Part shown: piece after piece, positions 1 through 64,000 of the stretch
Layout of the letters: each line of letters opens with the position of its first letter
Position numbering within the stretch: position 1 is the stretch's first letter
Source of the DNA: an uncultured Gemmatimonadota bacterium
GTDB taxonomy: Bacteria > JAAXHH01
Length of the DNA stretch: 64,000 nucleotides
Reading direction: 5' to 3'
Assembly: GCA_951812955.1 (NCBI GenBank)
Contig: OX638340.1
Span: 1,312,001-1,376,000, forward strand
Notes under the pieces: model-generated
Databases searched by the model: none
What the model was told of the DNA's origin: nothing
The model's input: only the letters and a program-made list of their open reading frames with translations
Program-made: the position numbers and the translations under genes

Positions 1-266
1 TCATCACGGCACTGACCATTTTCTACAGCATTCTGTCCGTGGCCCTCTTCGTACCCCTTATTGCGGGGCTGTATTCCAGAAAGCCGAATGCCGCGGGCGC
101 ACTGGCGACGATCATCGGTTCCGTTCTCGTGATGACCCTCGTACATCTGGCCACGGACGGGAGTGGAACCGGAGGCGTATCTCCCGCGACCTGGGGCATC
201 GGTACGGCCGTTGCGATTATGGCACTGCACATGGTGTACCGGCGTGACGCAGAACCGGCAGGATGA
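1..266 (+). CDS. sodium:solute symporter (SSS)-like permease, C-terminal fragment (5' end lies outside the window)
   Basis: The reading frame is open from the window edge. The tail is hydrophobic and TM-like (ITALTIFYSILSVALFVPLIAGLYSRKP...GIGTAVAIMALHMVY). The call rests on a short fragment only. Confidence 0.5.
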   Translation, partial: ITALTIFYSILSVALFVPLIAGLYSRKPNAAGALATIIGSVLVMTLVHLATDGSGTGGVSPATWGIGTAVAIMALHMVYRRDAEPAG

Positions 267-349
267 CGTTGGTATCTATTCTGTTTATGCAAAAGACTCG
301 AATTTCAAACGGGCGTAACTGGTAACTCAACCAATCGAAGGAGGAAGAC

Positions 350-1240
350 ATGCTGAATGACCTGCGGGGCGTGATCCCCCCGGCAACCACACCATTCTCG
401 CGGGACGGAGACGTGGACCTCGGGGCCATGAAGGAACAGGTCGACTGGCTGATCGACCAGGGTGCGCACGGCATCGCGGTGGGCGGCAGCACGGGCGAAG
501 GCCATACGTTGGACGTCGACGAATTCCGGGGTCTGGTGGACACGGCCCTGGACGCCGCGGCGGGGCGCGTACCGGTCGTCGCCGGAATCATCGTCGACAG
601 CACCCGCGACGCCGTCCGTAGGGGGCAGGCCATCGCGGACCTGGACGTGGCGGCGTTGCAGGTGACCCCGGTCCATTACCTGTTTCGCCCGGACGATGAT
701 GCCATGCAGGAGCATTTCAGGGTGATGGGCGAGGAAGTGGAACATCCCATCATCATCTACAACGTGGTGCCCTGGAGCTACCTTTCGCCTGAACTGCTCT
801 GCCGGATCATGGACGAAGTGCCCGGAGTCGTCGGGGTGAAGCAGAGCGCCGGAGATCTGAAGCTGTTCGCCGACCTGATGCTCATGGCCGACCCGGAGCA
901 CCTGCTGTTCTGCGCCGTCGACGCCCTGATGTACTCGGCATACGCCCTGGGCGCCCGCGGATCGATCGCGGCCATACTGACGGCGACGCCCCGGGCCTCG
1001 GTGGATGTGTGGGACGCCGTACAGGCCGGAGATCACGCGCGGGCGCTCGATATGCACAAGAAACTGCTGCGACTCTGGAATGCCATGGATGGGACGAACC
1101 TGCCCGCCTGTACCAAGTATGCCCAGACGCTGCAGGGATGCCCCGGCCGATTCCCCCGCGCCCCAATGCAAGAAGCGTCCGACGAGCAGAAGCGGAACAT
1201 TGAAGAAGGACTTGCGCACCTGGGTGCGCTGGACGGATAG
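350..1240 (+). CDS. dihydrodipicolinate synthase / N-acetylneuraminate lyase family aldolase (DapA-like)
   Basis: 296-aa ORF with the family motif GIAVGGSTGEGHTL and the typical length. AGGAGG lies upstream of the ATG. Confidence 0.85.
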   Translation: MLNDLRGVIPPATTPFSRDGDVDLGAMKEQVDWLIDQGAHGIAVGGSTGEGHTLDVDEFRGLVDTALDAAAGRVPVVAGIIVDSTRDAVRRGQAIADLDVAALQVTPVHYLFRPDDDAMQEHFRVMGEEVEHPIIIYNVVPWSYLSPELLCRIMDEVPGVVGVKQSAGDLKLFADLMLMADPEHLLFCAVDALMYSAYALGARGSIAAILTATPRASVDVWDAVQAGDHARALDMHKKLLRLWNAMDGTNLPACTKYAQTLQGCPGRFPRAPMQEASDEQKRNIEEGLAHLGALDG

Positions 1241-1333
1241 TACCGGAAGGTCCGTGCACGACGTATCTTGCGAGTGGGCGGGCGCGCTAATAACAGCGGT
1301 TCGAGGACTGCAGAAATGGAGGATGCATCGCGT

Positions 1334-2434
1334 ATGTCCGCATCGGAGAGCAAGTCGGCATCGGCCCCACGTCCCATCCGCATGGAACCGGATCGCGTGA
1401 CGCGGATCATGGACCTCGTCTTCACGCGTCTGGGCCTGGAATGCGACGAAAGAAAGGTGGTCGTCGAGCGGCTCATGGAGGCCTCCCTTTCCGGGTACCA
1501 CTCCCACGGCGTGATGCGGATAACCATGTATACGGAAGGCATTCGCGTCGGCAATATGATCCCGGGCGCGAAGCTGGACGTCCTGGGTGAAACGGTCTCC
1601 ACGCTGCACCTGGACGCCAACAAGGGCATGGGGCCCTGGACGGCCACCGAGGCCATGAAGCGCGCGGTGGGCAAGGCCGAGGCAACGGGTATCGGTTGCG
1701 TGAGCGTCGTGAACGCCAATGATGTCGCGCGGCTGGGCGGATACGTGGAACAGCCGGCAAAAGACGGTTACATCGCCCTGCTGATGGCCAACGACGCCGG
1801 CGGCAATCCCTGCGTGGCGCCATGGGGCGCGACCTCACCCCTGATGAGCACAAACCCTATGGCCGTCGGTATTCCCCGGAAAGGCGGCGACCCGATCCTC
1901 ATCGATATCTCCACGGGGGTTTCTTCCGAGGGACGGGTCAAGATGCTGCGCAACCGGGGCCAGGCGGTACCCGACGGCTGGCTGATTGACGGAGATGGAC
2001 GGACCACGACGGATGCCGAAACCTACTTTTCAACGCCCAGGCAGGCAGCACTCCTGCCACTGGGCAGCCTGATCGCGGGACACAAGGGGTTCGCGCTGAG
2101 CATACTGGTCGACGTGCTGACTGGTGGCCTGAGCGGCGCGGGCTGCAGCGGCCGGTCGCCGGACGACCTCGACGAGAATGCCCTGTTCATCCTCGTCATC
2201 GACCCCGACAAGTTTGGTTCCAGGTCCGCCTTATCCGCAGAAGTGGACCGGCTCGCTGAGAGCATCAAGGGCGCACGCAAGGCACCCGGAGTCGACGAGA
2301 TCCGTGTGCCCGGCGATGGAGCCCGCAGCGAACGGGAGCGGCAACTGAAACAGGGTATTGAAATCGATCCGCCTGTCTGGTCCTCCATACAGGAAATCAT
2401 GGACGAATTGGGGATTGATCAGGACGGCCTGTAA
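1334..2434 (+). CDS. Ldh family (malate/L-lactate/sulfolactate dehydrogenase type 2) oxidoreductase
   Basis: Motifs SGYHSHGVMRI and LMANDAGGNPCVAPWG are typical of the Ldh_2 family. The start is ambiguous (1316, 1334 or 1382). 1334 was chosen because GGAGGA lies 10 nt upstream. Confidence 0.8.
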   Translation: MSASESKSASAPRPIRMEPDRVTRIMDLVFTRLGLECDERKVVVERLMEASLSGYHSHGVMRITMYTEGIRVGNMIPGAKLDVLGETVSTLHLDANKGMGPWTATEAMKRAVGKAEATGIGCVSVVNANDVARLGGYVEQPAKDGYIALLMANDAGGNPCVAPWGATSPLMSTNPMAVGIPRKGGDPILIDISTGVSSEGRVKMLRNRGQAVPDGWLIDGDGRTTTDAETYFSTPRQAALLPLGSLIAGHKGFALSILVDVLTGGLSGAGCSGRSPDDLDENALFILVIDPDKFGSRSALSAEVDRLAESIKGARKAPGVDEIRVPGDGARSERERQLKQGIEIDPPVWSSIQEIMDELGIDQDGL

Positions 2435-2464
2435 CACGGCGTTCGGCTTCGCTCCCAACAGTCA

Positions 2465-4402
2465 TCAATAACCGCTGTTCCCTAACCTGACACCGATGTA
2501 GCCGGTCATGCCCACGGTTCCGTATCCCAGGATTTCCTCGTACTCCGCATTGAGCAGATTGTCGATCCTTCCGAATAACTGGATGTTCGGTGTGACCTTC
2601 CAATTGGCGGCCACATTCACGATCCCGTAGCCATCCAGCGTTACCGGTGTGGCGGGCCAGGTCGAGAAGTCGTTGTCCCTTCGCTCCCCCGAAAAACGGA
2701 AACTCAGGTTCAGATCTACGCCCTGCCGTACTCGCTGATCAAGGACGATCCCGCCGCTGTGCCTCGGCCGTCTCAATAACTGCTCATCCGACTCATGGTC
2801 CTTCGAATCGGTCAAAGTATAGTAGGCACGCAGGGAAGTTCCCGCGATTCCCACATACCGTCCGGTCAACTCCAACCCCTTGCTTGTGGCCTTGAACACG
2901 TTCTTGTAACTGGATGTTTCGCTGTCCCACCCGACCATATTGTCGAAGGTATTGTCGAAATAGGTCACGCCGGCCACCAGCTTCTGATCGGCCAGGTACT
3001 GCTCCAGCCCCGCTTCCCAGCTCTTGCTGGTCCCGGCCTGGAGCGTGGAATCACCGAAGGAAGAATGCAGTTGAAACAGTGACGGCGCCTTGTAACCCGT
3101 ACCGTAGGCGCCTTTGATCCTGATTCCCGACGCTTCGAAGTACGCGTTTGGCGCGATGCTGTAGGTGACTTTAGAACCGTACCGGCTGTGATGATCGGCT
3201 CGCACGCCAAGGGTTGCAAACAGCGTATTGCCATACTGCAGCAACTCCTGCAGATAAGCACCGGTCATCCTTGCGGATCGGCGATCGAACTTGCTCGGGA
3301 ATCGGCCCCTTGATTCTGATTCTCCCTGTTCCGTTTCGGTTTCGGCGCCGAATACGAGCGTATTCCCGCCAGACAGCATCAGCGTGTTCTGCCAGTCTAT
3401 TTTGTGCAACCGCGCGTAGAACGTGGAGTTCGAAGCCGTTTCCTGGTTCTCGTCCACCGGATTGTCGTCTTCCCTGCTGTGATCGACGAGGCTATATCCC
3501 AGGGTCTGCTTCCATCGCTGCGACCACAATTCGAGGGTGGCCGAGGGACGGACAAACAGTTGCCTGGAGGAGTTTACCCGATTGGGATCGTCCCCATCGG
3601 GACCGGCTCCATTATCGATATCGGCCCGGCCATCCGTGAAACGAAACGTGAGATCGACCGAAGCATTCGCGGCGGGCGTCGCCCCGAAGCGTCCACCCAC
3701 CGTGGTGTTTCGATAGCCGTCTTCTTCCTGGTTCCCCAGGGCATTCGCTGAAATACCCCGAGCGTTCAGGAAGGAGCCGTCGATCGCATACTGGTAACTG
3801 TCCGTTCCGCCATTCAATCCCGCCCGGCTTCGAAACGTACCCAGGGCGCCGCCCTCGAAGGATGCCCCGATCTTTGGCTTACCCTCACCGCGCTTCGTAA
3901 TGATGTTCACGACCCCCGCGATGGCGTCCGACCCGTACAGTGTACTCTGGGACCCGTACAGCACCTCGATACGTTCTACCTGGTCGACGGTCAGATGCGC
4001 CGGGCTGTAGCCGCGACCCGGAGACATGGCATCGTTGACCTCGATTCCATCGATCAGAAACAGGGTGTAGGACGATTCGGCACCGCGAAGAAAAACAGAC
4101 GCGTTATTACCCGTGCCGCCAGCCTGTGCCATGCTCAAACCGCCCACGTCGCGCAGCACGCCGGCGACCGTGTTCTGGCTGCTGCGTTCGATATCGTCGG
4201 CGGTGATTACGGCGATCGAGCTCGACACCTGCCGCAAGGGTGTTTCGATTTTCGCAGCGGTTACGACAACGGCATCCAGAATGTATCTGGGTTCCTGGTC
4301 CACCGGGTCCTCCGGGTCCGGTGAATTCTGCGCAAATCCTGGCGCTGCGGACAGCAGGTAAAAACAGAGCACGGCTTTAATCGCATGTGGTATGTGTTTC
4401 AT
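2465..4402 (-). CDS. btuB: TonB-dependent outer-membrane receptor, vitamin B12 (BtuB)-like
   Basis: Signal peptide MKHIPHAIKAVLCFYLLSAAPGFAQ, a TonB-box/plug region (LDAVVVTAAKIETPL) and a C-terminal barrel ending in an aromatic residue. A cobalamin riboswitch lies directly upstream. The start is set at the internal ATG (4402), which has GGGAGG upstream. Confidence 0.85.
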   Translation of the reverse strand: MKHIPHAIKAVLCFYLLSAAPGFAQNSPDPEDPVDQEPRYILDAVVVTAAKIETPLRQVSSSIAVITADDIERSSQNTVAGVLRDVGGLSMAQAGGTGNNASVFLRGAESSYTLFLIDGIEVNDAMSPGRGYSPAHLTVDQVERIEVLYGSQSTLYGSDAIAGVVNIITKRGEGKPKIGASFEGGALGTFRSRAGLNGGTDSYQYAIDGSFLNARGISANALGNQEEDGYRNTTVGGRFGATPAANASVDLTFRFTDGRADIDNGAGPDGDDPNRVNSSRQLFVRPSATLELWSQRWKQTLGYSLVDHSREDDNPVDENQETASNSTFYARLHKIDWQNTLMLSGGNTLVFGAETETEQGESESRGRFPSKFDRRSARMTGAYLQELLQYGNTLFATLGVRADHHSRYGSKVTYSIAPNAYFEASGIRIKGAYGTGYKAPSLFQLHSSFGDSTLQAGTSKSWEAGLEQYLADQKLVAGVTYFDNTFDNMVGWDSETSSYKNVFKATSKGLELTGRYVGIAGTSLRAYYTLTDSKDHESDEQLLRRPRHSGGIVLDQRVRQGVDLNLSFRFSGERRDNDFSTWPATPVTLDGYGIVNVAANWKVTPNIQLFGRIDNLLNAEYEEILGYGTVGMTGYIGVRLGNSGY

Positions 4403-4492
4403 CTTGCCTCCCGATATGGTAGATGGTTCGGTGCCTGCAAATTGACGACGCGCATTGGGGTCCATCAGGTCGTTGATTCAGATCGATCTCCT

Positions 4493-4537
4493 TTAAATAA
4501 AAAATCCCCGTACCTGAACGTTGTCAGATACGGGGAT
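4493..4537 (-). terminator. intrinsic terminator/attenuator hairpin between the riboswitch aptamer and the btuB start
   Basis: Minus strand reads ATCCCCGTA-(16 nt)-TACGGGGAT followed by TTTTTTATTT. This is a 9-bp GC-rich stem with a U tract, placed in the 5' leader. Confidence 0.65.
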
Positions 4538-4675
4538 GCCGTTTGTCATCCTCGGAATACGGCCACTTGCAGATTACGCCCCAATGAATATACTACGGGA
4601 CAAAAACGCCTGGCGGCCGTACTTACGATTATCCATGTACACCGGACGACTTCAGTCCACGGAAGTCCCGATGAA

Positions 4676-4850
4676 AACTATGGGCAGGTCGGTCTTCTGG
4701 CTTCCGGATCGATCTACTCGCCGCGCCTTCCCATTCCCGGAGGAACAGTGGCTCGAGCACTATGGCTCTTGATGCGGTTTTCGTCCCCGGTCACAGCGAC
4801 GGGTCCGCGACGGATTCGCACCGTCTTCCCAACTTCTCACCTGCTCCTGT
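4676..4850 (-). ncRNA. cobalamin (B12) riboswitch aptamer
   Basis: Minus strand contains GGGAAGACGGTGCGAATCCGTCGCGGACCCGTCGCTGTGA (conserved core). It also contains GCCACTG...GGGAATGGGAAGGCG and the B12 box AGCCAGAAGACCGACCTGCC. Confidence 0.9.
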
Positions 4851-4851
4851 C

Positions 4852-4880
4852 AAGATAGTACCGTTTCGGGGTGAGATCAA
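4852..4880 (-). promoter_or_regulatory. putative sigma70-type promoter driving the riboswitch-btuB transcript
   Basis: Minus strand reads TTGATC-N17-TATCTT, just upstream of the aptamer 5' end. Confidence 0.4.
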
Positions 4881-5006
4881 TCGAAAACTGCGGATTACCT
4901 TAAGGTCGCAGCAAAACTGCTACGTGAGCTACTGGGAAGTGTAATCCTTGATGCGAGGGAGGATTGGTCCGGAGGCGTTCTGGAATCCGCATACAAGCGT
5001 CAATAA

Positions 5007-5762
5007 TTATGACACTTCGATAAGTATCCTGCAATGATCGCTGGGACCCCATTCTTCCGGCTTGTTCAGTGCCGTTGTTCTGATGGAATTCTTCATGCTT
5101 CGTGAAGCAAACACGTAATCCAGCTGCCTGGTGGCCGTCGCAGGTTTTTGACTGGTATGATAGTATGTGGGACCCTGGGGGCCTATCATGGGCAGACCAA
5201 TTGATGACATCCTGTCGAATACTGCTTTCTTGCGGGTCTTCCAGTATTCGTTGCTTCCATCGCCATCCATCACAGTTGTATCTCCAGCCGCGATCATCCT
5301 GAAACTGTTCTTCCTGCCTATAAGCAGCGAGATGTCCGATATGATGCGATGGATCGACGTGTCTACTAGATCACGGCTTTTAAGGCCCGATGATGGATGA
5401 TATGCCTCATACTGGGGACAGAATGACACTACATGAATCGGCCAGTCCCGGAATTTGCCTTCAAGAGGGGTCACAACGGCCGCGGACAGGCATCCCGGAT
5501 GACTGGACTGTATATCATCCAGATAACACACCTTAACCCTGTCGGATGTTTTTACTATAGCACATCTGGATCGTGCTTTGCCCCGACTATCTGGTCTAAG
5601 TGGGTCCTTTTTGTAGTATGGCGCAGGATCCACTTCAATTCTGCCAGCCACATCCTTTGGCGGTTTATAGCCTTCCTGGAGCAGGACAATATCTACGTCC
5701 AGATCAGGCAAGGATCTCCATGCCGCCCTGCGATGCCCGATATTCCAGCAGACCAGTTTCAT
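5007..5762 (-). CDS. endonuclease/exonuclease/phosphatase (EEP) family protein, copy 1
   Basis: N-terminus MKLVCWNIG, then LLQE, AAGD and C-terminal PSDHCRI, which are EEP catalytic-motif positions. Paralog of 32432..33244. The longest ORF starts at 5783, but 5762 has GGAG upstream and aligns with the paralog N-terminus. Local GC is about 48%. Confidence 0.75.
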   Translation of the reverse strand: MKLVCWNIGHRRAAWRSLPDLDVDIVLLQEGYKPPKDVAGRIEVDPAPYYKKDPLRPDSRGKARSRCAIVKTSDRVKVCYLDDIQSSHPGCLSAAVVTPLEGKFRDWPIHVVSFCPQYEAYHPSSGLKSRDLVDTSIHRIISDISLLIGRKNSFRMIAAGDTTVMDGDGSNEYWKTRKKAVFDRMSSIGLPMIGPQGPTYYHTSQKPATATRQLDYVFASRSMKNSIRTTALNKPEEWGPSDHCRILIEVS

Positions 5763-5798
5763 CCAGATCTCCAAACGGTCCATCTGAAGATCGCAGCA

Positions 5799-6179
5799 CT
5801 ATGGCTTGTCGTCAAAGTACGGAGAGCAGTTTTGTTTCCAGGCCAGCCAGGTCCGACTGCCGTCGGAAGCCACAATGACGTGATCTTTGAACTTTTCCGG
5901 TATATTGGTGATTTTGCCTTGAGGGCCTTCGCCCGTTACGAACAGATCGTCCAGCGTCGTCCTTTCATGAAACAACCTGCTCTTTCCTTCGTGCACGGCG
6001 TCCTTTATTTCTGAAATCACCTGTCTGAATTCTTCTTCTATATCATCGGTTATTGTTTCCCTTTCCGACATTGTCCTTGTCTCCTTGTAGGCTTCCCACA
6101 ACCGCTTGACATGTTTGGCATACCTAAAATACTTCGCAAGCTCCAGAAGCAGTTCGAGGTATTCGGTCATGACCTGCAA
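5799..6179 (-). CDS. hypothetical protein (126 aa), upstream partner of EEP copy 1
   Basis: ORF co-directional with the EEP gene, 15-36 nt upstream of it depending on which EEP start is used, in the same low-GC patch. No motif recognised. Confidence 0.5.
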   Translation of the reverse strand: MQVMTEYLELLLELAKYFRYAKHVKRLWEAYKETRTMSERETITDDIEEEFRQVISEIKDAVHEGKSRLFHERTTLDDLFVTGEGPQGKITNIPEKFKDHVIVASDGSRTWLAWKQNCSPYFDDKP

Positions 6180-6285
6180 TGCCTGATTTAAAGGATACCC
6201 AATGCCGCCCTGAATTCAAAGGTATTCCCGATAAACATCCAAACAGCACCCTTGTACCTGGCATAGCCTCAGTTTTCTACCACAA

Positions 6286-7941
6286 TCACCACCTGGCGTT
6301 TAACTGCAAAATCCATCGTGTTTCGACGAGGGGAACCTTGAGTTGATCGTAGCGGGTCTGACGTGTCCGCGTATAACGCACCACGGTGGAAACGCCCGAT
6401 CCGACCGGTCCGTACAGCAGGATAACCCACCTATCGCGGCGGTTGGATCGAAATAGGGAGGTCGATTCCTCCGGCTCGGGTAACCCGGCCAACGTGTATT
6501 CCCACTGGGCGGACAGGCTGACACGGTCCCTGGACCGGTATCGCATGTACAATCGCAGATCGTGCGCGGGATTCAAACCGGACTGGCCGCGTCGCTCGTA
6601 GCGGGCCCGCCACTGGACCCGGGCGGGCAGCCGCCAGGCCATCTGACCTCGCCAGGATTCCAGCAGAACCGATCCATCAATTCTATGCGCATCCATCTCA
6701 CGGCGCCACACGCCCGAGAGTACGAGGCCGCCGTTCATTCTTCGGCGAAATCGGAAGGTGCTGCGCCGGTACAACTCCAAGTTGGTCAACCGGGGTTCAA
6801 CGCTCAGTTGCAGCGTGGTCCGGCGGTCCGGCCGCCAGCGCAGGAGCAGGCTCTGCCACGTCCGTTCGGACTTCTCGATGAACCGGGCATTCGGCTGACG
6901 GTGGATAGTCAGTCCCCCTTCCACGCGCTCCATGCTCCAGATCATGCCCCCCTGAACGGTCTGGTATCCCTCATCGTCGATGGCCATTTCACCGAACAGA
7001 TTCGTACCGCCGAAGAGCAAGTCCAGGTCCACGCCAGCACGTACGCGACCTTCCGTGTGAATGGCCGAGATACCGATCAGTCCACTGTTTCGCTTCCAGT
7101 CCAGGCGGCCCCCAGGTTCCCATTTTCCCGATGCGGTCCGTGAGAGGATCCCCGTCAGGCTATAACCTGGGCGGGCAATCCGCAGCGCCACGCCACGACG
7201 GGCGCCGGATACGTAGGTCGTTCTTACGGGTCTCAGTCCCCGGACACGGCGTTTCACGGACGCACTTAGACTGGCCGTCGAAGGCCGGATCGAATGACTG
7301 CGCCACACCAGTCCCTGGCCGAAATCCACTTCGTAGTATCCCAGGATCAACATGCGGGATGCATCCGCCTGACCCAGTTCCAGGTATCCCGACCGCCACC
7401 GGGTTTCACCGTCTCGATCCCGGCGTTCCCCCCGTCCGCCCAGTCTGAACGACCGTCCGAGTTCAATGTCCCCCTGCAGACCGAGGATGCCGTTTCCCGT
7501 CGCTTCCGGACGGTCGGTGCGGCTTCGCGACAGGCGCCCGCGACCCGCGGTTTTAAAGGTGCGGACACCGTCCGCCCGAATAAAGGGACTGATTCGGGAT
7601 ACAAGAGCCTCCGTGAAACCTGGAATTCGAACGAGTTCCCCCACGCTGGTGAAGGGGCCGAGCTTTTCACGCCAGGTGACGACGGCTCCGGCGAGCGCCG
7701 GCGTGATCCACGGCAGTTGTTCCAGCTCGGTCCGGCTGGCCCGGTTGATATCGAGCGGGTCGCGCCGCAAGGAGACCAGCAGCGCGATGTCCTCCGGATC
7801 GATGTCTGCTGCTTCCCGGTCGATCAGTGCATCAATGGAGTAGTCTGGTTCCTGCCCCGACCGTTCTTCAGGAGAGAAAATCATCATTGCTAGGTACACG
7901 GAGACCAGAATTCGCCATGCGTGGTACATGAACCGGCTCAT
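6286..7941 (-). CDS. ComEA-type helix-hairpin-helix domain fused to a predicted outer-membrane beta-barrel
   Basis: N-terminal signal-like segment, then the HhH motif region INRASRTELEQLPWITPALAGAVVTWREKLGPFTSVGELVRIPGF. About 420 aa of alternating R/G/aromatic beta-strand-like sequence follow, ending ...LQLNARW (C-terminal aromatic residue). Confidence 0.7.
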   Translation of the reverse strand: MSRFMYHAWRILVSVYLAMMIFSPEERSGQEPDYSIDALIDREAADIDPEDIALLVSLRRDPLDINRASRTELEQLPWITPALAGAVVTWREKLGPFTSVGELVRIPGFTEALVSRISPFIRADGVRTFKTAGRGRLSRSRTDRPEATGNGILGLQGDIELGRSFRLGGRGERRDRDGETRWRSGYLELGQADASRMLILGYYEVDFGQGLVWRSHSIRPSTASLSASVKRRVRGLRPVRTTYVSGARRGVALRIARPGYSLTGILSRTASGKWEPGGRLDWKRNSGLIGISAIHTEGRVRAGVDLDLLFGGTNLFGEMAIDDEGYQTVQGGMIWSMERVEGGLTIHRQPNARFIEKSERTWQSLLLRWRPDRRTTLQLSVEPRLTNLELYRRSTFRFRRRMNGGLVLSGVWRREMDAHRIDGSVLLESWRGQMAWRLPARVQWRARYERRGQSGLNPAHDLRLYMRYRSRDRVSLSAQWEYTLAGLPEPEESTSLFRSNRRDRWVILLYGPVGSGVSTVVRYTRTRQTRYDQLKVPLVETRWILQLNARW

Positions 7942-7942
7942 T

Positions 7943-8752
7943 TCAGCCGAATTCCATGGTGACAGAAAACCGGTGCGTGATGCCTAGCAGGGAGTGAGAC
8001 GACAGGGCGTAATCCGTTTTCACGCGGCCCTTTTCCAGGCCCAGGCCAACATAGAACAGTGACGGATCGGTCGTCAGACCCGCCCGGATCGTTACAACCT
8101 CGGCCAGGTGAAACTCCTGCCCCACCCTCGTGGTGTAGCCGTGGCGGGGGTGGTGGTCGAACTGGAACGAAACCGTCAGGCGGTCTCCCGTCCTGCTCAG
8201 CCCCGCCTGGATGATACGCGGATTCTCAGTTGCCGTGCCGGACTCCTTGAGAAGTGCGACGGCATGGGCCATCGCGCCGAGACGAAGTTGATACGGGAGA
8301 TCTATGAGGACACCCGCGTCCAACGCGACGGCGGAAGCGCCTTCGTAGTTTTTGACTGCAAGGCTCAATCGGCGAAGCGTAAGTCCCGCATGGAATCTCC
8401 TGCTGATGGATCGTCCGTAGGAAAGGCCGAACACACCCTCCCGGTACAACGAGCTTCCGAGACCGTGGTAGAACAGGCCGATGTGGCCCAGGACGGTAGG
8501 TGCGACACCGGAGATGGCCACCTGGGCCAGCTCTTTCATGCCGAATAGCCGCGTGTAGTGGCTCGTCAATGCGAACCGGCCGACCTGGGGCGTACCGCCC
8601 GGATTGAGGAAGGCCGCTTCGGCGTCATCCGCGACGGCTACGAAAGCGCCCGCCATGCCGACCGGCCTCGCACCGGCAAAAACTGGTTCGAATGCGCTCC
8701 AGGCCGTACCTGGAGTCAATAGCAGTAACAACAGCGGTAGTATCCGTTTCAT
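7943..8752 (-). CDS. PorV/PorQ- or FadL-like outer-membrane beta-barrel protein
   Basis: Signal peptide MKRILPLLLLLLTPGTAWS, the motif GARPVGMAGAFVAVADDAEAAFLNPGG, and a C-terminal F. Its stop is 1 nt from the downstream HhH-barrel start, suggesting an operon. Confidence 0.6.
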   Translation of the reverse strand: MKRILPLLLLLLTPGTAWSAFEPVFAGARPVGMAGAFVAVADDAEAAFLNPGGTPQVGRFALTSHYTRLFGMKELAQVAISGVAPTVLGHIGLFYHGLGSSLYREGVFGLSYGRSISRRFHAGLTLRRLSLAVKNYEGASAVALDAGVLIDLPYQLRLGAMAHAVALLKESGTATENPRIIQAGLSRTGDRLTVSFQFDHHPRHGYTTRVGQEFHLAEVVTIRAGLTTDPSLFYVGLGLEKGRVKTDYALSSHSLLGITHRFSVTMEFG

Positions 8753-8881
8753 TTGGGCTCCCATCTCGAAATGATCGACTTGTTTCTCTATTCAAAGCGC
8801 CACACTTCATCAGTCGGAAGCACATCATGAAATCTCGTTTTAGACTGCCATTAATCGGCCTGAACCCGCTCCAATCTCGTA

Positions 8882-8909
8882 TTGACTCCCACCCCTGATC
8901 CCGTATATT
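8882..8909 (+). promoter_or_regulatory. putative promoter of the tRNA-Arg pair
   Basis: TTGACT-N16-TATATT ends 11 nt before the first tRNA. Confidence 0.5.
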
Positions 8910-8920
8910 GTGGATGGTGC

Positions 8921-8994
8921 GCCCCAGTAGCTCAGTTGGACAGAGCATCGGACTTCTAATCCGAGGGTCGCAGGTTCGAATCCTGCCTGGGGTA
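8921..8994 (+). tRNA. tRNA-Arg (anticodon TCT)
   Basis: Cloverleaf folded by hand: acceptor GCCCCAG/CTGGGGT, D arm GCTC..GAGC, anticodon arm TCGGA-CTTCTAA-TCCGA, T arm GCAGG-TTCGAAT-CCTGC. Length 74 nt. Confidence 0.93.
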
Positions 8995-9054
8995 TGGGAA
9001 CCGGGCTTTCAGCGTAGTCCGCGCAGTGGTTGCGCCGGTTCCCGGTTCCCCCGT

Positions 9055-9128
9055 GCGTCCGTAGCTCAGCTGGATAGAGCAACTGACTTCGGATCAGTAG
9101 GTCGGGGGTTCGAATCCCTCCGGGCGTA
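9055..9128 (+). tRNA. tRNA-Arg (anticodon TCG)
   Basis: Acceptor GCGTCCG/CGGGCGT, anticodon arm ACTGA-CTTCGGA-TCAGT, T arm GGGGG-TTCGAAT-CCCTC. Length 74 nt. Confidence 0.93.
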
Positions 9129-9194
9129 TACATTTCATCGACATCCCCATCTGTTCATCGTTTCCAAGGCATCGATTGCCGGGAAGGAACGACC

Positions 9195-10280
9195 ATGGAC
9201 CGTATCAGGATCGGCGTGATCGGCTGCGGTGCGATCGCCCAGATTCAGCATCTGCCCCATATCGCCGAGCTCCGGGACCGGTACGAGCTGGCTGGGCTTT
9301 GCGACGCGTCCGCGAAGCTCGTGGACTTCATCGGCGGGATGTACCACGTACCCCAACGCGCCCGGGTCACCCGGTACGAGGAACTCCTCGGACTCGATCT
9401 CGACACCGTGCTGCTGTGTTTCGCCGACCCCAAGACCGAAGTGGCCGTCGCCGCGCTGAATGCGGGAAAACACGTCTTCATCGAGAAGCCCATGTGCTTT
9501 ACGGTCAAGGATGCGGACCGGATCATCGGTGCCGCCGAGGCTTCGGGCAAAACCCTGATGGTGGGGTACATGAAGCAGCACGACCCGGGATACCAGTTCG
9601 CGCGGAACGAGGTCCTCGCCATGTCGGATATCCGCTTCATCCAGGCCAACCACCTCCACTGCGGCAACGACCGGCACCTCCAGGAATTTAAGCTGTATGC
9701 CTTTGACGACGTTCCGCGCGACCTGATGGAGGACACGGCGCGGAGACGGGAACAGACCGTCCGGGATGCCATAGGCGACGCCCCGGAAGCAGCCCGCCGC
9801 ATCTTCTTCTCCCTTTCCGGAAGCATGATCCACGACATCAGCAGTTTGCGCGGCATGTTCGGGCCGCCGGAACGCGTGATCAGCGCGGAAGTATGGCGGG
9901 ACGGAACCAGCGTAACGACCGTGCTGGCCTACGAGAACGACGCGCGCTGCTCGGCGACCTGGACGAGCCTGCCAGGCCTGCATGATTTTCGGGAGACTCT
10001 GGAAGTCTTTGGCGCGGAGCGCCGCGTGAGCATCCGGTTTCCCACGGGATTCGACCGGGGACTGCCGACTCCGGTGACGGTGCAGGGCATGGACGGCGAA
10101 CAGCCCTGGAAGAAGGAACTCGTCGTAAACAAGCAGAATGCCTTCAAACTGGAAATGATCCACTTTCATGATTGCGTCGTGAACGGAAAACAGCCCATCA
10201 CCGACGGATACGGCGCCCGGCAGGACCACGCCCTGTGCCGGGACATCGTCAACGCGTACCTGGGGAAAAACACTACATGA
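9195..10280 (+). CDS. Gfo/Idh/MocA family oxidoreductase
   Basis: N-terminal Rossmann motif RIGVIGCGAIAQ and EKPM motif (HVFIEKPM). Length 361 aa. Confidence 0.85.
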   Translation: MDRIRIGVIGCGAIAQIQHLPHIAELRDRYELAGLCDASAKLVDFIGGMYHVPQRARVTRYEELLGLDLDTVLLCFADPKTEVAVAALNAGKHVFIEKPMCFTVKDADRIIGAAEASGKTLMVGYMKQHDPGYQFARNEVLAMSDIRFIQANHLHCGNDRHLQEFKLYAFDDVPRDLMEDTARRREQTVRDAIGDAPEAARRIFFSLSGSMIHDISSLRGMFGPPERVISAEVWRDGTSVTTVLAYENDARCSATWTSLPGLHDFRETLEVFGAERRVSIRFPTGFDRGLPTPVTVQGMDGEQPWKKELVVNKQNAFKLEMIHFHDCVVNGKQPITDGYGARQDHALCRDIVNAYLGKNTT

Positions 10281-11209
10281 AGATCGTCTTCTGTACCCTG
10301 ACACTCAGTCCGTACCGTTCACCCGAAGCCGCGGAGCGAGGCTATCCCCTGGCCGAGGAGCGCAAACCCGTGTGGGACTGGCTCGTCCGTCACGGATTCG
10401 ACGGGATCGACCTGGGTGAGACCTGGTTCAACTTCTACGACGCCCCGGACGAGGTCCTGGTCGAACTCGGCGAGGAGGCGCGCGAGCATAGTCTCGAAAT
10501 CGGCGGACTGACCGTTCTGCGCAAGATCATCACCTGGCCGGCCCCGGAAGAGGTCCGCGCGACGAACCGGGGACTGCTGCGAAGGGCGGTAAAAGCGGCC
10601 CAACTCGCCGGCGCGCCGCTCGTCAACATGTCCATTTCGCCGCAACCCTGGGAAGTTGGCGTGCGCGAACAGGATCTCCGGGGACAGTCCGACCCGGTGG
10701 GCAGCAGCCTGCGGGCGCGGGACGAAGACTACGAGGAAGCCGCCGGGGTGTTGAAAGCGCTGGCCAGGGAGGCCGAACCGGAAGGCACCGAACTGACGCT
10801 GGAACTGCACCAGAACAGCATCGTGGACACCCCGGAGGGCATGCTGCGGCTCATCGATCTCGTCGGCCATCCCCTGATCAAGGCGAATCCGGACCTCGGC
10901 AATTTCTACTTCGCCTACGCGACACCCGACGGCGGCTGGGACGACGTGTGCCGGATGCTGGCGCCGCACACCAACTTCTGGCACGTCAAGAACATACAGC
11001 GGATCTACTTCCAGGAAGAAGACCGCGCACAGCACATCAACGCGCCACTCGGCGAGGGCATGATCGATTACCGGCGGGCGCTCCGGATCCTGCGGGACGG
11101 CGGATTCGACGGATATATCAGTATCGAGCTGGCCACGGGCGCCGATCCCTTCAACGCGATCCTGTCCGGGAAGCGATACCTGGACGAAATGATGCAGGAC
11201 GGGATCTGA
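10277..11209 (+). CDS. sugar phosphate isomerase/epimerase (xylose isomerase-like TIM barrel)
   Basis: Start ATG overlaps the upstream stop (ATGA). The sequence is TIM-barrel-like (LELHQNS..., ISIELATG). The longer ORF starting at 10172 overlaps the upstream gene and was rejected. Confidence 0.75.
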   Translation: MKIVFCTLTLSPYRSPEAAERGYPLAEERKPVWDWLVRHGFDGIDLGETWFNFYDAPDEVLVELGEEAREHSLEIGGLTVLRKIITWPAPEEVRATNRGLLRRAVKAAQLAGAPLVNMSISPQPWEVGVREQDLRGQSDPVGSSLRARDEDYEEAAGVLKALAREAEPEGTELTLELHQNSIVDTPEGMLRLIDLVGHPLIKANPDLGNFYFAYATPDGGWDDVCRMLAPHTNFWHVKNIQRIYFQEEDRAQHINAPLGEGMIDYRRALRILRDGGFDGYISIELATGADPFNAILSGKRYLDEMMQDGI

Positions 11210-11321
11210 GAGGCCGGCGATTTCCGGCCTGATTCCGGCATGACTATCGGCCTGATTCCGGCCTGATTCCCTTTAGCATCTTCCGGGTTTATTCCAATGG
11301 GCTTACCCACCTGATTCCTAT

Positions 11322-12566
11322 GTGGAAATCACCTTGAAACTGAACTTCTTCCAGATGTTTGCGCTGATGGGCCCGGGCATCGCCGTGGCGGCCACCGGGG
11401 TCGGCGCGGGCGACATGATCTCGGCAACCAACGCCGGGGCGAAATTCGGCACCGTGCTCCTGTGGGCCATCGTCTACGGCGCCGTACTCAAATTCGCCCT
11501 GAACGAGGGGATCGGCCGCTGGCAATTGGCGACCGGCACCACGCTGCTGGAAGGGTGGGTGGAACGCCTCGGCAGGCCCGTCCAGTATTTCTTCCTGCTG
11601 TACCTGGTCATCTGGTCCTTCCTGGTCGGAGGCGGACTGCTTTCGGCTTCCGGCCTGGCCGGCCACACGGTTTTTCCGTCTCTTTCGGTCGCCCAATGGG
11701 GTGTCATCCACGCCCTGGCGGCGTGCCTCATGGTCTGGTTAGGTAGATTCGGGTTTTTCCTGAAGGTCATGAAAGTGCTCATCGGCCTGATGTTCGTTAG
11801 TTTCCTGATCAGCGCCTGGGCGCTGCGTCCCGATCTGGGCGACGTCGTTCGGGGTATCGCGATACCCAGCGCGCCATCCGGATCGGTGGTCGCGGTACTG
11901 AGCGTCCTAGGCGGTGTAGGCGGAAGCCTGTCCGTCATGTGCTACGGATACTGGATCCGCGAAGCCGGGCGAACCGGAAGCGAATGGGTGAAGGGCATCC
12001 GAATCGACCTGGCAGGCGCTTACATCCTGACGGGTTTCTTCGGTATCGCGGTTATGATCCTGGGCGCCCAGATCCAGCCCGAAGCCGTGGGCCTGGACAT
12101 TGTACTGAGCATGGCCGACCGGCTGGAAGTGGCGATGGGACCCTTCGGAAGGTGGTCCCTCTACCTGGGATTCTGGGCCGCGGTCATCACGTCGGTCCTG
12201 GGCGTCTGGCAGGGCATCCCCTATCTCTTCGCTGATTTCATGTCGTTGTTCAAAAACGCGTCCAGCGAGGACCGGGAGAACATGGTCCGCACCGATTCGC
12301 CCTACTACCGGGGGTTTCTGCTGTTTCTGACCTTTCCGACCATGGTCTTGCTGCTCTTCGACAGGCCGGTCGCCGTGGTCATCGTATACACCGTTGTCGG
12401 CGCGCTGTTCATGCCGTTCCTGGCCGGGACCCTGCTCTACATGAACTCCCGGAAGGACTGGGTCGGCAGGCTGAGGACGGGATGGTTGCTGAACGCGATG
12501 CTGATCCTCGCGCTGGTCCTCTTCCTTTACCTGGGCGTCAACCAGTTGATTCAAACCCTGGGCTGA
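11322..12566 (+). CDS. NRAMP-family divalent metal cation transporter-like membrane protein
   Basis: Polytopic membrane ORF of 414 aa with GPGIAVAATGVGAGDMISATNAGAKFG near the N-terminus. GTG start; the exact start is uncertain. Confidence 0.7.
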   Translation: MEITLKLNFFQMFALMGPGIAVAATGVGAGDMISATNAGAKFGTVLLWAIVYGAVLKFALNEGIGRWQLATGTTLLEGWVERLGRPVQYFFLLYLVIWSFLVGGGLLSASGLAGHTVFPSLSVAQWGVIHALAACLMVWLGRFGFFLKVMKVLIGLMFVSFLISAWALRPDLGDVVRGIAIPSAPSGSVVAVLSVLGGVGGSLSVMCYGYWIREAGRTGSEWVKGIRIDLAGAYILTGFFGIAVMILGAQIQPEAVGLDIVLSMADRLEVAMGPFGRWSLYLGFWAAVITSVLGVWQGIPYLFADFMSLFKNASSEDRENMVRTDSPYYRGFLLFLTFPTMVLLLFDRPVAVVIVYTVVGALFMPFLAGTLLYMNSRKDWVGRLRTGWLLNAMLILALVLFLYLGVNQLIQTLG

Positions 12567-12600
12567 CCACGGCCATCATCAGGAGAACGGAACAGAAGGC

Positions 12601-13773
12601 ATGACTCCGCACATCGGAATCGGCATTATCGGAATGGGCTGGATGGGCATGGTCCATGGCCGCGCCTACCGCCAGGTCCGGCAGCGATTCCACGAAAGCG
12701 AACTCCTTCCCGATCTGGTCATATGCGCCGACGATGTGGCAAACCGATGCGGGCAGGCCATGGACATGCTGGGATTCACGCGTACTACAACGGACTGGCG
12801 CAAGGTCATCGACGACCCCGAGGTGTCGGTTGTCAACATCACCGCGCCCAATTTACTTCACCTGGAAATGGTCCGCGCCGCCGCCGCCGCGGGCAAGCAT
12901 ATCTTCTGCGAGAAGCCCGTGGGCCGTTCCCCCGGCGAAACGGACGAAATCGCCCGGGCGGCCGCCGATGCCGGCGTGCTGACCTGGGTCGGATACAACT
13001 ACCGGTGGGCGCCGCTCGTGCAGCATACGCGCAGTCTCGTCGCAGACGGCAAGCTGGGGGACATCACCCATTACCGCGGCCGGTTCTTCGCGGGGTACGC
13101 GAGCCATCCGGACGGTGTGCTGTCGTGGCGATTTCAACGGGAACATGCGGGTAGCGGAGCCCTGGGCGACCTCATGTCCCACGTTGCCGACATGGCCCAC
13201 ATGCTCGCGGGACCCATCAGACGCGTAGTCGGCCAGCAGGCGCTGATCATCGAAGACCGGCCCGTCGCCCCAGCCGGCGAAGGCACCCATTTTTCCGTAG
13301 GGACCGGAGGCAATCGGGAACCGGTGACCAACGAAGACTACGCCGGGGCGCTGGTGGAATTCGAGAACGGCGCGCGGGGAACCTTCGAAGTCTGCCGCGT
13401 GATCCAGGGAACGAAATGCCAGATGGCCTTCGAGATCCACGGCACAAAAGGCGCGGTCCGGTGGGATTTCGAACGAATGAACGAACTTCAACTCTATTCC
13501 GTCGATGGCCTGCACGACGGTTTTGTAACGCTTCAGAGCGGTCCGGCCTATCCCGGGCATGCGCACTTCAACCCCGGGCCGGCCGTGGGACTGGGATACG
13601 ACGACCTAAAGGCGATCGAGACCTTCCACTTCCTGCAGTCCATCGCGGCGGGCAGACAGGGTGAACCGGGTTTCAGCGAAGCGCTGGCCGTCGCGCGGGT
13701 GCTTTCCGCGATCGAACGCTCCTGGTCGTCCGACCGGTGGGAAACGATCGACAGTTCCTGCCTTGATCGGTAG
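12601..13773 (+). CDS. Gfo/Idh/MocA family oxidoreductase (possible inositol dehydrogenase-like)
   Basis: [11 protein letters not shown] Rossmann motif and HIFCEKP motif. Lies next to iolD. Confidence 0.85.
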
Positions 13774-13866
13774 ATTCGGCCGTTGATCGATAGAGACAGG
13801 CCTATGATCGACAGTTCCGACCTTGATCGGCAGAACCGGCCGTTGATCGATCGAGACAGGCCGCGG
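13747..13866. repeat. 60-bp tandem direct repeat x2 straddling the stop codon of the upstream oxidoreductase gene
   Basis: Unit 1 is 13747-13806 and unit 2 is 13807-13866, aligned by eye with about 8 mismatches. The TAG stop in unit 1 corresponds to CAG in unit 2. Confidence 0.9.
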
Positions 13867-13916
13867 CCCTCCTCCCGATTCAACCGGGATCAGATATTCA
13901 AACGAAGGAGCAGACC

Positions 13917-15806
13917 ATGGCATATCCCCACGAAAAAGTCCGTCTGACCACGGCGCAGGCGGTGGTCAAATTCCTCTCGGTGCAGTACAGTGAACGGGAC
14001 GGCTCGGAGCGTCGTTTCATTCCTGCGATTTTTGGGATTTTCGGCCATGGGAACGTGGCGGGGCTGGGCCAGGCGCTTTTCGAGTACGGACAGGATCTGA
14101 CCTACCATCAGCCTTGCAACGAGCAGTCCATGGTGCACACGGCTTCGGGCTATGCCAAGGTGAACCACCGCATGGCCACGATTGCGTGTACGGCTTCCAT
14201 CGGACCGGGGTCGACCAACATGTTGTCCGGCGCGGCAACAGCCACGATCAACCGCCTGCCCGTGCTCCTGTTGCCTTCAGACTACTATGCCACCCGGTAC
14301 CAGGGCCCCGTGCTGCAGCAGCTTGAGCACCCGGTGTCCGCCGAAGTCAGCGTCAACGACTGCTTCCGACCGGTCAGCCGGTTCTTCGACCGGATCAACC
14401 GGCCCGAACAACTGCTTACCGCTCTACCGGAAGCCATGCGCGTACTCACCGATCCGGCCGATACCGGCGCCGTGACGATCTCGCTGCCGCAGGACGTGCA
14501 GGCCCACGCATACGACTATCCGGCCCACCTCTTCGAAAAGCGCACCTGGCGCGTGGAGCGCAGGCCGCCGACATCGGAACGCATCGCGGAGGCAATCGAA
14601 ATGCTCAAAGGTGCGAAGCGGCCCATGATCATCGCGGGCGGCGGCGTACACTACTCGGAAGCATGGGACGCCCTGGCGGAGTTCGCCGGGAACTGCGGCA
14701 TTCCCGTGGGAGAGACCTTCGGCGGCAAGGGCGCCATGCGCGAATCCTCGCCCTGGGCAATCGGCGGGTTCGGGGTGACCGGCACGCCGGCGGGCGCGAG
14801 GGTCGCCGCGGAGGCCGACCTGGTCATCGCCGTGGGGACGCGTTTGACCGATTTCTCCACGGGCTCGCAGTCGGCCTTTTCCCATCCCGACGTGCGATTC
14901 ATCGGCATCAACGTGGCCGGACACGACGCCTTCAAGCAAGGGGCTCTGCCGGTGACTGCCGACGCCCGGGAAGCGCTGCACGCGTTGATCAAGGCCGCCG
15001 GAGAGGCCGGTATCCGTCCCGATGAGGCGTACCTGGCCGAAATTCGACGCCGCCTGGATGCGCACAGCCGGTCCCTGCAGGAGGAAGTATACGTCGACCC
15101 TCCCGGAGAGGCCATGAGCCAGGCCCGTCTCATCCGGACGCTCAACGAGGAAGCCATGGACGGTGATTGCGTCATTGCCGCGGCGGGCAGCCCGCCGGGC
15201 GACCTGCACCGGCTCTGGGACGTGACGGGCGGCGCGGCCTGCTATCTGGAGTTCGGCTTCTCGTGCATGGGCTGGGAACTGCCGGCCGGCCTGGGTACCC
15301 GCATGGCCGGGAAACACGACGAGGTCTACGTCTACATCGGCGACGGGACCTACCTGATGAACCCCACCGAACTGATGACCGCCATGCAGGAAGGCCTCAA
15401 GGTGACCGTCGTCATCTCGGAGAACCACGGTTACCAGATCATCCGTGCGCTGCAGATGGCCCGGGCGGGCCGGTCGTTCGGCAACGAGTTCCGGGGACGA
15501 GACACCGATTCGGACCGCCTGGAAGGGGCATACCTGAAGATCGATTTCGCGGCCAATGCCGAGAGTTTCGGCGCGCGGGCATGGCACGTCAAGTCACCGG
15601 ACGCGCTGCGACAAGCCCTCCGTGAGGCCCGATCGGAGACGCGGGCCTGCGTGATCGTGTGCGAGACCGAGAAACACCGCTACCTGCCGCCCTCAGACGT
15701 CTGGTGGGACATCGCGTCCGCCGAGGCGACCAACGATCCCATGACGCGGAAGCTGCGCGAGGGTTACGAGGCCGAACGGCGCAAGAGCCAGCGGTTTCAT
15801 TACTAA
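13917..15806 (+). CDS. iolD: 3D-(3,5/4)-trihydroxycyclohexane-1,2-dione acylhydrolase (TPP-dependent, IolD)
   Basis: The N-terminus VRLTTAQAVVKFLSVQYSERDG...IFGIFGHGNVAGLGQAL matches IolD as I recall it. The TPP-binding region is GDGTYLM. Length 629 aa. Confidence 0.85.
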   Translation: MAYPHEKVRLTTAQAVVKFLSVQYSERDGSERRFIPAIFGIFGHGNVAGLGQALFEYGQDLTYHQPCNEQSMVHTASGYAKVNHRMATIACTASIGPGSTNMLSGAATATINRLPVLLLPSDYYATRYQGPVLQQLEHPVSAEVSVNDCFRPVSRFFDRINRPEQLLTALPEAMRVLTDPADTGAVTISLPQDVQAHAYDYPAHLFEKRTWRVERRPPTSERIAEAIEMLKGAKRPMIIAGGGVHYSEAWDALAEFAGNCGIPVGETFGGKGAMRESSPWAIGGFGVTGTPAGARVAAEADLVIAVGTRLTDFSTGSQSAFSHPDVRFIGINVAGHDAFKQGALPVTADAREALHALIKAAGEAGIRPDEAYLAEIRRRLDAHSRSLQEEVYVDPPGEAMSQARLIRTLNEEAMDGDCVIAAAGSPPGDLHRLWDVTGGAACYLEFGFSCMGWELPAGLGTRMAGKHDEVYVYIGDGTYLMNPTELMTAMQEGLKVTVVISENHGYQIIRALQMARAGRSFGNEFRGRDTDSDRLEGAYLKIDFAANAESFGARAWHVKSPDALRQALREARSETRACVIVCETEKHRYLPPSDVWWDIASAEATNDPMTRKLREGYEAERRKSQRFHY

Positions 15807-15817
15807 AGGAGATTCCC

Positions 15818-16702
15818 ATGAACATCCGCATCGGCAGTGCGCCGGACTCGTGGGGCGTCTGGTTTCCGGACGATCCGAGGCAGACGCCGTGGCAACGTTT
15901 CATGGACGAGGTGGCCGAAGCCGGCTATGAATGGATCGAACTGGGGCCCTACGGCTACCTGCCCGCGGATGTCGACAGGCTGAAAGGGGAATTGGACGGA
16001 CGCAGCCTGAAGGTGACCAGCGCTTTCGCCATGGGGAACCTGGAAGATCCGGGCAGATGGACCGAACTGGAGCAGCAGGTGGAGGGTGCGGGTGAACTGC
16101 TGGCCGCCACCGGCGCCGGCTACCTGGTCCTGATCGACGGAACTTACTCGGACCTCTTCACGGGAGAACTGATCGAGCCCAGGACCCTGGACGACGAAGC
16201 CTGGCGGCGTCTCGTCGACACGACCCACCGCGTAGCCGATCTCGCCCGGGACGCATACGGACTGCAACTCGTTTTCCACCCCCACGCGGAGACCCACGTG
16301 GAATACGAGGAGCAGATCGAACGTTTCCTGGCGGACACCGACCCCGGACGGGTGGCGCTTTGTTTCGACGTGGGACACCACGCCTATCGCGGGGGCGATC
16401 CGGTCGCGTTCCTCGAAAAACACCGCGACCGAATCCCCTACCTTCATCTCAAGAGCGTGGATCCGGAGAAACAACGGAAAGTGGACGAAGAGAACATCCC
16501 CTTTGCCGCGGCGGTGGCCATGGACATGTTCTGCGAACCTTCGGCGGGCGTTGTGGACTTCCCGGCATTGCTTGAATTGCTGAAACGCATCGATTACGAC
16601 GGATACGCCATCGTGGAGCAGGACATGTACCCCGCGCCGTTCGACAAACCCTTTCCTATCGCGAAACGGACGCTGGAGTACCTGCGGGAAATCGGGTTTT
16701 AA
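15818..16702 (+). CDS. sugar phosphate isomerase/epimerase (xylose isomerase-like TIM barrel), iol-cluster associated
   Basis: AAGGAG RBS before ATG 15818. N-terminus IGSAPDSWGVWFPDDP..., and EQD near the C-terminus. The ORF extension back to 15659 overlaps iolD and was rejected. Confidence 0.8.
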   Translation: MNIRIGSAPDSWGVWFPDDPRQTPWQRFMDEVAEAGYEWIELGPYGYLPADVDRLKGELDGRSLKVTSAFAMGNLEDPGRWTELEQQVEGAGELLAATGAGYLVLIDGTYSDLFTGELIEPRTLDDEAWRRLVDTTHRVADLARDAYGLQLVFHPHAETHVEYEEQIERFLADTDPGRVALCFDVGHHAYRGGDPVAFLEKHRDRIPYLHLKSVDPEKQRKVDEENIPFAAAVAMDMFCEPSAGVVDFPALLELLKRIDYDGYAIVEQDMYPAPFDKPFPIAKRTLEYLREIGF

Positions 16703-16726
16703 AGAAGCGCCAGGACCGCGCATCGA

Positions 16727-17203
16727 TCACTGGGCTCGAGCCTGCCGCCTGCGCATAGCTCCGGGCAGCCAGGTGAACAACGTACCCAGCGTGATGCTCC
16801 AGACCGAACCGGCGAGGAATGTGGCCCCCGCCACCATGCCGCCGTTTAGAATGATCATGAGTGGACCCTGGAAGTTTTCTCTTCTCCCGGAATTCTCTGG
16901 CGAAAACCGTCCGTGATCCAGACCGACAAAGTAGGCCGTCGAATAAGAAATCAGGTTTGGAATGAACCAGACAAGGAAAGCCACTACGAGCAGCGACCCC
17001 GCCACCCGCCTCCAGGCCAGATGGTCCCACCGGCCTTTCCAGCCGTAGTACAGGTACGCCAGGGGCATCAGAATGTAAACGCCGAGGTACATCGACTGGT
17101 CTGGCGCGACGAAATCCAGCAGAAGGCGCGTCGCCGCAACGACCCAGCCGAAGAACACGAGTCCGCGGATGTCCGACCAGAGCGACGGTTGGTCCAATGT
17201 CAT
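16727..17203 (-). CDS. hypothetical integral membrane protein
   Basis: 158-aa ORF with about 4 hydrophobic segments. No recognised motif. Confidence 0.5.
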   Translation of the reverse strand: MTLDQPSLWSDIRGLVFFGWVVAATRLLLDFVAPDQSMYLGVYILMPLAYLYYGWKGRWDHLAWRRVAGSLLVVAFLVWFIPNLISYSTAYFVGLDHGRFSPENSGRRENFQGPLMIILNGGMVAGATFLAGSVWSITLGTLFTWLPGAMRRRQARAQ

Positions 17204-17240
17204 TTAGATTCCTCCCTGAAACAGATTTGAGGGGATGATC

Positions 17241-17329
17241 AGTACTGAAAGTTTGCGGACCGTTTGTCCGCGAGCCAGCACTTCAATACTGGAAATGGGC
17301 CGACCGTTTGTCCGCGAGCCAGCCCTTAA
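17241..17329. repeat. 44-bp tandem duplication of the last 13 codons plus stop of the cupin/epimerase gene
   Basis: Minus-strand gene end reads GWLADKRSAHFQY-TGA. Five nt downstream a second copy encodes CWLADKRSANFQY-TGA. The differences are mostly third-position. Confidence 0.9.
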
Positions 17330-17912
17330 AAGAACGCGCGTCCCGGTCCTTCCCGGAAATGATGGCCTTTCCGGCAGTGACCTTGTCGAAAGCGCGCTTT
17401 AACCCGCTGTCGCACAAGGACCAGTCCAAATCCGGGGCCAGCGGCGAGATACCGGCCTGGTTGCCGGGGCTGTATTCCCCGTCGCACAGGTACTCCAGGA
17501 CGCAGTCGGTCGTGCAGAAGAACCCGTGGGCGAATCCCGGCGGAACCCAGATCCAATCTCCGTGGTCCGCTTCGGGATCCTCTGAGATGTCCCGGGCGAC
17601 GATCCTGCCCAGAGTGGGAGACCCCAGCCGGATATCCAGCGCCAGGTCCACGACGCGTCCGCGGACGGCCCTGACCAGTTTGCCCATATGGGGATTCCAC
17701 TGAAAATGGAGGCCTCGCACCACGCCGGCTCGGGAAAAACTCTCGTTGATCTGTAGAAACCGGACCTCGCGGAGGAAACTGGTCTCCGGGTGATGGACGA
17801 GATCGCCAAGACGGTAGGATTCCGTGAAGTAACCCCGCTCATCGGTGTACCGGCCGAAACGAATGACCTTCAGATCGGGGATCGCAAGGGTCTCCACCGC
17901 ATCGATCTTCAA
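17283..17912 (-). CDS. dTDP-4-dehydrorhamnose 3,5-epimerase-like cupin (RmlC family)
   Basis: FTDERGYFTESY, VRGLHFQ and KLVRAVRGRVVDLALDIR motifs. The start is set at TTG 17912, preceded by GGAAAGGAGG. The long ORF to 18122 has a non-homologous N-extension. Confidence 0.75.
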   Translation of the reverse strand: MKIDAVETLAIPDLKVIRFGRYTDERGYFTESYRLGDLVHHPETSFLREVRFLQINESFSRAGVVRGLHFQWNPHMGKLVRAVRGRVVDLALDIRLGSPTLGRIVARDISEDPEADHGDWIWVPPGFAHGFFCTTDCVLEYLCDGEYSPGNQAGISPLAPDLDWSLCDSGLKRAFDKVTAGKAIISGKDRDARSFKGWLADKRSAHFQY

Positions 17913-18099
17913 CCGGGCCTCCTTTCCTGGACGTTTTACAGGGGAACAAGATAGGGCAAGGCTGAACCTCACAGCAAGGACGAAATAGAAAGGGCGAGGG
18001 CTCAGCGCTTGACAAGACTGGGCCCATTCTGTTGATTCGGGACAATACCCTGAACACCTCCTGGCGACACCTGTTTCGGAAAGAAAGGACACTCGTTTT

Positions 18100-18828
18100 A
18101 TGACAGGAGACTCCGGTCCCACACCGGCGGAACGGAAGCAATGGGAGGACCTTGGATACCTTGTCTTCGAAGAGGCGATCAGCGGAGATGTGCTGGCCCG
18201 TCTACAGCACGCCTTTGACTACTGGGCGGAGGCCTGCAAGGAGGAATGGCTCGGCCGCATTGCCAAGGGTGAGGCCGCGGCGACCTATTACGACATCCCG
18301 AATACCCTGGAGAAGGACGACGTCTTCATCGATATCCTCGACCGGCCGAAGTATTACAGATATATAAAGGCCTTCGCGGGGGACGACGCCATCGTCATCG
18401 GCGAACAGGTGCGGACAGCGCCGGTCTGGACCACAAGCTACACGGGCTGGCATCCCGACGTACCTCCCAGCCACCCGCTGCATATCAAGGTGCAGGTTTA
18501 CGTGAACGACGTAGAGCCCGGCGGGGGGGAATTCGCCTTCGTACCGGGCAGTCACCGGCCTGGCGCGGGGCCCTATCCCCGGGTGAAGAACCTTGCGGCC
18601 ATGCCCGGCCACAAACGGTTTGCAGGCAAGGCGGGCACGGCGATCATGTTCAATTCATACGGCTGGCACGTGGCCATGGAGAACCATACCGAAACGCCGC
18701 GTAAGTCGATTATCCTGATTTACGAAAAACGGACTCCGGACCGCGTCGCCGAGAACGAGAATCGGTTCGCTTCCATCTCACACGCGCTGAACACGCCGGA
18801 ACGCCACCGGCTCTTCGGAATATCCTGA
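18100..18828 (+). CDS. phytanoyl-CoA dioxygenase (PhyH) family Fe(II)/2-oxoglutarate oxygenase
   Basis: WHPD (HxD) and a later H in GWHVAMENHT. Length 242 aa, typical family layout. Confidence 0.75.
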   Translation: MTGDSGPTPAERKQWEDLGYLVFEEAISGDVLARLQHAFDYWAEACKEEWLGRIAKGEAAATYYDIPNTLEKDDVFIDILDRPKYYRYIKAFAGDDAIVIGEQVRTAPVWTTSYTGWHPDVPPSHPLHIKVQVYVNDVEPGGGEFAFVPGSHRPGAGPYPRVKNLAAMPGHKRFAGKAGTAIMFNSYGWHVAMENHTETPRKSIILIYEKRTPDRVAENENRFASISHALNTPERHRLFGIS

Positions 18829-18846
18829 TTCGAGTCGAGAGGTAAC

Positions 18847-19746
18847 ATGCCGCGCATCGATGCCCATGGTCACGTATTCGCAAAAGTTTCACGCGAATTT
18901 CCGCGGGAAACCGGCGGAAACACGCCGGCGGATCGGGAAGAATCGGTCGAGAAGCTGATGACCTACATGGCCGCAAGCGATATCGGCCAGGCCATGCTCG
19001 TTCAGATGGGTGGCGCGACGGCGGCACATCACGCCTACGTGCTCCACTGCCTCAGGACCTACCCCGACCGCTTCCTCGGCATCGGGCTCATCCCGGAAGA
19101 CCTCGTCGCATCACCAGAGGAGCACATGGACCGCCTGACGGACGGAACGGGCATCGTGGGCTTCCGGCTCGGACTGGTCGGCGGACCCAGGGATCCCTTC
19201 GATGACGTGGACGTACGCACCTTCCTGACCTACCGGATCTGGAAACACGCGGCGGAGAAGGACCTCGTCCTCTGGCTGTACGTACGCGCCGCGGACGCCC
19301 ACCTGATCGCCTATCTCGTCGACGCCTTTCCCCAGGTCCGTGTCGTACTCAACCACCTGGGCATCTGTCCCGGCGAAGGCAAGGGGCGCCACGACCAGTG
19401 GGGCCGGCCGCAGATCGACATTGCGTCATACAACCCGGCGTTTCACACCACCCACCGCCTGAGTACCTACGAGAATGTGACCATGAAACTGTCCGGGCAC
19501 TACGCCTTCAGCAAGAAACCGTACCCCTATGAGGACCTGGCGGGATGGCACAGGGCGGCGCTCAATTCCTTCGGGGCTGACCGGCTCATGTGGGCGACGG
19601 ACTTTCCCTGGATCTACGAGGAACCGGGATACGACAAACTGGTGGACCTCGTGGAAAAACTCACGCCCGATATCATGCCGCACGAATACGAGGCGGTCAT
19701 GGGCGGAACGGCCAGGCGGTTTCTTCGTTTTCCGGACCTGAAATAA
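18847..19746 (+). CDS. amidohydrolase-2 family metal-dependent hydrolase (TIM barrel)
   Basis: N-terminal IDAHGHVF motif and C-terminal WATDFPW motif. Confidence 0.8.
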   Translation: MPRIDAHGHVFAKVSREFPRETGGNTPADREESVEKLMTYMAASDIGQAMLVQMGGATAAHHAYVLHCLRTYPDRFLGIGLIPEDLVASPEEHMDRLTDGTGIVGFRLGLVGGPRDPFDDVDVRTFLTYRIWKHAAEKDLVLWLYVRAADAHLIAYLVDAFPQVRVVLNHLGICPGEGKGRHDQWGRPQIDIASYNPAFHTTHRLSTYENVTMKLSGHYAFSKKPYPYEDLAGWHRAALNSFGADRLMWATDFPWIYEEPGYDKLVDLVEKLTPDIMPHEYEAVMGGTARRFLRFPDLK

Positions 19747-19816
19747 TGCATCCCGCATCTGAATGAAGTGATGCATTTCGCATCCGTAAGAGTCTACGCC
19801 CCGATCGGAGACAGAT

Positions 19817-20902
19817 ATGAGCGAAGACCAGCATGGTTTACTGACCAGCGAGCACATCCAGGGCCTGGTTCAACGGATGGGAGAAGCCGCCGTCGATTTT
19901 ACGGCCGTCCTGGCCACGGACCAGCGGACGAAAGCGCTCTTCCCCTTCGAAGACGACGACGCACGCACCTTCTGGGACTACGTGCCCCTGGCGAGAAAAG
20001 GCCTTCCGCTTGGGGAAATGGAACGGGGACAACGGCGCCGGGCACTGCAACTCGTGGCCACGGGGCTGAGTGGTACGGGTTATGCCACTACGACGACCAT
20101 CATGGGCCTGGAAGCGACGCTGGATGCCCGGGAGGGGTGGTCATCGGGCAACTGGCGGGATCCTTCCGACTACTACGTGTCCATATTCGGCACGCCATCG
20201 GACCGTGACCCCTGGGGATGGAAATTCGAGGGACACCACGTTTCCATCAACTATACGATCGCCGGGGGACGGATCGTCGCGCCTACGCCCTTCTTCTTCG
20301 GGGCAAATCCTGCGTCGGCGGCCCTCAACGGGGTAGGATACCTCCGGCCCCTGGGCAACGTGGAAGACCTGGCGCGGGAACTGGTACGCGCCTTGGACGA
20401 GGACCAACGGCACAACGCGCTGATCGCGTCCGTTCCGCCCGGGGACATCGTCACGGTGAATCAGAGGTATATACAGGAGAACAGGGAGAAGCCGGACCGG
20501 CTGGCCCGAACGGAGGTGCCTTACGATTCGGTGCGGTACACGGAGACGCCCCGTGGCCTTTCCGGGGCGGGCATGAATGACGGACAGCGGGAGATACTGG
20601 AGGCCCTCATAGGCGAGTACATTCACCGCATGCCCGACGCCGTTGCCGAGATCGAGTCCGATCTGCTGCGTAGAAACGGCGTGGGCGACGTCCACCTGGC
20701 ATGGGCAGGCGGCCTGGAATCCCGGCAACCCCATTACTACCGCCTGCAGGGCGGACGATTCCTGGTGGAATACGACAACGTCCAGAACGACGCCAACCAC
20801 GTGCACACGGTCTGGCGCAACCCGACGAACGACTTCGGCGCGGATCTGCTCACCCACCATTACCACACCGCGCACAACCACGGCGTGGAACACCGGCACT
20901 GA
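19817..20902 (+). CDS. DUF3500-like protein of unknown function
   Basis: The FEGHHVSINYT motif and overall length recall DUF3500. This is from memory only. Confidence 0.55.
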   Translation: MSEDQHGLLTSEHIQGLVQRMGEAAVDFTAVLATDQRTKALFPFEDDDARTFWDYVPLARKGLPLGEMERGQRRRALQLVATGLSGTGYATTTTIMGLEATLDAREGWSSGNWRDPSDYYVSIFGTPSDRDPWGWKFEGHHVSINYTIAGGRIVAPTPFFFGANPASAALNGVGYLRPLGNVEDLARELVRALDEDQRHNALIASVPPGDIVTVNQRYIQENREKPDRLARTEVPYDSVRYTETPRGLSGAGMNDGQREILEALIGEYIHRMPDAVAEIESDLLRRNGVGDVHLAWAGGLESRQPHYYRLQGGRFLVEYDNVQNDANHVHTVWRNPTNDFGADLLTHHYHTAHNHGVEHRH

Positions 20903-21011
20903 GCGGCCGGCCGCGGCCGGGATGGTATGCTCAGAGATAGGGCGTGCTGCGATCCGGACCGTTAGCGCCGCGCTTCGGAACGACGGCGCCGCGCTTCGGA
21001 ACGACTATGAA

Positions 21012-21959
21012 TCAGTAACCCTTGCGTTTGTCGATGACGCTCACCAGCGGAAGCCCATCCCGGTAACGCCGCAGATTCTCGCAGAACAGGGCCACGCACC
21101 GTCCGTCCCGATTGGGAGATCCTCCGGCCGTATGGGGCGTGATTACCACGTTGTCCATCTTCCACAGCGGGTGGTCTTCGGGTAAAGGTTCCTGTGGTAC
21201 CACGTCCAGACCTGCGCCGCCGATCTGGTTCCCTTCGAGCGCATCCAGCAGAGCCGCCTCGTCGACTATCCTGCCCCTGGTGACGTTGATCAACAACGCG
21301 TGATGCCGCATGCGGGCGAAGGCCGTCCGATCGAACAGCCCCTCGGTTTCCGCCGTCAACGGCGCGCAGATGGCCACGACATCGGACTGTTCCAGGAGCG
21401 CGTGGAACCGATCCATGCCCCAGCAGGCTTCAACTTCGGACGGCACTTCGACGTCCTCCGGATCCACGGCGACGACCCGCATGCCGAAAGCTGCCGCCCG
21501 CCTTGCCAGTTCGCGTCCGGTGCCGCCCAGCCCCACGATCCCCATCGTCCGGTCGACCAGCTCCCACGAGGCATCGCGAATGGGCCAACGGATATTATCC
21601 CAGCCCTGGTTTCGAAGCGCGGTGTGTATACCGCGGGTTAATGCAAGCAACAGCGCCATCCCGTGGTCGGCCAGATGTACACCCACCGTGCCCTTCGCAC
21701 TACACAGTACTACGTCGCTCTCCACCAGTTCGGGATAGAGCAGTCCGTCCACCCCGGCACCCCAGCTCTGGATCCACGCGAGCTTATCCCGACGCGCGAA
21801 AAGGGCACGCGTAATCTCGCCGCAGACTACTTCGATGCCGGGCATGACTTCCGCGGCTTCTTCTTCCGAATCCGTGCGTACCACCTGTACATTCTCGTCA
21901 ACCCGGCGGATTTCATCGACGAGGGGTTCGATCAGATTCATCCTGAGCAAAACGTTCAT
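21012..21959 (-). CDS. D-isomer-specific 2-hydroxyacid dehydrogenase, NAD-binding
   Basis: GIVGLGGTGRELARR Rossmann motif, plus the catalytic region LINVTRGRIVDE...ITPHTAG. Confidence 0.85.
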   Translation of the reverse strand: MNVLLRMNLIEPLVDEIRRVDENVQVVRTDSEEEAAEVMPGIEVVCGEITRALFARRDKLAWIQSWGAGVDGLLYPELVESDVVLCSAKGTVGVHLADHGMALLLALTRGIHTALRNQGWDNIRWPIRDASWELVDRTMGIVGLGGTGRELARRAAAFGMRVVAVDPEDVEVPSEVEACWGMDRFHALLEQSDVVAICAPLTAETEGLFDRTAFARMRHHALLINVTRGRIVDEAALLDALEGNQIGGAGLDVVPQEPLPEDHPLWKMDNVVITPHTAGGSPNRDGRCVALFCENLRRYRDGLPLVSVIDKRKGY

Positions 21960-22005
21960 CGTTGTACCTCGAGGTAGACGGACCTAAGGCGCGTTTCTTG
22001 AGGTC

Positions 22006-23124
22006 TCAGGTGCGTTTCTTGAGATAAGCAGCGCCGAGCCGGGCGATTTCTAAGGCGGTTTTTCCGCTTTTGTTCAGCACGGTCCCGTCCGCGCCCTCGG
22101 CGAGCAGGACCTCCGCGGCTTTGGCATGCCCTTCGTACGTGGCCCTGTGTAGGGGTGTGCGGCCCTTTCGATCCTGGGCATCCAGGTCCGCTCCGGCCTG
22201 TGTGAGTAGTTTCACGGAATCCGACCGGCCACTTTCCGCCGCCAGGTGCAAGGGCGTTCGGTGCGCCTTGTTCCGGGCGTCCACCTCGGCGCCATGGTCC
22301 AGCAGCAGCTTAGCGCACTCAACTGAACCTGCCCGGCACGCCCAGTGCAGCGGGGTCATCCCGTAAACGCCAATTTCCCTGGCCATCGCCGGATTTGTGG
22401 ACAAAAGTTCCAGGACCCGGGTTACGTCATTCAGTCCCGCCGCCGCATAGGCGTCGTATACCGCGCCGTCCTCGATCAACAAGCGGGCGACTTCCCGCTT
22501 ACCTTCGTTCCGGCGTGCGTCGTCTCCACCCCACCTGCCAGGCGCCACAGCCTCGTGCAGGGCCGTCTCACCTCGCTCCCCGTTGCCCGTGATAGGCAGT
22601 TCGTGATGCACGGAGGCACCATTGTCGATCAGGAGTCCGGCGACTTCAGGAAACCCGCCCCAGGCGGCCCAGTACATGAGGGAAAGGTTCGCGGGCCAGC
22701 CCGTGTGGGGCTTTGCGATGGACACCGGGGTGGCGTCCGCCGCACCCGCGGCGAAAACGGCTTCAAGGGTGTCCACTGAACCCGCCCAGGCCGCTTCGTG
22801 CAGGACGTTGTAGGAGGTCGTGTCGATGCTTAAAACAATTCCGCGATCGAGGAGAAACGATACCGCCTCTCCACAGCCGCGCATGCCAACGGCTACGGTA
22901 AGCAGGCTGGAACCGATGCGATCGAGAACGGCCGGATGTTTCGCGTGGATTTCCGCCATCATCGGCAGGTCCGGCTGTCCATCCCAACGATCCGATGCCT
23001 GACCGATAGCCGCTTCGATGAAGCGCCCTTCCGCTTGCGTGACGTCCGGCAACTGTTCTTCACGAAGAAACCAGTTTTGTCGGAACAACCGGATTGCGGG
23101 ACTGTCGAGCACCGCGCCTCCCAT
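22006..23124 (-). CDS. ankyrin-repeat protein
   Basis: Multiple 33-aa repeats of the form TPLHxAxxxGxxxxxxLLLxxGAxxxA. Confidence 0.85.
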   Translation of the reverse strand: MGGAVLDSPAIRLFRQNWFLREEQLPDVTQAEGRFIEAAIGQASDRWDGQPDLPMMAEIHAKHPAVLDRIGSSLLTVAVGMRGCGEAVSFLLDRGIVLSIDTTSYNVLHEAAWAGSVDTLEAVFAAGAADATPVSIAKPHTGWPANLSLMYWAAWGGFPEVAGLLIDNGASVHHELPITGNGERGETALHEAVAPGRWGGDDARRNEGKREVARLLIEDGAVYDAYAAAGLNDVTRVLELLSTNPAMAREIGVYGMTPLHWACRAGSVECAKLLLDHGAEVDARNKAHRTPLHLAAESGRSDSVKLLTQAGADLDAQDRKGRTPLHRATYEGHAKAAEVLLAEGADGTVLNKSGKTALEIARLGAAYLKKRT

Positions 23125-23141
23125 TGGCTCGAGACCAGGCG

Positions 23142-23777
23142 CTATTCGAGCAGATCGGCGCCGCCGTCATCCATTTTCTCGGGCTGGCGCCAGTACCGGT
23201 ACTGCGGGGTCCATTCCGCTTCGCCCAGGCCCGCGAGCCCCAGCAGGTTCCAGTGCGAGCAGTACAGGTCGCCGGGACCGAATACGCAGCTGTTCTTCCG
23301 GAGTACCTGGTCGTCCTTACGTTCGTAGACCACGGCGCCGGGCATGTTCTCCACGCCTTCCATCACCGTCTGCTCCACGATGTAGTCGCCGCCTTCGTGG
23401 GAAGCGAGGCGAAAGCGCCAGTTTCTCGAATTTGCGAAATCACGCTGCAAGGCTGGGGGATCGCCGGAAAGGAGCACGACGGACATGGCGTCCTCGAGAT
23501 GGGCAAGCATGCCGTTGAATCCGTCCGCCCAGAGCGTACAGTATCGGCAGCCCTGTCCCATGTTGTGGATGGCCAGCAGGCGATCGCGGCCGGCGAACAG
23601 GTCGAGCAGGGAGACTTCCCCGGTCAGGGTGGCGAACCGGTAATCGGGAACCGGCCGCGGATCGTTGTCTCGCCGCAACGCATTCAACTTCGCGGTGAGC
23701 TCGTATATCTGCCGTTCGAGGGCGACGATGTCCTGGTCAGCCTGGTCAGCCTGGTCAGCCTGGTCAGACATGCTCAT
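23142..23777 (-). CDS. DUF899 thioredoxin-like family protein
   Basis: The pattern LLDLFAGRDRLLAIHNMGQGCRYCTLWADGFNG is typical of DUF899. The N-terminus carries a 9-bp x4 repeat encoding DQADQADQADQ. Confidence 0.7.
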   Translation of the reverse strand: MSMSDQADQADQADQDIVALERQIYELTAKLNALRRDNDPRPVPDYRFATLTGEVSLLDLFAGRDRLLAIHNMGQGCRYCTLWADGFNGMLAHLEDAMSVVLLSGDPPALQRDFANSRNWRFRLASHEGGDYIVEQTVMEGVENMPGAVVYERKDDQVLRKNSCVFGPGDLYCSHWNLLGLAGLGEAEWTPQYRYWRQPEKMDDGGADLLE

Positions 23778-23831
23778 GCCTTTCGCGAGTCGGAGGGCGT
23801 CTCGATTGCCATCCGGAGTGGTTTACTGTCG

Positions 23832-24926
23832 TCAGAACCGGTCGATGACCGTCACGCCCGTCTGGCTGAAACGGCCCATGGCTTCCAGCTCCGCGCCGGC
23901 TTCTTCGAGGGCGACCGTCCTGCCGACCAGTTTTCCGGGCCGAAGCACGCCGGAGGTGATCATGCGTAGCAGGTCGGCGTACCGGTGGGCCGGCATACCG
24001 TGGCTGCCCACGATTTCGAGTTCTTTCGCGATTACGGCGTTCATCGGGATCGAGACGTCGGCCTCGTCCGCCAGAGTAAGGCCGATCTGCACGTGACGGC
24101 CGCGTTTCCGAAGGCACCGGATGGAGTTTCGGCTGGTAACCTGGCTGCCAAGGGCATCGATCGAGACCAGGGCGCCGCCGCCCGTCATTTCCCGAATCTC
24201 CCTGACTACATCCGGATTCGTCCTGGCATTAACCGTCATGCGTGCGCCGAAATCGCTGGCCAGTTGCAGACGGTCGTCATCGATGTCCACGGCAATCACC
24301 GTGGCCCCCAGGGCCGCCGCGATCATCGTCGCCGACAGGCCCACGCCACCGCATCCGTGGATGGCCACGCAGTCGCCTCCGGTCACCCGGCCCTGGTCCA
24401 CCACGCCGCGGAAAGCCGTCATGAACCGGCATCCCAGGCTCGCCGCTTCTACGAAGTCCAGCTCATCCGGCAAACCCACTAGATTCACGTCGGCGTACGG
24501 CATGGCCACATATTGGGCGAAAGCTCCCCATCCGGAGAATCCAGGCTGGTATTCATCATCACAGATGTGGTGATTGCCGGCCAGGCACTGCGTACAGACG
24601 CCGCATCCGCTACTAAAGGGGACGGTCACCCGGTCCCCGATCTGCCAGTTCCGAACCAGGCCGCCCTTTTCGACAACAACGCCGGCGAATTCGTGGCCCG
24701 GCACGTGGGGCAGCTGGATCGACGTGTCGTGTCCCATCCATCCGTGCCAGTCGCTTCGGCAGATCCCGTTGGCCCGCACCTCGATCACGACACCGTCCGC
24801 CGACGGTACGGGATCGGAGACTTCCCGCACCTCGAGCGACTTTCCGAAGGCGTCCATTACGGCGGCTTTCATCAGGCTATCCAAAGGTTTGGCGGGAGCT
24901 TCGGTGACCACGGGGCTACCGGACAC
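23832..24926 (-). CDS. zinc-dependent alcohol dehydrogenase family protein
   Basis: GICRSDWH, PGHEFAGVV and a GCGGVG Rossmann motif. Confidence 0.85.
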   Translation of the reverse strand: MSGSPVVTEAPAKPLDSLMKAAVMDAFGKSLEVREVSDPVPSADGVVIEVRANGICRSDWHGWMGHDTSIQLPHVPGHEFAGVVVEKGGLVRNWQIGDRVTVPFSSGCGVCTQCLAGNHHICDDEYQPGFSGWGAFAQYVAMPYADVNLVGLPDELDFVEAASLGCRFMTAFRGVVDQGRVTGGDCVAIHGCGGVGLSATMIAAALGATVIAVDIDDDRLQLASDFGARMTVNARTNPDVVREIREMTGGGALVSIDALGSQVTSRNSIRCLRKRGRHVQIGLTLADEADVSIPMNAVIAKELEIVGSHGMPAHRYADLLRMITSGVLRPGKLVGRTVALEEAGAELEAMGRFSQTGVTVIDRF

Positions 24927-24977
24927 GCCCGCCTCGTGATCCGGGGATTGGCCATGAAACCTGAATGACAGGGGATC

Positions 24978-25802
24978 CTAGAGGCGCCAGACCACCAGGA
25001 ACTGAACGGTGTTCTCGTCCTCGTCCGTGCCGATTTTGTTTCTCCAGTACTGGTATTCCAGTCCAACCATTAGCTGGTTGGGCTCGTTGGCCACGGCCCG
25101 GCCGAGATCCCAGACGAACTGAGGCTGTGCAAGGATCGATCCGTCGTACCGGCCCCCGAGTTCATTGGACCTGCTCCCGATATACTCCGCATGACCCATG
25201 ATCGCGAAGGATTGACTACCCATTTCGAAAGGCGCGGCCCAGTTTACGTCGAACATGAAGCTGTGGCCTTCCTTCGGCGCGCCGCCCTTATCCACGCCGA
25301 AGCTCCGGTCGATATAGGCGGTGAGGTCGGTGTTCAGGAACAGGAATCCCGGGATATCCCAGGATGCCCTGAATCCGGGCAGAAACTTGAGCATCTTCGC
25401 GTCACCGCCAACATTGACTCCAGCTATGATCGCCAGATCGGAAATGAGCCCCAGGCTGGCGCCGGACTGTTGCAGTTTGCCGATACTGAGCGTCGGATAC
25501 CACTCTCCGTAGAAATCGCGGTCGTTGAATCCGTCTCTCTCCTGGTCGACGGTGTAATTGATAAAGTAGAAACTGTCTCCAAGCTTCCAACGGGACGCCT
25601 GCAGCACGGCGAGCACCAGGGACGTCACGTTTTTTTGCGCGAATGGGTTTCTGAGTTTTCCGACCTTCAGTTGGAAATCAGTCTGGGCGGAGGCCGTTGA
25701 GGTTACGGCCGTTATCATCAGGGTCAATACCGCGATTCGCCGGACGAGCCGAACGAGCAGGACGAGCCGGACGTTGCATAGGGCTGAAAACTTCATTTCC
25801 AT
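24978..25802 (-). CDS. Tsx/OmpK-like outer-membrane channel (putative)
   Basis: Signal peptide ending TASAQ, beta-rich sequence, FYGEWYPTLS and LEYQYWRNK motifs, and a C-terminal VVWRL. The family assignment is tentative. Confidence 0.5.
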   Translation of the reverse strand: MEMKFSALCNVRLVLLVRLVRRIAVLTLMITAVTSTASAQTDFQLKVGKLRNPFAQKNVTSLVLAVLQASRWKLGDSFYFINYTVDQERDGFNDRDFYGEWYPTLSIGKLQQSGASLGLISDLAIIAGVNVGGDAKMLKFLPGFRASWDIPGFLFLNTDLTAYIDRSFGVDKGGAPKEGHSFMFDVNWAAPFEMGSQSFAIMGHAEYIGSRSNELGGRYDGSILAQPQFVWDLGRAVANEPNQLMVGLEYQYWRNKIGTDEDENTVQFLVVWRL

Positions 25803-25872
25803 GACCTTGTCCCGGAGAGAGTCCGCCCCCCGTACCATTCGTGTGTTGCCGCGCAAAAAGGACCGAGCTTAC

Positions 25873-26748
25873 TCATTCTCCCCAGCGGTCGGGGTTTATC
25901 CCAGGCGCTTCGCTCTTCATCCCCTTCGGCTTGTGCGGTTGCTGCCATTCCAGGCCCGTGGTGTTCAGGCTCTGCAGGAAGGGTCTGGCCTGCGCCGGCG
26001 CGGAGGCCACGTCCCGGGGGTCCCACTCCTCCATGGGCTGTACGGGTCCCGACCAGGCCGGCCGGTAACCGAACTGGATTAGCTCCCGGGGTACCGTATC
26101 GCGGTTGGGATGGGTACCGTGGAAAACGTCCTTGGGAATCACCAGGGCCGATCCGGCTTTCGCGCACAGGGTCACCTCCTGGGGATGGGACTTGTAGCGT
26201 ACGTAGGGGTTGCCATGGGCGTGGAAGGACAGGTGCGATCGCGGTAAGACACGGAACGGCGCCCTTTCCGGCGGCAGATCGTCCAGATAGTACAGCACGC
26301 GCACCAGCCGCGGTGAACTGCCCTCGTAACTGAAAATGGAGGAGCCGTACGGCTGGCCGTCCGTATGCATGGAAATGGGCGGCGACCCCGAGAGGGTCCG
26401 CGTGAAGAGGCCTCGCGTAAACACGATGTCGGGGCCCATCAGCGCCTCGAGAAACTCGACCATGGGCGGATGGCCGATCAATGCGCACGTGGCCGGACTT
26501 TGCCACTGGGCTTCGAGACAATAGGTCTGGCAGTCGCTGTAGTCCTTGCACTCCATGGGCACATCGGACAGTTCGGCTTTAAGATTAGCGATGTGATCGG
26601 CGTCGAGCATTTCAGGGAGCAGCACATAGCCCTCGACTTCCAGGTGATGGATGCGCTGGGCGGTGGTCAAGGACCCGAAATCCGTCTCGTCGACGTGCAT
26701 GAACCCGATCTCTTCACTCGGATCGATTTTAACCGTGGCGCTTTCCAT
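25873..26748 (-). CDS. phytanoyl-CoA dioxygenase (PhyH) family oxygenase
   Basis: The MHTD (HxD) motif and overall similarity to the other PhyH copies. The start is set at ATG 26748, preceded by AAGGAG. Confidence 0.75.
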   Translation of the reverse strand: MESATVKIDPSEEIGFMHVDETDFGSLTTAQRIHHLEVEGYVLLPEMLDADHIANLKAELSDVPMECKDYSDCQTYCLEAQWQSPATCALIGHPPMVEFLEALMGPDIVFTRGLFTRTLSGSPPISMHTDGQPYGSSIFSYEGSSPRLVRVLYYLDDLPPERAPFRVLPRSHLSFHAHGNPYVRYKSHPQEVTLCAKAGSALVIPKDVFHGTHPNRDTVPRELIQFGYRPAWSGPVQPMEEWDPRDVASAPAQARPFLQSLNTTGLEWQQPHKPKGMKSEAPGINPDRWGE

Positions 26749-26909
26749 GATGTGCTCCTTGACAGACGGCCATTGCTTATCCCGGTGTCTGAGAAAACTA
26801 AATGTAACACCAGGGTGTTTCAAGTGTTTTCCGCGTGTATTCCGCTAGTGGGGTTACGCCCCGCTCATGATTTGCCCGGATGCCGATTCGGCGCGCGAAC
26901 GTCCCTGAT

Positions 26910-28031
26910 TCACGCCGGCAGGGCGAAATGCCGGCGCACGAAATCCCAGGCCGGTGTCTTGTAATACCGGTGCCCGCCTTCACCAACGGCCAACTCGCAT
27001 TTTTCAGCGGCGCCGGCGACCGCGTAGACGGCCTTGAGCCGGTCGAATGCGGCATGGACCTCGTCGATGGGGAAGATGCGGTCGTACCGTCCCGCGATGG
27101 CGCAGAAGGGGCGGGGGGCGATCAAGCCGGCCACGTCGTACATTTCACCCATGCGCAGCATGCCGGGCACGTAGTTGCATTCGCAGTGGTGGATCGTCCC
27201 GATGCTTCCCACGAAGCTACAGAAATAACACCCGGGCATGGAAAGGGCGATCCGGGTATCGCAGGCCGAGGCGAATAGCGATATCGTACCGCCACCCGAG
27301 TTGCCCGTGATGGCTATACGATCAGCATCTATCGGCAGATGCGCTATCGCCCAGTCGATCAGGCGGGACGTGTCCCAAACGCGTTCGCCGATGGGCGTTC
27401 TCCCAAGCAGCAGATCGTGGACGAGCTGGTCGCGGCAGGAGTGCATTTTGTCGGCCTGGATGTCGTCCGCGGTGCGCGTTTCCCCGAAGGCCCGCGCGGT
27501 CGGCGCGATGACGATGTATCCTTCCTCCGCGGCCGCCTGCCGGGCAATATCGCGCTCACCCTCCATCATGTGCGCCTCTTCCGCTTCGTCCCGTGCAATA
27601 CCCACGTATATGCGCGGATGGTTGTGGCCGTGGGGCACGAGGACCAGTGGAAGCTTCCGGTCGCGGTCCGTCCCGTCCTCGCGTTCGTCCCTGTGCTTCA
27701 CGCCCTTCGGCAACAAGAGATAAAATGGCAATGGCACCGTCGGTTCGACCCAGAGATACCAGCGTTCCCTGACGTGACTGCCCAGATCGGTGGATTCGAG
27801 CCGCTCCGCCTTCGGCACGTAACCCGCCAGATCCGAAGCCATGTGGTCCAGGCCGAGGGCAACCCGCAGTTTCGGACGGAATGCGGCCTGCCAGGCCGAC
27901 AGTTCCTCCGGATCCGTCGCCCTGAAGGCATACTCTTTTGGAACGTTCTGGTACAGGATATTCAGGTGTTCTTCATTGTTATATGGCTTGAATGATCCGG
28001 CAGCATGCCTTTTAATCCGGGATTCCATCAT
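26910..28031 (-). CDS. alpha/beta hydrolase (acetyl-xylan-esterase / dienelactone-hydrolase-like)
   Basis: Nucleophile elbow ITGNSGGG, and a later H in GEGGHRY. Confidence 0.7.
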   Translation of the reverse strand: MMESRIKRHAAGSFKPYNNEEHLNILYQNVPKEYAFRATDPEELSAWQAAFRPKLRVALGLDHMASDLAGYVPKAERLESTDLGSHVRERWYLWVEPTVPLPFYLLLPKGVKHRDEREDGTDRDRKLPLVLVPHGHNHPRIYVGIARDEAEEAHMMEGERDIARQAAAEEGYIVIAPTARAFGETRTADDIQADKMHSCRDQLVHDLLLGRTPIGERVWDTSRLIDWAIAHLPIDADRIAITGNSGGGTISLFASACDTRIALSMPGCYFCSFVGSIGTIHHCECNYVPGMLRMGEMYDVAGLIAPRPFCAIAGRYDRIFPIDEVHAAFDRLKAVYAVAGAAEKCELAVGEGGHRYYKTPAWDFVRRHFALPA

Positions 28032-28146
28032 GAACTCCGTGTTGCATTGCGATGATCAGGTTTGACTGCGCGCATGGCACGCACCCGCCCGAATGCCTGT
28101 TTGTCAGACGAAAAGGATGATGTTCAGTCCCAAGGCGAACATAGTG

Positions 28147-29370
28147 CTAATGCGGAGCAACCTGCGACGTTCCGGTACGCAATCCGATTTCCCCCGGCGG
28201 ATCGCCGAGATCCGGTACCGGGAGCAGGACTCCTCCGCGGAGCGAGGATTCATGGGCTGCGAGCCCGGGAAGCATGTACCTGGCGGCGTCCCAGGCGTTG
28301 TTCGGAGGTAGCGTACCGTTGACGCAGGACATCACGAAATCGTCGACCAGGAACTGGTGGCTGCCCGCATGGCCGTTGGGCAGTCCGGCGAAAGCTTCCG
28401 GCAGCCGTTCCACGGGATGCACCTTGGAGACGCCCAGATGGGTGCCGTCGGAAGCGGTCACCTTGCGCATCGGATCGCTTCCCGGCACGGGCTGGCCGGA
28501 GCAGGCGAGCAAGTTGCCGAGGTGCTCCATGCGCTCCCCGTCCTTGCAGAGCCAGGCCGCGCCCGCGGCGGACTGTTCGAAGCCGCCTTCGGTGCCCTGC
28601 AGGCCCATGCGCACGCAGCCGGGATGACCCACGCGCCGGAATTCGTTGATGCGGCAGACACTCCCATCGGACATGCCGAACAGCGCACTCTGGTTGCTGA
28701 AGGGATTGCTCCAGTCGTTGGCCCCGTAAATCCCGTCCTCGCCTTTGTCTTCAAATCCCTGGCAGGACACCTGGGTCATGCGGGCGCCGGTGACGGATAC
28801 GATCTGGCTCGTGGAATGCGTCGGGTAGTACATGGGCGGTATGCCGGCTGTCTCCCGCCAGTGCTTGCCGCCCCGCCAGCGCGCCACTTCGTAAAGGCCG
28901 TGGTCCCAGTCATGGTAATATTCCGCCTGGCCGTAGACGATGCGGCCGAAGGCGCCCCGCGCGTACTGCTCCCGGCAATACAGTACGCCTGGATAATAGT
29001 AGCTGGTCTCACCGAGCATGTAGACGGCGCCCGAGGCCCCGGCAGCGGCCACCAGTTTTTCGATCTCGGCCACGCTGATCCCCGGTGGCACGGCCGAGTA
29101 CACGTGTTTCCCGGCCTCCAAAGCCTGGACGGCCTGCGGCCCGTGAAGCCAGTTCTGGGTAAACAGGCACACGGCGTCCACGCCGGTTTCACAGAGGGCC
29201 TCGAGGGAGGGGCAGGTGTCCCCGATCTGGAATCGGGCGGCCGAACGAGCCAGTTTTTCATCGTCCAGGTCGCACAATACCACCCGATCGACCTGCGGAT
29301 GCGCCTTGAACAAGGGGATGAAAGCCTGCGCGAACGCGCCGGTGCCAACGATACCGACCTGGAGTTCCAT
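28147..29370 (-). CDS. Gfo/Idh/MocA family oxidoreductase
   Basis: VGIVGTGAFAQ Rossmann motif. The start is set at ATG 29370 because the longer ORF overlaps the upstream gene. Confidence 0.8.
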   Translation of the reverse strand: MELQVGIVGTGAFAQAFIPLFKAHPQVDRVVLCDLDDEKLARSAARFQIGDTCPSLEALCETGVDAVCLFTQNWLHGPQAVQALEAGKHVYSAVPPGISVAEIEKLVAAAGASGAVYMLGETSYYYPGVLYCREQYARGAFGRIVYGQAEYYHDWDHGLYEVARWRGGKHWRETAGIPPMYYPTHSTSQIVSVTGARMTQVSCQGFEDKGEDGIYGANDWSNPFSNQSALFGMSDGSVCRINEFRRVGHPGCVRMGLQGTEGGFEQSAAGAAWLCKDGERMEHLGNLLACSGQPVPGSDPMRKVTASDGTHLGVSKVHPVERLPEAFAGLPNGHAGSHQFLVDDFVMSCVNGTLPPNNAWDAARYMLPGLAAHESSLRGGVLLPVPDLGDPPGEIGLRTGTSQVAPH

Positions 29371-29377
29371 GTTCACC

Positions 29378-30775
29378 TCATGAGGAGCCAAGGATTCGGC
29401 GCAAGAACTCCAGTGCACGGGGTATGGCGGTCGGCATTGACGTGATATCATGCGTTCCACCCGGGTAGATGAAGGCCTCGAACTCCGGCGCTCCGCGCCC
29501 GATCTCCTCCATGGCCCGTATCATGGATTCTGCCTGGGAGACGGAAACCACCCCGTCCATGTCGCCGTGGTGAACCTGCAAGGGGGGCAGATCCTCTGCA
29601 AAGAAGACGGCGGATCGCCGGATGAGCGCCAGCCGTGCGTCCTGGAGCGTAATTTCCCCTGCCCACCACGGTACTAAGTAGTTGGCGCGCAGGTATTCGA
29701 CACCGGGCAGGTCGACGGTCACGCCTCTCACCAGGAGACTGGCGATATCGCGCGCCCATTCATTCTGGAAATCCGTCGGGCCGAAGAACGTGATGACTCC
29801 CGCGATACGCGCGTCCCTTATCCCCATCAGCATCGCCACGCCGCCGCCTCTGCTGGCGCCCACGACGAAATACCGGTCGGTTGAGGCTTCCGGTATGGAC
29901 TCCATGACGAGACTGACCAGCGCCATCGCGTCGTCCGCGTCGCGGTCCCACGGACTGGCCGGACCCTCCGATGTCCAGGCCCGCCCCCCGTATTCGAGCG
30001 GTTCGTCCCGGAACGACGGGATCACGTAGATGAAGTCGTCCCGCATCTCTCCGAGGGCGATGGTCAATATGAGCAACGTGCTTTCCACCGACACGCCGTT
30101 GTCGCCGCCATGGGCGAATACCAGTATGGGAAGACGTTTCGTGCCCGCGCTGCTCGGCACGACGATAGCGCCGAAATGACGCACGCCGGCGACCTGGTGC
30201 GAGACGATCCGCAGGGTGGTCGGACTTCCCCCCATGCTAAAGGGTTCTTCAAACTCGACCGTCTCCCCGGCCGGCGAGACGTCCCGCGTGGCCCAGTCGG
30301 CGCGGACCGCCGACAATTCAGCCTCTTCGGGCGGTGCAAACAAAACTTCGAGCGAGTCTTCCACCGTGATCGCTTGGCCGCTGACGTTTACGGTAACGCC
30401 GGAAGCGCTTACAGCCAGCGTTTGCGGGCCTGAAATCGGGCCGAGCGTCCAGTTCGTGGAAGTCTTGCCGTCCGTACCGGTTCCGGCGGTTGTGGGCTCC
30501 GTGAAGCCGTGGCTGGGTGCGAACAAGACATGCGCGCCGGACATGGGCCGTTCTTCTTCATCGTGCACCTGGACCACGATCGGTTCCCGCAAGCTCGAAC
30601 CGGCCAGTGCGCGCTGCCCGTCGCCGGATACGATACTTATCCTGGCGGCACGGGGCAGGTCCGTGGGTTCGGGTGTGGTCGGACCTTCACTGCCGCAGGA
30701 AACCAGGACGGCTAGGGAAAGAAGCAACGTAATCGGAGAAAGGAGGCGCAGGCGGCAGGAAAGTCTGTGACGCAT
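29378..30775 (-). CDS. lipoprotein with an Ig-like domain and an S9/prolyl-oligopeptidase-type alpha/beta hydrolase domain
   Basis: Lipobox LVSCGS, then an Ig-like segment (ISIVSGDGQRALAGSSLREPIVVQV). Serine elbow VVGASRGGG and a C-terminal HHGDMD...GGTHD. Confidence 0.7.
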   Translation of the reverse strand: MRHRLSCRLRLLSPITLLLSLAVLVSCGSEGPTTPEPTDLPRAARISIVSGDGQRALAGSSLREPIVVQVHDEEERPMSGAHVLFAPSHGFTEPTTAGTGTDGKTSTNWTLGPISGPQTLAVSASGVTVNVSGQAITVEDSLEVLFAPPEEAELSAVRADWATRDVSPAGETVEFEEPFSMGGSPTTLRIVSHQVAGVRHFGAIVVPSSAGTKRLPILVFAHGGDNGVSVESTLLILTIALGEMRDDFIYVIPSFRDEPLEYGGRAWTSEGPASPWDRDADDAMALVSLVMESIPEASTDRYFVVGASRGGGVAMLMGIRDARIAGVITFFGPTDFQNEWARDIASLLVRGVTVDLPGVEYLRANYLVPWWAGEITLQDARLALIRRSAVFFAEDLPPLQVHHGDMDGVVSVSQAESMIRAMEEIGRGAPEFEAFIYPGGTHDITSMPTAIPRALEFLRRILGSS

Positions 30776-31005
30776 GTCTGGTCCTGGTATCATCTCATAT
30801 GCGGAGAAACGGGCAGTTATCATCATCAACCGCCGGTCAATTATCCTTCATCTACGTTTCAAATTTACGCATTCTATCGTGCGACAGGCAGATAATGTAA
30901 GGGACGGTCACGGAGATTGGAAGTTCCTATTTCACGGATGCGTCAAATTAGAAGGGTTTGGCCGGAAATGGCAATCCGTCTTTCGTAACAGCGTCATGTG
31001 GCGAT

Positions 31006-32205
31006 CTAGGTGGTGACTCGCATGGCAGATACACGCTGAAGCATCAACAGGCACGCTATGCCCGCCGCGGCCAGCACACCGTTGAAACTGAATACCAGAA
31101 TCCAGGCCGACTGCACGTCGGAATGGTCGAGTATCGATCCTGCCAGAACAGGCGCGCCGGTTCCCACCACAAATCCGATGAAGGACTGCAGAGCCTGAGC
31201 AGAACCAACCAGGTTTCTCGGAGCGAGTTCCGTGACAGTCGTCGAGTAGATGGCGGAATCGGCGGCCGTAAAGAATCCGTAAAGAAAACCCAGGGCGACG
31301 AGGTATGTAAACGGCAATCCAACCAGCCAACCGGCCAGGAATGAACATGTGCCGCTGACTGCGAATATCCACAACGCCGACCTGATTCTACCGATCCTGT
31401 CCGAAGTCCATCCACCCAATAGCACGGCGAAGATACCAGTCATGAACATCAAACCAGCCAGGGTAGCGGCCCTCGATGCCGCGTTGTCCGGTTCGAGACC
31501 TCCCATCATGAGCGCTGCGCCGAGCAGCAGGGGAAGCCACAGTCGGGCCACGAAGAGTTCGGCCGTGTGCAGCGCGTAGGCCATGATCACCAGGATCATC
31601 CGACGGTCACGCAATGGCGCCAGGGACAGCCATCCGGCTATTCCGCGGCTATCCTTCTCCTGCGGCGTCCGTTCACCCCGCCCTGAAGCCAGAAACGCAG
31701 CTATAAAAATGCTTGCCAGACCGGGCAAAGTGGTCATCAGAAAAGCTGGCTCCCACCCTTCCAATCGATCCAGGAGCGTGCCCATGAACACGTATGAGAC
31801 CGTCGTACCTGCATAACCCGATCCCACGAAAATACTTACGGCCGTGGCCCTTCCCCTTCGGGCGAACCTGTACGACGCGAGACGTATACCGGTGATGTAA
31901 ACACATACATGACCGACCCCGTAGATGAATCGCAGCAAGCAGGCGGTCCACAACCCCTCCGCCAGAATGGGAAACAGGAACCCGCTGCACGCCGTCAACA
32001 CGACGCCGATGATCAGGATCCGATACGGATTGAACCGGTCGGTGAAGGGTACGAGCAGCAGGGACGAAACGGCATAACCAGCTAGGTACGAAGAGAAGAT
32101 CATTCCCGCCTGGGTATTGTTCAGTTCCCACTGCGCTCGAATAAAAGGAAGAGACGCGACGTAACTCGAGGAGGACAGCAGGATGAGAAACAGCACCCCG
32201 CTCAA
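31006..32205 (-). CDS. MFS transporter
   Basis: About 12 hydrophobic segments over 399 aa, with an MFS-like loop motif (FTDRFNPYR). Confidence 0.8.
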   Translation of the reverse strand: MSGVLFLILLSSSSYVASLPFIRAQWELNNTQAGMIFSSYLAGYAVSSLLLVPFTDRFNPYRILIIGVVLTACSGFLFPILAEGLWTACLLRFIYGVGHVCVYITGIRLASYRFARRGRATAVSIFVGSGYAGTTVSYVFMGTLLDRLEGWEPAFLMTTLPGLASIFIAAFLASGRGERTPQEKDSRGIAGWLSLAPLRDRRMILVIMAYALHTAELFVARLWLPLLLGAALMMGGLEPDNAASRAATLAGLMFMTGIFAVLLGGWTSDRIGRIRSALWIFAVSGTCSFLAGWLVGLPFTYLVALGFLYGFFTAADSAIYSTTVTELAPRNLVGSAQALQSFIGFVVGTGAPVLAGSILDHSDVQSAWILVFSFNGVLAAAGIACLLMLQRVSAMRVTT

Positions 32206-32293
32206 CCCGGCGAGCCAGGCTATGCCCGGCCAGGAGGATGTGCCGGATTGATTTCGGTGGGTGGCTTGATCAGTTATCTCGGATGACCTCGTT

Positions 32294-32348
32294 GAGTCAA
32301 ATGAAACGTAGTTTGAAACGCGGTTGAATGAACGGTATTGAATGAACT
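32294..32348. repeat. four imperfect direct repeats (TTGAATGAAC-like, period 12-15 nt) in the divergent MFS/EEP intergenic region
   Basis: The repeats read TCAAATGAAACG, TTTGAAACG, TTGAATGAACGG and TTGAATGAACTA, in tandem. Confidence 0.7.
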
Positions 32349-32431
32349 ATGCACTTGCAAATCTTGTTCGTCTAACTATCATCCCAATAGGAATTCGCTC
32401 AAGCAACCCTTAATACTGGGAGTAGTGCAAG

Positions 32432-33244
32432 TTGACCAAACTATTATGCTGGAACATTAATCGCGGGTCTGAAGAAAGTGATAGCTGGCGGGAAATAGCG
32501 AACTCGGATGCGGACATTGCACTGTTACAGGAGGCCAGAAGACCTCCTGAAGATCTATCGAATCGTTTGCAGGTGGATCCTGAAGCATTCACTCATGGTA
32601 CTTCTAGATGTGCAATCGTAAGCCTCTCCAGCAAGGTGAGCGTTCGTTTTTTAAAACCCATGCTTCTGAATGATATCGATCAAGAAGGCGACTTTACAAC
32701 CACACATCAAGGGTGCATTTCAGCCGCTATCGTCAGTCCGAATAAGGGAGAGTCGTTTACTGCAGTTTCAATTTGTGCCGAATACGAGCAGCCTCGATGT
32801 TCATCATGGAATGTAACTGACGCCTCGGTCCACCGCGTCATCTCCGACCTGTCCCTGTTCATTGGCAAACAGCGGGGACACCGTATCATCGCAGCGGGTG
32901 ATCTCACCATCAATCGAGGCTATGGTGAAGATAAAAGCGGCTACTGGAAAGGAAGGTATGACTCGGTATTCAATCGTATGGACGCCATCGGCATGTGTTT
33001 CGTCGGTCCGCAAAACCCCCATGGCTGTTCGGCCGATCCTCGACCGCAGAACATGCCCCAAGACAGCAAAAACGTGCCTACCTACTGCAAGTCGTTTAGA
33101 AAAAACCCAGCGGCAGCATACGATCAACTGGACTACGTCTTCGTGTCGGAAAGCATGGCCGATTCCGTCAAGGTGTGCGCCTTGAACCACCCTGAAGAAT
33201 GGGGGCCAAGCGATCACTGCAGGATTAAAATTATGGTAGAGTAG
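32432..33244 (+). CDS. endonuclease/exonuclease/phosphatase (EEP) family protein, copy 2
   Basis: TTG start. Motifs LLCWNINRG, LLQE, AAGD and PSDHCRI. Roughly 35-40% identical by eye to copy 1. Local GC is about 49%. Confidence 0.75.
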   Translation: MTKLLCWNINRGSEESDSWREIANSDADIALLQEARRPPEDLSNRLQVDPEAFTHGTSRCAIVSLSSKVSVRFLKPMLLNDIDQEGDFTTTHQGCISAAIVSPNKGESFTAVSICAEYEQPRCSSWNVTDASVHRVISDLSLFIGKQRGHRIIAAGDLTINRGYGEDKSGYWKGRYDSVFNRMDAIGMCFVGPQNPHGCSADPRPQNMPQDSKNVPTYCKSFRKNPAAAYDQLDYVFVSESMADSVKVCALNHPEEWGPSDHCRIKIMVE

Positions 33245-33253
33245 AGGAAAAAC

Positions 33254-33820
33254 ATGGCTACACAAAGGAACTCGGACACAACCTACCTGGCCCTCCTGCG
33301 CGGAGTAAATGTGGGCGGAAAGAACGTGATCAAGATGGCGGATCTCAGGAACTGCTTCGAGGCCGAAGGCTTCCGCGACGTCGTCACCTATATCCAAAGC
33401 GGGAATGTGATCTTTCGTTCGCCTTCAACAGGGCTCAGCGTCCTGACAAACCGGATCGAGGAGATGCTGGCCGCGGCGTTTGACTATGAAGCGAGTGTCG
33501 TGTTACGCTCACGAAAGCAGATGCGGGCAGTGGTTTCCGAGGCGCCGGCGGAATTTGGAGAACGGCCGGAGACGTACCGCTACGACACCCTCTTCCTGAA
33601 GGCTCCCCTAACGGCAACTGCCGCCATGGAGTGCATCCCCGCCAGGCCCGGTGTGGATGAATCCTGGGCAGGAAATGGTGTGCTCTACTACTCGAGACGC
33701 ATCGACCAGGCCTCGCGTAGTTATCTCAGCCGTCTCGCGTCGATGCCCGTCTACCAGCGCATGACGGTCCGCAACTGGAACACGACGACCAGGTTGTTAG
33801 AGCTCATGGAAAGAGACTGA
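33254..33820 (+). CDS. DUF1697 domain protein
   Basis: The N-terminal LLRGVNVGGKNVIKMADLR signature of DUF1697. Starts 10 nt after EEP copy 2. Confidence 0.75.
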   Translation: MATQRNSDTTYLALLRGVNVGGKNVIKMADLRNCFEAEGFRDVVTYIQSGNVIFRSPSTGLSVLTNRIEEMLAAAFDYEASVVLRSRKQMRAVVSEAPAEFGERPETYRYDTLFLKAPLTATAAMECIPARPGVDESWAGNGVLYYSRRIDQASRSYLSRLASMPVYQRMTVRNWNTTTRLLELMERD

Positions 33821-33924
33821 ATCGTGGCCAACCTGTCCGGTACCCGTGTCCGTTCCTTGCGGTCTACCAATCGCAGGTTTGAACAGTGATGTCCGGGTTG
33901 ATCGTCGCGTTAGAGGGCAAGGCG

Positions 33925-34395
33925 TCACTCGGCGATGCACCGTCCATCCTTAAACGCCAAAACCGGTGGTGCGGGAATTGAGCAGTCGGAAACGTACCCA
34001 TACAGCTCATTCATCTCAGCTTCAAAGGCGTCATACGCTGTCAGCCGAATAGCTAGTGCCGTCGAATCGGTGGACGAGACGGAGTAAACGATGTACGCCC
34101 AGGGACCGCCGCAGGGCTTGGAGCCCAGGCCCGCGTAGCGACAGTCTGCAATCGACACGCCCTCAGCTTCGCCGACGAGCGTGTCGATTTCCCGTCGCAT
34201 CTCCATTAGCTGCGCACGGTCGCCTTCCTCGGACCGTTGGTCGCCTTCCTCGGTTCGCTGTTCGCCTTCCTCGGTCTGCTGTTCGCCTTCCTCGGTCTGC
34301 TGTTCGCCATTATTGTCATCGCCAACGACAGGATCCCGGCCGTCACAACCAAGGAGTAAAACGGAGATCCATACCGCCATAACCAGGTATCGCAT
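33925..34395 (-). CDS. hypothetical lipoprotein with an acidic heptad tandem repeat and a Cys-containing C-terminal domain
   Basis: Lipobox LLLGCDG. A 21-bp x4 repeat encodes EEGEQQT-type units (34220-34308). No recognised domain. Confidence 0.55.
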   Translation of the reverse strand: MRYLVMAVWISVLLLGCDGRDPVVGDDNNGEQQTEEGEQQTEEGEQRTEEGDQRSEEGDRAQLMEMRREIDTLVGEAEGVSIADCRYAGLGSKPCGGPWAYIVYSVSSTDSTALAIRLTAYDAFEAEMNELYGYVSDCSIPAPPVLAFKDGRCIAE

Positions 34396-34600
34396 GGTCT
34401 TTCCTTTCTGTCAGAAAAGAGTCATAGTCCCCGCTATGGAGGACGCCTGGCCTCGCTAACGGTTCCACGAGCTTGACCTCTAATTGTTCGACCTTATTCT
34501 TGCCCAACGCCCTCAGTTCTTCTTCGACGGAGAGCAAATGTAGGTTGGCGAACACTTGTTGAACATCCCTACATTTCATCTCCGTTAAAAGTCCTTCGCC

Positions 34601-34650
34601 CCAAACCCTTGACACCACCATCCGATACTCCTTACTTCCCGTTGTAAGCC
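34601..34650 (+). promoter_or_regulatory. conserved about 50-bp box upstream of MNT copy 1 (putative promoter/operator)
   Basis: The sequence is CCAAACCCTTGACACCACCATCCGATACTCCTTACTTCCCGTTGTAAGCC. It contains TTGACA-N17-TTACTT and the inverted repeat CTTAC-N8-GTAAG. It is nearly identical to 39796..39847. Confidence 0.4.
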
Positions 34651-34686
34651 CGGTTTTTGGTCGTGCCCCCAGGGATACTGGTAGCT

Positions 34687-34971
34687 ATGCACTCGATCAT
34701 CAAACAACACCGCACCGAGATCCTCGCCCTCGCCGAACTCCACGGCGTCGCCAATGTGCGCGTGTTCGGATCCATGGCAAGGGAAGATGCTGATGACTCG
34801 AGCGACGTCGATCTACTGGTGTCGCTGCCTTCTGGTAAAACAGGCCTCGCACTTGGCGCCCTGTTGATGGACGTGCAAGACCTTCTGCAACGGCGTGTGG
34901 AAGTCGTGACCGTGAAGAGTCTTCATCCTGCTCTCCGGGATAACGTGCTGAACGAGGCGCAGTCGCTATGA
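34687..34971 (+). CDS. mntA: MNT-type nucleotidyltransferase antitoxin (HepT-MntA type VII TA)
   Basis: The motif FGSMAREDADDSSDVDLLV (GS...DxD). 94 aa, with a 4-nt ATGA overlap onto the downstream HEPN gene. Confidence 0.85.
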   Translation: MHSIIKQHRTEILALAELHGVANVRVFGSMAREDADDSSDVDLLVSLPSGKTGLALGALLMDVQDLLQRRVEVVTVKSLHPALRDNVLNEAQSL

Positions 34972-35312
34972 AATCCGACGCGCGGTCCGATAGAGTGTTG
35001 CTGGAACACATCCGAGAGTGTATTGACCGTATTAGTGAATACACCGGCTGTAAGCGCTCATCGTTCTACGCCTCGCGTCTGGTTCAGGACGCAGTGGTAC
35101 GTAATCTGCAATTGCTTGCGGAGTCAACGCAACGCCTGAGTAACGCTGTTAAAGAAACCGAGACGGATATACCCTGGCGTGCCATTGCAGGATTTCGAAA
35201 CGTGCTCGTACACGGTTATCTTGAGATTGACCTCGATGCAGTTTGGAGCGTGGTTGAACAGGACCTCCCGAAGTTATCCAGGGCAATCGATCGCATGGTC
35301 CGATCCGTATGA
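34968..35312 (+). CDS. hepT: HepT (DUF86) HEPN-domain RNase toxin
   Basis: The Rx4-6H motif in FRNVLVHGY. 114 aa, in canonical position after MNT. Confidence 0.85.
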   Translation: MKSDARSDRVLLEHIRECIDRISEYTGCKRSSFYASRLVQDAVVRNLQLLAESTQRLSNAVKETETDIPWRAIAGFRNVLVHGYLEIDLDAVWSVVEQDLPKLSRAIDRMVRSV

Positions 35313-35340
35313 TCTCTGGGATATCCCGCGCGAGTCCACC

Positions 35341-36474
35341 TCATCCCTGCCTGTCCAGCCTGCCCGTCCCCATTATCCGTTCCATGTTCCCACCCAGTAT
35401 CGCCGCCATCTCGTCCTCGTCGAGGAACGGGCAGTAGCGCCTCACATAGTCGAGGCTCTGGCGGTAGGTCCAGTGCAGCAGCACGATAGGGATGTCCGTC
35501 CCCCACAGAATACGGTCGGCGCCGAAGCATTCGACCATCTTTTCAAGGACCGGCCGCACCTGGGGCATGGGATAGTCCCAGTGCGACTGCAGGAACACGG
35601 CAAAGAGGATCTGGATGTGGAAACGGGGGTGCTCGGACGGCACGGCTTCGTATACTTCATCGGGAATGTCAAACCGGTCGCGGCCGGCGAACAACCGCCA
35701 GGGGAAGCCGTGGGTCATGATCACCTCGACCTTGGGGTAATGGTCCATCCAGGCCCGCAACGAACGTAACTCTTCTATGTAGGCGGAAGGCGATCCGACC
35801 GCGCCGAGAGTGAAGAACACCGGTATGTCCAGCTCGGCCACCGCTGCCCAGAACGGGTCGAAATCCGGCCCGGTCCATTCGGGCGACAGGCCGTAGAGCG
35901 GCCGATGGAAAGGAGCGAACTGAAGGCCAGAAAGACCGTGAACGCGGATCGCCCGTTCGAGTTTCGCAATGGCGTCGTCGGTCCTCTCCGGCATCCACCA
36001 TTCGGGGACCTGGGCCAGTCCCTGGATCCGCTCCGGATAACGCCTGCAGCATGCCGCGATGTAGCCGTCATCGAGTCCCATGTACGGCGTGCGATGCAGA
36101 AGCGCCCGGTCGATGCCCGCGTAGTCCATTTCCGCCACCAGATTCTCCGCGGAGAAGGAGAAATCCTCCGTCCATGGCGGCAGGGCCTGCTTGACAAATT
36201 CCTCGCCATCTACCGTCCACTCGGCCAGGCCGTGTTTGCCGGTGCGGAAGTTCGCGTCACGCAGGCCATCGAAGCGCCACGGAAGGTCGGGGTCGTAGAG
36301 ACCCGTGGCGTCGGCCGGAGCGCGGTCCTTACGCCGCCAGACGGGTTGCTGGCGTGCCTGGGCCATAAACATCTGCAGATGACGCCGGAATTCGGCATGG
36401 TCGTCGAAGCCGCCGATATCGCGCGGGGCGGGAAAGCAATAGGCGTGTCCGTCGTAGATCATGATATCGTCCAT
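35341..36474 (-). CDS. amidohydrolase-2 family metal-dependent hydrolase
   Basis: 377-aa ORF with a WGTDIP C-terminal motif and the high GC of the core genome. Confidence 0.75.
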   Translation of the reverse strand: MDDIMIYDGHAYCFPAPRDIGGFDDHAEFRRHLQMFMAQARQQPVWRRKDRAPADATGLYDPDLPWRFDGLRDANFRTGKHGLAEWTVDGEEFVKQALPPWTEDFSFSAENLVAEMDYAGIDRALLHRTPYMGLDDGYIAACCRRYPERIQGLAQVPEWWMPERTDDAIAKLERAIRVHGLSGLQFAPFHRPLYGLSPEWTGPDFDPFWAAVAELDIPVFFTLGAVGSPSAYIEELRSLRAWMDHYPKVEVIMTHGFPWRLFAGRDRFDIPDEVYEAVPSEHPRFHIQILFAVFLQSHWDYPMPQVRPVLEKMVECFGADRILWGTDIPIVLLHWTYRQSLDYVRRYCPFLDEDEMAAILGGNMERIMGTGRLDRQG

Positions 36475-36569
36475 CTAAACGCGTTGACAGGATCATGCTT
36501 GCAGAGGTATTTTTCAGCAATTAACCATACCCGTCTTCACGCGATCTTCTTCGATCCTTAAGAATCGCA

Positions 36570-38087
36570 TTGACCGTCGGAGTGGTCTCAGTGAAAAGTA
36601 CCGAAATCCGTCCAATCTGGAATCCCCGTACCGGCATTGAAGGTCTTGACGGAGATCCCAATGAACTGAGTTCTTCCGAGATCCCCGGAATAAAAGCGAG
36701 CTGGACCGAGCAGCAGGAGCGGTTGAAGGACAAGGCCCAACTTTCTGACTTCACCGAGAAGTTGAGCCGGGAATGGGCAATAGAAACCGGTATTCTTGAG
36801 AATCTATACGAAATCGACCGTGGCGTCACGCAGACTCTCATCGAGCGGGGTTTTCAATCCGAAATTCTCAGCTACGGAACGACAAATAAGCCCCGAGAAT
36901 ACGTGATCCAACTCTTGCGAGATCAGAAGGAAGCCCTGGACGGCGTATTCGCGTTCGTCAAGAACGACCGGTCCCTCACTACGTCTTACATAAAAGAACT
37001 ACACGCGGCATTACTGCGCAACCAGCACACGACCGAGGCGCTCGACAGTCTGGGTAGAACAGTTGAAGTCCCGCTCCTCAAGGGAGACTGGAAAACCCAG
37101 CCCAACTACCCCGTCCGGGATGGCGTGACGTACAGCTACTGCCCGCCGGAACAGGTTAGTTCTGAGATGGACCGGTTGCTCGAGATGCATGAGGCGCAGG
37201 TCGAAAGCGGCGTGTCTGCCGAGGTACAGGCCGCTTGGCTGCATCATCGTTTCACCCAGATCCATCCCTTTCAAGATGGAAACGGACGCGTGGTCCGTGC
37301 GATCGCTTCACTGGTGCTCGTAAAGGAAGGACTTTTCCCGCTTGTGATAAGGAGGGACGACAGGGGCAGATACCTGGAAGCCCTCGAAGCCGCCGACCTC
37401 GGCGACCTGAACCCGCTTGTCATGCTGTTCACTGGACTGCAAAGAGATCAGTTCCTGAAGGCGACCAAGATATCTGAAGAACTACGTTTGGAAGAGGACG
37501 TGCAGGTAGTCTTGGACGGGCTGGACAGGGAAGCCCGCAGAATCGCAACGGAGAGGCTCAAGGCACACAGGGAGGTATTCGGTTTGGCCAGCGCTATCGA
37601 AAATGATCTAGAAGAACGTTTGAATACGATAGCAAAAGAAGTTTCGGGAGCACTAAATCAGGTAGCGTCCGGCGCAACTACATTCGTGCGAAGATCCGAC
37701 GAGAAAACGGATTATTTCTACAGGGCGCAGATCGTCAAGATTGCAAATGAACACATTGATTATTACGCCAATACGTCCGAATACCGATCATGGGTTTCAT
37801 TAAACATGCGATGGTCGCGTCGAGGGCAGTTGGTATTCGCGCTACACGGAATCGGCAAACCATTCAACGGTGGCCTTATCTGCGCGCCATTTCTGGAATT
37901 CAGAGATTACGACGATACCGACGAGGAGCACGGCGAGCGTCAATCAAATTCAACCCTCATTCCGGTCGCCGAGGAAGGTTTCGTTTTCTTCTACAACGAG
38001 GACAAGGATCGACTTCTCGGAAGGTTCAGGCCCTGGCGGGAAAACGTCCTCAAGATTGTCATAAAAGAACTCGCGCAAAACCTCTGA
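36570..38087 (+). CDS. Fic family protein (AMPylase-type) with an uncharacterised about 240-aa C-terminal region
   Basis: Fic core HPFQDGNGRVVR. The upstream TGILEN fits the inhibitory (S/T)xxxE(G/N) helix motif. TTG start at 36570, with GTG 36591 as an alternative. GC is about 52%. Confidence 0.85.
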   Translation: MTVGVVSVKSTEIRPIWNPRTGIEGLDGDPNELSSSEIPGIKASWTEQQERLKDKAQLSDFTEKLSREWAIETGILENLYEIDRGVTQTLIERGFQSEILSYGTTNKPREYVIQLLRDQKEALDGVFAFVKNDRSLTTSYIKELHAALLRNQHTTEALDSLGRTVEVPLLKGDWKTQPNYPVRDGVTYSYCPPEQVSSEMDRLLEMHEAQVESGVSAEVQAAWLHHRFTQIHPFQDGNGRVVRAIASLVLVKEGLFPLVIRRDDRGRYLEALEAADLGDLNPLVMLFTGLQRDQFLKATKISEELRLEEDVQVVLDGLDREARRIATERLKAHREVFGLASAIENDLEERLNTIAKEVSGALNQVASGATTFVRRSDEKTDYFYRAQIVKIANEHIDYYANTSEYRSWVSLNMRWSRRGQLVFALHGIGKPFNGGLICAPFLEFRDYDDTDEEHGERQSNSTLIPVAEEGFVFFYNEDKDRLLGRFRPWRENVLKIVIKELAQNL

Positions 38088-38140
38088 ATCAACGATTGCC
38101 GGACCACCCAGATGTGCGATGAGGTTACGAATCCACTCCG

Positions 38141-38947
38141 ATGCATTCTCTCAGCACATGTACAGTTGACCATCCCACGGACGCCGAACGTTTTCTTTTC
38201 GATACCAACGGCTACCTGGTGTTGGAGGATTTCCTCCAGGAATCCCTTGTCGATTCGCTCAATTCCGCGCTGGAGCGGACGATAGCGCGCCGGCGCGACC
38301 CCGAATTCAAACGGACGCACGAACCGGCCTTCGCCGACAGGCTCGGTAAAGCCAATGCGCGGGTCATGCACCTGCTGGCCGAAGATCCGCTCTTTCTGGA
38401 CATGCTCGACTACGAACCGATGATGGCCTACGTGCACGGTCTGTTCAACGAGATGCCCCATCTGCATTCGACTGATGCCTTCTATGAAATCGAGCAGGAG
38501 GAATACCACGGGCAGGGCTGGCATACGGACGGAATCCAGGCCGGATTCCGCAACTTCCGGCCGCACATACCGTTGTTACAGTTCAAGGTGGGGTATTACC
38601 TGAGCGACATGTCCGAACCCAACCAGGGCAACCTGAACCTCGTTCCCGGTAGCCATAAGTCCGTGGTCGAGCCAGACACGGAGGACGGCATGCCCGGCGC
38701 CGTTCAGATCTGCGGGCGTCCCGGCACGGCCGTGCTATTCCACAACGGGGTATGGCATTCGGCCGGACCGTTCACACGTCGCGGCGGCAAACGGGTAATC
38801 CTGTACTATGGGTACGAACACCCGTGGATGCTGGCTTGTGCGGAACAGTGGCGGTACGACAGGGACTTCCTGAACAACCTCACCCCGGCGCAGCGACGCT
38901 TTTTCCACGGTTTCGTCTTCGACCCGCCCGAGTATCGCTGGGGATGA
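38141..38947 (+). CDS. phytanoyl-CoA dioxygenase (PhyH) family oxygenase
   Basis: The N-terminus FDTNGYLVLEDFL, then WHTD (HxD) and a later VWHSAGP. Confidence 0.8.
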   Translation: MHSLSTCTVDHPTDAERFLFDTNGYLVLEDFLQESLVDSLNSALERTIARRRDPEFKRTHEPAFADRLGKANARVMHLLAEDPLFLDMLDYEPMMAYVHGLFNEMPHLHSTDAFYEIEQEEYHGQGWHTDGIQAGFRNFRPHIPLLQFKVGYYLSDMSEPNQGNLNLVPGSHKSVVEPDTEDGMPGAVQICGRPGTAVLFHNGVWHSAGPFTRRGGKRVILYYGYEHPWMLACAEQWRYDRDFLNNLTPAQRRFFHGFVFDPPEYRWG

Positions 38948-39088
38948 CCGGATGGGTCGGACGGACGGGATGACCGGACGATTCGAAACGAATTGCTATA
39001 AAAGTCCTGCTGGTGCCTACAGACGAAAGCCGAGTCCCGGGCAACCTGACTATCCGATTTCGTTGGCGTCCAGCGGGGATGAGCGTAA

Positions 39089-39478
39089 TCAGGCAGCCTT
39101 GCGATTCGGCAGTTTGCGCCTCATCATCACGCCTGGAAGCCGCTTCAGTCTTTCGTTGCGAGGATCGATCTCGAATCCGCCGGACTCCAGGGCCGTAACG
39201 CCAAGCAGCGGTTCCGTCCCTTCCGGGCCATACGCAATGGTCCCGCCAACGACCACGCCCTCGAATTCGATCTCGGCGACTGTTGCTTCCAGCGTGAGCT
39301 GTTTCCCGTCCGCGAGTACGTAGTCGCGACTCCCCCTCGGTTTGAGTCCAATCGCTTCGAGACGCTGCCTCGGTACGAGCGAGTCGAACGCGGCGGTATC
39401 GACAACGAACTTGCCGGTCCAGCTACGCCGTGGATCGGCGGGATTTCGGATCGTCACGTCGACATAAGTAGTCCCCAT
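39089..39478 (-). CDS. retropepsin-like (clan AA) aspartic protease, single-domain
   Basis: FVVDTAAF contains the D-T/S-A active-site triad and LLGVTALE is a flap/dimer-like motif. About 130 aa. The start at 39478 has GGAGGG upstream. Confidence 0.6.
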   Translation of the reverse strand: MGTTYVDVTIRNPADPRRSWTGKFVVDTAAFDSLVPRQRLEAIGLKPRGSRDYVLADGKQLTLEATVAEIEFEGVVVGGTIAYGPEGTEPLLGVTALESGGFEIDPRNERLKRLPGVMMRRKLPNRKAA

Positions 39479-39795
39479 ACTGAAATCCCTCCGGTGGGTA
39501 TCTCTTTCGATTGCACAAGTCAGATCTGATAATCCGTTGATCACCTTGTTAATATAGTCGTAATTCATTTGGTATTCTATTCGGTAATTTCGCTGAAGCG
39601 CACAGCGATCGGTTCGCCGATGGATTACATTATGTCGGAGGATTGTTCACCCGATTCGTCTGGAACGCTTTGGGTGGGCCGCGAAACCGCTTCACCCGGA
39701 ATGCTTCGAATGGGTCTCGGCTCCGCCGGACTGCACGGATGACGGAGTTTTGCAGAACATTTGGTCCTTCATTCCGTCGCCGTTACCGTACCCAT

Positions 39796-39847
39796 CCCAA
39801 ATCCTTGACACCGCCATCCCATTCTCCTTACTTCCCGTTGTAAGTCC
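39796..39847 (+). promoter_or_regulatory. second copy of the conserved box upstream of MNT copy 2
   Basis: The sequence is CCCAAATCCTTGACACCGCCATCCCATTCTCCTTACTTCCCGTTGTAAGTCC. It has the same TTGACA-N17-TTACTT and CTTAC-N8-GTAAG layout as 34601..34650. Confidence 0.4.
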
Positions 39848-39961
39848 TGCCGCTGTGGTCCGGTCGGATCTGTGGCGTTGGAAGGTGGGACCAATTACGT
39901 AAGTCTTTCCTTTTGTTGAACGCACGGCATCGATCAGGTCGTACCGAAGGATAAGGTAGCT

Positions 39962-40246
39962 ATGCACGCTATAATCGAACAGAACCGCGCGGAAATCCTC
40001 GCCCTTGCCGAACGCCATGGCGTCGCCGACGTGCGCGTATTCGGGTCCATGGCGAGGGGCGACGCCGACGACGCCGGCGATGTCGACCTACTGGTGTCAC
40101 TGTCGCCTGGCAAAACAGGTCTTGCACTCGGAGCGCTGTTGATGGACGTGCAGGACCTCCTGCAACGACGTGTTGAAGTCTTAACGGAGAAAAGCCTTCA
40201 TCCTGCCCTCCGTGAAAACGTGTTGCGCGAGGCGCAGCCGTTATGA
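39962..40246 (+). CDS. mntA: MNT-type nucleotidyltransferase antitoxin, copy 2 (orphan)
   Basis: About 83% identical by eye to copy 1, with the FGSMARGDADDAGDVDLLV motif. Confidence 0.85.
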   Translation: MHAIIEQNRAEILALAERHGVADVRVFGSMARGDADDAGDVDLLVSLSPGKTGLALGALLMDVQDLLQRRVEVLTEKSLHPALRENVLREAQPL

Positions 40247-40334
40247 AGTCAGACGCCTGGTCCGTAGAGTATCGCCCGAACACAACATTCCCGAATTAGC
40301 CAGGGCGATCGAGCGTATAGTTCATTCCACCTGA
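40243..40334 (+). pseudogene. hepT: hepT remnant (internal deletion of about 250 bp plus a 1-nt frameshift)
   Basis: It has the same ATGA overlap with MNT as the intact pair. The first about 44 nt align to the 5' end of intact hepT and the last about 50 nt align to its 3' end. The Rx4-6H region is absent. Read from the ATG, the frame stops after 18 codons. Confidence 0.75.
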
Positions 40335-40390
40335 TCCTTGAGAAGACCTCGCGGCCACGTGTCCTGCTGGCCGAGTGAAGGGTAATCATC

Positions 40391-40588
40391 ATGAATGTCA
40401 GTAAAGAAGAAAACACCAGACTCACTCCTTCGACAGTCAAACTCAAGCGGTTAATAGGGACCTCGCCTGCTCCTCGAATGTTGACGCCATACGAAATCAA
40501 GTTGCTGCGGCAAGCCGCGAAGGAAGTGGCCGAAGTTACGGAAGAAGTCCTCGCTGAGAAAGACAGTAGTAAGGAAGAAGGATGCTGA
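40391..40588 (+). CDS. small hypothetical ORF (65 aa) overlapping the cas3 start
   Basis: ATG ORF whose stop (GGATGCTGA) overlaps the cas3 ATG by 7 nt. The tail is charged and helical-looking. No recognised motif, and coding status is unproven. Confidence 0.35.
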   Translation: MNVSKEENTRLTPSTVKLKRLIGTSPAPRMLTPYEIKLLRQAAKEVAEVTEEVLAEKDSSKEEGC

Positions 40589-43045
40589 CCTTCGAGCGGT
40601 TTTTCTCCACAGCGTTCGGTAAAGACGTTTGTCCTTTCGCCTATCAACAGGCTCTCGCAAAGCAGGCCTGGCCAGACGCGCTCATTGCTCCGACCGGCCT
40701 TGGCAAGACCGCCGCGGTGGTGCTTGGTTGGGCCTGGAAACACGCCGTAGTCGAATCTCCAACTCCACGTCGCCTCGTTTATTGCCTGCCTATGCGCACG
40801 CTCGTCGAGCAAACCGAGCGGAATGTCAGAGAATGGCTGCGTGAACTGGGCAAAGCAAATACGGACTGGAAATCACGCCTTCCGGACCCTGAAGCCGGAG
40901 TCCATGTCCTCATGGGCGGCATGGATGAGCCGCGCTGGTTTGAAACACCTGAACGACCGGCCATCCTGATCGGAACTCAAGATATGCTGATCAGCCGCGC
41001 CCTGATGCGGGGGTACGCCATGAGCCGCTTCCGCTGGCCAGTGGACTTCGCCTTGTTGCACAACGACGCGCAGTGGGTTTTTGACGAAGTGCAATTGATG
41101 GGAGCAGGCCTGGCGACCTCTACACAACTCGAAGGTTTTCGTCGTACGTTCGGAACGGAGATCCCTTCGTGCAGTCTCTGGGTGTCAGCGACCCTTCACC
41201 CGGACTGGCTACATACGGTTGATTTCCAGCAACGTCCTACGGTGTGGCGTGTTCCATGTGATTTCCCCGACGATATACATTCATCGCAAGTCCTCAAACT
41301 GATTAACGCGTGTAAGCCAATTCAGCCGTCGTCCGTCGCGCCGATGAGTGCCAAGAAGGCCGATCTGAACGCATACGCGACAGCGTTGGCGAAGGAAACC
41401 CGGAGTCTGCACCAAGAAAACAATACGACGCTTGTGGTACTCAATACAGTCGCCCGCGCCCAAGCCGTGCATAAAGCACTTCAGAAGATGGATGTTGCGC
41501 CTGCTTGCCTTGCTCTCATCCACTCGCGGTTTCGGCCTAAAGATCGCACCCGGCAGATGGACAAGTTGCCGCAAACCGGGGAAACAAAAAAACTGATCGT
41601 AGTCGCGACGCAGGCGATTGAAGCAGGTATCGATCTATCAGCGGCGGTCCTGCTCACCGAACTCGCGCCTCCTTCGTCCCTTACCCAGCGGTTCGGTCGG
41701 GTAAATCGCTACGGTGAGTTGAACGATTCCGGTGGCGGGACGGTCCGCTGGATAGATATCATCGGAGGCGACCTCGGTGATTCGTTGGCGGCTCCGTATG
41801 AGATTAACGAACTCAAAATCGGGCGCGAGCGGATTGCCGCGTTAAAGGACGCTCGGCCCTCTAATCTCGTGCCGCCCGCATCAGACGACTGCGCCTATCG
41901 GGGTGTGATACGATCCAGGGATATGCTGGACCTATACGACACCGATCCGGATTTGACCGGCTTTGATGTCGATATCGCTCCTTACGTCCGCGATGCTGAA
42001 GATACCGATATTCGAGTTTTCTGGCGCGATTTCGACGTGCAGTCTGGACCAGAGGACCAGACTGCACCCATGCGGGACGAGCTTTGTGCGGTTCCGATTG
42101 GGCGCGCGCGTAACTGGCTTAGGGATGTCAGAAAGAAGGAAGGGCAGCGGGTATTTCGCATAGACCCGCAGGCACGAGCTAATGGGAAGGGTAGCGTTCC
42201 GACTTGGACCGCGTTCCGAGAGGAACCGTGGCCGGGTTTGGTGTTGATGGTTCATGCGAGTGCTGGGGGTTATGCACCGGACACGGGGTTTGATCAGGGT
42301 CTAAAAACAGCAGTCGAGCCTGTGAAGCTAGGAGAGGAACAGCAGACGGCAGACGAGTCGAACGACGGCGATTCCGACAGCGAGCAGAGCAGGTGCGTGG
42401 AACTGACGGATCATCTGGACCACGTGGCTTTTGAAGCCAGATACCTATGCGATGGCCTCGACGTTTGTGAAGCTTGGAAAGCCACAATCCTCCAGGCAGC
42501 GTACTGGCACGACCTCGGTAAAGCACACCCTGAGTTTCAGGCGCGAATGGTTGCAAGTAACACGGAGGCCGACCCACCACCAGAAGGGTTGCTAGCCAAG
42601 GCTCCGAAGTACGACCGCACGAAAGGACGTGCATATTTCCGGCACGAACTTGCGTCTGCACTAGCATTTCTCACACAAGCAGGCTGGGTACGCAAGGCCG
42701 ATCTTGTTGCGTACCTGATAGCCGCCCATCACGGCAAGGTACGCCTGAACTTGCGTCCCCTACCAGCCGAAAGTCGGGTAATGGGGGAGGATGGACGGCG
42801 TTTTGCTCGCGGCGTGTGGGAGGGAGACGAGATACCGTTGGTTAGTTTGGGCAATGGGGAAACATGGACAGGGGGGCCACTCGCACTATCCGTGATGGAG
42901 TTAGGCGAGCATCCGGAAACTGGGGCAAGTTGGACCGAGCGTACGCGAAATTTGCTTTCCCAGTACGGTCCTTTTCAGCTCGCTTGGTTGGAGGCACTTG
43001 TACGTATCGCCGACTGGCGGGCATCAGCAAAAGAAGAACGAGGTC

Positions 43046-43062
<17 letters not shown>
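40582..43062 (+). CDS. cas3: type I-G (I-U) Cas3 helicase-nuclease with N-terminal helicase and C-terminal HD domain
   Basis: Walker A APTGLGKT, DEAD-like FDEVQLMG, and helicase C IVVATQAIEAGIDLS. HD residues sit at the C-terminus (HLDHV, WHDLGK, FRHELAS, AAHHGK). Confidence 0.9.
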
Positions 43063-46598
<3,536 letters not shown>

Positions 46599-46605
46599 GT
46601 CTCGA

Positions 46606-48240
46606 ATGTTTGCACTTACTTTCACCTTTCCTTTGGGCCGCTATCACGCAACGCCGTGGGGGCGCCATGTCAACGAAGCCGATGTCGCTTGGCCGCCAGA
46701 GCCTTGGCGCATTCTTCGTGCGCTCGTCGCTACCTACTGGCGCAAAGGCGACCGGGTACGCTGGTCCGAGGACACACTCGCCCGTCTAGTAGACGCGCTA
46801 GCCCAGGATGCGCCGATCTATCACTTGCCCCCAGGCGTGATCCACGCACATACCCGGCATTACATGCCCACACCTAAAATGACGCTCGTCTTCGACGCCT
46901 TTGCCCACTTGTCTAAAGACGAACAGATCGTAGCGGCTTGGCCAGAACTCGAATTGGACGTCGAACTATTTGATTTGGCGGCTGATCTCGCAGAGGGGCT
47001 CGGCTACCTGGGGCGTGCCGAGAGTTGGGTTGAATGCGGAACGATAACCGACTGGAACCAAGATGTGGCAAACTGCCATCCTGTGGGCCAAAATGGGACC
47101 GCCCACGGGGAGATAGTGCGAGTGCTCACACCGCTCAGTGCTCAGGATTATATGGTGGAGCGTACGCGCCTGTTGGAGGAAGTTGACGATGCAGAGCGAG
47201 ACCGCACCGCTGCTTCCGGCAAGAGACCTCCTACCCCCAGAGCCCTTGAAAGGGCACGCAACAAAGCGTTCGGGCCGACCCTTCCTGATCGTCTGGTCGA
47301 AGCCTTGATGCTCGATACGGCCGATTACCAAAAATACCGTTGGAACCGACCGCCAGCCTCACGTGAGATTGTTTATACACGTCCGCCTCTGTCCCCTGTT
47401 CCTCGCCGTGCCCGGATTCGTGCAACAGTTGATGACCGCAGACAATTCACCGTAGCGCGCTTTCTTTTGGCCGGCCGTCCCCGACCTCGTATTGAGGATG
47501 CGGTCAAGATCGGTGAACTCATGCGGCTTGCCGCGCTTTCCAAGTTTGGTTGGGAGGACAAGAGACCCAGAGCACCGTCGGTGATATCAGGCCGGGGTTC
47601 TGATGGCCGACCATTACGCAACGGCCAGCATTCGCATGCGTTTTGGTTGCCCGAGGACGCCGATGGCGATGGCTGGATTGACCATATAACGGTTTACGCA
47701 GAGGAAGGTTTCGATGTTTCAGTGCGCGAGAAGCTGGATCGACTGACCCGTTTGTGGGTCGGTGGAGACGATTCCGGTGGAGAGGAAGGAGATAAAGAGA
47801 CCGGTCGCCAAGAGTGGCGACTGGCCTTGGAGGGCTTTGGCCGCCCGGAGGACTTTGCGGACACATCAAGGCTATTTAGCTGTTCAGATGAATGGGAAAG
47901 TGTAACACCTTTTTTGGCGTCTGGTCACTTAAAAAAGGCCGGGTATGAAGGCGAGATACATCGGCTTTGGAAGCGCAGACGAGTCACATCTGGTTCGCAT
48001 ACTGAGCCTGTACAGGTCGAAATCTTGCGCCACATCGAGATTCACGGTACTCTCCGTAGAGCAGTGCATTTTCATCGATTCCGTTCACGGGGACGAGAGA
48101 AGCAACCCGACGCGCAAGGGGCCTTGCTGCGCCTGAGTTTTAACGAGCCAGTTACAGGACCCTTAGCTCTTGGATATGCCTGCCATTTTGGTCTTGGAAT
48201 GTTCGCACGCCCAATCCTAGACGCAAAATCGGAACAATGA
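46606..48240 (+). CDS. csb2: type I-G Cas5-Cas6 fusion (Csb2)
   Basis: The N-terminus FTFPLGRYHATPWGRHVNEADVAWPPEPWRILRAL is typical of Csb2. 544 aa. Confidence 0.85.
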   Translation: MFALTFTFPLGRYHATPWGRHVNEADVAWPPEPWRILRALVATYWRKGDRVRWSEDTLARLVDALAQDAPIYHLPPGVIHAHTRHYMPTPKMTLVFDAFAHLSKDEQIVAAWPELELDVELFDLAADLAEGLGYLGRAESWVECGTITDWNQDVANCHPVGQNGTAHGEIVRVLTPLSAQDYMVERTRLLEEVDDAERDRTAASGKRPPTPRALERARNKAFGPTLPDRLVEALMLDTADYQKYRWNRPPASREIVYTRPPLSPVPRRARIRATVDDRRQFTVARFLLAGRPRPRIEDAVKIGELMRLAALSKFGWEDKRPRAPSVISGRGSDGRPLRNGQHSHAFWLPEDADGDGWIDHITVYAEEGFDVSVREKLDRLTRLWVGGDDSGGEEGDKETGRQEWRLALEGFGRPEDFADTSRLFSCSDEWESVTPFLASGHLKKAGYEGEIHRLWKRRRVTSGSHTEPVQVEILRHIEIHGTLRRAVHFHRFRSRGREKQPDAQGALLRLSFNEPVTGPLALGYACHFGLGMFARPILDAKSEQ

Positions 48241-48444
48241 AACGCAGCATTTACAATGACACCTCAGTCATTGGAGTTTGTTATAGAGTTGTTTCAAGGA
48301 AGCTATAACTGTCGATCGATTCTTACATAATCTCGATGTTGTTCATACAGCCTTAAGTCGAGACGTATCCCTGGACCCACGACAGCTAAAACGTACGAAC
48401 ATTTTGCAGAACGAGTAGCCGCGAATACTTCAGCGACTCACCAC

Positions 48445-50157
48445 ATGAACCACATCCACCAACTCACGCTACCAATACCTCCGCCCCCAGTCGACGCGAA
48501 TACGCCATTGGTCCCAGCGCGCATGGTCAACGAATGGGTCTATTGCCCGCGACTGGCCTACCTGGAATGGGTTGAAGGAGAGTGGGCGGAGACGGGAGAC
48601 ACCGCCGAGGGACGGCGTACACACGTAAGGGTCGACGAAGGTGGCGGCCGTCTGCCCGGACCGGAAGAACTGGATGATGAGATGGCCCGCGCCCGGTCCG
48701 TCACGCTTTCGTCGGATCGTCTCGGCGTAATCGCCAAGATAGACGTCGTGGAAGCCGAAGAAGGAATCGTCACGCCCGTGGATTTCAAGAAAGGCAAGCG
48801 TCCCCATGTCGCCACTGGCGCCTACGAGCCCGAACGCGTCCAGATCTGCACGCAGGCCATGATCCTGGAGGACAATGGTTACAGAGTGGAGCGCGGTATG
48901 CTCTGGTACGCCGGGTCGCGTGAGCGCGTCCCGGTGATGCTTGACGATGAACTTCGATCCCTGACCCTGGCGGCAATCAGAGAATTGCGCGTCGCCGCGG
49001 CTGATGGCCGTCGGCCACCGCCTCTGGAAAACAGCCCGAAGTGCCCCCGCTGTGCCCTGGCGGGGATCTGTCTGCCCGACGAAACCAACCTGTTCCGCAA
49101 AGGGACTGCACCACGCCCGCTGAACCCATCGGATGATCCGGCCCTGCCGCTCTACGTACAGGAACCGGGGGCGCGACTGCGAAAGAGCGGTGAGCGCTTG
49201 GTGGTGGAAATCAAGGAAGAATCCGTAGAGGTACCCATAATCGACGTTTCCCAGGTCGCTCTGTTCGGCCCCGTCTCGGTGACCACACCGGCTCTGCACG
49301 CGCTGATGAACGCGGAGATTCCGGTATCGTGGTTTTCCACGGGAGGCTGGTTCCTCGGCCATACAGTAGGAACAGGGCATGGAAACGTGGCCGTTCGCGA
49401 AGCGCAATACCGCGTAGCCTTCGATAAAGGCGCTCGCCTTGCCTTCGCGCGCGATCTCGTGGCGGCTAAGGCGCGTAACGCCCGTACGATGTTGCGTCGC
49501 AACTGGCGCGTCAATATGGACGCGGAAATCAGGGATGAAGCCCTAGTCCGGCTCAGGGGAGTCGTGCGCCGCATCTCCCGCGCCACGGACGAAAGCCAAC
49601 TGCTGGGCCTGGAAGGCGAGGCCGCCGCAGTGTATTTCAACTGCTTCGAGCACATGCTTGCTAAGGATCTGGACGGCGGCGCGACGGGGTTCTCCTTCAC
49701 CAAGCGCAATCGGCGGCCTCCCACGGATCCGGTGAACGCGCTCCTGTCGCTGGCCTACGCTTTGTTGACGCGGGTATTCACTACGACCATCTCGGCGACG
49801 GGGCTCGACCCCTACATGGGCCTCTACCACCATACGCGCCACGGGCGCCCGGCGCTGTCCCTCGATCTAATGGAACCGTTCAGACCTATTGTCGCCGACT
49901 CCTGCGTTATTCAAGCCATCAACAACGGCGAAGTAAAGCTGGCCGATTTCGTGTTCAACGGGGCTGCTTGTTCGCTGAAGCCTGCTGGTCGCAAGTCCTT
50001 CATCGCCGCGTTCGAGCGGCGCATGGAGCAGGAGACCACACATCCGCTTTTCGGCTATCGCGTTTCCATGCGGCGACTTATCGAGGTACAGTCCCGATTG
50101 CTCGCCCGGCATTTTCAGGGAGAGATCGTCTCTTACCCTCATTATCTTCCCCGGTAG
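48445..50157 (+). CDS. cas1: Cas4-Cas1 fusion integrase/nuclease
   Basis: The N-terminal Cas4 part has YCPRLAYLEW and the Cys cluster CPRCALAGICLPDE. The C-terminal Cas1 part has PLYVQEPGARLRK...PTDPVNALLSLAY...GLYH. Confidence 0.9.
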   Translation: MNHIHQLTLPIPPPPVDANTPLVPARMVNEWVYCPRLAYLEWVEGEWAETGDTAEGRRTHVRVDEGGGRLPGPEELDDEMARARSVTLSSDRLGVIAKIDVVEAEEGIVTPVDFKKGKRPHVATGAYEPERVQICTQAMILEDNGYRVERGMLWYAGSRERVPVMLDDELRSLTLAAIRELRVAAADGRRPPPLENSPKCPRCALAGICLPDETNLFRKGTAPRPLNPSDDPALPLYVQEPGARLRKSGERLVVEIKEESVEVPIIDVSQVALFGPVSVTTPALHALMNAEIPVSWFSTGGWFLGHTVGTGHGNVAVREAQYRVAFDKGARLAFARDLVAAKARNARTMLRRNWRVNMDAEIRDEALVRLRGVVRRISRATDESQLLGLEGEAAAVYFNCFEHMLAKDLDGGATGFSFTKRNRRPPTDPVNALLSLAYALLTRVFTTTISATGLDPYMGLYHHTRHGRPALSLDLMEPFRPIVADSCVIQAINNGEVKLADFVFNGAACSLKPAGRKSFIAAFERRMEQETTHPLFGYRVSMRRLIEVQSRLLARHFQGEIVSYPHYLPR

Positions 50158-50162
50158 CGACT

Positions 50163-50456
50163 ATGGCCAACGAACGTCTCTACATCGTCGCCTACGACAT
50201 ATCCGAGCCAAAGCGATGGCGGCGCGTGTACAAGCTGATGAAAGGCTATGGGCACTGGTTGCAGTTGTCGATTTTCCAGTGCAGGCTCACGGCCCGGCGA
50301 CGCGCGGAAATGACCGCTCGTCTGGAGGAATCGATCGATCTGTCGGAGGACCACATTCTGATCGTGGACATGGGTCCCGCGGACAAAGTGGATCCATTGG
50401 TAGAAAGCCTGGGCAAGGCATATGAAGCGCCGACTCGAAAAGCCACCGTCGTGTAG
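50163..50456 (+). CDS. cas2: Cas2 endoribonuclease
   Basis: LYIVAYDISEPKRWRRVYKLMKGYGHWLQLSIFQC is a typical Cas2 fold sequence. 97 aa. Confidence 0.9.
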   Translation: MANERLYIVAYDISEPKRWRRVYKLMKGYGHWLQLSIFQCRLTARRRAEMTARLEESIDLSEDHILIVDMGPADKVDPLVESLGKAYEAPTRKATVV

Positions 50457-50665
50457 CCGTGCCTTTGCCGGGTCCTCCGCGAACGCTCCGGTGGAAGGGA
50501 AATGCCGGGCAGCGCTCGCGTCCTGGTATTTGTTTGTTCTGCATGGAGTTACGAGGCATTGTAACTGATTTCGGGGAGGGCGATTTGAATGTCCGTGAGA
50601 TTTTAGCAGCAGTGCTCGCAAAAGGCCTGACAAGCCTAAGTCTGCCAAAGAGTTGCTAAGGAACT
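50457..50665 (+). promoter_or_regulatory. CRISPR leader
   Basis: Non-coding 209 bp between cas2 and the first repeat. Repeat degeneration at the far end of the array supports this polarity. Confidence 0.6.
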
Positions 50666-53281
50666 ATTTCCGGGGCTGCGCAGCCCCGGCCTCATTGAAG
50701 CGCCGCCATATCGATCCGGATAGAAGGTTGTCCGTTCGATTTCCGGGGCTGCGCAGCCCCGGCCTCATTGAAGCACCATATGCCGGCGCGGTGATTGGGT
50801 ATTTGCGGCACGATTTCCGGGGCTGCGCAGCCCCGGCCTCATTGAAGCATCCGTCATCATAAAACCCCCGTAAATGGCCATAGGGATTTCCGGGGCTGCG
50901 CAGCCCCGGCCTCATTGAAGCCGTCGTCGCGATGGCGGTGTTCGGTGGCAACCTGTGATTTCCGGGGCTGCGCAGCCCCGGCCTCATTGAAGCCACCAGA
51001 ATACCCATGCGGCCGATAACGAGGTGCTGCTTATTTCCGGGGCTGCGCAGCCCCGGCCTCATTGAAGCCGATCCTTCCGCGAAGTGTCCGGCCTGCACCG
51101 CTCCATTTCCGGGGCTGCGCAGCCCCGGCCTCATTGAAGCATGAGTTGACGCTCCGAGATACCCAGCAGCGTCGCGAGATTTCCGGGGCTGCGCAGCCCC
51201 GGCCTCATTGAAGCCGGAAGATGTTGCTCCCCTGGCCGTCGGTGAAGAAGTTATTTCCGGGGCTGCGCAGCCCCGGCCTCATTGAAGCCGGAAGATGTTG
51301 CTCCCCTGGCCGTCGGTGAAGAAGTTATTTCCGGGGCTGCGCAGCCCCGGCCTCATTGAAGCGAGAAGATCTCCCCGGATAACGTGGACGACCCCACCGG
51401 CATTTCCGGGGCTGCGCAGCCCCGGCCTCATTGAAGCCGGTTGGCCTCCGGGTCCGGCTCGGTTTCGTGCGGTTGATTTCCGGGGCTGCGCAGCCCCGGC
51501 CTCATTGAAGCTTGGAAGCCATGATGGCCTTGGTGCCCAGGGCGAGCGCCATTTCCGGGGCTGCGCAGCCCCGGCCTCATTGAAGCTAGGCCTCCTCGCT
51601 GGCGAATCCCATCTTGTACCACTATTTCCGGGGCTGCGCAGCCCCGGCCTCATTGAAGCTCGTACACGTGGGCGGTGGTCAGCACCACCTTGGAACCGGA
51701 TTTCCGGGGCTGCGCAGCCCCGGCCTCATTGAAGCGTCGGTTTCGTCCTCGGTGTCGCGGTGACGACGCTCTATTTCCGGGGCTGCGCAGCCCCGGCCTC
51801 ATTGAAGCATCAAACACACCCTTCAAGCGTAAACATAGGCCCTGGATTTCCGGGGCTGCGCAGCCCCGGCCTCATTGAAGCCCATCAGTGTGGTCGACTG
51901 CTGCCTGCGTGTGCTGGAGAAATTTCCGGGGCTGCGCAGCCCCGGCCTCATTGAAGCCCATCAGTGTGGTCGACTGCTGCCTGCGTGTGCTGGAGAAATT
52001 TCCGGGGCTGCGCAGCCCCGGCCTCATTGAAGCATGCACATCTCGAAGTCACAGGACCAGACACAGGTGACGATTTCCGGGGCTGCGCAGCCCCGGCCTC
52101 ATTGAAGCCACGGAAGGCAGCCAGGGTCGCACCGCTGGCACCCAGATTTCCGGGGCTGCGCAGCCCCGGCCTCATTGAAGCCAAGCAATCGAACGCAAGC
52201 ACAAGCGGACGCTCGACCATTTCCGGGGCTGCGCAGCCCCGGCCTCATTGAAGCTAAGGGTATTGTCCAGGACGATGACCTGAATGAATATATTTCCGGG
52301 GCTGCGCAGCCCCGGCCTCATTGAAGCCTGTGCAAAACGCGCGGTACTTGAAATTGGCCCGTGTCATTTCCGGGGCTGCGCAGCCCCGGCCTCATTGAAG
52401 CGTGATTGATCAATTTCGAGATTAACCGTTATTTCCTCCATTTCCGGGGCTGCGCAGCCCCGGCCTCATTGAAGCAGGAACACGTGGAAGAGGTAGGAGC
52501 AGACGCGAAACCATTTCCGGGGCTGCGCAGCCCCGGCCTCATTGAAGCGAAGCTCCTGTTGAGTCTGTGAACGACTGGACGGGTTAATTTCCGGGGCTGC
52601 GCAGCCCCGGCCTCATTGAAGCGATGCAATCAGAAACCTCCTTCATCGTCGCATCCTGATATTTCCGGGGCTGCGCAGCCCCGGCCTCATTGAAGCGATT
52701 CATCGTTGGCGTTGTCGTCCACCTCCTCGGCGAGGTATTTCCGGGGCTGCGCAGCCCCGGCCTCATTGAAGCCAAGTTGACAGACATAGGAATCCAGCCT
52801 TACGCGTCCACATTTCCGGGGCTGCGCAGCCCCGGCCTCATTGAAGCTCTGAAAAAGACCTGTTGCTCCACCCCATCGAGGACGTATTTCCGGGGCTGCG
52901 CAGCCCCGGCCTCATTGAAGCGCCTTGTCGCGGATAGCCCTTGCCTGCTCCTCCAAAGCCATTTCCGGGGCTGCGCAGCCCCGGCCTCATTGAAGCCTCC
53001 AACACCAGCAACAGCACGGCAGGGTCCCTGGGCATTTCCGGGCTGCGCAGCCCCGGCCTCATTGAAGCGAATCTCCCTCCAGCGGGTTGCAGTCCTTCAG
53101 GTCCTGGGTTTCCGGGGCCGCACGGCCCCGGCCTCATTGAAGCGAGATCCCCCCGGACCCTGGTAAGGCGTCGGCGGGCAGTGTTTCCGGGGCCGCTCGG
53201 CCCCGGCCTCATTGAAGCTCGGATCCTAACTACGACCTGTTCATTATCAATTGCGTTTCCGGGCTGCGCGGCGAGGATCGT
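50666..53281 (+). CRISPR. CRISPR array: 35 repeats of 36 nt plus one degenerate terminal repeat, and 35 spacers of 36-40 nt
   Basis: The repeat is ATTTCCGGGGCTGCGCAGCCCCGGCCTCATTGAAGC, with an internal 20-nt perfect palindrome and an ATTGAAGC 3' end. I located every repeat by hand: first at 50666-50701, last intact at 53183-53218, degenerate remnant from 53255. Confidence 0.98.
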
Positions 53282-53282
53282 G

Positions 53283-53303
53283 GGCCCTGATCCAGGGCTT
53301 TTA
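53283..53303 (+). terminator. weak hairpin plus T-run after the array
   Basis: GCCCTG-ATC-CAGGGC followed by TTTT. The stem is short. Confidence 0.3.
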
Positions 53304-53340
53304 GACGTTTCGTTTCCAGACAGACTGATTTCAACGTATA

Positions 53341-56300
53341 ATGAATATCAGGAAACACCGTAACACTCATCATCCTCGACGCATTTCGCAAAGGAATTGT
53401 GCCTTGAGGTTTCTTGTCGTTCCCGTCGTCCTCTCGATCATTATCCTTCCGTCGTGCGGCAGGGAAAGCCCCACGGGACCGCCGCAGGCGGCCAGCATCA
53501 GGATATCGCCGGCCGAGGCCGTGCTGGACGCCATTGGCGCGACCGTGCAGCTCACTGCGTCGGTCCGGGACGGGAACGATCGGGAGGTACCGGACGCTGC
53601 CGTGACGTGGACCAGCGGTAACACCGAAGTGGCCAGCGTGACTGACGAGGGCCTGGTCACGGCCCGGAAGAACGGTTCCGCAGTCATCACGGCCGTTTCA
53701 GGGCAATTCCAAGCGAATGCCGCAGTCACGGTATCGCAGGCGGTCGCTAACATCGAGGTTGCGCCCGCCAGCGTGTCGCTGACGAAGACGGACGGGGCTC
53801 TGCGGGTCGACGCAGTGGTGAAAGACAGGAAAGGCAACCTGGTGGCGAACGCGCTGCTCGTCTGGACAAGCAGCGATCCCTTCGTCGTCTCAGTGAACGC
53901 CCTGGGAGTCCTCGAGGCGCGGTCGAACGGAAACGCCCGGATCACCGTGTCTTCAGGGGACGTATCGACAAGCGTGGAAGTCACGGTCTCGGGTTTCGGA
54001 CCGGATGCGCTGGACCGCGTCGCCCTGGTCGCGCTGTTCAACGAAACGGGCGGACCGGGATGGACGCTCGCCACAAACTGGTCGAGCGACTCGCCCCTGG
54101 CCGAGTGGCACGGGGTGGCGACCGATGCCGAAGGAAGGGTGATCGAATTGTTGCTCGACGGGAACGGCCTGAAGGGCGCGATCCCGGAGGAACTGGTCCG
54201 GCTGACAAGGCTCCGAGCTCTTTCCCTCGCACGCAATCAGTTGACAGGAAGCATACCCCCCGGAATCGGACGACTCGCCAGACTGGAGGTGCTGGAGGTT
54301 TCCTACAACCGTTTGACGGGAAGCATACCCCCCGAATTCGGACGACTCACCAGACTCAGGGAACTCGGCGCCAACGGCAACAACTTCTCGCCCGGGCCAT
54401 TGCCCCGGGCTATGACCAATCTCGACAACCTCGAGTTCCTGGGACTCGCGGGAACATCGCTGTGCGCGCCGCTCGACGCAGATTTCCAGGCCTGGCTCGG
54501 CGCGATAGACGACGTTGAAGTGGACAACTGCGAGGACATGGAGCGGAGCGCGCTGATCGCGTTGTACAACGCGACGGACGGAGGAAACTGGACCGAACGG
54601 GACAATTGGCTCACCGGCGTGCCCCTGAGCGCCTGGCACGGAGTTGCGACAAATGACCAGGGCCAGGTAACGGGCTTGGATCTGGCAGACAACAACCTGA
54701 GGGGAACACTGCCGACCCGACTGAGCGATCTCCGGTCTCTGAGCGGTTTGGACCTGTCCAACAACTCCGGGCTGACGGGACCGCTGCCCGTGTCGCTTGG
54801 CAGTCTCAGTCTAACGGCCCTCAAACTAGGCGGAACGGATCTATGCGCGCCGCTGGACCCCGCTTATCAGGCCTGGCTGGCCGCCATCGGGGACATACGG
54901 GTCGCTGGCTGTCCCGCCGACATCGCCCCCGACCGGGTGGCGTTGACCGCGCTATACGGCGAAACGGGCGGTGCGTACTGGAAGGAGTCCGCCAACTGGC
55001 TCGGCGAAGCGCCATTGCGAGACTGGTACGGCGTCGAGACCGACGCCGAAGGGCGTGTGACCTCCATTGACCTGAGGTACAATAACCTGAGGGGGCGGCT
55101 GCCTCCGGAATTGGCGCTGATCGACAGGCTGGAAGCGTTGCGTCTTGCCGGCAACGGCCTGACGGGGCAGATACCGCCAGAACTCGCGCGCCTCGACCGA
55201 CTCTCTGCGTTGGATCTTTCGGTGAACCTGCTGACGGGCTCCATTCCACCGGAACTGGGCCGACTGGCAGACCTCTCCGTCCTTGATCTCTCCGCCAACG
55301 GATTGACCGGGTCCGTTCCACCCCAACTGGGACGACTCGACCGACTATCCGTCCTCGACCTCCGACTCAACCGGTTACACGGCCCCGTTCCGTCCGAACT
55401 GGGGAACCTCCGCAGCCTCGGGCGACTGGCACTCTCCTCCAACGAGTTGACCGGCCGCGTGCCGCCGGAACTGGGATTATTGGCAAACCTCTCCGTCCTC
55501 GACCTCAGACTCAATCGGTTACACGGCCCCGTACCACCCGAACTGGGACGACTCGCAAACCTCAAGGAACTGAATCTCGCCAGGAACGGCTTTACGGGCC
55601 CCGTTCCACCCGAACTGGGACGGCTCCCAAACCTCGAGGATCTGGAACTCTCCACCAACGAGTTGACGGGCCCCGTTCCGCCCGAACTGGGACGACTCGC
55701 AAACCTCAAGGAACTGAATCTCGCCACCAACGGCCTGACGGGCCCCGTTCCGCCCGAACTGGGACGACTCGCAAACCTCGTCACGCTGAGCCTGGCGTCG
55801 AATCAGCTGACGGGATCGGTCCCGCCCGAACTGGGACGACTCGCAAATCTCGTCACGCTGAGTCTTTCCGGTAACGCCGCGCTGTCGGGGACGTTGCCGC
55901 GCGCGTTGCTCAACCTCGACCTGGCCTCCCTGCTCCTGGCCGGTACGCGCCTCTGCGCGTCCCGGGACGTGGAGACTCAGGCTTGGTTGCGGGATATCGA
56001 TGAAAGGCGCGTTTCCGACTGCGGCGATTCCGTCCCGCTTATTATGTCTGCGTATCTCACACAGGCGGTGCAGTCCCTCGAAAATCCAGTGCCGCTGGTT
56101 GCCGGCAAGCCCGCGCTCCTGCGCGTATTCTTAACGAACGGCGGCATGGCCGACGCCAAACGGCCGCCGGTACGCGCTACATTCTACCGGAACGACCTTC
56201 CAGTGCACACGACCGAGATATCGGGCGGAGACGATAGACTGCCGGACAGTCCGGAGGAAGGACAACTCGCGGCTTCATCCAACGCCGCGATACCGGCCGA

Positions 56301-57492
56301 AGTCGTTCGGCCGGGCCTGGAAATGGTGATAGAAATCGATCCCGGCAGCATACCGGATTCCGCTTTGGACATCGGTCGCCGCCTGCCGTCTACCGGACGG
56401 TTGGCTTTGGAGGTGGTGGAGGTGCCGCCCCTCCATCTTACCCTGGTCCCGTTTCTGTGGTCGTCGAATCCGGACCGGACGCTCGCGGATTACGCCTCGG
56501 GCCTGTCGTCCGATGACGAACTGTTCAGGATGACCCGGGAAACGTTGCCGGTTGGTGATTTCCATCTGACCGTGCGCGAGCCCGTCTGGACCTCGGTGGT
56601 ATCCGAGGCGAAGAACACCATATCGATCCTGGTTGAGGTCTATGTGGTTCGCATCCTGGACGGCGCCCGGGGACATTATATGGGTATCCTCCCTGCCGGA
56701 GAACGGGTGGGCGTTGCCGCCATCCCGGGATACTTCGGTGTGGCGGCGCTGAACGGACGCATCATTGCCCATGAACTCGGACACAACATGAACCTGGGGC
56801 ACGCGCCGTGCGGCGACCCGGCCGGGGTGGACCCCGACTACCCCTACTTCGACGGGACTACCGGCGCATGGGGCTACGACGTCCTGTCGGAATCATTGGT
56901 GTCGCCGCAAAACTTCGACTTGATGAGTTACTGCCTCCCCAATGGGATCAGTGACTTCCACTTCGTCAAGGCGCTGATTTACCGGCGGTCCGAGGAAACG
57001 CCCGTTCCAGCAGCGCGCGCCGCTTCCGCGACCAACCTGCTGCTATGGGGCGAAGTGAACGAGTTTACGGAAACCGTCCTCCATCCTGCCTTCGTGGTCG
57101 ACGCCCCGCCCGCCCTGCCGGAGACCGGCGGTCCGTATCGCATCACCGGTGAAGACGGAGCAGGGAACACGCTGTTCGCGCTGTCCTTCGGCGCGGTGGA
57201 AGTCGCGGACGGGGCCGGGAGTGTTTTCGCGTTCGTCCTTCCCGTCCAGGAGGACTGGCTCGATCGATTGCATCGGATCGCGTTATCCGGCCCGGACGGG
57301 GTGAAGACGGTAGATCGAAGAGGAGGGTCGGCCGCCGCGATCATGTTAGACCGGACGACCGGAACGGTCCGGGGCATCCTCCGAGACTGGCCCGACCAGG
57401 GCGGCTCTCAGCCGTTCGCGCGGCGCGTGCTGCCGGACGGTGATTTCGAAGTCCTGGTCAGCCACGGCATCCCAGATTCGAATCCCCGGTAA
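53341..57492 (+). CDS. large lipoprotein: two Big_2-like Ig domains, three capped plant-type LRR modules, and a C-terminal metzincin-like zinc protease region
   Basis: Lipobox ILPSCG, with an alternative TTG start at 53404 that gives MRFLVVPVVLSIIILPSCG. The Big_2-like segments include VTWTSGNTEVASV... There are many 24-aa LxxLxLxxNxLTGxVPPELGRLxN repeats, each module preceded by an ALxALYxxTxGxxWxxxxNWxxxxPLxxWxGV cap. The zinc motif is HELGHNMNLGH. Confidence 0.8.
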   Translation: MNIRKHRNTHHPRRISQRNCALRFLVVPVVLSIIILPSCGRESPTGPPQAASIRISPAEAVLDAIGATVQLTASVRDGNDREVPDAAVTWTSGNTEVASVTDEGLVTARKNGSAVITAVSGQFQANAAVTVSQAVANIEVAPASVSLTKTDGALRVDAVVKDRKGNLVANALLVWTSSDPFVVSVNALGVLEARSNGNARITVSSGDVSTSVEVTVSGFGPDALDRVALVALFNETGGPGWTLATNWSSDSPLAEWHGVATDAEGRVIELLLDGNGLKGAIPEELVRLTRLRALSLARNQLTGSIPPGIGRLARLEVLEVSYNRLTGSIPPEFGRLTRLRELGANGNNFSPGPLPRAMTNLDNLEFLGLAGTSLCAPLDADFQAWLGAIDDVEVDNCEDMERSALIALYNATDGGNWTERDNWLTGVPLSAWHGVATNDQGQVTGLDLADNNLRGTLPTRLSDLRSLSGLDLSNNSGLTGPLPVSLGSLSLTALKLGGTDLCAPLDPAYQAWLAAIGDIRVAGCPADIAPDRVALTALYGETGGAYWKESANWLGEAPLRDWYGVETDAEGRVTSIDLRYNNLRGRLPPELALIDRLEALRLAGNGLTGQIPPELARLDRLSALDLSVNLLTGSIPPELGRLADLSVLDLSANGLTGSVPPQLGRLDRLSVLDLRLNRLHGPVPSELGNLRSLGRLALSSNELTGRVPPELGLLANLSVLDLRLNRLHGPVPPELGRLANLKELNLARNGFTGPVPPELGRLPNLEDLELSTNELTGPVPPELGRLANLKELNLATNGLTGPVPPELGRLANLVTLSLASNQLTGSVPPELGRLANLVTLSLSGNAALSGTLPRALLNLDLASLLLAGTRLCASRDVETQAWLRDIDERRVSDCGDSVPLIMSAYLTQAVQSLENPVPLVAGKPALLRVFLTNGGMADAKRPPVRATFYRNDLPVHTTEISGGDDRLPDSPEEGQLAASSNAAIPAEVVRPGLEMVIEIDPGSIPDSALDIGRRLPSTGRLALEVVEVPPLHLTLVPFLWSSNPDRTLADYASGLSSDDELFRMTRETLPVGDFHLTVREPVWTSVVSEAKNTISILVEVYVVRILDGARGHYMGILPAGERVGVAAIPGYFGVAALNGRIIAHELGHNMNLGHAPCGDPAGVDPDYPYFDGTTGAWGYDVLSESLVSPQNFDLMSYCLPNGISDFHFVKALIYRRSEETPVPAARAASATNLLLWGEVNEFTETVLHPAFVVDAPPALPETGGPYRITGEDGAGNTLFALSFGAVEVADGAGSVFAFVLPVQEDWLDRLHRIALSGPDGVKTVDRRGGSAAAIMLDRTTGTVRGILRDWPDQGGSQPFARRVLPDGDFEVLVSHGIPDSNPR
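55080..55900 (+). repeat. 72-bp (24-codon) tandem LRR coding repeats, some near-identical at DNA level
   Basis: For example 55536-55607 versus 55680-55751 differ at only a few positions. The periodicity is in-frame within the large CDS. Confidence 0.85.
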
Positions 57493-57666
57493 CGAAGGTT
57501 GCCTGCCGTAGTATCCGCGACCGGTTCAAAAAACAGTTTTGGGATTCGCGCAATAGGGTATAATGATTAGGTATAGCCCGGACCGGTCGTGTCTTCCAGA
57601 TTGGGGTTACCGCCGAGACCAGTCCCTGTGTAAAACCCGGATCGACCCGGATTCCCGCCCTATTCC

Positions 57667-58626
57667 ATGAATCTTGTTCTTACCCTGGCTTTGACCGCTA
57701 TCTGCCTGGGGGGCGAGACTTTCTTCCACGCGCCGCGGGCCTATTTTGGAGATCAGGCTTTCTCGTTCCACCTCTCCGATGGGCGGGTGGCGAATGGCCA
57801 CACCCTTTTACTGGAATGCATACCTGAAGGTCCCGGCGTTGAAGCTGGTCGCGTGGCTGACCTGACCGTTTCGACGGGCACCCGGATTCATCGCCTGTAC
57901 CCTCATCCCACCGAAGTCGACAGTGTCCTGTTCACCCTGATCGGCATTCCCTATGGCACGGCGCCGGGTCCGGATACCCTGCACGTGGAGTGGACCGAAA
58001 GCGACCGGATCTTCGACCGGGAACTGCCCTTCAGCGTGGTAGCCGGTCCTTACCGGTCGGAGCAAATCCGCGGCGTGCCGCAGAATCGGGTTACGCCTTC
58101 GGCGGAGGACTTCCGCCGCATCGCGAGGGAACGGAAGATAATCGCCTCGGCGTACGAAGCGGTCCGGGATACGGCCATGATGGCGGATACGTTCAGTTAT
58201 CCCGTGGAGAAAAAAACGATTACCAGCCCCTATGGGACCCGAAGGGTATTCAATGGACAGCTTCGAAGCTTTCACGGCGGCCTCGACCTGCGGGCCTACG
58301 AAGGAACGCCCCTATACGCCGCGCAGTCCGGCGTGGTCAAGCTGGCGCAGAACCTGTTCTTTTCAGGCAACCATGTCCTGATCGAACACGGCATGGGCAT
58401 CCACACCGGGTATTCTCACATGAGCAGGCTGTACGTGAAAACCGGTGACGTGGTTACCCAGGGACAGTTATTGGGGCTGTCCGGATCCACAGGCCGGGTG
58501 ACCGCCGCGCACCTGCACTGGACGGTTAACGTAAACGGCGTGGGGGTCAGCCCGTTGCAGTTTACCGAGATCCTTTCCATGCTGTACGGGAAACCCGTTG
58601 AGGTACGTAACCGGAATGACGGCTAG
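57667..58626 (+). CDS. M23 family metallopeptidase
   Basis: HGGLDL, then GNHVLIEHG and SGSTGRVTAAHLHW (the HxxxD / HxH M23 signatures). Confidence 0.85.
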   Translation: MNLVLTLALTAICLGGETFFHAPRAYFGDQAFSFHLSDGRVANGHTLLLECIPEGPGVEAGRVADLTVSTGTRIHRLYPHPTEVDSVLFTLIGIPYGTAPGPDTLHVEWTESDRIFDRELPFSVVAGPYRSEQIRGVPQNRVTPSAEDFRRIARERKIIASAYEAVRDTAMMADTFSYPVEKKTITSPYGTRRVFNGQLRSFHGGLDLRAYEGTPLYAAQSGVVKLAQNLFFSGNHVLIEHGMGIHTGYSHMSRLYVKTGDVVTQGQLLGLSGSTGRVTAAHLHWTVNVNGVGVSPLQFTEILSMLYGKPVEVRNRNDG

Positions 58627-58637
58627 ACGGAGTTGCC

Positions 58638-60392
58638 ATGCGCCCTGTGATCGTCCTGATGTTCCCAGTTACGTTTCTAGCGCTCACCGTCGCTTTCGCC
58701 GTGGAAATACCCTCCAATACGTCTGAACGCGCCGATTCTGAACGCGTCAATTCCGTCGGCGTGACACTGCCTCCTGACGCCGCGCCACCCGCTCTGCAGC
58801 AACTGCATACCTTCGAACTGAACAACCGGTACATGGACCGGGCCACTTCTTCCTACCAGAAGTCCTTCGGGTTCGCCCTGACGAACGAACCACTTACCCG
58901 GGTCGATCGTAACTTCAAACTCATCCCCGCCGCCGCAACCCACTGGGAAGTGACCGAAGACGGGCACACCTGGGTTTTCCACCTCAGAAAAGACATGGTG
59001 TTCGGCGATGGCAAACCCGTTACTGCTTACGACTACGCGGACACTTTCCGGCGGTGGGCGGATCCGGACATCGGATTCGATTTCGAATGGTATTACCGGT
59101 CGATCAGGAATTGGGGCGCCGTCGTCGCACGGGAGATGCCCCTGGATTCGCTGGGCGTCAAGGCGCTGGACCGGCACGCCATTGCCTTCACCACCACCCG
59201 GCCGGCGCCCTTCGCGCCACATCTGCTCAACTACAGCTGGGTGACGCCGACACACCAGTTCGAGAAGTACGGGGCAGCGTGGTCCACCAAACCCGAAACC
59301 CACATCGGGTATGGCCCCTACCGGCTCAAGGAGTGGACCATCAACCACCGGATTGTCCTGGAGCCGAATCCTACGTATCCTGGGCCCAGCACGCCTTACC
59401 TGGAAAAGATAATCGCCCGTCTTTACAACGCGGCGGCCCAGCCACCCTTCCTCGCCTCATACGAATCGGGCGAGGTCGACTACGTTCTGCTGAACAACCC
59501 GGCCGAGATCAACCGGGTCCGGTCCGACCCGGTACTGCGAAGCCAACTGAATACCTACACCAATTTCACCACGTACTATCTCTTCATGGATACCCGGGTT
59601 CCGCCTTTCGACGACCTGCGCGTTCGCCAGGCCATCAGCCACGCCATCGACCAGCCGGCCATCATGAAATCCGCCCTGAAAGACATCGCGGTTTCGGCCG
59701 TATCCATGATGCCGTCGGGATTTCCGGCCGCCAGTCCCGAAACGCTGGGACACATACAACAATACGACCTGGAAAAGGCACGCCGTCTGCTCGCGGAAGC
59801 GGGATATCCCAATGGAAGGGGATTCCCCCCAATGGCCATGTGGCTGCGAGGCGAAGCCTACCTTAGAAAGGTGGCCGCCGAGGCCATTCAGGCCATGCTT
59901 AAGCAGAATCTGAATATTGAGATCGAGGTCCTGAACGTGGAAAGGAAAGTCTACACGGAAGCCTTGAACGCCAAAGAGATTCCATTTTCTATGCTTGCAT
60001 ATGGTTGGGATTACCTGGACCCCAGCAACCTGCTCAACTTGTGGCTGTCCCGGGGCCGACACCCCTGGCGCAACGAGCAGTTCGAGGAACTCGTGGAACG
60101 GGCCAACCACCTGGTGGGAGATCCCGAACGGCGCACCCGACTCTACCAGGAAGCAGAAGAGATCCTGGTCCGGGACGTGGGCGGTGTCTTCCTCTGGCAC
60201 GACCTGGTCAACGAGATGTGGCGTCCATACGTCCGCGGTGACGCGCTCGAACCGAACGAATCGGGATACAGGGCGTGGCGCGGGAACCAGATGCTGAACC
60301 TGATGACTACGATTTACATTACAGAGGATGTAACCCGGGAAACGACGGCACGGAAGCGCGGCGGTCCGTGGAGTTGGCTGACTGGTCGATGA
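58638..60392 (+). CDS. ABC transporter substrate-binding protein, family 5 (peptide/nickel/opine type), copy 1
   Basis: 584 aa with a signal peptide and a family-5 layout (YRLKEWTINHRIVLEPNPTY...). About 70% identical by eye to the next gene. Confidence 0.8.
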   Translation: MRPVIVLMFPVTFLALTVAFAVEIPSNTSERADSERVNSVGVTLPPDAAPPALQQLHTFELNNRYMDRATSSYQKSFGFALTNEPLTRVDRNFKLIPAAATHWEVTEDGHTWVFHLRKDMVFGDGKPVTAYDYADTFRRWADPDIGFDFEWYYRSIRNWGAVVAREMPLDSLGVKALDRHAIAFTTTRPAPFAPHLLNYSWVTPTHQFEKYGAAWSTKPETHIGYGPYRLKEWTINHRIVLEPNPTYPGPSTPYLEKIIARLYNAAAQPPFLASYESGEVDYVLLNNPAEINRVRSDPVLRSQLNTYTNFTTYYLFMDTRVPPFDDLRVRQAISHAIDQPAIMKSALKDIAVSAVSMMPSGFPAASPETLGHIQQYDLEKARRLLAEAGYPNGRGFPPMAMWLRGEAYLRKVAAEAIQAMLKQNLNIEIEVLNVERKVYTEALNAKEIPFSMLAYGWDYLDPSNLLNLWLSRGRHPWRNEQFEELVERANHLVGDPERRTRLYQEAEEILVRDVGGVFLWHDLVNEMWRPYVRGDALEPNESGYRAWRGNQMLNLMTTIYITEDVTRETTARKRGGPWSWLTGR

Positions 60393-60435
60393 AAGCGGAA
60401 GCGTCACGCAGCAACAGTCTGATGGGTCCACACTC

Positions 60436-62277
60436 ATGCCAATGCAACCTGACAAACGAAACCGGAATATCCTCGAAGCGGTAGCGTCCCTGCCTCGCGC
60501 AACGGCGATCCTGCTCGGCGCAGCGGCGATCCTCCTTGCCACCATGCTGGGCGCATCAGCGCTCGGCATCGGTGCCTCGGCGCTCGGCCTCACCACCGAC
60601 GGCCCATCCGGCCAGGGGCAGCCTGCCCAGGTCAACTCCGTGGGCGTCACTCTACCTGCGGACGCCGCACCGCCGGAACACCAGCATCTACGCACATTCG
60701 AGTTAAACAACCGGTTCATGGACCGGGCCACTTCCTCCTACCAGAAGATCTTCGGTTTCGCCCTGACGAACGAGCCGTTGACACGGGTCGACCGGGATTT
60801 CAACCTGCTTCCCGCCGCCGCGACACACTGGGAAGTGACCGAAGACGGCCAGACATGGATTTTCCATCTGCAGCGGGACCTGGTTTTTGGCGACGGCCGG
60901 CCCGTCACGGCCTACGACTACTTGTCTTCGTTCCGACGCTGGGCCGATCCGAAAACCGGTTTCGATTTCGAATGGTACTACCGGCCCATCAAGAACTGGG
61001 GCGAGGTCGTGGACGGCCGTATGCCCCTGGATTCCCTGGGCGTCGAAGCCCTGGACCGGTATACGATCGCTTTCACCACGACCCAGCCGACGCCTTACAC
61101 GCCGGAACTGCTGAACTACAGTTGGGTGACCCCTACCCACCTGTACGAGAAGTACGGTCCGGCCTGGTCGACCCGGCCCGAAACCCACATGGGCAACGGT
61201 CCGTTCCGGCTCAAGGAATGGACGATTAACGACCGCATCGTCCTCGAGCCCAGTCCGACGTACCGGGGGCCCAACAAGCCCTACCTGGAACGCATCACGG
61301 CGCAGCTCTTCAACGCCGCCGCGCAGCCGCCCTACCTCGCCGCTTACGAGGCGGGCGAAGTCGACTACATCGTGCTGAGCAACCAGGCCGAGATAAACCG
61401 GGTCAATTCGATTCCTGATTTGAAGGATCACCTGAACACCTACGTGGATTTCCAGACTTTCTATCTGATGATGGATACCCACAATCCCCCCTTCAACGAT
61501 TTGAGGGTACGCCAGGCCTTCAGCCATGCCGTCGACCAGGCCTCGCTTATGAAATCCGCCCTGCGGGACATTGCGTTGCCGGCTTCCGCCATGTCGCCAC
61601 CGGGGTTCCCAGCGGCCAACCCCGAAGCGCTGGCGTCCTTCCAGGCATACGACCCGGACCTCGCGCGCAGACTCCTTGCGGAAGCGGGTTTCCCGGACGG
61701 AAAGGGATTCCCGGCCGTGAACTTGTGGCTGCGGGGAGAACCCATCGTGATCAACACGGCCGCCGAGGCGGTCCAGGCCATGTTGAAACAAAGCCTGAAC
61801 ATCGAAGTAGGCGTACGAAACGTGGAAAGGAAGGTGTTTACGGAAACGATGAACGCCAAGGAACTCACGCTGGCGCTCATCCCCTACCGTTACGACTATG
61901 TCGACGCCAGCAACCTGCTCACGCTGTGGCTGTCGAATGGACGCCATTCCTGGTACAATGAACGGTTCGAAGAACTGGTACTCAGGGCAAACGTGCTGGT
62001 GGGAGATCCGGTCCGGCGGATCGAGCTATACCAGGAAGCGGAGGAGATACTCGTCCGTGACGTAGGCGGCGTGTTCCTGTGGCACACCCTGATCAATGAA
62101 ATGTGGCGGCCCTACGTACGAGGTGCAGCGATTGAGACGAACAGGTGGGGATACAGGGCATGGCGGGGCAACCAGATGTTGAACCTGATGCCGACCCTGT
62201 ACATATCGGATGAAGTCCTGGATACGGCCGTTGAGCAGAAATCCACCGGCTTCTGGGACTGGCTGACCACGAGGTAG
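60436..62277 (+). CDS. ABC transporter substrate-binding protein, family 5, copy 2
   Basis: 613 aa. A paralog of 58638..60392 with a longer N-terminal TM/signal region. Confidence 0.8.
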   Translation: MPMQPDKRNRNILEAVASLPRATAILLGAAAILLATMLGASALGIGASALGLTTDGPSGQGQPAQVNSVGVTLPADAAPPEHQHLRTFELNNRFMDRATSSYQKIFGFALTNEPLTRVDRDFNLLPAAATHWEVTEDGQTWIFHLQRDLVFGDGRPVTAYDYLSSFRRWADPKTGFDFEWYYRPIKNWGEVVDGRMPLDSLGVEALDRYTIAFTTTQPTPYTPELLNYSWVTPTHLYEKYGPAWSTRPETHMGNGPFRLKEWTINDRIVLEPSPTYRGPNKPYLERITAQLFNAAAQPPYLAAYEAGEVDYIVLSNQAEINRVNSIPDLKDHLNTYVDFQTFYLMMDTHNPPFNDLRVRQAFSHAVDQASLMKSALRDIALPASAMSPPGFPAANPEALASFQAYDPDLARRLLAEAGFPDGKGFPAVNLWLRGEPIVINTAAEAVQAMLKQSLNIEVGVRNVERKVFTETMNAKELTLALIPYRYDYVDASNLLTLWLSNGRHSWYNERFEELVLRANVLVGDPVRRIELYQEAEEILVRDVGGVFLWHTLINEMWRPYVRGAAIETNRWGYRAWRGNQMLNLMPTLYISDEVLDTAVEQKSTGFWDWLTTR

Positions 62278-62380
62278 GTCCCGGCTGTGCGTCCTCACCG
62301 AACACCCGGCGTACGTACTCACCGAACGCCTTGAAACGATTCCCCAGGACGCTTTCTCACCGCATCCATGTTCCAGCTTC

Positions 62381-63055
62381 CTACGCCGCGGCCTCCGTCA
62401 CGATGCGTCCGTCGAAGAGGCGGATGATCCGGTGGGCGTGATCGGCCAGAACCTGGTCGTGGGTCACCATGATGATGGTCGTGCCCGCCTCGTTGAGGCC
62501 GTTGAGCAGTTCCATGACCTCCGAACCGTTGGCCGAGTCCAGGTTACCCGTCGGCTCATCCGCCAGGATCAGCTTGGGATTGCCGATGACCGCCCGCGCC
62601 ACGGCCACGCGCTGCTGCTGGCCGCCGGAAAGCTGCTGCGGGAAGTGATTACGCCGGTGGGGGATCTGCATATGCTCCATCGCCGCATCCACCCGTTCCT
62701 TGCGCTCCTGCTTTGACGTGCCCAGGTAGATCAGCGGAAGCTCGATGTTCTCGTACACGGTCAGTTCGTCGATCAGGTTGAAGCTCTGGAACACGAAGCC
62801 GATGTTGTTCTTGCGCAGATTGGCTCTTTGCCGCTCGGAGTGGCCGGACACTTCCTGGTCCAGGAAATGGTATTCCCCGCCCGTGGGATTGTCGAGGAGG
62901 CCGAGGATGTTGAGCAAGGTGGACTTGCCGCAGCCCGAGGGTCCCATGACCGCCACGAACTCGCCCTGGTCCACGGCCATGCTCACGTCGTTCAACGCCG
63001 TCGTCTCCACCTCTTCGGTCGCATAGAGTTTCTGGAGATGCTCTGTCCGTATCAT
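62381..63055 (-). CDS. ABC transporter ATP-binding protein (MacB/LolD-type)
   Basis: Walker A GPSGCGKST, signature LSGGQQQRVAVARA, and Walker B LILADEPTGNLD. Confidence 0.9.
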   Translation of the reverse strand: MIRTEHLQKLYATEEVETTALNDVSMAVDQGEFVAVMGPSGCGKSTLLNILGLLDNPTGGEYHFLDQEVSGHSERQRANLRKNNIGFVFQSFNLIDELTVYENIELPLIYLGTSKQERKERVDAAMEHMQIPHRRNHFPQQLSGGQQQRVAVARAVIGNPKLILADEPTGNLDSANGSEVMELLNGLNEAGTTIIMVTHDQVLADHAHRIIRLFDGRIVTEAAA

Positions 63056-63193
63056 GTTGCGCTCCCGTAATGAAATGAGGCTCTGGGCGGACCCGGCGCG
63101 AGGCTTGGTGCGCCGCTGCGCGCCGCCCTGTCCTGTCGAGAAAACCTTACCATAAGCGTCCGTACCCGCTGCTATAAGCGTCCGTACCCGCTG

Positions 63194-64000
63194 CTACTGC
63201 AACACCAGCCTTTCCATGTCGCCGAAGTTGTCGTACATGGAGGTGATGACCTGCTCGCCCTCTTCGAGGCCTTCGAGGACCTCGAAATACTGGCTGTTCT
63301 GCCTGCCGAGCCGTATCTGCCGCCGCACGGCGAACTCGCCCGCGGGATCCAGCACGTAGATCCACCGGCCGCCCGTCGTCTGGTAGAACCCGCCCCGGGG
63401 CACCTGCATGGCGTCGGCCAGCTCGCCCAGCGCGACCCGCACCTGCAGCGTCTGGCCGCGGCGAAGGCCGTCCGGCATGCCCTCGGGGAACACCATGTCC
63501 GCCTCGAACTGCCCCTCGATCACCTCGGGATATACCCGGCTGATCACCAGATCGTAGGTTCCTCCGGCGAAATCGAAGGAACCGGCCTGCCCTGTACGAA
63601 TGCGGGCGATGTAATGCTCGTCGATGGCCGCACGCACCTTGAACTCGTCCTCCACGTCGATCTGACCCAACCGGTCGCCGCGGGGCTTGGACTCGCCCAC
63701 CTCGGCGATAAGCGAGGAGAGCAGCCCCGAGATCGGCGCGCGAAGCGTCAGGTTATCCTCGTTCTGCTTGATGAGTTCCAGGTTCAGGCGCAACCGGTCG
63801 ATCGATTCTTCCAGCTGCTGAACCTGGATCGTCTGGTAAAGCGAATCCTGGCGCAGCGTCTCGACGGTAACGTCCCGGCTGCGCGTCAGGTATTCCAGGT
63901 TGTCCTTGGCCTCGTCGAATTCCTTGCGCGAGGCAAGGTCCGCCTTGAACATCTCGTCCTGGCGCGTGTATTCCCGCTCGGCTTTGCGAAACTCGAATTC
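63194..64000 (-). CDS. efflux transporter periplasmic adaptor subunit (HlyD/MacA family), 5' end outside the window
   Basis: A coiled-coil segment followed by beta-barrel-like segments (LTLRAPISGLLS, GQTLQVRVALGE). The frame stays open to the window edge. Confidence 0.8.
   Translation of the reverse strand, partial: EFEFRKAEREYTRQDEMFKADLASRKEFDEAKDNLEYLTRSRDVTVETLRQDSLYQTIQVQQLEESIDRLRLNLELIKQNEDNLTLRAPISGLLSSLIAEVGESKPRGDRLGQIDVEDEFKVRAAIDEHYIARIRTGQAGSFDFAGGTYDLVISRVYPEVIEGQFEADMVFPEGMPDGLRRGQTLQVRVALGELADAMQVPRGGFYQTTGGRWIYVLDPAGEFAVRRQIRLGRQNSQYFEVLEGLEEGEQVITSMYDNFGDMERLVLQ

Follow-up and report, generated by a model that had tools for sequence, protein, structure and literature searches.

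A low-GC locus in an uncultured Gemmatimonadota bacterium joins an EEP-fold gene to a small, separable orphan gene

Results and Discussion

Two co-directional genes share a low-GC patch in a 64,000-nucleotide stretch (hereafter the window) of contig OX638340.1 from an uncultured Gemmatimonadota bacterium (assembly GCA_951812955.1), a lineage whose MAGs we take to be sponge-derived. Our preferred reading, held with moderate confidence, is that the second gene encodes a stand-alone, horizontally mobile and dispensable cytoplasmic phosphodiesterase of the EEP superfamily, and that the small gene ahead of it is unrelated or loosely linked to it. The patch as a whole is, on balance, best regarded as a small dispensable accessory islet of two separable genes, lodged downstream of a clade-specific HHH_3 gene in a slot whose content varies. 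That the two genes are separable is a direct observation, as each is kept without the other. The EEP protein itself is an uncharacterised branch of this well-known superfamily.

Composition and layout of the low-GC patch

The preliminary description had placed the pair in a patch of low GC, which was borne out, although the value measured across positions 5007-6179 is 0.496 rather than the approximately 48% given there; the surroundings lie at about 60-62%. Extending the limits to 4889-6285 gives 0.494. Taken in 1300-bp segments, the whole window has a mean GC of 0.598 (sd 0.035); its lowest segment starts at 5001 (GC 0.492), and GC falls below 0.52 elsewhere only in a stretch starting at 31651, at a paralog of the EEP gene (EEP2). 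At third codon positions the EEP gene (GC3 0.53), the small gene (0.59) and EEP2 (0.535) stand apart from the neighboring genes (0.69-0.72), and the suggestion that the patch is compositionally foreign is thus upheld. The features are collected in Table 1.

Table 1. Coordinates of the features of the low-GC patch and of the paralog, in window positions
Feature	Position	Strand	Description
EEP-fold gene	5007..5762	-	251 aa from M8, stop included; open frame up to ATG 5783
Small orphan gene	5799..6170	-	123 aa; acidic conserved core, residues 34-123, at 5799..6071; GGAG before core conserved
Spacer between small gene and EEP	5763..5798	-	36 nt; GGAG 6 nt before the M8 ATG
Intergenic region between HHH_3 and small gene	6171..6285	-	conserved among relatives (alignments)
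EEP 3' flank	4889..5006	.	holds an arginase-gene 3'-end relic of about 70 nt
EEP2 paralog	32432..33244	+	270 aa; no small-gene partner; divergent MFS gene flanks; DUF1697 gene 9 nt after

The gap of 15-36 nt that had been reported between the co-directional genes, depending on the EEP start, proved correct at both ends: 15 nt separate the longest open reading frames, both on the minus strand (small gene 5799..6179, EEP 5007..5783), and 36 nt lie ahead of the EEP start supported by homologs, a spacer kept in the alignments of L002, L004, L005 and L088. Downstream of EEP, the minus-strand order continues with the arginase relic (approximately 4889-5006), a cobalamin riboswitch (4670-4859, 94.8 bits) and a TonB-dependent receptor gene; upstream of the small gene are the genes for the HHH_3 protein (551 aa) and then for a 273-aa protein without a Pfam match. 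The arginase gene of the relatives lies on the opposite strand at the EEP 3' flank, as seen in alignments of L002, L004, L005 and L085-L088 and in the genes called there.

The 36-nt spacer showed no promoter-like or terminator-like site, and the minus strand of the intergenic region ahead of the small gene no promoter or terminator of consensus type; a scan for both kinds of site over 4400-6500 stayed at the level of shuffled sequence except for the riboswitch terminator at 4537-4504. Indel borders carry no repeats, no mobility gene marks a border of the islet, and tRNAs come no nearer than 2.7 kb, past two genes of native GC. Atypical composition is combined at this locus with presence/absence in close relatives, with EEP absent from L001 and L085-87. 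The islet is old in the clade, because its gene trees are congruent with that of the flanking HHH_3 gene.

Census of the locus within the clade

The ancestral order of the locus is a 269/273-aa gene, HHH_3, the small gene, EEP, arginase (opposite strand), the riboswitch and the TonB receptor; HHH_3 is present at roughly 57 loci. Both genes of interest are intact in the window, L002-4, L005, L088, L096, L097 and L098, and the small gene is intact with EEP absent in L001, L085/L086 and L087. Both are broken in L008, where an IS1595 transposase gene and a methylase/Mrr-like gene sit in the small gene and EEP is frameshifted; L091 and L092/L093 retain a relic of the small gene and no EEP, and L090 has neither gene. 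In L001, flanks about 96% identical to those of the window enclose a clean absence of the segment 4889-5800. Every intact chromosomal EEP of the clade (the window and 8 further loci) follows the small gene at a distance of 35-36 nt, and the losses observed affect either EEP alone or both genes, never the small gene alone.

Identity matrices of HHH_3, the small gene and EEP are congruent with one another, and both genes have therefore been inherited vertically in the clade, long together, with repeated loss. The sister EEP clade (L006/L089, 68% identity) has another conserved upstream gene, encoding 124-141 aa without a Pfam match, and a homolog of the small gene is missing in 74 of the 80 retained loci of the genome scan described below, the exceptions L005 and L008 belonging to the window's own clade. 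A functional link between the small gene and EEP may exist that is specific to this lineage.

The slot itself has received an insertion of an IS with a methylase gene, a replacement by a coiled-coil gene and several deletions.

The small orphan gene

The small open reading frame, first listed as a protein of 126 aa, is a real gene, although homologs place its ATG at 6170 and so give 123 aa. It is conserved in the clade, contrary to one doubt raised at the outset, with dN/dS of 0.14-0.27 in a core that is distinct from codons 1-33 (0.19-0.90). The limits of this 90-aa core are given by 8 clusters that start at M34, and in L087 a stop codon lies just ahead of it. Between lineages without EEP, core dN/dS is 0.22 (L085-L087) and 0.14 (L001-L085), indicative of purifying selection.

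All 33 homolog clusters fall in one Gemmatimonadota clade, with identities of 68% or more across 63-98% of the query, and a profile search for distant relatives among 1.84 billion representatives returned the clade itself, fragments and coiled-coil noise. The core is acidic (pI 4.84) and the protein has neither a signal peptide nor a membrane segment; its structural model is weak (pLDDT 65.5), showing a pair of long helices plus a small beta unit, and a fold search gave no informative match. No homology to a known antitoxin or inhibitor emerged from Pfam, NCBIfam, PADLOC, PHROGs or the profile and fold searches. We lean toward the small gene being a lineage-restricted orphan whose acidic core of 90 aa has a function independent of an adjacent EEP.

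Fold and catalytic residues of the EEP protein

Homologs of 251 aa at 97% coverage place the start of the EEP protein at M8 (ATG 5762). An AF2 model built with 35 homologs (pLDDT 87.5, pTM 0.88) is a four-layer alpha/beta sandwich, and its best Foldseek matches in the PDB are the endonuclease domains of TRAS1 and R1Bm, followed by ExoIII, Mth212, ExoA, NExo and APE1 (E 1e-12 to 1e-9, TM 0.62-0.68 and 14-19% identity for the top matches). At E<=1e-3, 197 PDB chains were matched, all of them EEP among the matches listed. Model and fold search together confirm the family assignment made from the sequence. Profile scores fall below threshold: PF03372 reached 21.7 bits, under the Pfam gathering score of 24.5, and some homologs have precomputed PF03372 matches, while the NCBIfam xth models stayed below their equivalog cut-offs (14.7 vs 99.05 for TIGR00633 and 13.1 vs 182.55 for TIGR00195). 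PADLOC, PHROGs and NCBIfam gave nothing usable for the EEP protein, the small protein or EEP2.

The catalytic motifs WN, LLQE, GD and SDH had been described as kept, and they are, except that the canonical Asn of GDxN is replaced by Thr163, so that six of seven catalytic positions are retained. The motifs present are conserved in the family: WN (N7), LLQE (E30), AAGD (D161), QLDYVF (D215) and SDH (D242-H243), with E30, D215 and H243 invariant in the family alignment and D242, N7 and D161 at least 90% conserved. Aligned by HMM to ExoIII homologs, the protein pairs its WN/QE, GD and LDY...SDHC motifs with theirs. At the residue after GDx, the 120 homologs listed have Thr (69), Asn (21), Ser (12), Val (11) or Ala (5), and two lack the motif. 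Such variation of the GDxN Asn is unusual for the superfamily, and as judged from these residues nuclease chemistry is not assured.

The absence of a signal peptide and a cytoplasmic location, both proposed earlier, agree with the model, since the first beta-strand begins at residue 2 and there is no hydrophobic segment (maximum 19-residue hydropathy 0.86). Purifying selection acts on the gene (dN/dS 0.15). The protein of the window is basic, with a pI of 9.26, within a range of 5.3-9.5 in its clade (EEP1).

The fold and the retained residues make it most likely that the EEP protein is a Mg2+-dependent phosphodiesterase with nucleic acid as its substrate, and it is predicted to be probably a nuclease. 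In such an enzyme E30 would bind the metal, H243 together with D215 and D242 would activate water, and N7 and D161 would contact the phosphate. The substrate could be DNA or RNA ends or nicks, and the biological role may be that of an accessory nuclease in conflict between host and mobile elements, not in repair.

Spread, neighborhoods and transfer of the EEP family

The EEP family comprises 1144 protein clusters at E<=1e-3, and a pattern scan of 185,579 species-representative genomes yielded at least 597 matching stretches, of which at least 533 were confirmed as family loci. Carriers belong to Chloroflexota, Acidimicrobiia, Alpha- and Gammaproteobacteria, Gemmatimonadota, Spirochaetia, Binatia, Acidobacteria, Deinococcota and others. 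Many of the carrier MAGs are presumably sponge-derived, to go by their bin names, and the family also occurs in MAGs from bog, groundwater, soil and sediment.

Comparison of EEP neighborhoods revealed no housekeeping or DNA-repair context, a setting that had been named as one that would speak against a toxin/immunity or defence module. All-vs-all clustering of the open reading frames within 3 kb of EEP at the 80 loci recovered no conserved neighbor, only EEP itself and shadow ORFs. The 127 flanking ORFs of 65 loci fell into 94 Pfam families of at most 3 ORFs each, mostly metabolic, and no defence-gene family was among the 25 most frequent of these. Upstream co-directional ORFs that do recur reflect synteny in closely related genomes, and no family-wide partner was found.

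Identities across phyla reach 78-91% (90.7% between Alphaproteobacteria and Binatia, 86% between Gammaproteobacteria and Chloroflexota), values to which mis-binning of MAGs attaches as a caveat, and for 18 of 64 genes the closest relative is in another phylum or class. DNA shared across loci often ends at the limits of the open reading frame, and several genomes hold two EEP copies. A collection of 50,697 phage records contained no EEP match, and a plasmid collection gave only remote matches (24% identity) on Sinorhizobium plasmids of 0.77-1.4 Mb. Terminal or flanking repeats around EEP were sought in the window, L023, L030, L050 and L084, and none was convincing. Behavior like that of a homing endonuclease was also considered and rejected, as the insertion sites in different phyla have no common flanks.

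Two IMG/VR contigs (L094/L095) carry an EEP that is 78% identical in amino acids and 81-84% in nucleotides to the window gene, the nucleotide similarity being confined to the open reading frame; they represent the one phage lineage with EEP among 2.9 million viral contigs. A homolog of the small gene was not found in either contig. In L095 the gene lies on the opposite strand between portal and Mu-F-like head-morphogenesis genes on one side and a cement/virion structural gene on the other (Pfam, PHROG), and its GC3 is 0.66 vs 0.78-0.89 in the adjacent structural genes. Its strand, its insertion among head genes and its lower GC3 make it look like a moron. The EEP of the window differs from phage morons in being chromosomal, with no prophage genes around it. 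The phage copy is 86-87% identical to the EEPs of L005/L002, closer to them than the window EEP is (83%), and so is nested in the chromosomal clade. EEP would thus act as a single-gene mobile cassette that is exchanged between phyla, occurs in multiple copies in some genomes, is easily lost and has been acquired by phage as a moron.

The closest structural likeness is to the endonucleases of non-LTR retrotransposons (TRAS1, R1Bm, L1-type), which gave the best Foldseek matches (E 1e-12 to 1e-11; TM for TRAS1/R1Bm 0.62-0.64 query-normalized and 0.70-0.73 target-normalized) and which, like EEP, are compact EEP nucleases on mobile genetic entities. Unlike them, EEP is free-standing, has no reverse transcriptase and is borne by bacteria or phage; around it we found no target-site repeats or element ends. 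If our preferred reading is correct, the EEP superfamily gains one more uncharacterised branch, and a single nuclease-fold gene is seen to move from phylum to phylum and into phage within a common habitat, which would help annotation and work on gene flow in the microbiomes of sponges and would not be surprising. The finding would carry greater weight if the family turned out to be a conflict gene or the small protein to inhibit EEP.

Toxin/immunity and defence readings

The preliminary description likened the pair to a toxin/immunity or small defence module, and this likeness is not supported by the comparison of loci. The small gene is intact and under purifying selection without EEP in L001, L085/L086 and L087; conversely, the phage contigs, the sister clade L006/L089, EEP2 and 74 of the 80 scan loci have an EEP but no small gene. 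No neighbor is conserved across the family, and PADLOC-DB 2.0 returned 0 families for EEP, the small protein or EEP2 at E<=1. Neither PADLOC nor literature searches produced a match to an EEP-based toxin/immunity or defence system, and nothing relevant was found in the literature on EEP/PF03372 in sponge symbionts or as a toxin-antitoxin or immunity partner.

A role in defence against phages or plasmids, with EEP as a stand-alone nuclease and the small protein perhaps a sensor or regulator in the clade, is unlikely in our view. A defence or conflict role is plausible for EEP alone, and would fit the patchy, horizontally mobile and multi-copy distribution of EEP with its strain-level presence/absence, the proximity of EEP2 to MntA/HepT, Fic and type I CRISPR-Cas genes, the arrival of an IS and a methylase/Mrr-like gene in the slot of L008, and the phage-borne copy, since morons often serve superinfection exclusion. 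Against these points stand the lack of any PADLOC or PHROG match and the mostly metabolic immediate neighbors over 65 loci, with no defence family in the 25 commonest Pfams; the searches of phage records (0 matches), plasmids (remote matches) and viral contigs (a single phage lineage) likewise weigh against it.

A type II toxin-antitoxin-like pair, in which the acidic small protein would bind and inhibit the basic EEP nuclease and in which loss of EEP would leave an orphan antitoxin, we consider improbable. The analogy is with nuclease-inhibitor pairs such as barnase-barstar and colicin DNase-Im, and the arrangement resembles them in that a gene for a small acidic protein immediately precedes, on the same strand, one for a basic nuclease-fold protein (pI 4.8 for the core and 9.3 for EEP). 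The order is antitoxin-first with a 36-nt gap, the same adjacency is present at 8 further loci, the small gene lies upstream of every chromosomal EEP1, GC3 is low in both genes, and the pattern of loss (EEP alone or both genes, never the small gene alone) fits such a pair; moreover, the small gene has decayed in several lineages without EEP (L091, L092/93) and in L008, whose EEP is broken. A toxin gene would not, however, be expected to persist without its cognate antitoxin, whereas here the genes are separable in nature and there is no family-wide partner. The phage EEP1 copy, at 78% identity, has no small gene, and in the sister clade L006/L089 the upstream gene is a different one; EEP2 and the 74 scan loci, which have no homolog of the small gene, imply that the fold is not intrinsically in need of an inhibitor. 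Purifying selection on the small core in EEP-less lineages, the missing PADLOC match and the pI range of the EEP1 clade (5.3-9.5) also count against such a pair.

It is likewise doubtful that the acidic core is a dedicated EEP inhibitor or regulator in this clade while the EEP family is a conflict gene shuttled by phage among sponge symbionts. Were this the case, the locus would represent a previously undescribed EEP-based nuclease/inhibitor module, with a role in defence, superinfection exclusion or anti-defence and with transfer between co-resident symbionts of different phyla.

Repair, envelope and effector readings

Housekeeping or auxiliary DNA repair by an AP endonuclease or 3'-phosphodiesterase of the ExoIII/APE1 type is quite improbable. 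ExoIII, ExoA, Mth212, NExo and APE1 are among the nearest solved folds, and EEP shares with this group (Xth, ExoA, Mth212, NExo, APE1) the four-layer fold (Foldseek E 1e-10 to 1e-9, TM 0.63-0.68), an N-terminal WN and QE, a C-terminal (L)DY...SDH(C), a similar size and the cytoplasmic location, together with a weak C-terminal similarity to TIGR00633 xth. Nevertheless, identity to these enzymes is 14-17%, the NCBIfam xth models failed (14.7 against a cut-off of 99), and the Asn that is essential in APE1 (N212) is replaced by Thr in this protein and in relatives even by Val or Ala. Where enzymes of the ExoIII/APE1 type are near-universal housekeeping proteins, EEP is accessory and horizontally mobile: rare (at least 533 confirmed loci in 185,579 genomes), patchy across phyla, atypical in composition and deleted or frameshifted in sister strains.

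We give very little credence to EEP as the fourth gene of a clade-specific envelope DNA block (an outer-membrane protein, a ComEA-like HHH_3 protein, the small protein and EEP) for uptake or breakdown of external DNA. The 269/273-aa gene, HHH_3, the small gene and EEP do keep their order on one strand, HHH_3 is a DNA-binding motif of the ComEA type, and the gene trees agree with one another. However, a signal peptide and a membrane segment are lacking in EEP and in the small protein, whereas the other two are envelope proteins; one or both of the former are lost while the 269-aa/HHH_3 pair stays, across L001, L085-87 and L090-93; their composition is sharply unlike that of the HHH_3 gene; and EEP relatives elsewhere have no HHH_3 neighbor.

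A host-directed effector of sponge symbionts, of the lipid- or inositol-phosphatase type or CdtB-like and spread by phage among co-resident symbionts, is highly implausible, for although many carrier MAGs are presumably sponge-derived, transfer crosses phyla, a copy is phage-borne and the sphingomyelinase SmcL is among the fold matches (rank 15), EEP has no secretion signal, nucleases top the fold search with SmcL at a TM-score of only 0.54, and MAGs from bog, groundwater, soil and sediment carry the family too.

The EEP2 paralog

The divergent paralog noted at 32.4 kb is 41% identical to the EEP of the patch (BLASTP, E 6e-68) and lies, as had been observed, in low-GC DNA (0.50). Its MFS-EEP2-DUF1697 order is repeated in L007. 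On contig VXTP01000006.1 (L007, L092), EEP2 is intact while a relic is all that is left of the small gene, which argues that EEP2 does not depend on the small gene. In the window, which has a CRISPR array at 50.7-53.2 kb, EEP2 is 1.4 kb from the MntA/HepT pair and adjoins the Fic gene and the type I CRISPR-Cas locus.

Insertion and deletion around the EEP gene

In the closest complete chromosome (OY762445.1), the source of the same-clade locus L008, the small gene is interrupted by a 2.45-kb insert (L008:3396-5850) that encodes a transposase of the IS1595 family. A second gene of the insert, for an N6/N4 DNA methylase with an Mrr/restriction-endonuclease-like domain at its C-terminus, is frameshifted. 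The EEP gene adjoining this insert is also frameshifted. In the window, positions 4889-5006 hold what is left of an arginase gene, a ~70-nt remnant of its 3' end. Relatives keep this gene intact at the corresponding position, on the opposite strand, so it was lost by deletion in the window's lineage.

EEP relatives in phages and other genomes

The EEP1-clade genes of two IMG/VR UViGs (L095:1-5998 and L094) lie within a phage head module (portal, Mu-F-like and cement proteins) as an opposite-strand insert of lower GC3. Two very short ORFs upstream of this insert (57-58 aa) encode acidic, helical products. Sister-clade EEP genes are directly preceded by a different conserved gene of 124-141 aa (L006:5558-5932 and L089:1856-2281, 59% identical to each other), for which a Pfam match was not found; a PDD...VQLK pattern in its product recalls PD-(D/E)XK nucleases, a candidate likeness at the level of sequence. 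In two Dehalococcoidia genomes the EEP gene is tandemly duplicated (L028:4913-5914 and L035:4720-5904), with the upstream neighbor itself a family member. In the same-clade loci L002-L004, an oppositely oriented gene approximately 3.3 kb upstream of the small gene encodes an additional, larger PF03372 protein (422-445 aa).

Neighboring features in the window

Downstream of the EEP gene, the succession of cobalamin riboswitch, terminator and TonB-dependent receptor gene (see table) is similar in layout to that of BtuB. The riboswitch region adds to the extent of the low-GC stretch, which begins near 4350. Upstream, the clade-restricted gene pair was recovered in just 57 clusters, all with at least 63% identity. 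The 273-aa protein has a signal-peptide-like N-terminus and a Pfam match was not found for it; the 551-aa protein contains a ComEA-type HHH_3 motif (residues 62-122) followed by a long uncharacterized C-terminal part.

Features surrounding the EEP gene and its paralog
Feature	Window position	Strand	Detail
TonB-dependent receptor (Plug + barrel)	2465-4465	-	cobalamin riboswitch upstream
Terminator-like hairpin, riboswitch expression platform	4537-4504	-	
Cobalamin riboswitch	4670-4859	-	Rfam RF00174, 94.8 bits
Clade-restricted gene pair (273 and 551 aa)	6286-8764	-	one-base overlap
Two tRNA-Arg genes (anticodons TCT, TCG)	8921-9129	+	60-nt spacing
MntA-like nucleotidyltransferase (PF01909) and HepT-like RNase (PF01934)	34657-35312	+	4-nt overlap
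Fic/DOC-domain protein (505 aa)	36570-38087	+	
cas genes of CRISPR-Cas locus	40582-50157	+	
CRISPR array, 37-nt repeats	50738-53218	+	Rfam CRISPR-DR16

The MntA-like and HepT-like genes, 1.4 kb from the EEP paralog, are a HEPN/MNT toxin-antitoxin pair. The Fic/DOC gene sits in a lower-GC stretch between this pair and the cas genes, which include a Cas3 with a C-terminal HD domain, a GSU0053-family Cas protein and a Cas4-Cas1 fusion. A Pfam match was not found for two large proteins of the CRISPR-Cas locus, the layout of which we take to resemble type I-U/I-G.

What the first reader, a model, noticed from the sequence alone, without database searches (positions are those of the whole stretch)
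6286..8764. ComEA-type HhH DNA-binding domain fused to an outer-membrane barrel and operonic with a PorV/FadL-like barrel
The 551-aa protein has a signal-like N-terminus and a ComEA-style helix-hairpin-helix module. About 420 aa follow that look like an OM beta-barrel, with alternating strands and a C-terminal W. Its start codon is 1 nt after the stop of a PorV/PorQ-like barrel gene. Canonical ComEA is a soluble or anchored periplasmic protein. An HhH domain tethered to an OM barrel suggests a dedicated extracellular or periplasmic DNA-capture or DNA-translocation device. I do not know it as a characterised system.
Basis: partly seen in the sequence, partly recalled or inferred. Interest (0 to 1): 0.55.

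Follow-up and report, generated by a model that had tools for sequence, protein, structure and literature searches.

The report
Conserved outer-membrane two-barrel gene pair
Two back-to-back genes encode a small PorV/FadL-like outer-membrane barrel and a large 24-strand barrel carrying a ComEA-like helix-hairpin-helix domain; the pair is conserved from Bacteroidota to Gemmatimonadota/Latescibacterota-labelled genomes, I found no study of it, and the residues ComEA uses to hold DNA are missing.

Summary
Gene B (6286-7941, minus strand, 551 aa) has a signal peptide and a Pfam HHH_3 domain (aa 62-122, 52 bits). AlphaFold2 then predicts a 24-strand beta-barrel (pLDDT 86.5) whose best structural matches are the FimD/PapC ushers. 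Gene A (7943-8764, 273 aa) is a FadL/PorV-superfamily barrel with the N-terminal NPxG hatch motif. Its stop lies 1 nt before the start of gene B.

The fusion is the standard architecture of a large unstudied family. There are 2631 cluster representatives, and 58 of 65 sampled members carry HHH_3. The gene pair is conserved in 22 of 22 genome loci of the window's clade and in 56 of 57 Bacteroidota-type metagenome loci. No other neighbour is conserved.

The DNA-capture reading is not supported at residue level. Both GhG hairpins are degenerate, and the ComEA DNA-contact Lys position holds no Lys or Arg in 76 of 76 members. Many Bacteroidota members are acidic at these positions, and the curated ComEA models are not reached.

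My best reading is a two-barrel outer-membrane channel complex with a periplasmic docking domain and unknown cargo. DNA remains a minority possibility of about 0.2. I found no literature on this family.

The parts
7943..8764 (-). Gene A: small outer-membrane barrel of the FadL/PorV superfamily. 273 aa from the first ATG; probably 269 aa starting at M5 (8752). Signal peptide ends ...TAWS|AFEP.
   Evidence: ORF and translation. NCBIfam PorV_fam E=1e-15 over the full length, below the curated cut-off. Homologues are 269 aa, and distant ones carry Pfam TraF_2, FadL and PorV domains. A family profile hits PorV 6h3i_F at E=1.4e-4.
8594..8674 (-). Gene A N-terminal hatch-like motif GARPVGMAGAFVAVADDAEAAFLNPGG (aa 31-57). 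It is the most conserved stretch of the gene A family and contains the NPxG motif typical of FadL/PorV hatch segments.
   Evidence: Alignment A8 of 24 orthologues from three phylum labels. The same segment aligns to PorV residues 35-82. That NPA anchors the FadL hatch is from my own knowledge.
7941..7945 (-). Junction: the gene A stop TGA (7943-7945), one spacer base (7942), then the first base of the gene B ATG (7939-7941). The arrangement suggests translational coupling.
   Evidence: Sequence read directly. The same 1-nt spacing is found in L002, L003 and L004. In the Bacteroidota-type locus L031 the two genes overlap by 4 nt.
6286..7941 (-). Gene B: 551-aa protein made of a signal peptide, an acidic linker, a ComEA-fold HhH domain and a 24-strand outer-membrane barrel.
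7855..7941 (-). Gene B signal peptide (about aa 1-29). Cleavage is predicted just before the nearly invariant Gln30.
   Evidence: AlphaFold2 predicts a helix at aa 3-21 followed by a disordered stretch at 24-45. Q30 is nearly invariant, and most relatives have an A-x-A|Q or F-A|Q site. No signal-peptide predictor was available, so this is an inference.
7576..7758 (-). ComEA-fold (HhH)2 domain, aa 62-122. The hairpins read LPWIT and IPGFT where ComEA has LPGIG and V(T/S)GIG.
   Evidence: Pfam HHH_3, 52 bits. PDB alignments to ComEA, EEPD1, KIF22 and PsbU. It is 50% identical to the HhH domain of a canonical SLBB-HhH ComEA, P0059, and the differences fall on the hairpins.
6289..7551 (-). 24-strand beta-barrel, aa 131-551, ending ...LQLNARW. 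No Pfam or NCBIfam family matches it, and no homologue has a solved structure.
7201..7323 (-). Long conserved loop between strands 5 and 6, aa 207-247. G208-Q209-G210-L211 is invariant or nearly so, and K230, R231, G235 and P238 are highly conserved. It is the family signature. I infer it is an extracellular L3-type loop folding into the pore.
   Evidence: Conservation in A1, A3 and A4. Position in the model. The in-pore location is an inference, because model coordinates could not be inspected.

Best explanation
Genes A and B encode the two subunits of a conserved outer-membrane (OM) complex that I could not find described in the literature held here.

Gene B is exported by the Sec pathway and inserted by BAM as a 24-strand barrel. 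That is the strand number of the chaperone-usher pores. Its most conserved element, the GQGL-containing loop between strands 5 and 6, probably folds into the lumen as a constriction or gate. Its N-terminal ComEA-fold HhH domain hangs directly under the barrel in the periplasm.

The HhH domain keeps the ComEA scaffold but has lost the glycine hairpins and the basic DNA-contact residue. I therefore read it as a periplasmic docking or hand-over domain, comparable in role to an usher N-terminal domain, and not as a ComEA-type DNA clamp.

Gene A is a short FadL/PorV-family barrel with an N-terminal hatch motif. It is made in coupled fashion and most likely sits against the large barrel. FadL-family barrels do this in other Bacteroidota machines, for example PorV on SprA and BamG in BAM.

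Together they would form a gated channel moving a still-unknown substrate across the OM.

Shown: the gene structures, the domain folds (by prediction), family size, cross-phylum pairing, and loss of the ComEA DNA-contact signature. Inferred: physical association of the two barrels, the periplasmic position of the HhH domain, gating by the loop, and any transport activity.
For: - Barrel: AlphaFold2 mean pLDDT 86.5, pTM 0.82, 24 strands. Top structural matches are the FimD/PapC ushers, with only generic OM barrels otherwise.
- Export signals: N-terminal signal-like helices and C-terminal aromatic residues.
- Fixed architecture: HHH_3 is found in 58 of 65 members, and the HhH residue N66 is invariant in 76 of 76.
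- Family size: 2631 cluster representatives at E<=1e-3 and 1001 at E<=1e-10.
- Pairing: a gene A orthologue lies immediately upstream on the same strand in 22 of 22 genome loci of the window's clade, and in L002-L005.
- Pairing in Bacteroidota-type metagenome loci: 56 of 57 loci with at least 1 kb upstream, and 13 of 15 partial loci.
- The gene A profile scores these orthologues at E=1e-30 to 1e-46 but scores true PorV only at E=1e-4, so gene A is a dedicated subfamily.
- Nothing else in the neighbourhood is conserved: purE in 17 of 80 loci, otherwise variable.
- Coupling: 1-nt spacer or 4-nt overlap.
- HhH divergence: read against PMC9747964.
- Precedent for FadL-family barrels as partners of larger OM machines: PorV in 6h3i and BamG in PMC12611786.
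Against: - No experiment bears on this family.
- No complex model could be made, so contact between the two barrels is inferred only from conserved adjacency.
- The cargo is unknown, so 'channel' rests on size and architecture alone.
- Two loci lack the adjacent partner (L001 and L066).
- A ComEA-fold domain next to a wide and net-basic barrel is also what a DNA conduit would look like (family mean about +18).
Confidence: 0.45

Rival explanations
1. One reading: a DNA-uptake or DNA-capture device. dsDNA passes the 24-strand pore. The tethered ComEA-like domain catches it at the periplasmic exit and hands it on to soluble ComEA and ComEC. This would give these bacteria, which often lack the PilQ secretin route, a pilus-independent OM step for transformation or for feeding on DNA.
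For: - The barrel is wide (24 strands) and net basic: +33 in the window protein, family mean +18, and a crude lumen-facing estimate of +14 in the window and +7 as the family mean.
- How DNA crosses the OM in P. gingivalis is stated to be unknown (PMC11532111).
- In one Bacteroidia locus the gene sits next to a bifunctional-nuclease-domain gene and a NupC-type nucleoside transporter (L001).
- Some canonical high-GC ComEAs also carry Leu at the 'critical Lys' position (P0059 and T. thermophilus 2duy). That single argument is therefore not absolute.
Against: - Both GhG hairpins are lost. The second Gly is T/S/N in hairpin 1 (G in 2 of 76) and D/T/S in hairpin 2 (G in 3 of 76, D in 42 of 76).
- The Lys column holds 0 of 76 Lys/Arg. 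The compensating Arg seen in high-GC ComEAs is Ala in the window and Arg in only 8 of 76 members. Acidic residues follow hairpin 1 in 28 of 76.
- The curated ComEA HMM cut-offs are missed by a wide margin.
- One tethered domain cannot act as the multi-copy ratchet or condensate described for ComEA (PMC9747964, PMC13168374 abstract).
- The OM DNA route proposed so far in Bacteroidota is a TonB-dependent transporter with a DUF5689 lipoprotein (PMC8459023, PMC12478041). The HhH proteins shown to be needed for transformation look like canonical ComEAs: RA0C_RS02645 has its HhH at aa 236-301, and PGN_0421 matches COG1555 at E=6e-21 over aa 94-165.
- No competence, nuclease or nucleoside gene is a conserved neighbour.
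Confidence: 0.2
2. Envelope-architecture or OM-homeostasis module with no cargo. The big barrel is plugged by its conserved loop. The HhH domain tethers the OM to a periplasmic or peptidoglycan-associated partner. The FadL-like partner handles a lipid or other hydrophobic molecule through its lateral opening, as canonical FadL proteins do.
For: - The pair is very widespread in Bacteroidota-type metagenome contigs and sits among housekeeping genes (purE, TolC, POT transporter, sulfatase), which fits a core envelope role.
- HhH folds are used for protein-protein contacts outside the cytoplasm in PsbU and GspK. Both families are weakly matched here.
- Canonical FadL proteins transport hydrophobic molecules through a lateral opening (PMC12611786).
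Against: - A 24-strand barrel is an expensive way to build an anchor.
- The strongly conserved glycine-rich loop looks more like a pore-lining or gating element.
- There is no peptidoglycan-binding or lipid-binding domain signature.
Confidence: 0.2
3. Accessory of the type IX secretion/sorting system. Gene A would be a PorV paralogue that shuttles a subset of T9SS cargo to, or from, the gene B barrel.
For: - The nearest named relatives of gene A are PorV/PorQ family proteins.
- In this work the family was found only in Bacteroidota and in MAGs labelled Gemmatimonadota or Latescibacterota, that is, within the FCB group where T9SS occurs. The T9SS distribution is from my own knowledge.
Against: - Scores are far below the PorV, PorQ and PorV2 equivalog cut-offs: 17-26 bits against 220-325.
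- No T9SS gene is a conserved neighbour.
- Gene A is about 100 aa shorter than PorV.
- Recent T9SS shuttle and structure papers do not mention an HhH barrel.
Confidence: 0.1

Closest known systems
ComEA (periplasmic or membrane-anchored competence DNA receptor; Pfam HHH_3, TIGR01259/TIGR00426)
   Same: It has the same compact two-HhH fold without a connector helix. The window domain is 30% identical to G. stearothermophilus ComEA and 50% identical to the HhH of a canonical SLBB-HhH ComEA. It is also located outside the cytoplasm.
   Different: It is fused to a 24-strand OM barrel, whereas ComEA is a small soluble or anchored protein. The GhG hairpins and the DNA-contact Lys/Arg are absent across the family, and the curated ComEA models are not reached.
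PorV/PorQ and the wider FadL family (T9SS shuttle PorV on the SprA translocon; BamG in the Bacteroidota BAM complex)
   Same: Gene A shares the N-terminal hatch motif and the C-terminal strands with PorV. Like PorV and BamG, it is paired with a much larger OM barrel (PMC12611786; 6h3i).
   Different: It forms a separate orthologous subfamily of about 270 aa, against about 380-400 aa for PorV. It scores below the PorV_fam cut-off. Its partner is unrelated to SprA or BamA, and there is no T9SS context.
Chaperone-usher pores FimD/PapC
   Same: They are the best structural matches and have the same strand number (24). The overall layout is also alike: an N-terminal periplasmic domain, then a large barrel with an internal insertion.
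   Different: Identity is only 10-12%, and no usher, plug or C-terminal-domain families are detected. The insertion lies between strands 5 and 6 on the inferred extracellular side, not in a periplasmic plug. There are no chaperone or pilin genes nearby.
TonB-dependent DNA transporter pair of Bacteroidota (RA0C_RS04915/04920; DdbC/DdbD)
   Same: It is a two-gene OM module, and it is the only OM DNA route proposed so far in this phylum (PMC8459023, PMC12478041).
   Different: That system is a 22-strand TonB-dependent transporter with a plug plus a surface lipoprotein. Gene B has no Plug domain or TonB box, and its partner is a barrel, not a lipoprotein.
General porins with an L3 constriction loop
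   Same: A long, glycine-rich, highly conserved loop after strand 5 is the family signature.
   Different: This protein has 24 strands, not 16-18. There is no evidence of trimer formation, and it carries an extra periplasmic domain.

Membership tests
ComEA | Two-HhH (HHH_3-type) fold | tested here: met
ComEA | Reaches the curated ComEA family models (TIGR01259 comEA, TIGR00426 ComEA HhH repeat region) | tested here: not met
   36.1 bits against 152.35, and 31.3 bits against 53.1. Bacteroidota orthologues score 21-24 bits.
ComEA | GhG hairpins and the conserved DNA-contact Lys (K166 in G. stearothermophilus, K63 in V. cholerae) | tested here: not met
   The hairpins read WIT and GFT, and the Lys position is Leu83. 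The family columns hold 0 of 76 Lys/Arg at the Lys position, and G in only 2 of 76 and 3 of 76 at the second Gly of each hairpin (PMC9747964). Caveat: some high-GC ComEAs also carry Leu at this position.
ComEA | Small soluble periplasmic or membrane-anchored protein | tested here: not met
   The domain is fused to a 420-aa barrel.
ComEA | Binds dsDNA and is required for transformation | not testable with these tools
   This needs EMSA and genetics.
PorV/PorQ family (FadL superfamily), for gene A | Match to the NCBIfam PorV_fam model above its curated cut-off | tested here: not met
   E=1e-15 over the full length, but 58.1 bits against 90. Orthologues score 61-75 bits. This supports superfamily relatedness but not family membership.
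PorV/PorQ family (FadL superfamily), for gene A | N-terminal hatch segment with the NPA/NPxG motif | tested here: met
   GARxxGMAGAxVAxxDxxxxxxxNPAG is the most conserved block of alignment A8, and it aligns to PorV residues 35-82.
PorV/PorQ family (FadL superfamily), for gene A | 14-strand barrel with a lateral opening | not tested
PorV/PorQ family (FadL superfamily), for gene A | Works with T9SS components or CTD cargo | tested here: inconclusive
   No T9SS gene is a conserved neighbour in 80 loci. Whole-genome co-occurrence could not be examined.
Chaperone-usher pore | 24-strand barrel | tested here: met
Chaperone-usher pore | Usher sequence families (N-terminal domain, plug, C-terminal domains) and adjacent chaperone and pilin genes | tested here: not met
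   No such Pfam hits even at E<=1. The neighbours are unrelated.
TonB-dependent transporter | Plug domain and TonB_dep_Rec barrel family | tested here: not met
   There is no Plug or TonB_dep_Rec hit for gene B. The neighbouring ORF 2465-4465 does have both.

The most novel reading that the evidence does not exclude
The pair is a pilus-independent and secretin-independent outer-membrane DNA conduit of Bacteroidota and related phyla. dsDNA enters through the 24-strand, positively charged pore. A divergent, built-in ComEA-like domain receives it at the periplasmic mouth, and the PorV-like partner assists gating. This would be the missing OM step of natural transformation or eDNA feeding in these phyla.
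Probability: 0.17. Interest if true: 0.85.

Novelty: new variant of a known kind. Interest (0 to 1): 0.6.

Why it matters
OM machines of Bacteroidota have repeatedly turned out to differ from the proteobacterial textbook versions (T9SS, BAM, TamL).

This gene pair is very widespread in Bacteroidota-type contigs and extends to MAGs labelled Gemmatimonadota or Latescibacterota. It encodes a pore as large as an usher. Its barrel has no Pfam family, no solved structure, and no paper that I could find.

If it is a translocon, it is a major unassigned route across the OM of a phylum that dominates gut and marine communities. If the DNA reading proves right after all, it would supply the missing OM step of transformation in these bacteria.

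The study also gives a concrete caution: a confident 'ComEA-like HhH' domain hit does not imply DNA binding.

Tried and rejected
- **Repeat word-index search.** A second search with the family alignment returned the same 59 proteins and wasted a capped search.
- **Locus scans with divergent alignments.** A narrower alignment, A6, was used for genomes, and a Bacteroidota-type alignment, A7, for metagenomes.
- **AFDB fold search.** The library was not available.
- **First AlphaFold2 run.** With 23 mostly close sequences it gave only pLDDT 60.6. It was replaced by the 76-sequence run.
- **Downstream EEP-family ORF (5007-5783) as a partner nuclease.** Rejected. It has no signal peptide, is below the Pfam cut-off, has no PDB relative, lies in a lower-GC stretch, and is absent from syntenic loci.
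- **Conserved small ORF downstream of gene B.** Rejected. The small ORFs in L003 and L004 have no counterpart in the window.
- **TonB-dependent receptor at 2465-4465 as part of the unit.** Rejected. It is present in L003 but absent in L004 and in Bacteroidota loci.
- **Published HhH competence proteins as family members.** I asked whether R. anatipestifer RA0C_RS02645 and P. gingivalis PGN_0421 belong to this family. Their reported domain positions and E-values fit canonical ComEAs better.
- **Net charge of the HhH domain.** It does not discriminate, because G. stearothermophilus ComEA itself is -2.
- **Promoter and terminator scan.** It found nothing usable for the operon on the minus strand.
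Full report
**1. What is in the sequence**

On the minus strand, ORF 7943-8764 (gene A, 273 aa) is followed by ORF 6286-7941 (gene B, 551 aa). The junction reads TGA-a-ATG, so one base separates the stop from the start. Close homologues of gene A are 269 aa, which points to Met5 (8752, MKRILPLL...) as its real start. Two tRNA-Arg genes lie just upstream on the opposite strand (8921-9129).

**2. Gene B**

Pfam finds one domain, HHH_3, at aa 62-122 (E=6.4e-14, 52 bits, gathering score 27). The remaining roughly 430 aa match nothing in Pfam or NCBIfam even at E<=1.

A first AlphaFold2 run on 23 mostly close sequences was mediocre (pLDDT 60.6). With a 76-sequence alignment spanning the whole family, the model reached pLDDT 86.5 and pTM 0.82. 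It shows these elements:
- a signal-like helix at aa 3-21;
- a disordered acidic linker;
- four HhH helices at aa 49-120;
- after only about 8 residues, 24 long beta-strands from aa 131 to 550.

With an even strand number, the N-terminal domain should be periplasmic. This is an inference. The family ends in an aromatic residue, W in the window and F in most members.

**3. Gene A**

NCBIfam PorV_fam matches over the full length (E=1e-15) but stays below the curated cut-off (58 bits against 90). Distant homologues carry Pfam TraF_2, UPF0164, FadL/Toluene_X or PorV domains.

An alignment of 24 orthologues shows a strongly conserved N-terminal block, GARxxGMAGAxVAxxD...NPAG. A profile of that alignment picks F. 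johnsoniae PorV (6h3i_F) as the best PDB hit (E=1.4e-4), aligning the same block and the C-terminal strands.

Gene A is therefore a short member of the FadL/PorV superfamily, but not PorV, PorQ or PorV2. The equivalog models score 17-26 bits against cut-offs of 220-325.

**4. The fusion is a large family**

The word-index search found only close relatives, plus one 706-aa Bacteroidia protein that aligns end to end. These relatives are MAGs labelled Gemmatimonadetes or Latescibacterota, several from sponge-type bins.

An exhaustive profile search with the barrel part alone found 2631 cluster representatives at E<=1e-3 and 1001 at E<=1e-10. Most are 650-740 aa, with the barrel starting near residue 190-230. 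[quoted passage not shown]

HHH_3 is detected in 58 of 65 sampled members, and the HhH residue Asn66 is invariant in 76 of 76.

The family signature is G-[DY]-[YF]-x4-G-Q-G-L at the end of strand 5, together with the roughly 40-residue loop that follows. I infer that this loop is an L3-type constriction or gate.

**5. The pair is conserved across phyla**

In the window's own clade the 269-aa and 551-aa genes keep the 1-nt spacing, while their neighbours change (L002-L004).

A genome scan gave 22 loci with gene B identity ranging from 92% down to 30%. A gene A profile finds an orthologue directly upstream on the same strand in all 22. It also finds one in the 41%-identical Latescibacteria-type locus L005.

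Among those 80 loci:
- 56 of 57 loci with at least 1 kb upstream carry the gene A orthologue immediately upstream (E mostly 1e-30 to 1e-46);
- 13 of 15 loci with partial upstream sequence carry it too.

Start and stop are 14 nt apart in L050 and overlap by 4 nt in L031.

Clustering all flanking ORFs shows no third conserved gene. purE is upstream in 17 of 80 loci, and otherwise the flanks hold TolC, a POT transporter, a sulfatase and so on. The exceptions without an adjacent partner are L001 and L066.

The unit is thus exactly two genes, almost always together. This is the strongest evidence that the two barrels work together.

**6. Does the HhH domain bind DNA?**

The scaffold is clearly ComEA-like: 50% identity to the HhH of a canonical SLBB-HhH ComEA, P0059. 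The differences fall on the functional positions:
- LPGIG becomes LPWIT in hairpin 1.
- (S/T)GIG becomes PGFT in hairpin 2.
- Across 76 members, the second Gly of hairpin 1 is T/S/N (Gly in 2).
- The second Gly of hairpin 2 is Asp in 42 members (Gly in 3).
- The residue after hairpin 1 is Asp or Glu in 28 members.
- The position of the Lys whose mutation abolishes DNA binding and transformation holds no Lys or Arg in any of the 76. This is K166 in G. stearothermophilus, K164 in B. subtilis and K63 in V. cholerae (PMC9747964). Here it is Gln in 50 members, Leu in 15, and Leu83 in the window.

There is one caveat. P0059 and T. thermophilus ComEA also have Leu at that position, with an Arg three residues later. 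That Arg is Ala in the window and Arg in only 8 of 76 members.

The curated ComEA models are missed by a wide margin. The same fold serves in protein-protein contacts in PsbU and GspK, and both are weakly matched here. Net charge of the domain is uninformative.

The barrel is net basic (+33 in the window, family mean +18). A crude estimate of lumen-facing residues is positive (+14 in the window, +7 as the family mean). This is compatible with an anionic cargo but proves nothing.

**7. Literature**

No paper in the held library describes an HhH-barrel fusion or this gene pair.
- Natural transformation in R. anatipestifer needs a TonB-dependent transporter plus a DUF5689 protein, and an HhH protein with its domain at aa 236-301 (PMC8459023).
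- The related DdbCD pair imports DNA for catabolism in Bacteroides (PMC12478041).
- P. gingivalis needs PGN_0421, which matches COG1555 at E=6e-21 over aa 94-165. Its OM step is stated to be unknown (PMC11532111).

These HhH proteins look like canonical ComEAs and not like members of this family, but I could not obtain their sequences to check.

FadL-family barrels acting as partners of bigger OM machines have precedents: PorV on SprA, and BamG in the Bacteroidota BAM complex (PMC12611786).

**8. Verdict**

This is the window's copy of a very widespread two-barrel OM module for which I found no published study.

My best explanation (confidence 0.45) is a gated 24-strand channel with a periplasmic, non-canonical HhH docking domain and a FadL/PorV-type partner barrel, with unknown cargo. 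The rivals are:
- non-transport envelope role: 0.2;
- T9SS accessory: 0.1.

I file it as a new variant of a known kind, namely OM barrel complexes with a FadL/PorV-family partner. It fails the defining tests for ComEA, PorV, usher and TonB-dependent transporter membership.

Noticed in passing
window 40582-53000: A CRISPR-Cas locus. It holds Cas3 (helicase plus HD, 40582-43062), two large ORFs with no Pfam match (42998-45652, 884 aa; 46606-48240, 544 aa) and a Cas4-Cas1 fusion (48445-50157). A CRISPR array follows at about 50666-52997, with the 36-37-nt repeat ATTTCCGGGGCTGCGCAGCCCCGGCCTCATTGAAGC and a period of about 73 nt. The effector genes are unassigned.
   Followed up: partly
window 53341-57492 (+): A 1383-aa protein with Big_2/Big_1 Ig-like domains, a long leucine-rich-repeat region and a weak M66-peptidase segment. 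Eukaryote-like repeat proteins of this sort are typical of sponge symbionts (my own knowledge), which fits the sponge-type MAG names of the closest relatives.
   Followed up: no
window 5007-5783 (-), inside the lower-GC stretch 4001-6000: An endonuclease/exonuclease/phosphatase-like ORF (Pfam E=1.9e-4, below the cut-off) with no signal peptide and no PDB relative. It lies in a stretch with GC 0.53 against about 0.60 around it, and it is absent from the syntenic loci L003 and L004. It is probably an insertion unrelated to the barrel pair.
   Followed up: partly
window 8882-9129 (+): Two tRNA-Arg genes (anticodons TCT and TCG) lie 60 nt apart. A sigma-70-like promoter (TTGACT-16-TATATT) sits 12 nt upstream of the first. 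They are divergent from gene A.
   Followed up: no
L001 4051-8121: In one Bacteroidia MAG the HhH-barrel gene has no adjacent PorV-like gene. It lies head-to-head with a bifunctional-nuclease-domain (BFN_dom plus UVR) gene that is followed by a NupC-type nucleoside transporter. This is a single anecdote in favour of a nucleic-acid link.
   Followed up: no
L006/L007 4139-4960: The gene A orthologue matches over a 274-codon stop-to-stop frame (E=1e-22). The first ATG/GTG/TTG is only at codon 94 (4418), so the gene is called as 181 aa. This could be an unusual start codon, a sequencing error or a decaying gene.
   Followed up: partly
L014 3137-3996: In this locus the gene A orthologue is split into two overlapping ORFs (3137-3574 and 3319-3996), which suggests a frameshift or an assembly error.
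   Followed up: no
window 36570-38087 (+): A 505-aa Fic/DOC-family protein, in a stretch of lower GC (about 0.55-0.57 between 32 and 48 kb) next to the CRISPR-Cas locus. This may be a defence or mobile island.
   Followed up: no
window 6289-7551 (gene B barrel): The barrel is extremely rich in arginine in the window's clade: 70 Arg against 5 Lys in 421 aa, net charge +33. Bacteroidota orthologues are less basic (family mean +18).
   Followed up: partly

Follow-up and report, generated by a model that had tools for sequence, protein, structure and literature searches.

Type VII toxin-antitoxin systems pair a HEPN ribonuclease toxin (HepT) with a minimal nucleotidyltransferase antitoxin (MNT, or MntA). 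In S. oneidensis, the antitoxin is characterized by a GSX10DXD motif and the toxin by an RX4HXY motif, whose tyrosine, Y104, is tri-AMPylated (PMC7641770). The MNT antitoxin of this bacterium has also been shown to bind palindromes in its own promoter (PMC4621449). Neutralization of the RNase toxicity by AMPylation of the RX4HXY tyrosine has been established only in S. oneidensis, T. cleftensis, and A. flos-aquae (PMC7641770, PMC11586414). The MNTs of S. oneidensis and A. flos-aquae need a C-terminal alpha4 helix, whereas the L. pneumophila MNT, which has no alpha4, still AMPylates and modulates its HEPN partner (PMC11586414). Orphan antitoxins are common in marine metagenome-assembled genomes, although the survey in question recovered few of type VII and left their origin undissected (PMC12654330).

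The window analyzed here, a stretch of 64,000 nucleotides from an uncultured Gemmatimonadota bacterium, carries two cassettes of this kind, all of whose features lie on the plus strand. Both resemble the S. oneidensis HepT/MntA pair (SO_3166/SO_3165) in having the antitoxin first, a stop/start overlap, and the GSX10DXD motif. Cassette 1 is intact and consists of MNT1 (34687–34971; PF01909, 52.4 bits) and HepT1 (34968–35312; PF01934, 97.7 bits), a HEPN RNase toxin of 114 aa. The R77-x4-H82-x-Y84 motif of HepT1 and of the orthologues aligns residue for residue with R97/H102/Y104 of S. oneidensis HepT (5YEP_B/6M6U_B). An exact look-up of MNT1 and HepT1 in an assembly index returned nothing. In cassette 2, MNT2 (39962–40246) is an intact protein of 94 aa whose motif reads G28-S29-MARGDADDAG-D40-V-D42; it scores 49.6 bits with Pfam PF01909 (NTP_transf_2), for which the cutoff is 21, and also matches the Polbeta family. 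The proteins MNT2 and MNT1 are identical at 78 of 94 positions (83%), and their genes at 81% of nucleotides. The second cassette also keeps the ATGA overlap (ATG at 40243–40245, TGA at 40244–40246), and this antitoxin-first, overlapping layout (40243–40246, and likewise 34968–34971) is that of a translationally coupled operon. The initial annotation was thus right in describing an intact second MNT, about 83% identical to the first and still overlapping its partner. Unlike in S. oneidensis, however, the toxin gene of copy 2 is cut to 92 nt, and the 94-aa MNT is closest to that of T. thermophilus (1WOT, the nearest solved structure in a sequence search, E 1.5e-18); the same search, at E ≤ 0.001, gave no match between MNT2 and S. 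oneidensis MntA. The L. pneumophila system would be a precedent if the 94-aa MNTs described here also had no alpha4, although it differs from cassette 2 in that both of its genes are intact and in being regulated in its own, oligomer-dependent way.

Upstream of each MNT gene lies a conserved box, which is a putative promoter/operator. In cassette 2 (39796–39847) it comprises TTGACA, 17 nt, and TTACTT, followed by CTTAC-N8-GTAAG, and it is 90% identical to the box of cassette 1 (34600–34651), above the 81% of the coding region. TTGACAC and CTCCTTACTTC.CGTTGTAA are near-invariant across nine cassettes. A sigma-70 consensus scan of the window did not call the box at 39796–39847 a promoter because its second hexamer is poor. 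The leader between this box and the MNT2 start codon (39848–39961) is about 72 nt longer than that of cassette 1; it is absent from copy 1, has 83–90% identity in the orthologues of the sister genomes L003, L030, and L038, and gave no match in an Rfam search of 39000–41000. Synonymous divergence (dS) is about 0.9 between the two copies and about 0.28 between copy 2 and its L003 orthologue, so copy 1 is not the progenitor of copy 2. A larger segmental duplication was considered on account of a direct-repeat pair at 33567/38841 with the same 5274-nt spacing; it was dismissed as a chance pair, since a BLAST comparison of 35400–41000 with the window found homology only in the cassette and its box.

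The 92 nt at 40243–40334 correspond to both ends of a hepT gene from which the 84 codons between are missing. The 5′ remnant (40243–40283) aligns to codons 1–14 of hepT1, in continuity with the MNT alignment, and the 3′ remnant (40284–40334) aligns ungapped and in codon register to codons 99–114, keeping the ancestral frame (..NIPELARAIERIVHST*) and ending at the same, original TGA. The large deletion is in frame, spans exactly 252 nt (codons 15–98), and includes the segment in which R77-x4-H82-x-Y84 of HepT1 falls, so that the site of both catalysis and AMPylation is lost entirely. The loss of the HEPN catalytic region, with only the two ends of the gene left, had been proposed in the initial annotation and is borne out; its picture of a single lesion is not, because a deletion of 1 nt between 40264 and 40265 is also present, as a result of which the ATG at 40243 opens an ORF of only 18 codons that ends at TAG 40297–40299. 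Cassette 2 has no RX4HXY-bearing HEPN partner (PF01934), its 40-aa remnant ORF gave no Pfam match, and a search of all frames, in the remnant and across the window, found no HEPN ORF other than HepT1. With the catalytic core of hepT2 deleted and no functional cognate toxin beside MNT2, the cassette is a degenerate member of the family, made up of an orphan antitoxin and a toxin pseudogene. The whole segment 39796–40334 probably represents what decay has left of a resident cassette of type VII (MntA/HepT, class I HEPN-MNT).

That 40243–40334 resembles hepT by chance, or is an artefact of assembly, is next to impossible. The tail is admittedly too short and diverged for BLAST-short, which found nothing beyond self when the 5′ and 3′ remnants were compared with the window. 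Nevertheless, in an ungapped sliding comparison of the 63-nt tail over the whole window on both strands (127,876 positions), the best non-self match is the in-register one at 35262, with 40 of 63 positions identical (z about 7), whereas the runner-up reaches 31/63 and the background has a mean of 15.6 and a standard deviation of 3.4. The tail is moreover 84–88% identical to the orthologous tails, with which it has the stop codon and downstream spacer in common; to the hepT of L038, it is identical at 44 of 50 positions, and the spacer at 47 of 55. The same deletion and frameshift occur in contigs assembled independently from other samples (ERR3887488 and ERR3887490), so the hepT2 lesions are heritable and not artefactual. 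A search of JGI metagenome contigs with a junction-specific pattern gave no match.

The deletion itself bears the marks of short direct repeats. GAACA had been noted at both endpoints in copy 1, and it does occur there (35004–35008 and 35256–35260, as GAACA(C/G), the first repeat running to 35009), but an argument from copy 1 is valid only because true orthologues show the repeats too. The closest undeleted form, the hepT of L038, has a perfect GAACAC at both breakpoints, in the contexts CTCGAACACATT at codons 13–14 and GTAGAACACGAC at codons 97–98, which are 252 nt apart; L038 is an orthologue (MNT 91% identical in nucleotides) and not the direct ancestor. The window keeps a sole copy of GAACAC at the junction (40278–40283), and the length of the deletion equals the spacing of the repeats. 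Deletions of this type arise in bacteria by replication slippage and are independent of RecA. Replication slippage, or RecA-independent recombination between the GAACAC repeats, would explain the loss of the 252 bp, in agreement with the microhomology-mediated deletion first suggested for this locus; like textbook cases, it involves perfect 6-bp repeats of which one is kept, and nothing about it is unusual. We consider this deletion history of hepT2 almost certain.

An alternative route starts from tandem cassettes such as those of L037, where cassettes a and b are separated by a paralogue of an Asp-protease gene and b lies directly upstream of orf65-cas3. Unequal recombination would have joined codon 14 of an upstream hepT to codon 99 of a downstream one, removing the Asp-protease gene and the second MNT. 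The downstream Asp-protease paralogue is indeed missing from the window, and in its tail a small number of characters (ATTC, AGCCAGGG) agree with L037 cassette b. The tail and spacer of the window are, however, nearest to those of L038 (the 44/50 and 47/55 given above) and not to those of cassette b (33/42 and 37/55), and GAACAC microhomology would be required at the junction in this case too. Since L038 has the gene order of the window with an intact hepT, one intragenic step is enough; we therefore judge tandem recombination less parsimonious than a single intragenic deletion, and highly improbable. A separate observation is that the 5′ remnant agrees with copy 1 in 4 of its 10 changes (P about 0.01–0.05), which is no more than suggestive of a gene-conversion patch from copy 1.

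The ancestral state of cassette 2 is found in the sister genomes L003, L030, L037, and L038, whose orthologous cassettes encode a full-length HepT of 114 aa with RX4HXY; in two of them (L038 and cassette a of L037) the intact cassette has a type I-G-like cas operon downstream of it. The full-length second pair that the initial annotation proposed to look for thus exists, and its interpretation of the locus as toxin loss with a retained antitoxin holds for hepT2, but not as the sole case in the clade. All four of these genomes keep hepT2 and have no copy 1, whereas copy 1 and the deleted copy 2 co-occur in the window, L033, and L034; this co-occurrence amounts to a single evolutionary event because the three form one clade. 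In close relatives, hepT has been inactivated independently at least three more times, each time with the MNT intact. This happened in L035/L036 and in L039, where the syntenic site holds no copy 1, L035 showing a second, independent deletion with an overlap of only 2 nt (TG) at its endpoints; in L040 a nonsense codon interrupts hepT1 itself, with MNT1 intact. These cases indicate that retention of the MNT does not generally need an intact neighboring HepT. One narrow clade therefore holds at least four independent toxin lesions, the hepT1 paralogue included: an 84-codon deletion plus frameshift, a second deletion, this one out of frame, a 3′ replacement within RX4H, and, in the paralogue, a nonsense codon. 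An intact MNT is also present at 19 more distant loci; about half of these have no intact HepT, and at 8–9 of the 19 a full 94-aa MNT ORF with GSX10DXD stands beside a dead or absent hepT. A search with the box pattern retrieved one JGI contig (L040) and no viral contig, the latter giving no sign of a phage-borne cassette. Only decay that starts with the toxin would be viable, since losing the antitoxin while the toxin is present kills S. oneidensis (PMC4621449).

The persistence of MNT2 could reflect either selection or the short time elapsed since its toxin died. MNT2 has acquired 4 changes specific to the lineage of the window, all synonymous, whereas the 92-nt remnant has acquired 13 substitutions, 10 of them in 42 nt of the 5′ part, and 1 indel. 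The remnant has thus decayed about 10 times faster (Fisher p = 6e-6 for MNT2 versus remnant; p = 0.004 for synonymous versus nonsynonymous sites), and neutrality would predict about 6–12 nonsynonymous changes in MNT2 where 0 are observed. The test uses parsimony over five orthologues and depends on the share of the branch that post-dates the deletion, its P rising to about 0.05 if that share is under a quarter. Against the L003 orthologue, the dN/dS of MNT2 is 0.10, compared with 0.10 for the neighboring PhyH gene and 0.135 for an amidohydrolase gene. Between the window and L033, both deletion-bearing, MNT2 differs at 3 positions, all synonymous, although this comparison has low power because a 1-kb block around the cassette is 98–100% identical. 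Singleton changes run at 11 synonymous to 6 nonsynonymous in orphan MNTs and at a similar 25 to 11 in paired ones.

The near identity of the cassette block in the two deletion-bearing lineages, together with the small absolute divergence of MNT2 (its 4 lineage-specific changes), fits a functionless relic that lost its toxin recently and whose conservation reflects time and not selection. Decay of the antitoxin does occur: both genes are degraded at L017 and L022, and half of the MNT has also been lost from the cas-proximal cassette of L037, where the box is still there. This reading is nonetheless unlikely, given that remnant and MNT2 have changed so differently on the same branch, and that the three independent orphan MNTs of the clade, like those of the distant loci, keep a full ORF with GSX10DXD. 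The contrast between MNT2 and remnant is instead moderately strong evidence of purifying selection on the orphan antitoxin after toxin loss, which we regard as likely. MNT2 would then still be an active nucleotidyltransferase kept by selection.

With regard to its role, the likeliest candidate is neutralization in trans, in which MNT2 would AMPylate Tyr84 of HepT1, which is encoded 5 kb upstream, or incoming homologues of HepT; repression of the shared promoter box may be a further function of MNT2. That these MNTs AMPylate the RX4HXY tyrosine is suggested by motif conservation. Residues 68–97 of HepT1, which contain RNVLVHGY, differ from the intact HepT2 orthologues only by A74S, plus V79I in L038; together with the 83% identity of MNT1 and MNT2 and the co-occurrence of copy 1 with the deleted copy 2, this makes it plausible that MNT2 could cross-neutralize HepT1. 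Such cross-neutralization, or an anti-addiction role, had been suggested in the initial annotation and would agree with the likely purifying selection on MNT2. Whether cross-neutralization would be the reason for the retention of MNT2 is a more tentative proposition, which we hold as possible. The idea of a chromosomal antitoxin acting as an anti-addiction module is reportedly due to Saavedra De Bast and colleagues, who in 2008 put it forward for chromosomal ccd. MNT2 resembles such modules in being an intact, apparently constrained antitoxin with no functional cognate toxin and with a homologous complete pair in the same genome. MNT antitoxins belong to type VII, in which the antitoxin is enzymatic instead of a binding protein, and protection in trans would therefore be catalytic.

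Another link to be considered is that between the cassette and CRISPR-Cas. A spacer of 56 nt, in the window as in L038, separates the cassette from the CRISPR-Cas island, while in L039 the genes overlap. The first gene of the island is orf65 (40391–40588), a small conserved ORF of 65 codons with no Pfam match, which is kept at 54–97% amino acid identity in L033, L034, L037, and L038, with a similar stretch in L039. Its stop codon overlaps the start of cas3 (40582–43062), a helicase with a C-terminal HD domain (Pfam DEAD, Cas3-like_C_2, Cas3_HD). With cas3 begins a type I-G/I-U-like cas operon that has Cas_GSU0053 and a Cas4-Cas1 fusion downstream and a CRISPR array at about 50666–52997; the C-terminal-HD Cas3, GSU0053-family Cas7, Cas4-Cas1 fusion, and adjacent array are features of type I-G (formerly I-U), and two proteins, of 884 and 544 aa, have no Pfam match. 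In all CRISPR-bearing relatives, a box-(MNT)-(hepT) cassette precedes the cas operon and points the same way, and L003, L030, and L035 carry the cassette with no CRISPR-Cas at all. These comparisons document that the cassette sits at a hotspot of gain, loss, and swapping of CRISPR-Cas modules.

The constant position of the cassette raises the possibility that MNT2 is mainly a regulator, with the box driving orf65-cas3 by read-through and MNT2 repressing or tuning it, so that the antitoxin would have been co-opted for control of CRISPR-Cas, or, in a related version, that the pair was originally an addiction module stabilizing the cas island. In the window, L037, and L038, the plus strand shows no terminator-like site from the cassette to the cas genes, the remnant box of L037 scores as TTGACA-18-TATTTT, and the S. 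oneidensis MNT is known to bind its own promoter (PMC4621449). On the other hand, the window box was not called as a promoter, its inverted repeat is only 4–5 bp with a variable last base, DNA binding by the short MNT type is putative, and the cassettes with no CRISPR-Cas do not fit; a mainly regulatory MNT2 is thus decidedly unlikely. Li and colleagues are said to have described, in 2021, CreTA, a CRISPR-regulated toxin-antitoxin RNA pair that is repressed by Cascade and safeguards type I cas genes. Like CreTA, the present module stands directly beside a type I cas operon; unlike it, MNT-HepT is a protein pair whose toxin has been repeatedly lost, and which also occurs in genomes with no CRISPR-Cas. 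In a broader and quite unlikely scenario, the MNT-HepT cassette would provide an exchangeable type I-G cas module with its conserved left anchor and with its upstream promoter, the catalytic antitoxin being kept by selection after repeated toxin loss either as a trans-acting immunity factor against HepT cassettes circulating in this community or as repressor of the box that now drives orf65-cas3. If the box-repressor version were true, a toxin-antitoxin promoter and its antitoxin would have been domesticated for CRISPR-Cas control.

The toxin genes of chromosomal toxin-antitoxin modules decay, and this is a common kind of gene decay. The orphan MNT2 and its dead hepT2 are a clear, well-dated example of it and not a new kind of system. 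Unlike in other orphan antitoxins, what is left of the toxin can be seen here along with the exact mechanism of its deletion and the ancestral, intact state. A literature search found no published test of cross-talk between MntA and non-cognate HepT paralogues. The value of the locus lies in an unusually complete natural decay series for a type VII system, that is, one with an enzymatic antitoxin, in which an intact ancestor, the breakpoint repeats, the repeated independent toxin lesions, and intact, constrained antitoxins come together. This series offers a testable case of why orphan antitoxins persist and of whether non-cognate HepT paralogues are acted on by MntA enzymes.

The window carries two homologous cassettes, 5.3 kb apart, of the type VII toxin-antitoxin family formed by the HEPN RNase toxin HepT (RX4HXY motif) and its MntA-type nucleotidyltransferase antitoxin, MNT. 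Cassette 1 consists of a conserved 52-nt upstream element, the box (34600-34651), MNT1 (34687-34971, with a Pfam NTP_transf_2 match) and HepT1 (34968-35312, Pfam HepT-like, 97.7 bits). Alignment to the solved 5YEP_B and 6M6U_B equates R77, H82 and Y84 of HepT1 with R97, H102 and Y104 of Shewanella oneidensis HepT, the first two being RNase residues and Y104 the tyrosine tri-AMPylated by MntA (PMC7641770). In cassette 2, a box 90% identical to the first (39796-39847) is followed by a longer leader and by MNT2 (39962-40246; 94 aa, PF01909 at 49.6 bits, G28-S29-x10-D40-x-D42), which shares 83% protein and 81% nucleotide identity with MNT1. The initial annotation had described here an orphan antitoxin with an internally deleted hepT, and the alignment with cassette 1 bears out the intact MNT2, the preserved ATGA stop/start overlap and the two hepT ends; just 92 nt of hepT follow the overlap. 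In a codon-aware reading, 40243-40283 corresponds to codons 1-14 and 40284-40334 to codons 99-114 with the original stop TGA; the deletion between them is exactly 252 nt (84 codons) long and in frame. A second, separate lesion is the loss of 1 nt between 40264 and 40265. Because of this frameshift, the retained ATG opens an ORF of only 18 codons (stop TAG at 40297-40299), and the tail can be read in the ancestral frame alone, where it gives ..EHNIPELARAIERIVHST*. The tail alone was not detected by BLAST-short. An ungapped slide of the 63-nt tail along both strands of the window found its best non-self match at 35262, in copy 1 and in codon register (40/63; next best 31; background 15.6 +/- 3.4), so that 40243-40334 is hepT-derived. 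No HEPN ORF exists in another frame of the remnant, and HepT1 is the only one detected elsewhere in the window by tblastn. Cassette 2 is a degenerate member of the HepT/MntA family, i.e., an orphan antitoxin and a toxin pseudogene produced by deletion between short repeats.

The full-length second pair has been found in four relatives. A scan with MNT2 (one genome per species) returned 22 loci, and further lineages were obtained via exact-protein look-ups. Locus L003 (OZ241920.1) shows synteny with the window (85-88% nucleotide identity), the two having the amidohydrolase gene, PhyH, the cassette and a large LRR protein gene in common. Its cassette includes both box and long leader and encodes a HepT of the full 114 aa alongside an MNT with 94% identity to MNT2. 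The toxin is also intact in L030 (MNT 94% identical), in L037 (98%), where an Asp-protease gene and then cas3 follow it, and in L038 (96%), whose order (Asp-protease gene, MNT, HepT, a 65-codon ORF named orf65, cas3) is that of the window. In L038, the breakpoint sites read CTC-GAACAC-ATT (codons 13-14) and GTA-GAACAC-GAC (codons 97-98), two perfect 6-bp copies of a direct repeat spaced 252 nt apart, and the window retains a single GAACAC (40278-40283), followed by AAC ATT CCC where L038 has GAC CTT CCC. The junction bears the hallmark of slippage, or of illegitimate recombination, between short direct repeats. The corresponding sites are GAGCAC and GAACAC in L003 and L037, and GAACAC and GAACAG in copy 1. 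A microhomology-mediated deletion had been proposed from 5-nt GAACA repeats in copy 1; these agree with the mechanism, which is now sharpened, but copy 1 is an old paralogue and not the template, because dS between the two copies of the window is ~0.9 versus 0.28 between MNT2 and its L003 orthologue. The 6-bp repeat of L038 is the stronger evidence. Since the remnant tail (44/50) and the 56-nt spacer to orf65 (47/55) are both closest to L038, a single intragenic event from an L038-like state is the most parsimonious history. Unequal recombination between tandem cassettes could also have produced the junction, and L037 does present two cassettes in tandem, the cas-proximal one (cassette b) retaining its box and having lost half of MNT and most of hepT; such an origin, however, needs more steps than an intragenic deletion. 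In this cassette b (L037 11250-11670), downstream of the intact cassette and a second Asp-protease paralogue, the box has an 8-nt duplication creating TTGACA-18-TATTTT, both the leader and the 5' half of MNT have been deleted, and the hepT tail directly follows the 3' half of MNT.

Toxin loss with retention of an intact antitoxin is further supported by two other samples. In contigs of ERR3887488 (L023/L034) and ERR3887490 (L024/L033), the MNT2 protein, the 252-nt deletion and the frameshift are all identical to those of the window, the remnants differ from it at 2 positions, and intact MNT1 and HepT1 are also present. The hepT2 deletion is real, heritable and not unique. In close relatives, this toxin gene or its paralogue has been inactivated independently, with the MNT ORF intact in every case. 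In L035/L036, codon 11 is joined out of frame to ..RAISGFRNVLVHGY.., with TG as the sole overlap at the junction. In L039, hepT is abutted by a different cas module, at which point its sequence diverges within the motif (GFRNVL-LDGRL..) and thereby lacks the catalytic His and the Tyr. Another example is L040 (JGI Ga0209021_1009599, 2200-2544), a copy-1 orthologue in which hepT1 codon 16 has changed from CGA to TGA immediately 3' of the GAACAC site, next to an MNT1 with one amino-acid difference. Among the 22 more distant loci, classed by MNT and hepT state, both genes are intact in nine, a full-length HepT has its catalytic Arg replaced by Pro in one, hepT is truncated or frameshifted in five and not detectable in 3-4, both genes are degraded in two, and one ends at a contig edge. 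On these counts, toxin-first decay is the rule in this MNT/HepT subfamily, in line with findings that losing the antitoxin is lethal in S. oneidensis (PMC4621449) and that orphan antitoxins abound in marine MAGs (PMC12654330).

Lineage-specific changes were counted against five orthologues. MNT2 has four in 281 nt, all third-position synonymous and none amino-acid-changing, versus ten plus the 1-nt indel in the 42 nt of the 5' remnant and three in the 50 nt of the 3' tail (remnant versus MNT2, Fisher p = 6e-6; synonymous versus nonsynonymous sites of MNT2, p = 0.004). Under post-deletion neutrality at MNT2's own synonymous rate, 11.6 nonsynonymous changes would be expected over the whole branch, 5.8 over half and 2.9 over a quarter, and none was observed. 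Singleton changes show synonymous to nonsynonymous ratios of 11:6 in three orphan MNTs and 25:11 in four paired ones. Taken together, these patterns are moderate evidence that MNT2 is still functional. Between the window and L033, both post-deletion, the three MNT2 differences are all synonymous; the power of this comparison is limited, since identity to L033 is 98-100% over 39734-40733, a stretch covering the box, MNT2, the remnant, orf65 and the 5' end of cas3, and 84-95% in the flanks (PhyH, Asp-protease, rest of cas3), which suggests recent recombinational transfer, or a sweep, of the deletion-bearing allele between strains. Divergence of the 5' remnant exceeds the neutral prediction, and four of its ten changes (40249, 40263, 40266, 40268) are shared with hepT1 and with none of the five orthologues, which may reflect a short patch of gene conversion from cassette 1 (binomial P about 0.01-0.05).

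The locus 3' of cassette 2 is a type I-G/I-U-like CRISPR-Cas system, comprising orf65, cas3 with a C-terminal HD, an 884-aa protein, Cas_GSU0053, a 544-aa protein, a Cas4-Cas1 fusion and an array of ~32 repeats of 36-37 nt (50666-52997). L003 and L035 lack the whole island (40370-53288); at their syntenic site, the cassette is directly followed by the LRR protein gene. L038 and L039 have other effector genes at this spot, with orf65 recognisable in both and cas4-cas1 in L038. The site looks like a hotspot of cas module gain, loss and exchange. Upstream, the amidohydrolase-PhyH slot alternates between Fic, DUF4258/DUF2283 and HicB-like/DUF2283 genes; because of this turnover on both sides, the cassette is placed in a high-turnover defence/TA island. 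The slot (window 36570-38087; L033 4564-5057; L003 4462-4906; L038 2851-6004) holds a 505-aa Fic protein in the window, L035 and L037, DUF4258 and DUF2283 in L033, L034 and L040, HicB-like and DUF2283 in L003, and several of these modules plus a methyltransferase in L038. The box had no match in viral contigs. The 65 codons of orf65 (40391-40588), whose stop overlaps the cas3 start (ATGCTGA), had no Pfam match; the ORF is preserved upstream of cas3 in L033, L034, L037 and L038 (54-97% aa identity, conserved motif LTPYEIxLLR), the cas region of L039 contains a similar stretch, and orf65 is possibly an uncharacterised small cas-associated protein. A retropepsin-like Asp-protease gene (39089-39568, minus strand) lies 5' of the cassette in the window, L038 and L039, a ~81-83% identical paralogue lies 3' in L030 and L037 (a fragment in L003), and the upstream copy is reduced to 133 nt in L035 and L037; at one time, the cassette may have had these paralogues on either side as direct repeats. 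Elsewhere in the window, 34218-34308 is an in-frame 21-nt tandem repeat (4.3 copies, EEGEQQT-like) in the minus-strand ORF 33925-34395, and 55232-55852 contains 72-nt LRR units within the gene of a 1383-aa Big_2/LRR/Peptidase_M66-like protein.

Two roles can be considered for MNT2. Cross-neutralisation of HepT1 is chemically plausible, since the type VII antitoxin is an enzyme acting on the Tyr of RX4HXY (PMC7641770) and, over residues 68-97, HepT1 shows just one or two differences from the orthologues of the HepT2 that was lost. The lineages with the deletion are exactly those that have copy 1, which L003, L030, L037 and L038 lack; this co-occurrence is one evolutionary event and not a replicated association. 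Orphan MNTs are retained in L035 and L039, where that site has no copy 1, and in L040 hepT1 function is lost. Cassette 1 and a small minus-strand ORF just 5' of its box (34343-34621; annotated in L033, L034 and L040 as a gene of 64-75 aa) make up a ~900-nt segment (34467-35369), at whose edges no repeats or mobility genes were seen; L038 and L039 lack the segment at this intergenic site, their sequence running on after ..AACGGTTCC. Alternatively, MNT2 might regulate cassette or cas expression: S. oneidensis MNT binds its own promoter (PMC4621449), in every CRISPR-bearing relative the cas operon lies 3' of the cassette and is co-oriented with it, either overlapping it or separated by a 56-nt spacer, no terminator-like site separates the two, and the degraded L037 cassette still has its box. 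However, the box of the window does not conform to a consensus sigma-70 promoter, and MNT2 is a short, 1WOT-like MNT for which DNA binding is putative. The HepT/MntA family itself is already known; the value of this locus lies in its complete evolutionary series, which offers a clean test case for the retention of orphan antitoxins and for type VII cross-talk.

Follow-up and report, generated by a model that had tools for sequence, protein, structure and literature searches.

The small open reading frame ahead of cas3

The type I-G CRISPR-Cas locus described here raises the question whether a short open reading frame (ORF) that runs into the start of cas3 is a gene and, if so, what its product does. 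The locus lies in a stretch of 64,000 nucleotides from an uncultured Gemmatimonadota bacterium, referred to as the window. As the original prediction had stated, the ORF starts with ATG, comprises 65 codons and ends 7 nt inside cas3. It occupies positions 40391–40588 of the plus strand, the quoted sequence matches and the product is MNVSKEENTRLTPSTVKLKRLIGTSPAPRMLTPYEIKLLRQAAKEVAEVTEEVLAEKDSSKEEGC. Its stop codon TGA (40586–40588) overlaps the ATG of cas3 (40582–40584) within GGATGCTGA. Position 40582 is the first start codon of cas3 past in-frame stops, and the N-terminus MLTFERFFSTAFG agrees with that of relatives, which start with MTFDQFFSTAFG. According to Pfam, NCBIfam, PADLOC and Rfam, the locus is a complete type I-G system with all signature genes and an array (Table 1).

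Table 1. Coordinates of the small ORF and of the surrounding features in the window.
Feature	Position	Strand	Basis
MNT-type nucleotidyltransferase (antitoxin-like)	39962..40246	+	Pfam NTP_transf_2; left flank common to L055 and L006
HepT toxin gene remnant, internal deletion	40243..40334	+	DNA alignment to the intact MNT-HepT pair 34657-35312; only 5' and 3' ends kept
Weak Shine-Dalgarno-like AAGGG, 8 nt ahead of ATG	40378..40382	+	Read from sequence
Small protein gene, 65 aa	40391..40588	+	ORF; homologues; an invariant loop between a short helix and a long C-terminal one, N-terminus variable
Relic of the 3' end of a PRTase-fold gene	40408..40530	+	cas3 reading frame, one base back from the small-ORF frame; stop-broken
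Invariant-core codons GTSPAPRMLTPYEIKLLRQ, residues 23-41	40457..40513	+	(Nearly) invariant alignment columns; gapless across 59 copies
Recombination breakpoint zone, 3' end of small ORF	40545..40566		L055/L056 identity switch
cas3, helicase N-terminal and HD nuclease C-terminal (type I-G arrangement)	40582..43062	+	Pfam DEAD, Helicase_C, Cas3-like_C_2, Cas3_HD
7-nt overlap ATGCTGA, small-ORF stop / cas3 start	40582..40588	+	Sequence; identical geometry in L056
cas8g1/csx17, start codon uncertain	42998..45652	+	NCBIfam TIGR04113 E=5e-183; PADLOC Cas8g
cas7 (GSU0053/Csb1)	45642..46598	+	Pfam PF09617 E=4.5e-43
csb2 (Cas5-Cas6 fusion), without PRTase insert here	46606..48240	+	NCBIfam TIGR02165 E=2.4e-50
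cas4-cas1 fusion	48445..50157	+	Pfam Cas_Cas4, Cas_Cas1
cas2	50163..50456	+	Pfam CRISPR_Cas2 E=3.4e-18
CRISPR array, 35 repeats (ATTTCCGGGGCTGCGCAGCCCCGGCCTCATTGAAGC)	50665..53218	+	TRF; Rfam RF01330 CRISPR-DR16

The size of the ORF by itself is no evidence, as 142 ORFs of at least 40 aa are present in 16 kb of this G+C-rich DNA. Its significance derives from homologues and from frame-specific selection, not from its length. A search of 5.8 billion proteins returned 35 close homologues of the small protein, each 60–96 aa long (E 7e-27 to 6e-7), and searching 1.84 billion cluster representatives exhaustively with a profile gave 199 clusters at E≤1e-3, nearly all of them short. The alignment shows an invariant core, G-TSPAPRMLTPYEI-x-LLRQ (GTSPAPRMLTPYEIxLLRQ), between a variable N-terminus and a variable tail. 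Every invariant residue is intact in the window copy.

The AF2 model of the monomer (pLDDT 79) is a two-helix hairpin with helices at residues 13–22 and 33–63. Foldseek searches with this hairpin were uninformative and gave only non-specific small helical hairpins such as Tim9/10. The protein belongs to no family in Pfam, NCBIfam or PADLOC, and a sequence-profile search of the PDB returned insignificant matches only. Pfam searches at E≤10 over 36 family members yielded noise. A scan for promoters and terminators around the small ORF gave nothing above background, and Rfam found only the CRISPR repeats in positions 38000–54000. The RNA fold at the small ORF has no unusual stability (z=+1.3), and neither a structured RNA nor a riboswitch-like leader of cas3 was recognised.

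A second reading frame in a phosphoribosyltransferase-fold gene

In about nine loci, the small ORF is located inside a csb2 gene of ~790 aa, in a different reading frame; in some type I-G loci the nested ORF is preceded by an AGGAG Shine-Dalgarno sequence of its own. An insert of ~250 aa separates the Cas5-like from the Cas6-like part of the long Csb2 proteins. The same domain is also encoded by a stand-alone gene of ~245 aa, with about 1,350 homologues at E≤0.001 and an invariant DDF.GQGGT motif. An intein or a mobile insertion in csb2 was considered and rejected, as splicing motifs are absent and the domain forms a stand-alone gene family.

The AF2 model of this domain (pLDDT 90) matches ComF, APRT, OPRT, XPRT, PurR and ShosT in Foldseek with E-values of 6e-6 to 1e-3, ComF being the best match. 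On the basis of the model and the PRPP-loop motif, the host gene has a type I phosphoribosyltransferase (PRTase) fold, with a Pfam match below the curated cutoff. Beyond the fold, the protein has a C-terminal extension of three helices. The small ORF is the +1 frame over the last ~55 PRTase codons, which correspond exactly to this extension. Its tail past the PRTase stop codon has a median of 5 codons and is saturated. In embedded copies the DNA of the ORF core is nearly invariant, and the ATG is mostly preceded by AGGAG at a distance of 7 nt. The usual home of the small family is this +1-frame ORF over the 3' end of a PRTase-fold gene.

A first synonymous-site test on embedded copies (0.55 vs 0.20) was set aside as circular because the loci had been found via the small-protein motif. 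An unbiased set consists of 80 metagenomic PRTase genes found via motifs outside the overlap (VQxNVVxHTG, DDFIGQGG). For 46 non-redundant PRTase genes, synonymous difference in the PRTase frame was expressed as the fraction of identical-residue pairs with different codons. It amounts to 0.59–0.75 over the first 200 columns and to 0.19–0.43 over the last ~55, with means of 0.65 outside and 0.31 inside the overlap (Mann-Whitney p=1e-17). After redrawing synonymous codons by each gene's own usage, the probability of an open +1 frame is 0.15 on average. An open +1 ORF occurs in every one of 45 PRTase genes, against 6.8 expected from this resampling, a comparison for which the joint probability is not exact because the sequences are related. 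It always starts with ATG and has a median length of 62 aa. The +1 ORF persists in PRTase genes that are 41–55% identical, including those on viral or prophage contigs, and the +2 frame is always closed. Judged from these sequence comparisons, the hidden +1 frame is maintained by selection.

The PRTase genes occur in variable surroundings that resemble defence islands. Their neighbours comprise restriction-modification genes, IS elements and, in 4 of the 80 loci, type I-G genes; the remaining 76 loci lie outside CRISPR loci. No neighbour is conserved, so the embedded ORF is the only constant companion of the PRTase gene. The literature searched contained no account of the small ORF, its overlap with the PRTase gene or a PRTase domain in type I-G systems or Csb2. 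The small-protein family is undescribed yet widespread.

Orphan copies retain the small frame

In the window, tblastn aligns the relic that overlaps the small ORF to PRTase residues 206–246 (49% identity, E=1e-4). A view of all three frames shows stops on both sides of the relic and a degraded FDSQTQAVNRDLACSSNVDAIRNQVAAA instead of the FDCLTQSEARYLARSPDVDTIRNRLAAA of the family. In 29 copies, that of the window among them, stops interrupt a degraded PRTase frame. Such orphan copies keep only the last 40–65 PRTase codons, and their 5' truncation points cluster just 5' of the small-ORF start.

Among 25 PRTase-broken copies, nucleotide diversity is 0.25, 0.15 and 0.40 by small-frame codon position. 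In pairwise comparisons, the small frame has a dN/dS of 0.29, as against 0.83 for the second frame and 1.66 for the PRTase frame. Purifying selection therefore acts on the small frame, whose apparent conservation is inflated by the detection of these copies through small-frame similarity. In the window and in about 25 other type I-G loci, the PRTase frame is destroyed and the small frame is intact and selected, usually right before cas3. Since the small gene survives the loss of the host frame, it has a value of its own. Lineages with a dead host frame and a living hidden gene also provide a natural control for the overlap.

The original prediction had allowed for a spurious ORF in the 5' UTR of cas3 and had proposed tblastn and dN/dS as a check. 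The ORF proved to be conserved 5' of cas3 in related type I-G loci and to be under purifying selection (0.29), and the spurious ORF is rejected for this reason. Taking homologues and selection together, the small ORF is very probably a real gene.

Orphans remain under selection where a PRTase gene is lacking within 10 kb, and the 64-kb window contains none. Orphans under selection without a nearby PRTase fit a PRTase-independent role as well as an 'orphan antitoxin'. A few duplicates of the small ORF are decayed (L030_11331, L029_9710 and L046). L030 has both an intact orphan copy and, 1.2 kb away, an intact PRTase gene in which the embedded copy has decayed.

Genomic positions and cassette exchange

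A genome scan for the small ORF returned 53 loci, 42 of which have type I-G cas genes within 10 kb. These 53 loci span Latescibacterota, Binatia, Gemmatimonadota, Gammaproteobacteria, Acidobacteriota, Rhodothermales, Nitrospirales and others. The small ORF lies immediately 5' of cas3 in at least 15 loci, with junctions of -7 to +87 nt. It is also found 3' of csb2 and between divergent cas4-cas1 and cas3, where it is duplicated in some loci, and many copies do not adjoin cas3. Ahead of several type I-G cas3 genes in the examined loci it is missing, for example in the second system of L016 and L021. An unannotated component heads many type I-G operons, and in some loci a PRTase-fold domain is inserted in the Cas5-Cas6 protein Csb2. 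The copies associated with type I-G share one distinctive invariant core across three Cas8g variants. They have Tyr in the core sequence TPYEI, where mostly Ser is present elsewhere. This signature hints at a function that may be specialised to the CRISPR context.

The junction with cas3 in the window is a product of recombination. From 39900 to about 40540–40555, the DNA of the window is 95–100% (~99%) identical to locus L055, and then the identity collapses. L055 encodes the closest small protein (93% identical), which is followed by an 87-nt gap and a different cas3 (928 aa, Cas8g2-type cassette). From 40566 on, the window is 93–95% identical to L056; the small protein of L056 is only 65% identical, yet it shares the tail DSKEEGC and the 7-nt overlap. 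This switch in identity from L055 to L056 places the breakpoint in the last ~8 codons of the small ORF, and the overlap therefore arrived with the cas3 cassette. The effector cassette from cas3 to csb2 was exchanged at the window copy and the ATGCTGA overlap came along. The 7-nt overlap is common only to L056, the sub-clade donating this cas3, and elsewhere the junction varies between a 1-nt gap and +87 nt. The geometry had originally been taken as typical of coupled translation. It is compatible with coupling, but the overlap varies across loci, came with the recombined cas3 cassette and is no trait of the family.

L006 shares both flanks of the window (96% amino-acid identity for MNT and 95% for Cas4-Cas1); its small ORF is 61% and its Cas3 36% identical. 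In L055, the MNT gene is ~100% identical at the DNA level. The unrelated effector cassette between the shared flanks of L006 fits a repeated cassette exchange at this site. The much stronger conservation of Cas4-Cas1 than of Cas3 across loci suggested that the small ORF might co-evolve with the adaptation module. This idea was rejected on L006, where the flanks are shared and both the small ORF and Cas3 have diverged. The small ORF therefore travels with the effector side or with the junction. Exchange of effector cassettes by recombination inside a small gene bears on the shuffling of CRISPR modules between co-resident bacteria.

The window copy lies in a recombination scar beside the internally deleted HepT gene.

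Possible function of the small protein

Several clues connect the small protein to toxin-antitoxin systems. In two unrelated contigs, a HigB-HigA pair is followed, as third cistron, by a distant free-standing relative (hhalign probability 97–99%). In another protein (P0277, on 14 contigs), the small motif is fused behind an Xre-like antitoxin HTH (PF20432). Xre-type antitoxins usually carry their toxin-binding domain at the position behind the HTH. The linkage between the small ORF and the PRTase is extreme, as the two genes share DNA. Toxins with a PRTase fold are known in ShosTA (PMC11961720) and in Retron-Eco11 (PMC12746101), and by analogy with ShosT it is plausible that the PRTase-fold protein described here would also be a toxin. 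Taken together, these clues favour an antitoxin-like binding partner, the toxin-antitoxin links coming from a few distant relatives.

The small protein would bind its partner via the invariant loop-helix. Most likely, it would act as an antitoxin-like neutraliser or as a regulator of a PRTase-fold effector. In the window, it would then be an orphan 'immunity' copy, or it would have been re-used to modulate the Cas3-containing effector. It would be made from the cas3 transcript, and cas3 translation would possibly be coupled. The mechanistic part, an antitoxin-like partner or regulator, is proposed tentatively and with less than even confidence, and the explanation as a whole is considered evenly balanced. 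If the reading as toxin and antidote is true, the two genes constitute a new minimal defence or addiction module in the footprint of one gene.

A wider interpretation is rather doubtful at present. The PRTase gene, which is widespread in bacteria, could be a two-in-one module that type I-G systems captured. It would encode an effector, either a toxin or a nucleotide-sensing domain, and a controller in a second frame over the 3' end of the same gene. The PRTase in Csb2 would add an extra, possibly abortive-infection, output to Cascade. Where the controller alone is found before cas3, as in the window, it would tune Cas3 or guard against related PRTase toxins. Type I-G systems are under development for genome editing, and the small protein or the PRTase insert could alter their behaviour.

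A regulator or an accessory subunit had been suggested originally. Both retain some probability, but an accessory specific to cas3 or type I-G does not stand, since most family members reside inside a PRTase-fold gene, only 4 of 80 loci are type I-G and the system was reconstituted without such a protein (PMC9638904). Over these two options, the evidence points towards an antitoxin-like partner protein.

A role in regulating the cas operon, at the level of transcription or of translation, is unlikely for the small protein, be it as an autoregulatory leader that sets the Cas3 dosage or as a DNA-binding co-repressor acting with HTH proteins. Such a role would agree with the 15 or more loci in which the small ORF opens the effector operon and with distant relatives that are fused to or located beside Xre/HigA HTH proteins. 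In our reading, the helix 1 motif TPSxxxLxRxxGxSP may also resemble the last helix of an Xre-type HTH. However, no HTH or RHH domain was detected at any threshold and the model is a two-helix hairpin. Most members are located at the PRTase 3' end without a conserved downstream gene to regulate, and the position relative to cas3 varies and includes sites after and inside csb2.

A structural accessory of the type I-G effector, that is a Cas11-like small subunit or a Cas3 adaptor, is improbable. The ORF product is helical and small, its gene is tightly linked to cas3 and the type I-G copies share a distinctive core. In addition, no Cas11 has been found in type I-G (PMC9638904). Interference by the Thioalkalivibrio system was nevertheless reconstituted in E. 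coli with Cas8g, Csb2, Cas7 and Cas3 only (PMC9638904), so the small ORF is not a canonical component. It is not a core component either, as it is absent from several cas3 fronts as well as from the reconstituted system, and mostly occurs outside CRISPR loci (76 of 80 loci in the unbiased set). The core stays invariant across loci in which Cas3 and Cas8 diverge to 25–35% identity, which would not be expected of co-evolving subunits.

The comparison with Cas11 itself leads to the same result. Known Cas11 proteins are twice the size of the small protein. A Cas11 is expected to be a helical bundle of ~100–130 aa that is an in-frame product of cas8 or its neighbour. The small protein is a two-helix hairpin of 65 aa and has no Cas11 match in Pfam, NCBIfam, PADLOC or the PDB. 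It resembles the Cas11 made by internal translation in cas8 (I-B, I-C, I-D) in being a small helical protein from inside a larger cas gene. Cas11, however, is in frame with cas8 and specific to CRISPR, whereas the small ORF is out of frame, belongs to a PRTase insert and is mostly non-CRISPR.

That the ORF is a decaying leftover of the PRTase 3' end, with an alternative frame open by chance and no function here, is distinctly improbable. The ORF is indeed a PRTase 3' fragment in a recombination scar beside a deleted HepT, and the three duplicates mentioned above have clearly decayed. On the same nucleotides, though, the PRTase frame has stops and a dN/dS of 1.66 against 0.29 and normal codon periodicity in the small frame. 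Furthermore, the invariant residues are intact in the window, and the fragment that is kept always begins just before the small-ORF start.

Finally, it is highly improbable that what is conserved is an element of DNA or RNA, such as a hotspot of recombination, a homology anchor for the exchange of cassettes or a structured leader of cas3. The breakpoint inside the small ORF, the cassette boundaries in many loci and the nearly invariant core DNA of embedded copies would suit it. Against it, variation is biased to third positions with low dN/dS in one frame only, neither an Rfam match nor a stable fold was found, and distant relatives keep the amino-acid motif in spite of different DNA. Conservation may have made the ORF a homology anchor merely as a side effect.

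Comparison with known systems

The preferred reading, an antitoxin-like partner, invites comparison with type II toxin-antitoxin systems. The small protein resembles small antitoxins and third components (HigB-HigA; Xre-HTH) in its size, in being helical and partly disordered and in its defence-island context. Distant family members also take the place of a third cistron or the C-terminal position of an Xre-like antitoxin. In contrast to type II antitoxins, the main form of the small ORF is located inside the gene of its presumed partner in another frame, not in an upstream cistron. Neither by sequence nor by profile does it match a known antitoxin family, be it HigA/Xre HTH, RHH, Phd or another, with nothing beyond noise at E≤10 for 36 members; the Xre-like HTH in P0277 is confined to the fusion partner.

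The host gene, which has an intact DDFxGQGGT PRPP-loop motif, shares the type I PRTase fold with ShosT, the Retron-Eco11 effector and DS-32A (bioRxiv 10.1101/2025.01.08.631726), each of which is paired with a neutralising partner. The partners differ: a DprA-like ShosA, an RT with ncRNA or NADAR in the known systems, and an overlapping ORF of 65 aa here. Unlike ShosT, the host PRTase has ~245 aa, its own three-helix C-terminal extension and ComF as best fold match. The host gene is not part of a ShosTA system. There is no PADLOC ShosT match and no conserved neighbour, and ShosT is longer (about 410 aa, PRTase plus a second domain, accompanied by the DprA-like ShosA).

CreTA modules in cas operons consist of an RNA toxin and an RNA antitoxin controlled by Cascade. 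The small ORF is similar in that it would be an addiction-like element within or beside a type I effector operon. In contrast to CreTA, it is a protein that is conserved here, and a repeat-like RNA was not detected in the vicinity of the small ORF. An anti-CRISPR (Acr) or Aca protein was considered as well. Acr genes reside on phages or other mobile elements, usually accompanied by an HTH Aca gene. The small gene is chromosomal and the first in the cas operon, and a search of 2.9 million viral contigs returned zero relatives of the small protein, which is therefore not an Acr.

Overprinted out-of-frame genes are well known in viruses, but rare and mostly unproven in bacteria. The small ORF shares with them a long +1 ORF that is open against expectation and a local suppression of synonymous change in the host frame. 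It differs in that the overlap is conserved in a family with about 1,350 detected homologues in many phyla and in that it survives free-standing. The small gene is a well-supported bacterial example of a long gene that overlaps another out of frame, and it is invisible to gene callers.

One locus, L054, seems to encode an in-frame fusion of PRTase and small protein. Its close relative L076 has the normal two-frame layout. A true fusion was rejected on this ground; a frameshift in L054 or an error in its assembly is the probable explanation.

Exchange of the effector cassette

Over positions 39,900–40,900, the window has a mosaic structure: two comparison loci, L055 and L056, match it to the left and to the right, respectively, of a breakpoint in the 3'-terminal part of the small ORF that precedes cas3. 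By sequence comparison, the effector cassette, from cas3 onward, is exchanged in the window. L006, a further comparison locus, has the same flanks as the window (MNT nucleotidyltransferase 96% and Cas4-Cas1 95%), but the effector cassette between them, also of type I-G, is unrelated to that of the window (Cas3 36%).

The two MNT genes of the window, each followed by an intact or remnant HepT partner, are 83% identical to each other. The HepT remnant before the small ORF has an internal deletion of ~250 nt. In the near-identical L055, a DUF4258-DUF2283 pair takes the place of the Fic gene. The 1383-aa ORF past the CRISPR array contains Big_2/Big_1 Ig-like domains and a long leucine-rich-repeat region, which is made up of 72-nt tandem repeats; it also has a weak match to Peptidase_M66.

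Coordinates and occurrence of the features discussed in this section
Feature	Position	Further loci
Upstream MNT with intact HepT toxin partner	window 34657-35312	
Fic/DOC-domain protein (505 aa) and PhyH dioxygenase, between both MNT copies	window 36570-38947	
MNT just before the small ORF, then HepT remnant	window 39962-40334	
1383-aa ORF immediately past the CRISPR array	window 53341-57492	
72-nt tandem repeats in this ORF	window 55232-55852	
Csb2 with PRTase insert	L040:8680-11052	L010, L016, L019, L020, L024, L036, L042, L052, L070, L096, L110
Two small-ORF copies	L030, L038, L044 (~8800-11500)	
Small-protein core and PRTase C-terminus in one frame	L054:9800-10135	
Small ORF 3' end joined to CRISPR repeat	L018:10190-10219	
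AAA-ATPase_like + PDDEXK_9 neighbour		L003, L004, L005, L006, L014, L021, L037, L039, L046, L047, L049, L056, L058
Isolate names IRC4, APA, RHO, COS1 or Plut		L004, L022, L025, L040, L045, L051 and many OZ/OY chromosomes
HigB-like toxin, HigA and distant small-protein relative	L141:3030-3888; L147:138-1023	

Rearranged copies and loss of cas genes

In one type I-G variant, a PRTase-fold domain of ~250 aa sits between the two halves of Csb2 (a Cas5-Cas6 fusion), and this insert contains the nested small ORF in the +1 frame. The shorter Csb2 homologues of L050 (482 aa) and L034 (502 aa) do not have the insert. No account of a PRTase domain on any Cascade subunit was found in the literature searched.

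Three loci have two copies of the small ORF each, one orphan and one embedded in the PRTase-fold gene, flanked by divergent cas4-cas1 and cas3. In L030, one of the three, the PRTase frame is intact and the embedded copy is truncated. In L054 the small-protein core and the PRTase C-terminus share one frame, as if by a 1-nt indel. Since its close relative L076 keeps the normal two-frame layout, the arrangement in L054 probably reflects a frameshift in this copy, or else a mistake in the assembly, and not programmed frameshifting.

In L018 the small ORF is followed at its 3' end directly by the 3' portion of one CRISPR repeat (CCGGCCTCATTGAAGC), and this junction suggests deletion of the entire cas operon that would separate ORF and array. 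In the related Binatia loci L001, L009 and L011, the small ORF adjoins a DUF58-BatA-VWA operon and the cas genes are partly or wholly missing. Genes for a ~515-aa AAA-ATPase_like + PDDEXK_9 protein are recurrent neighbours of small-ORF loci, with two copies in some.

Possible habitat and distant relatives

Judging by their isolate names, many of the source MAGs are presumably sponge or coral symbiont bins. The clade of Tyr-type, I-G-linked small proteins may circulate in host-associated communities of this sort.

Distant relatives of the small protein belong to two three-gene operons with a HigB-like toxin and a HigA HTH antitoxin. Additionally, L142–L145 encode a fusion in which an Xre-like HTH precedes the small-protein motif; next come genes for a HigA-like protein and a C5 DNA methylase.
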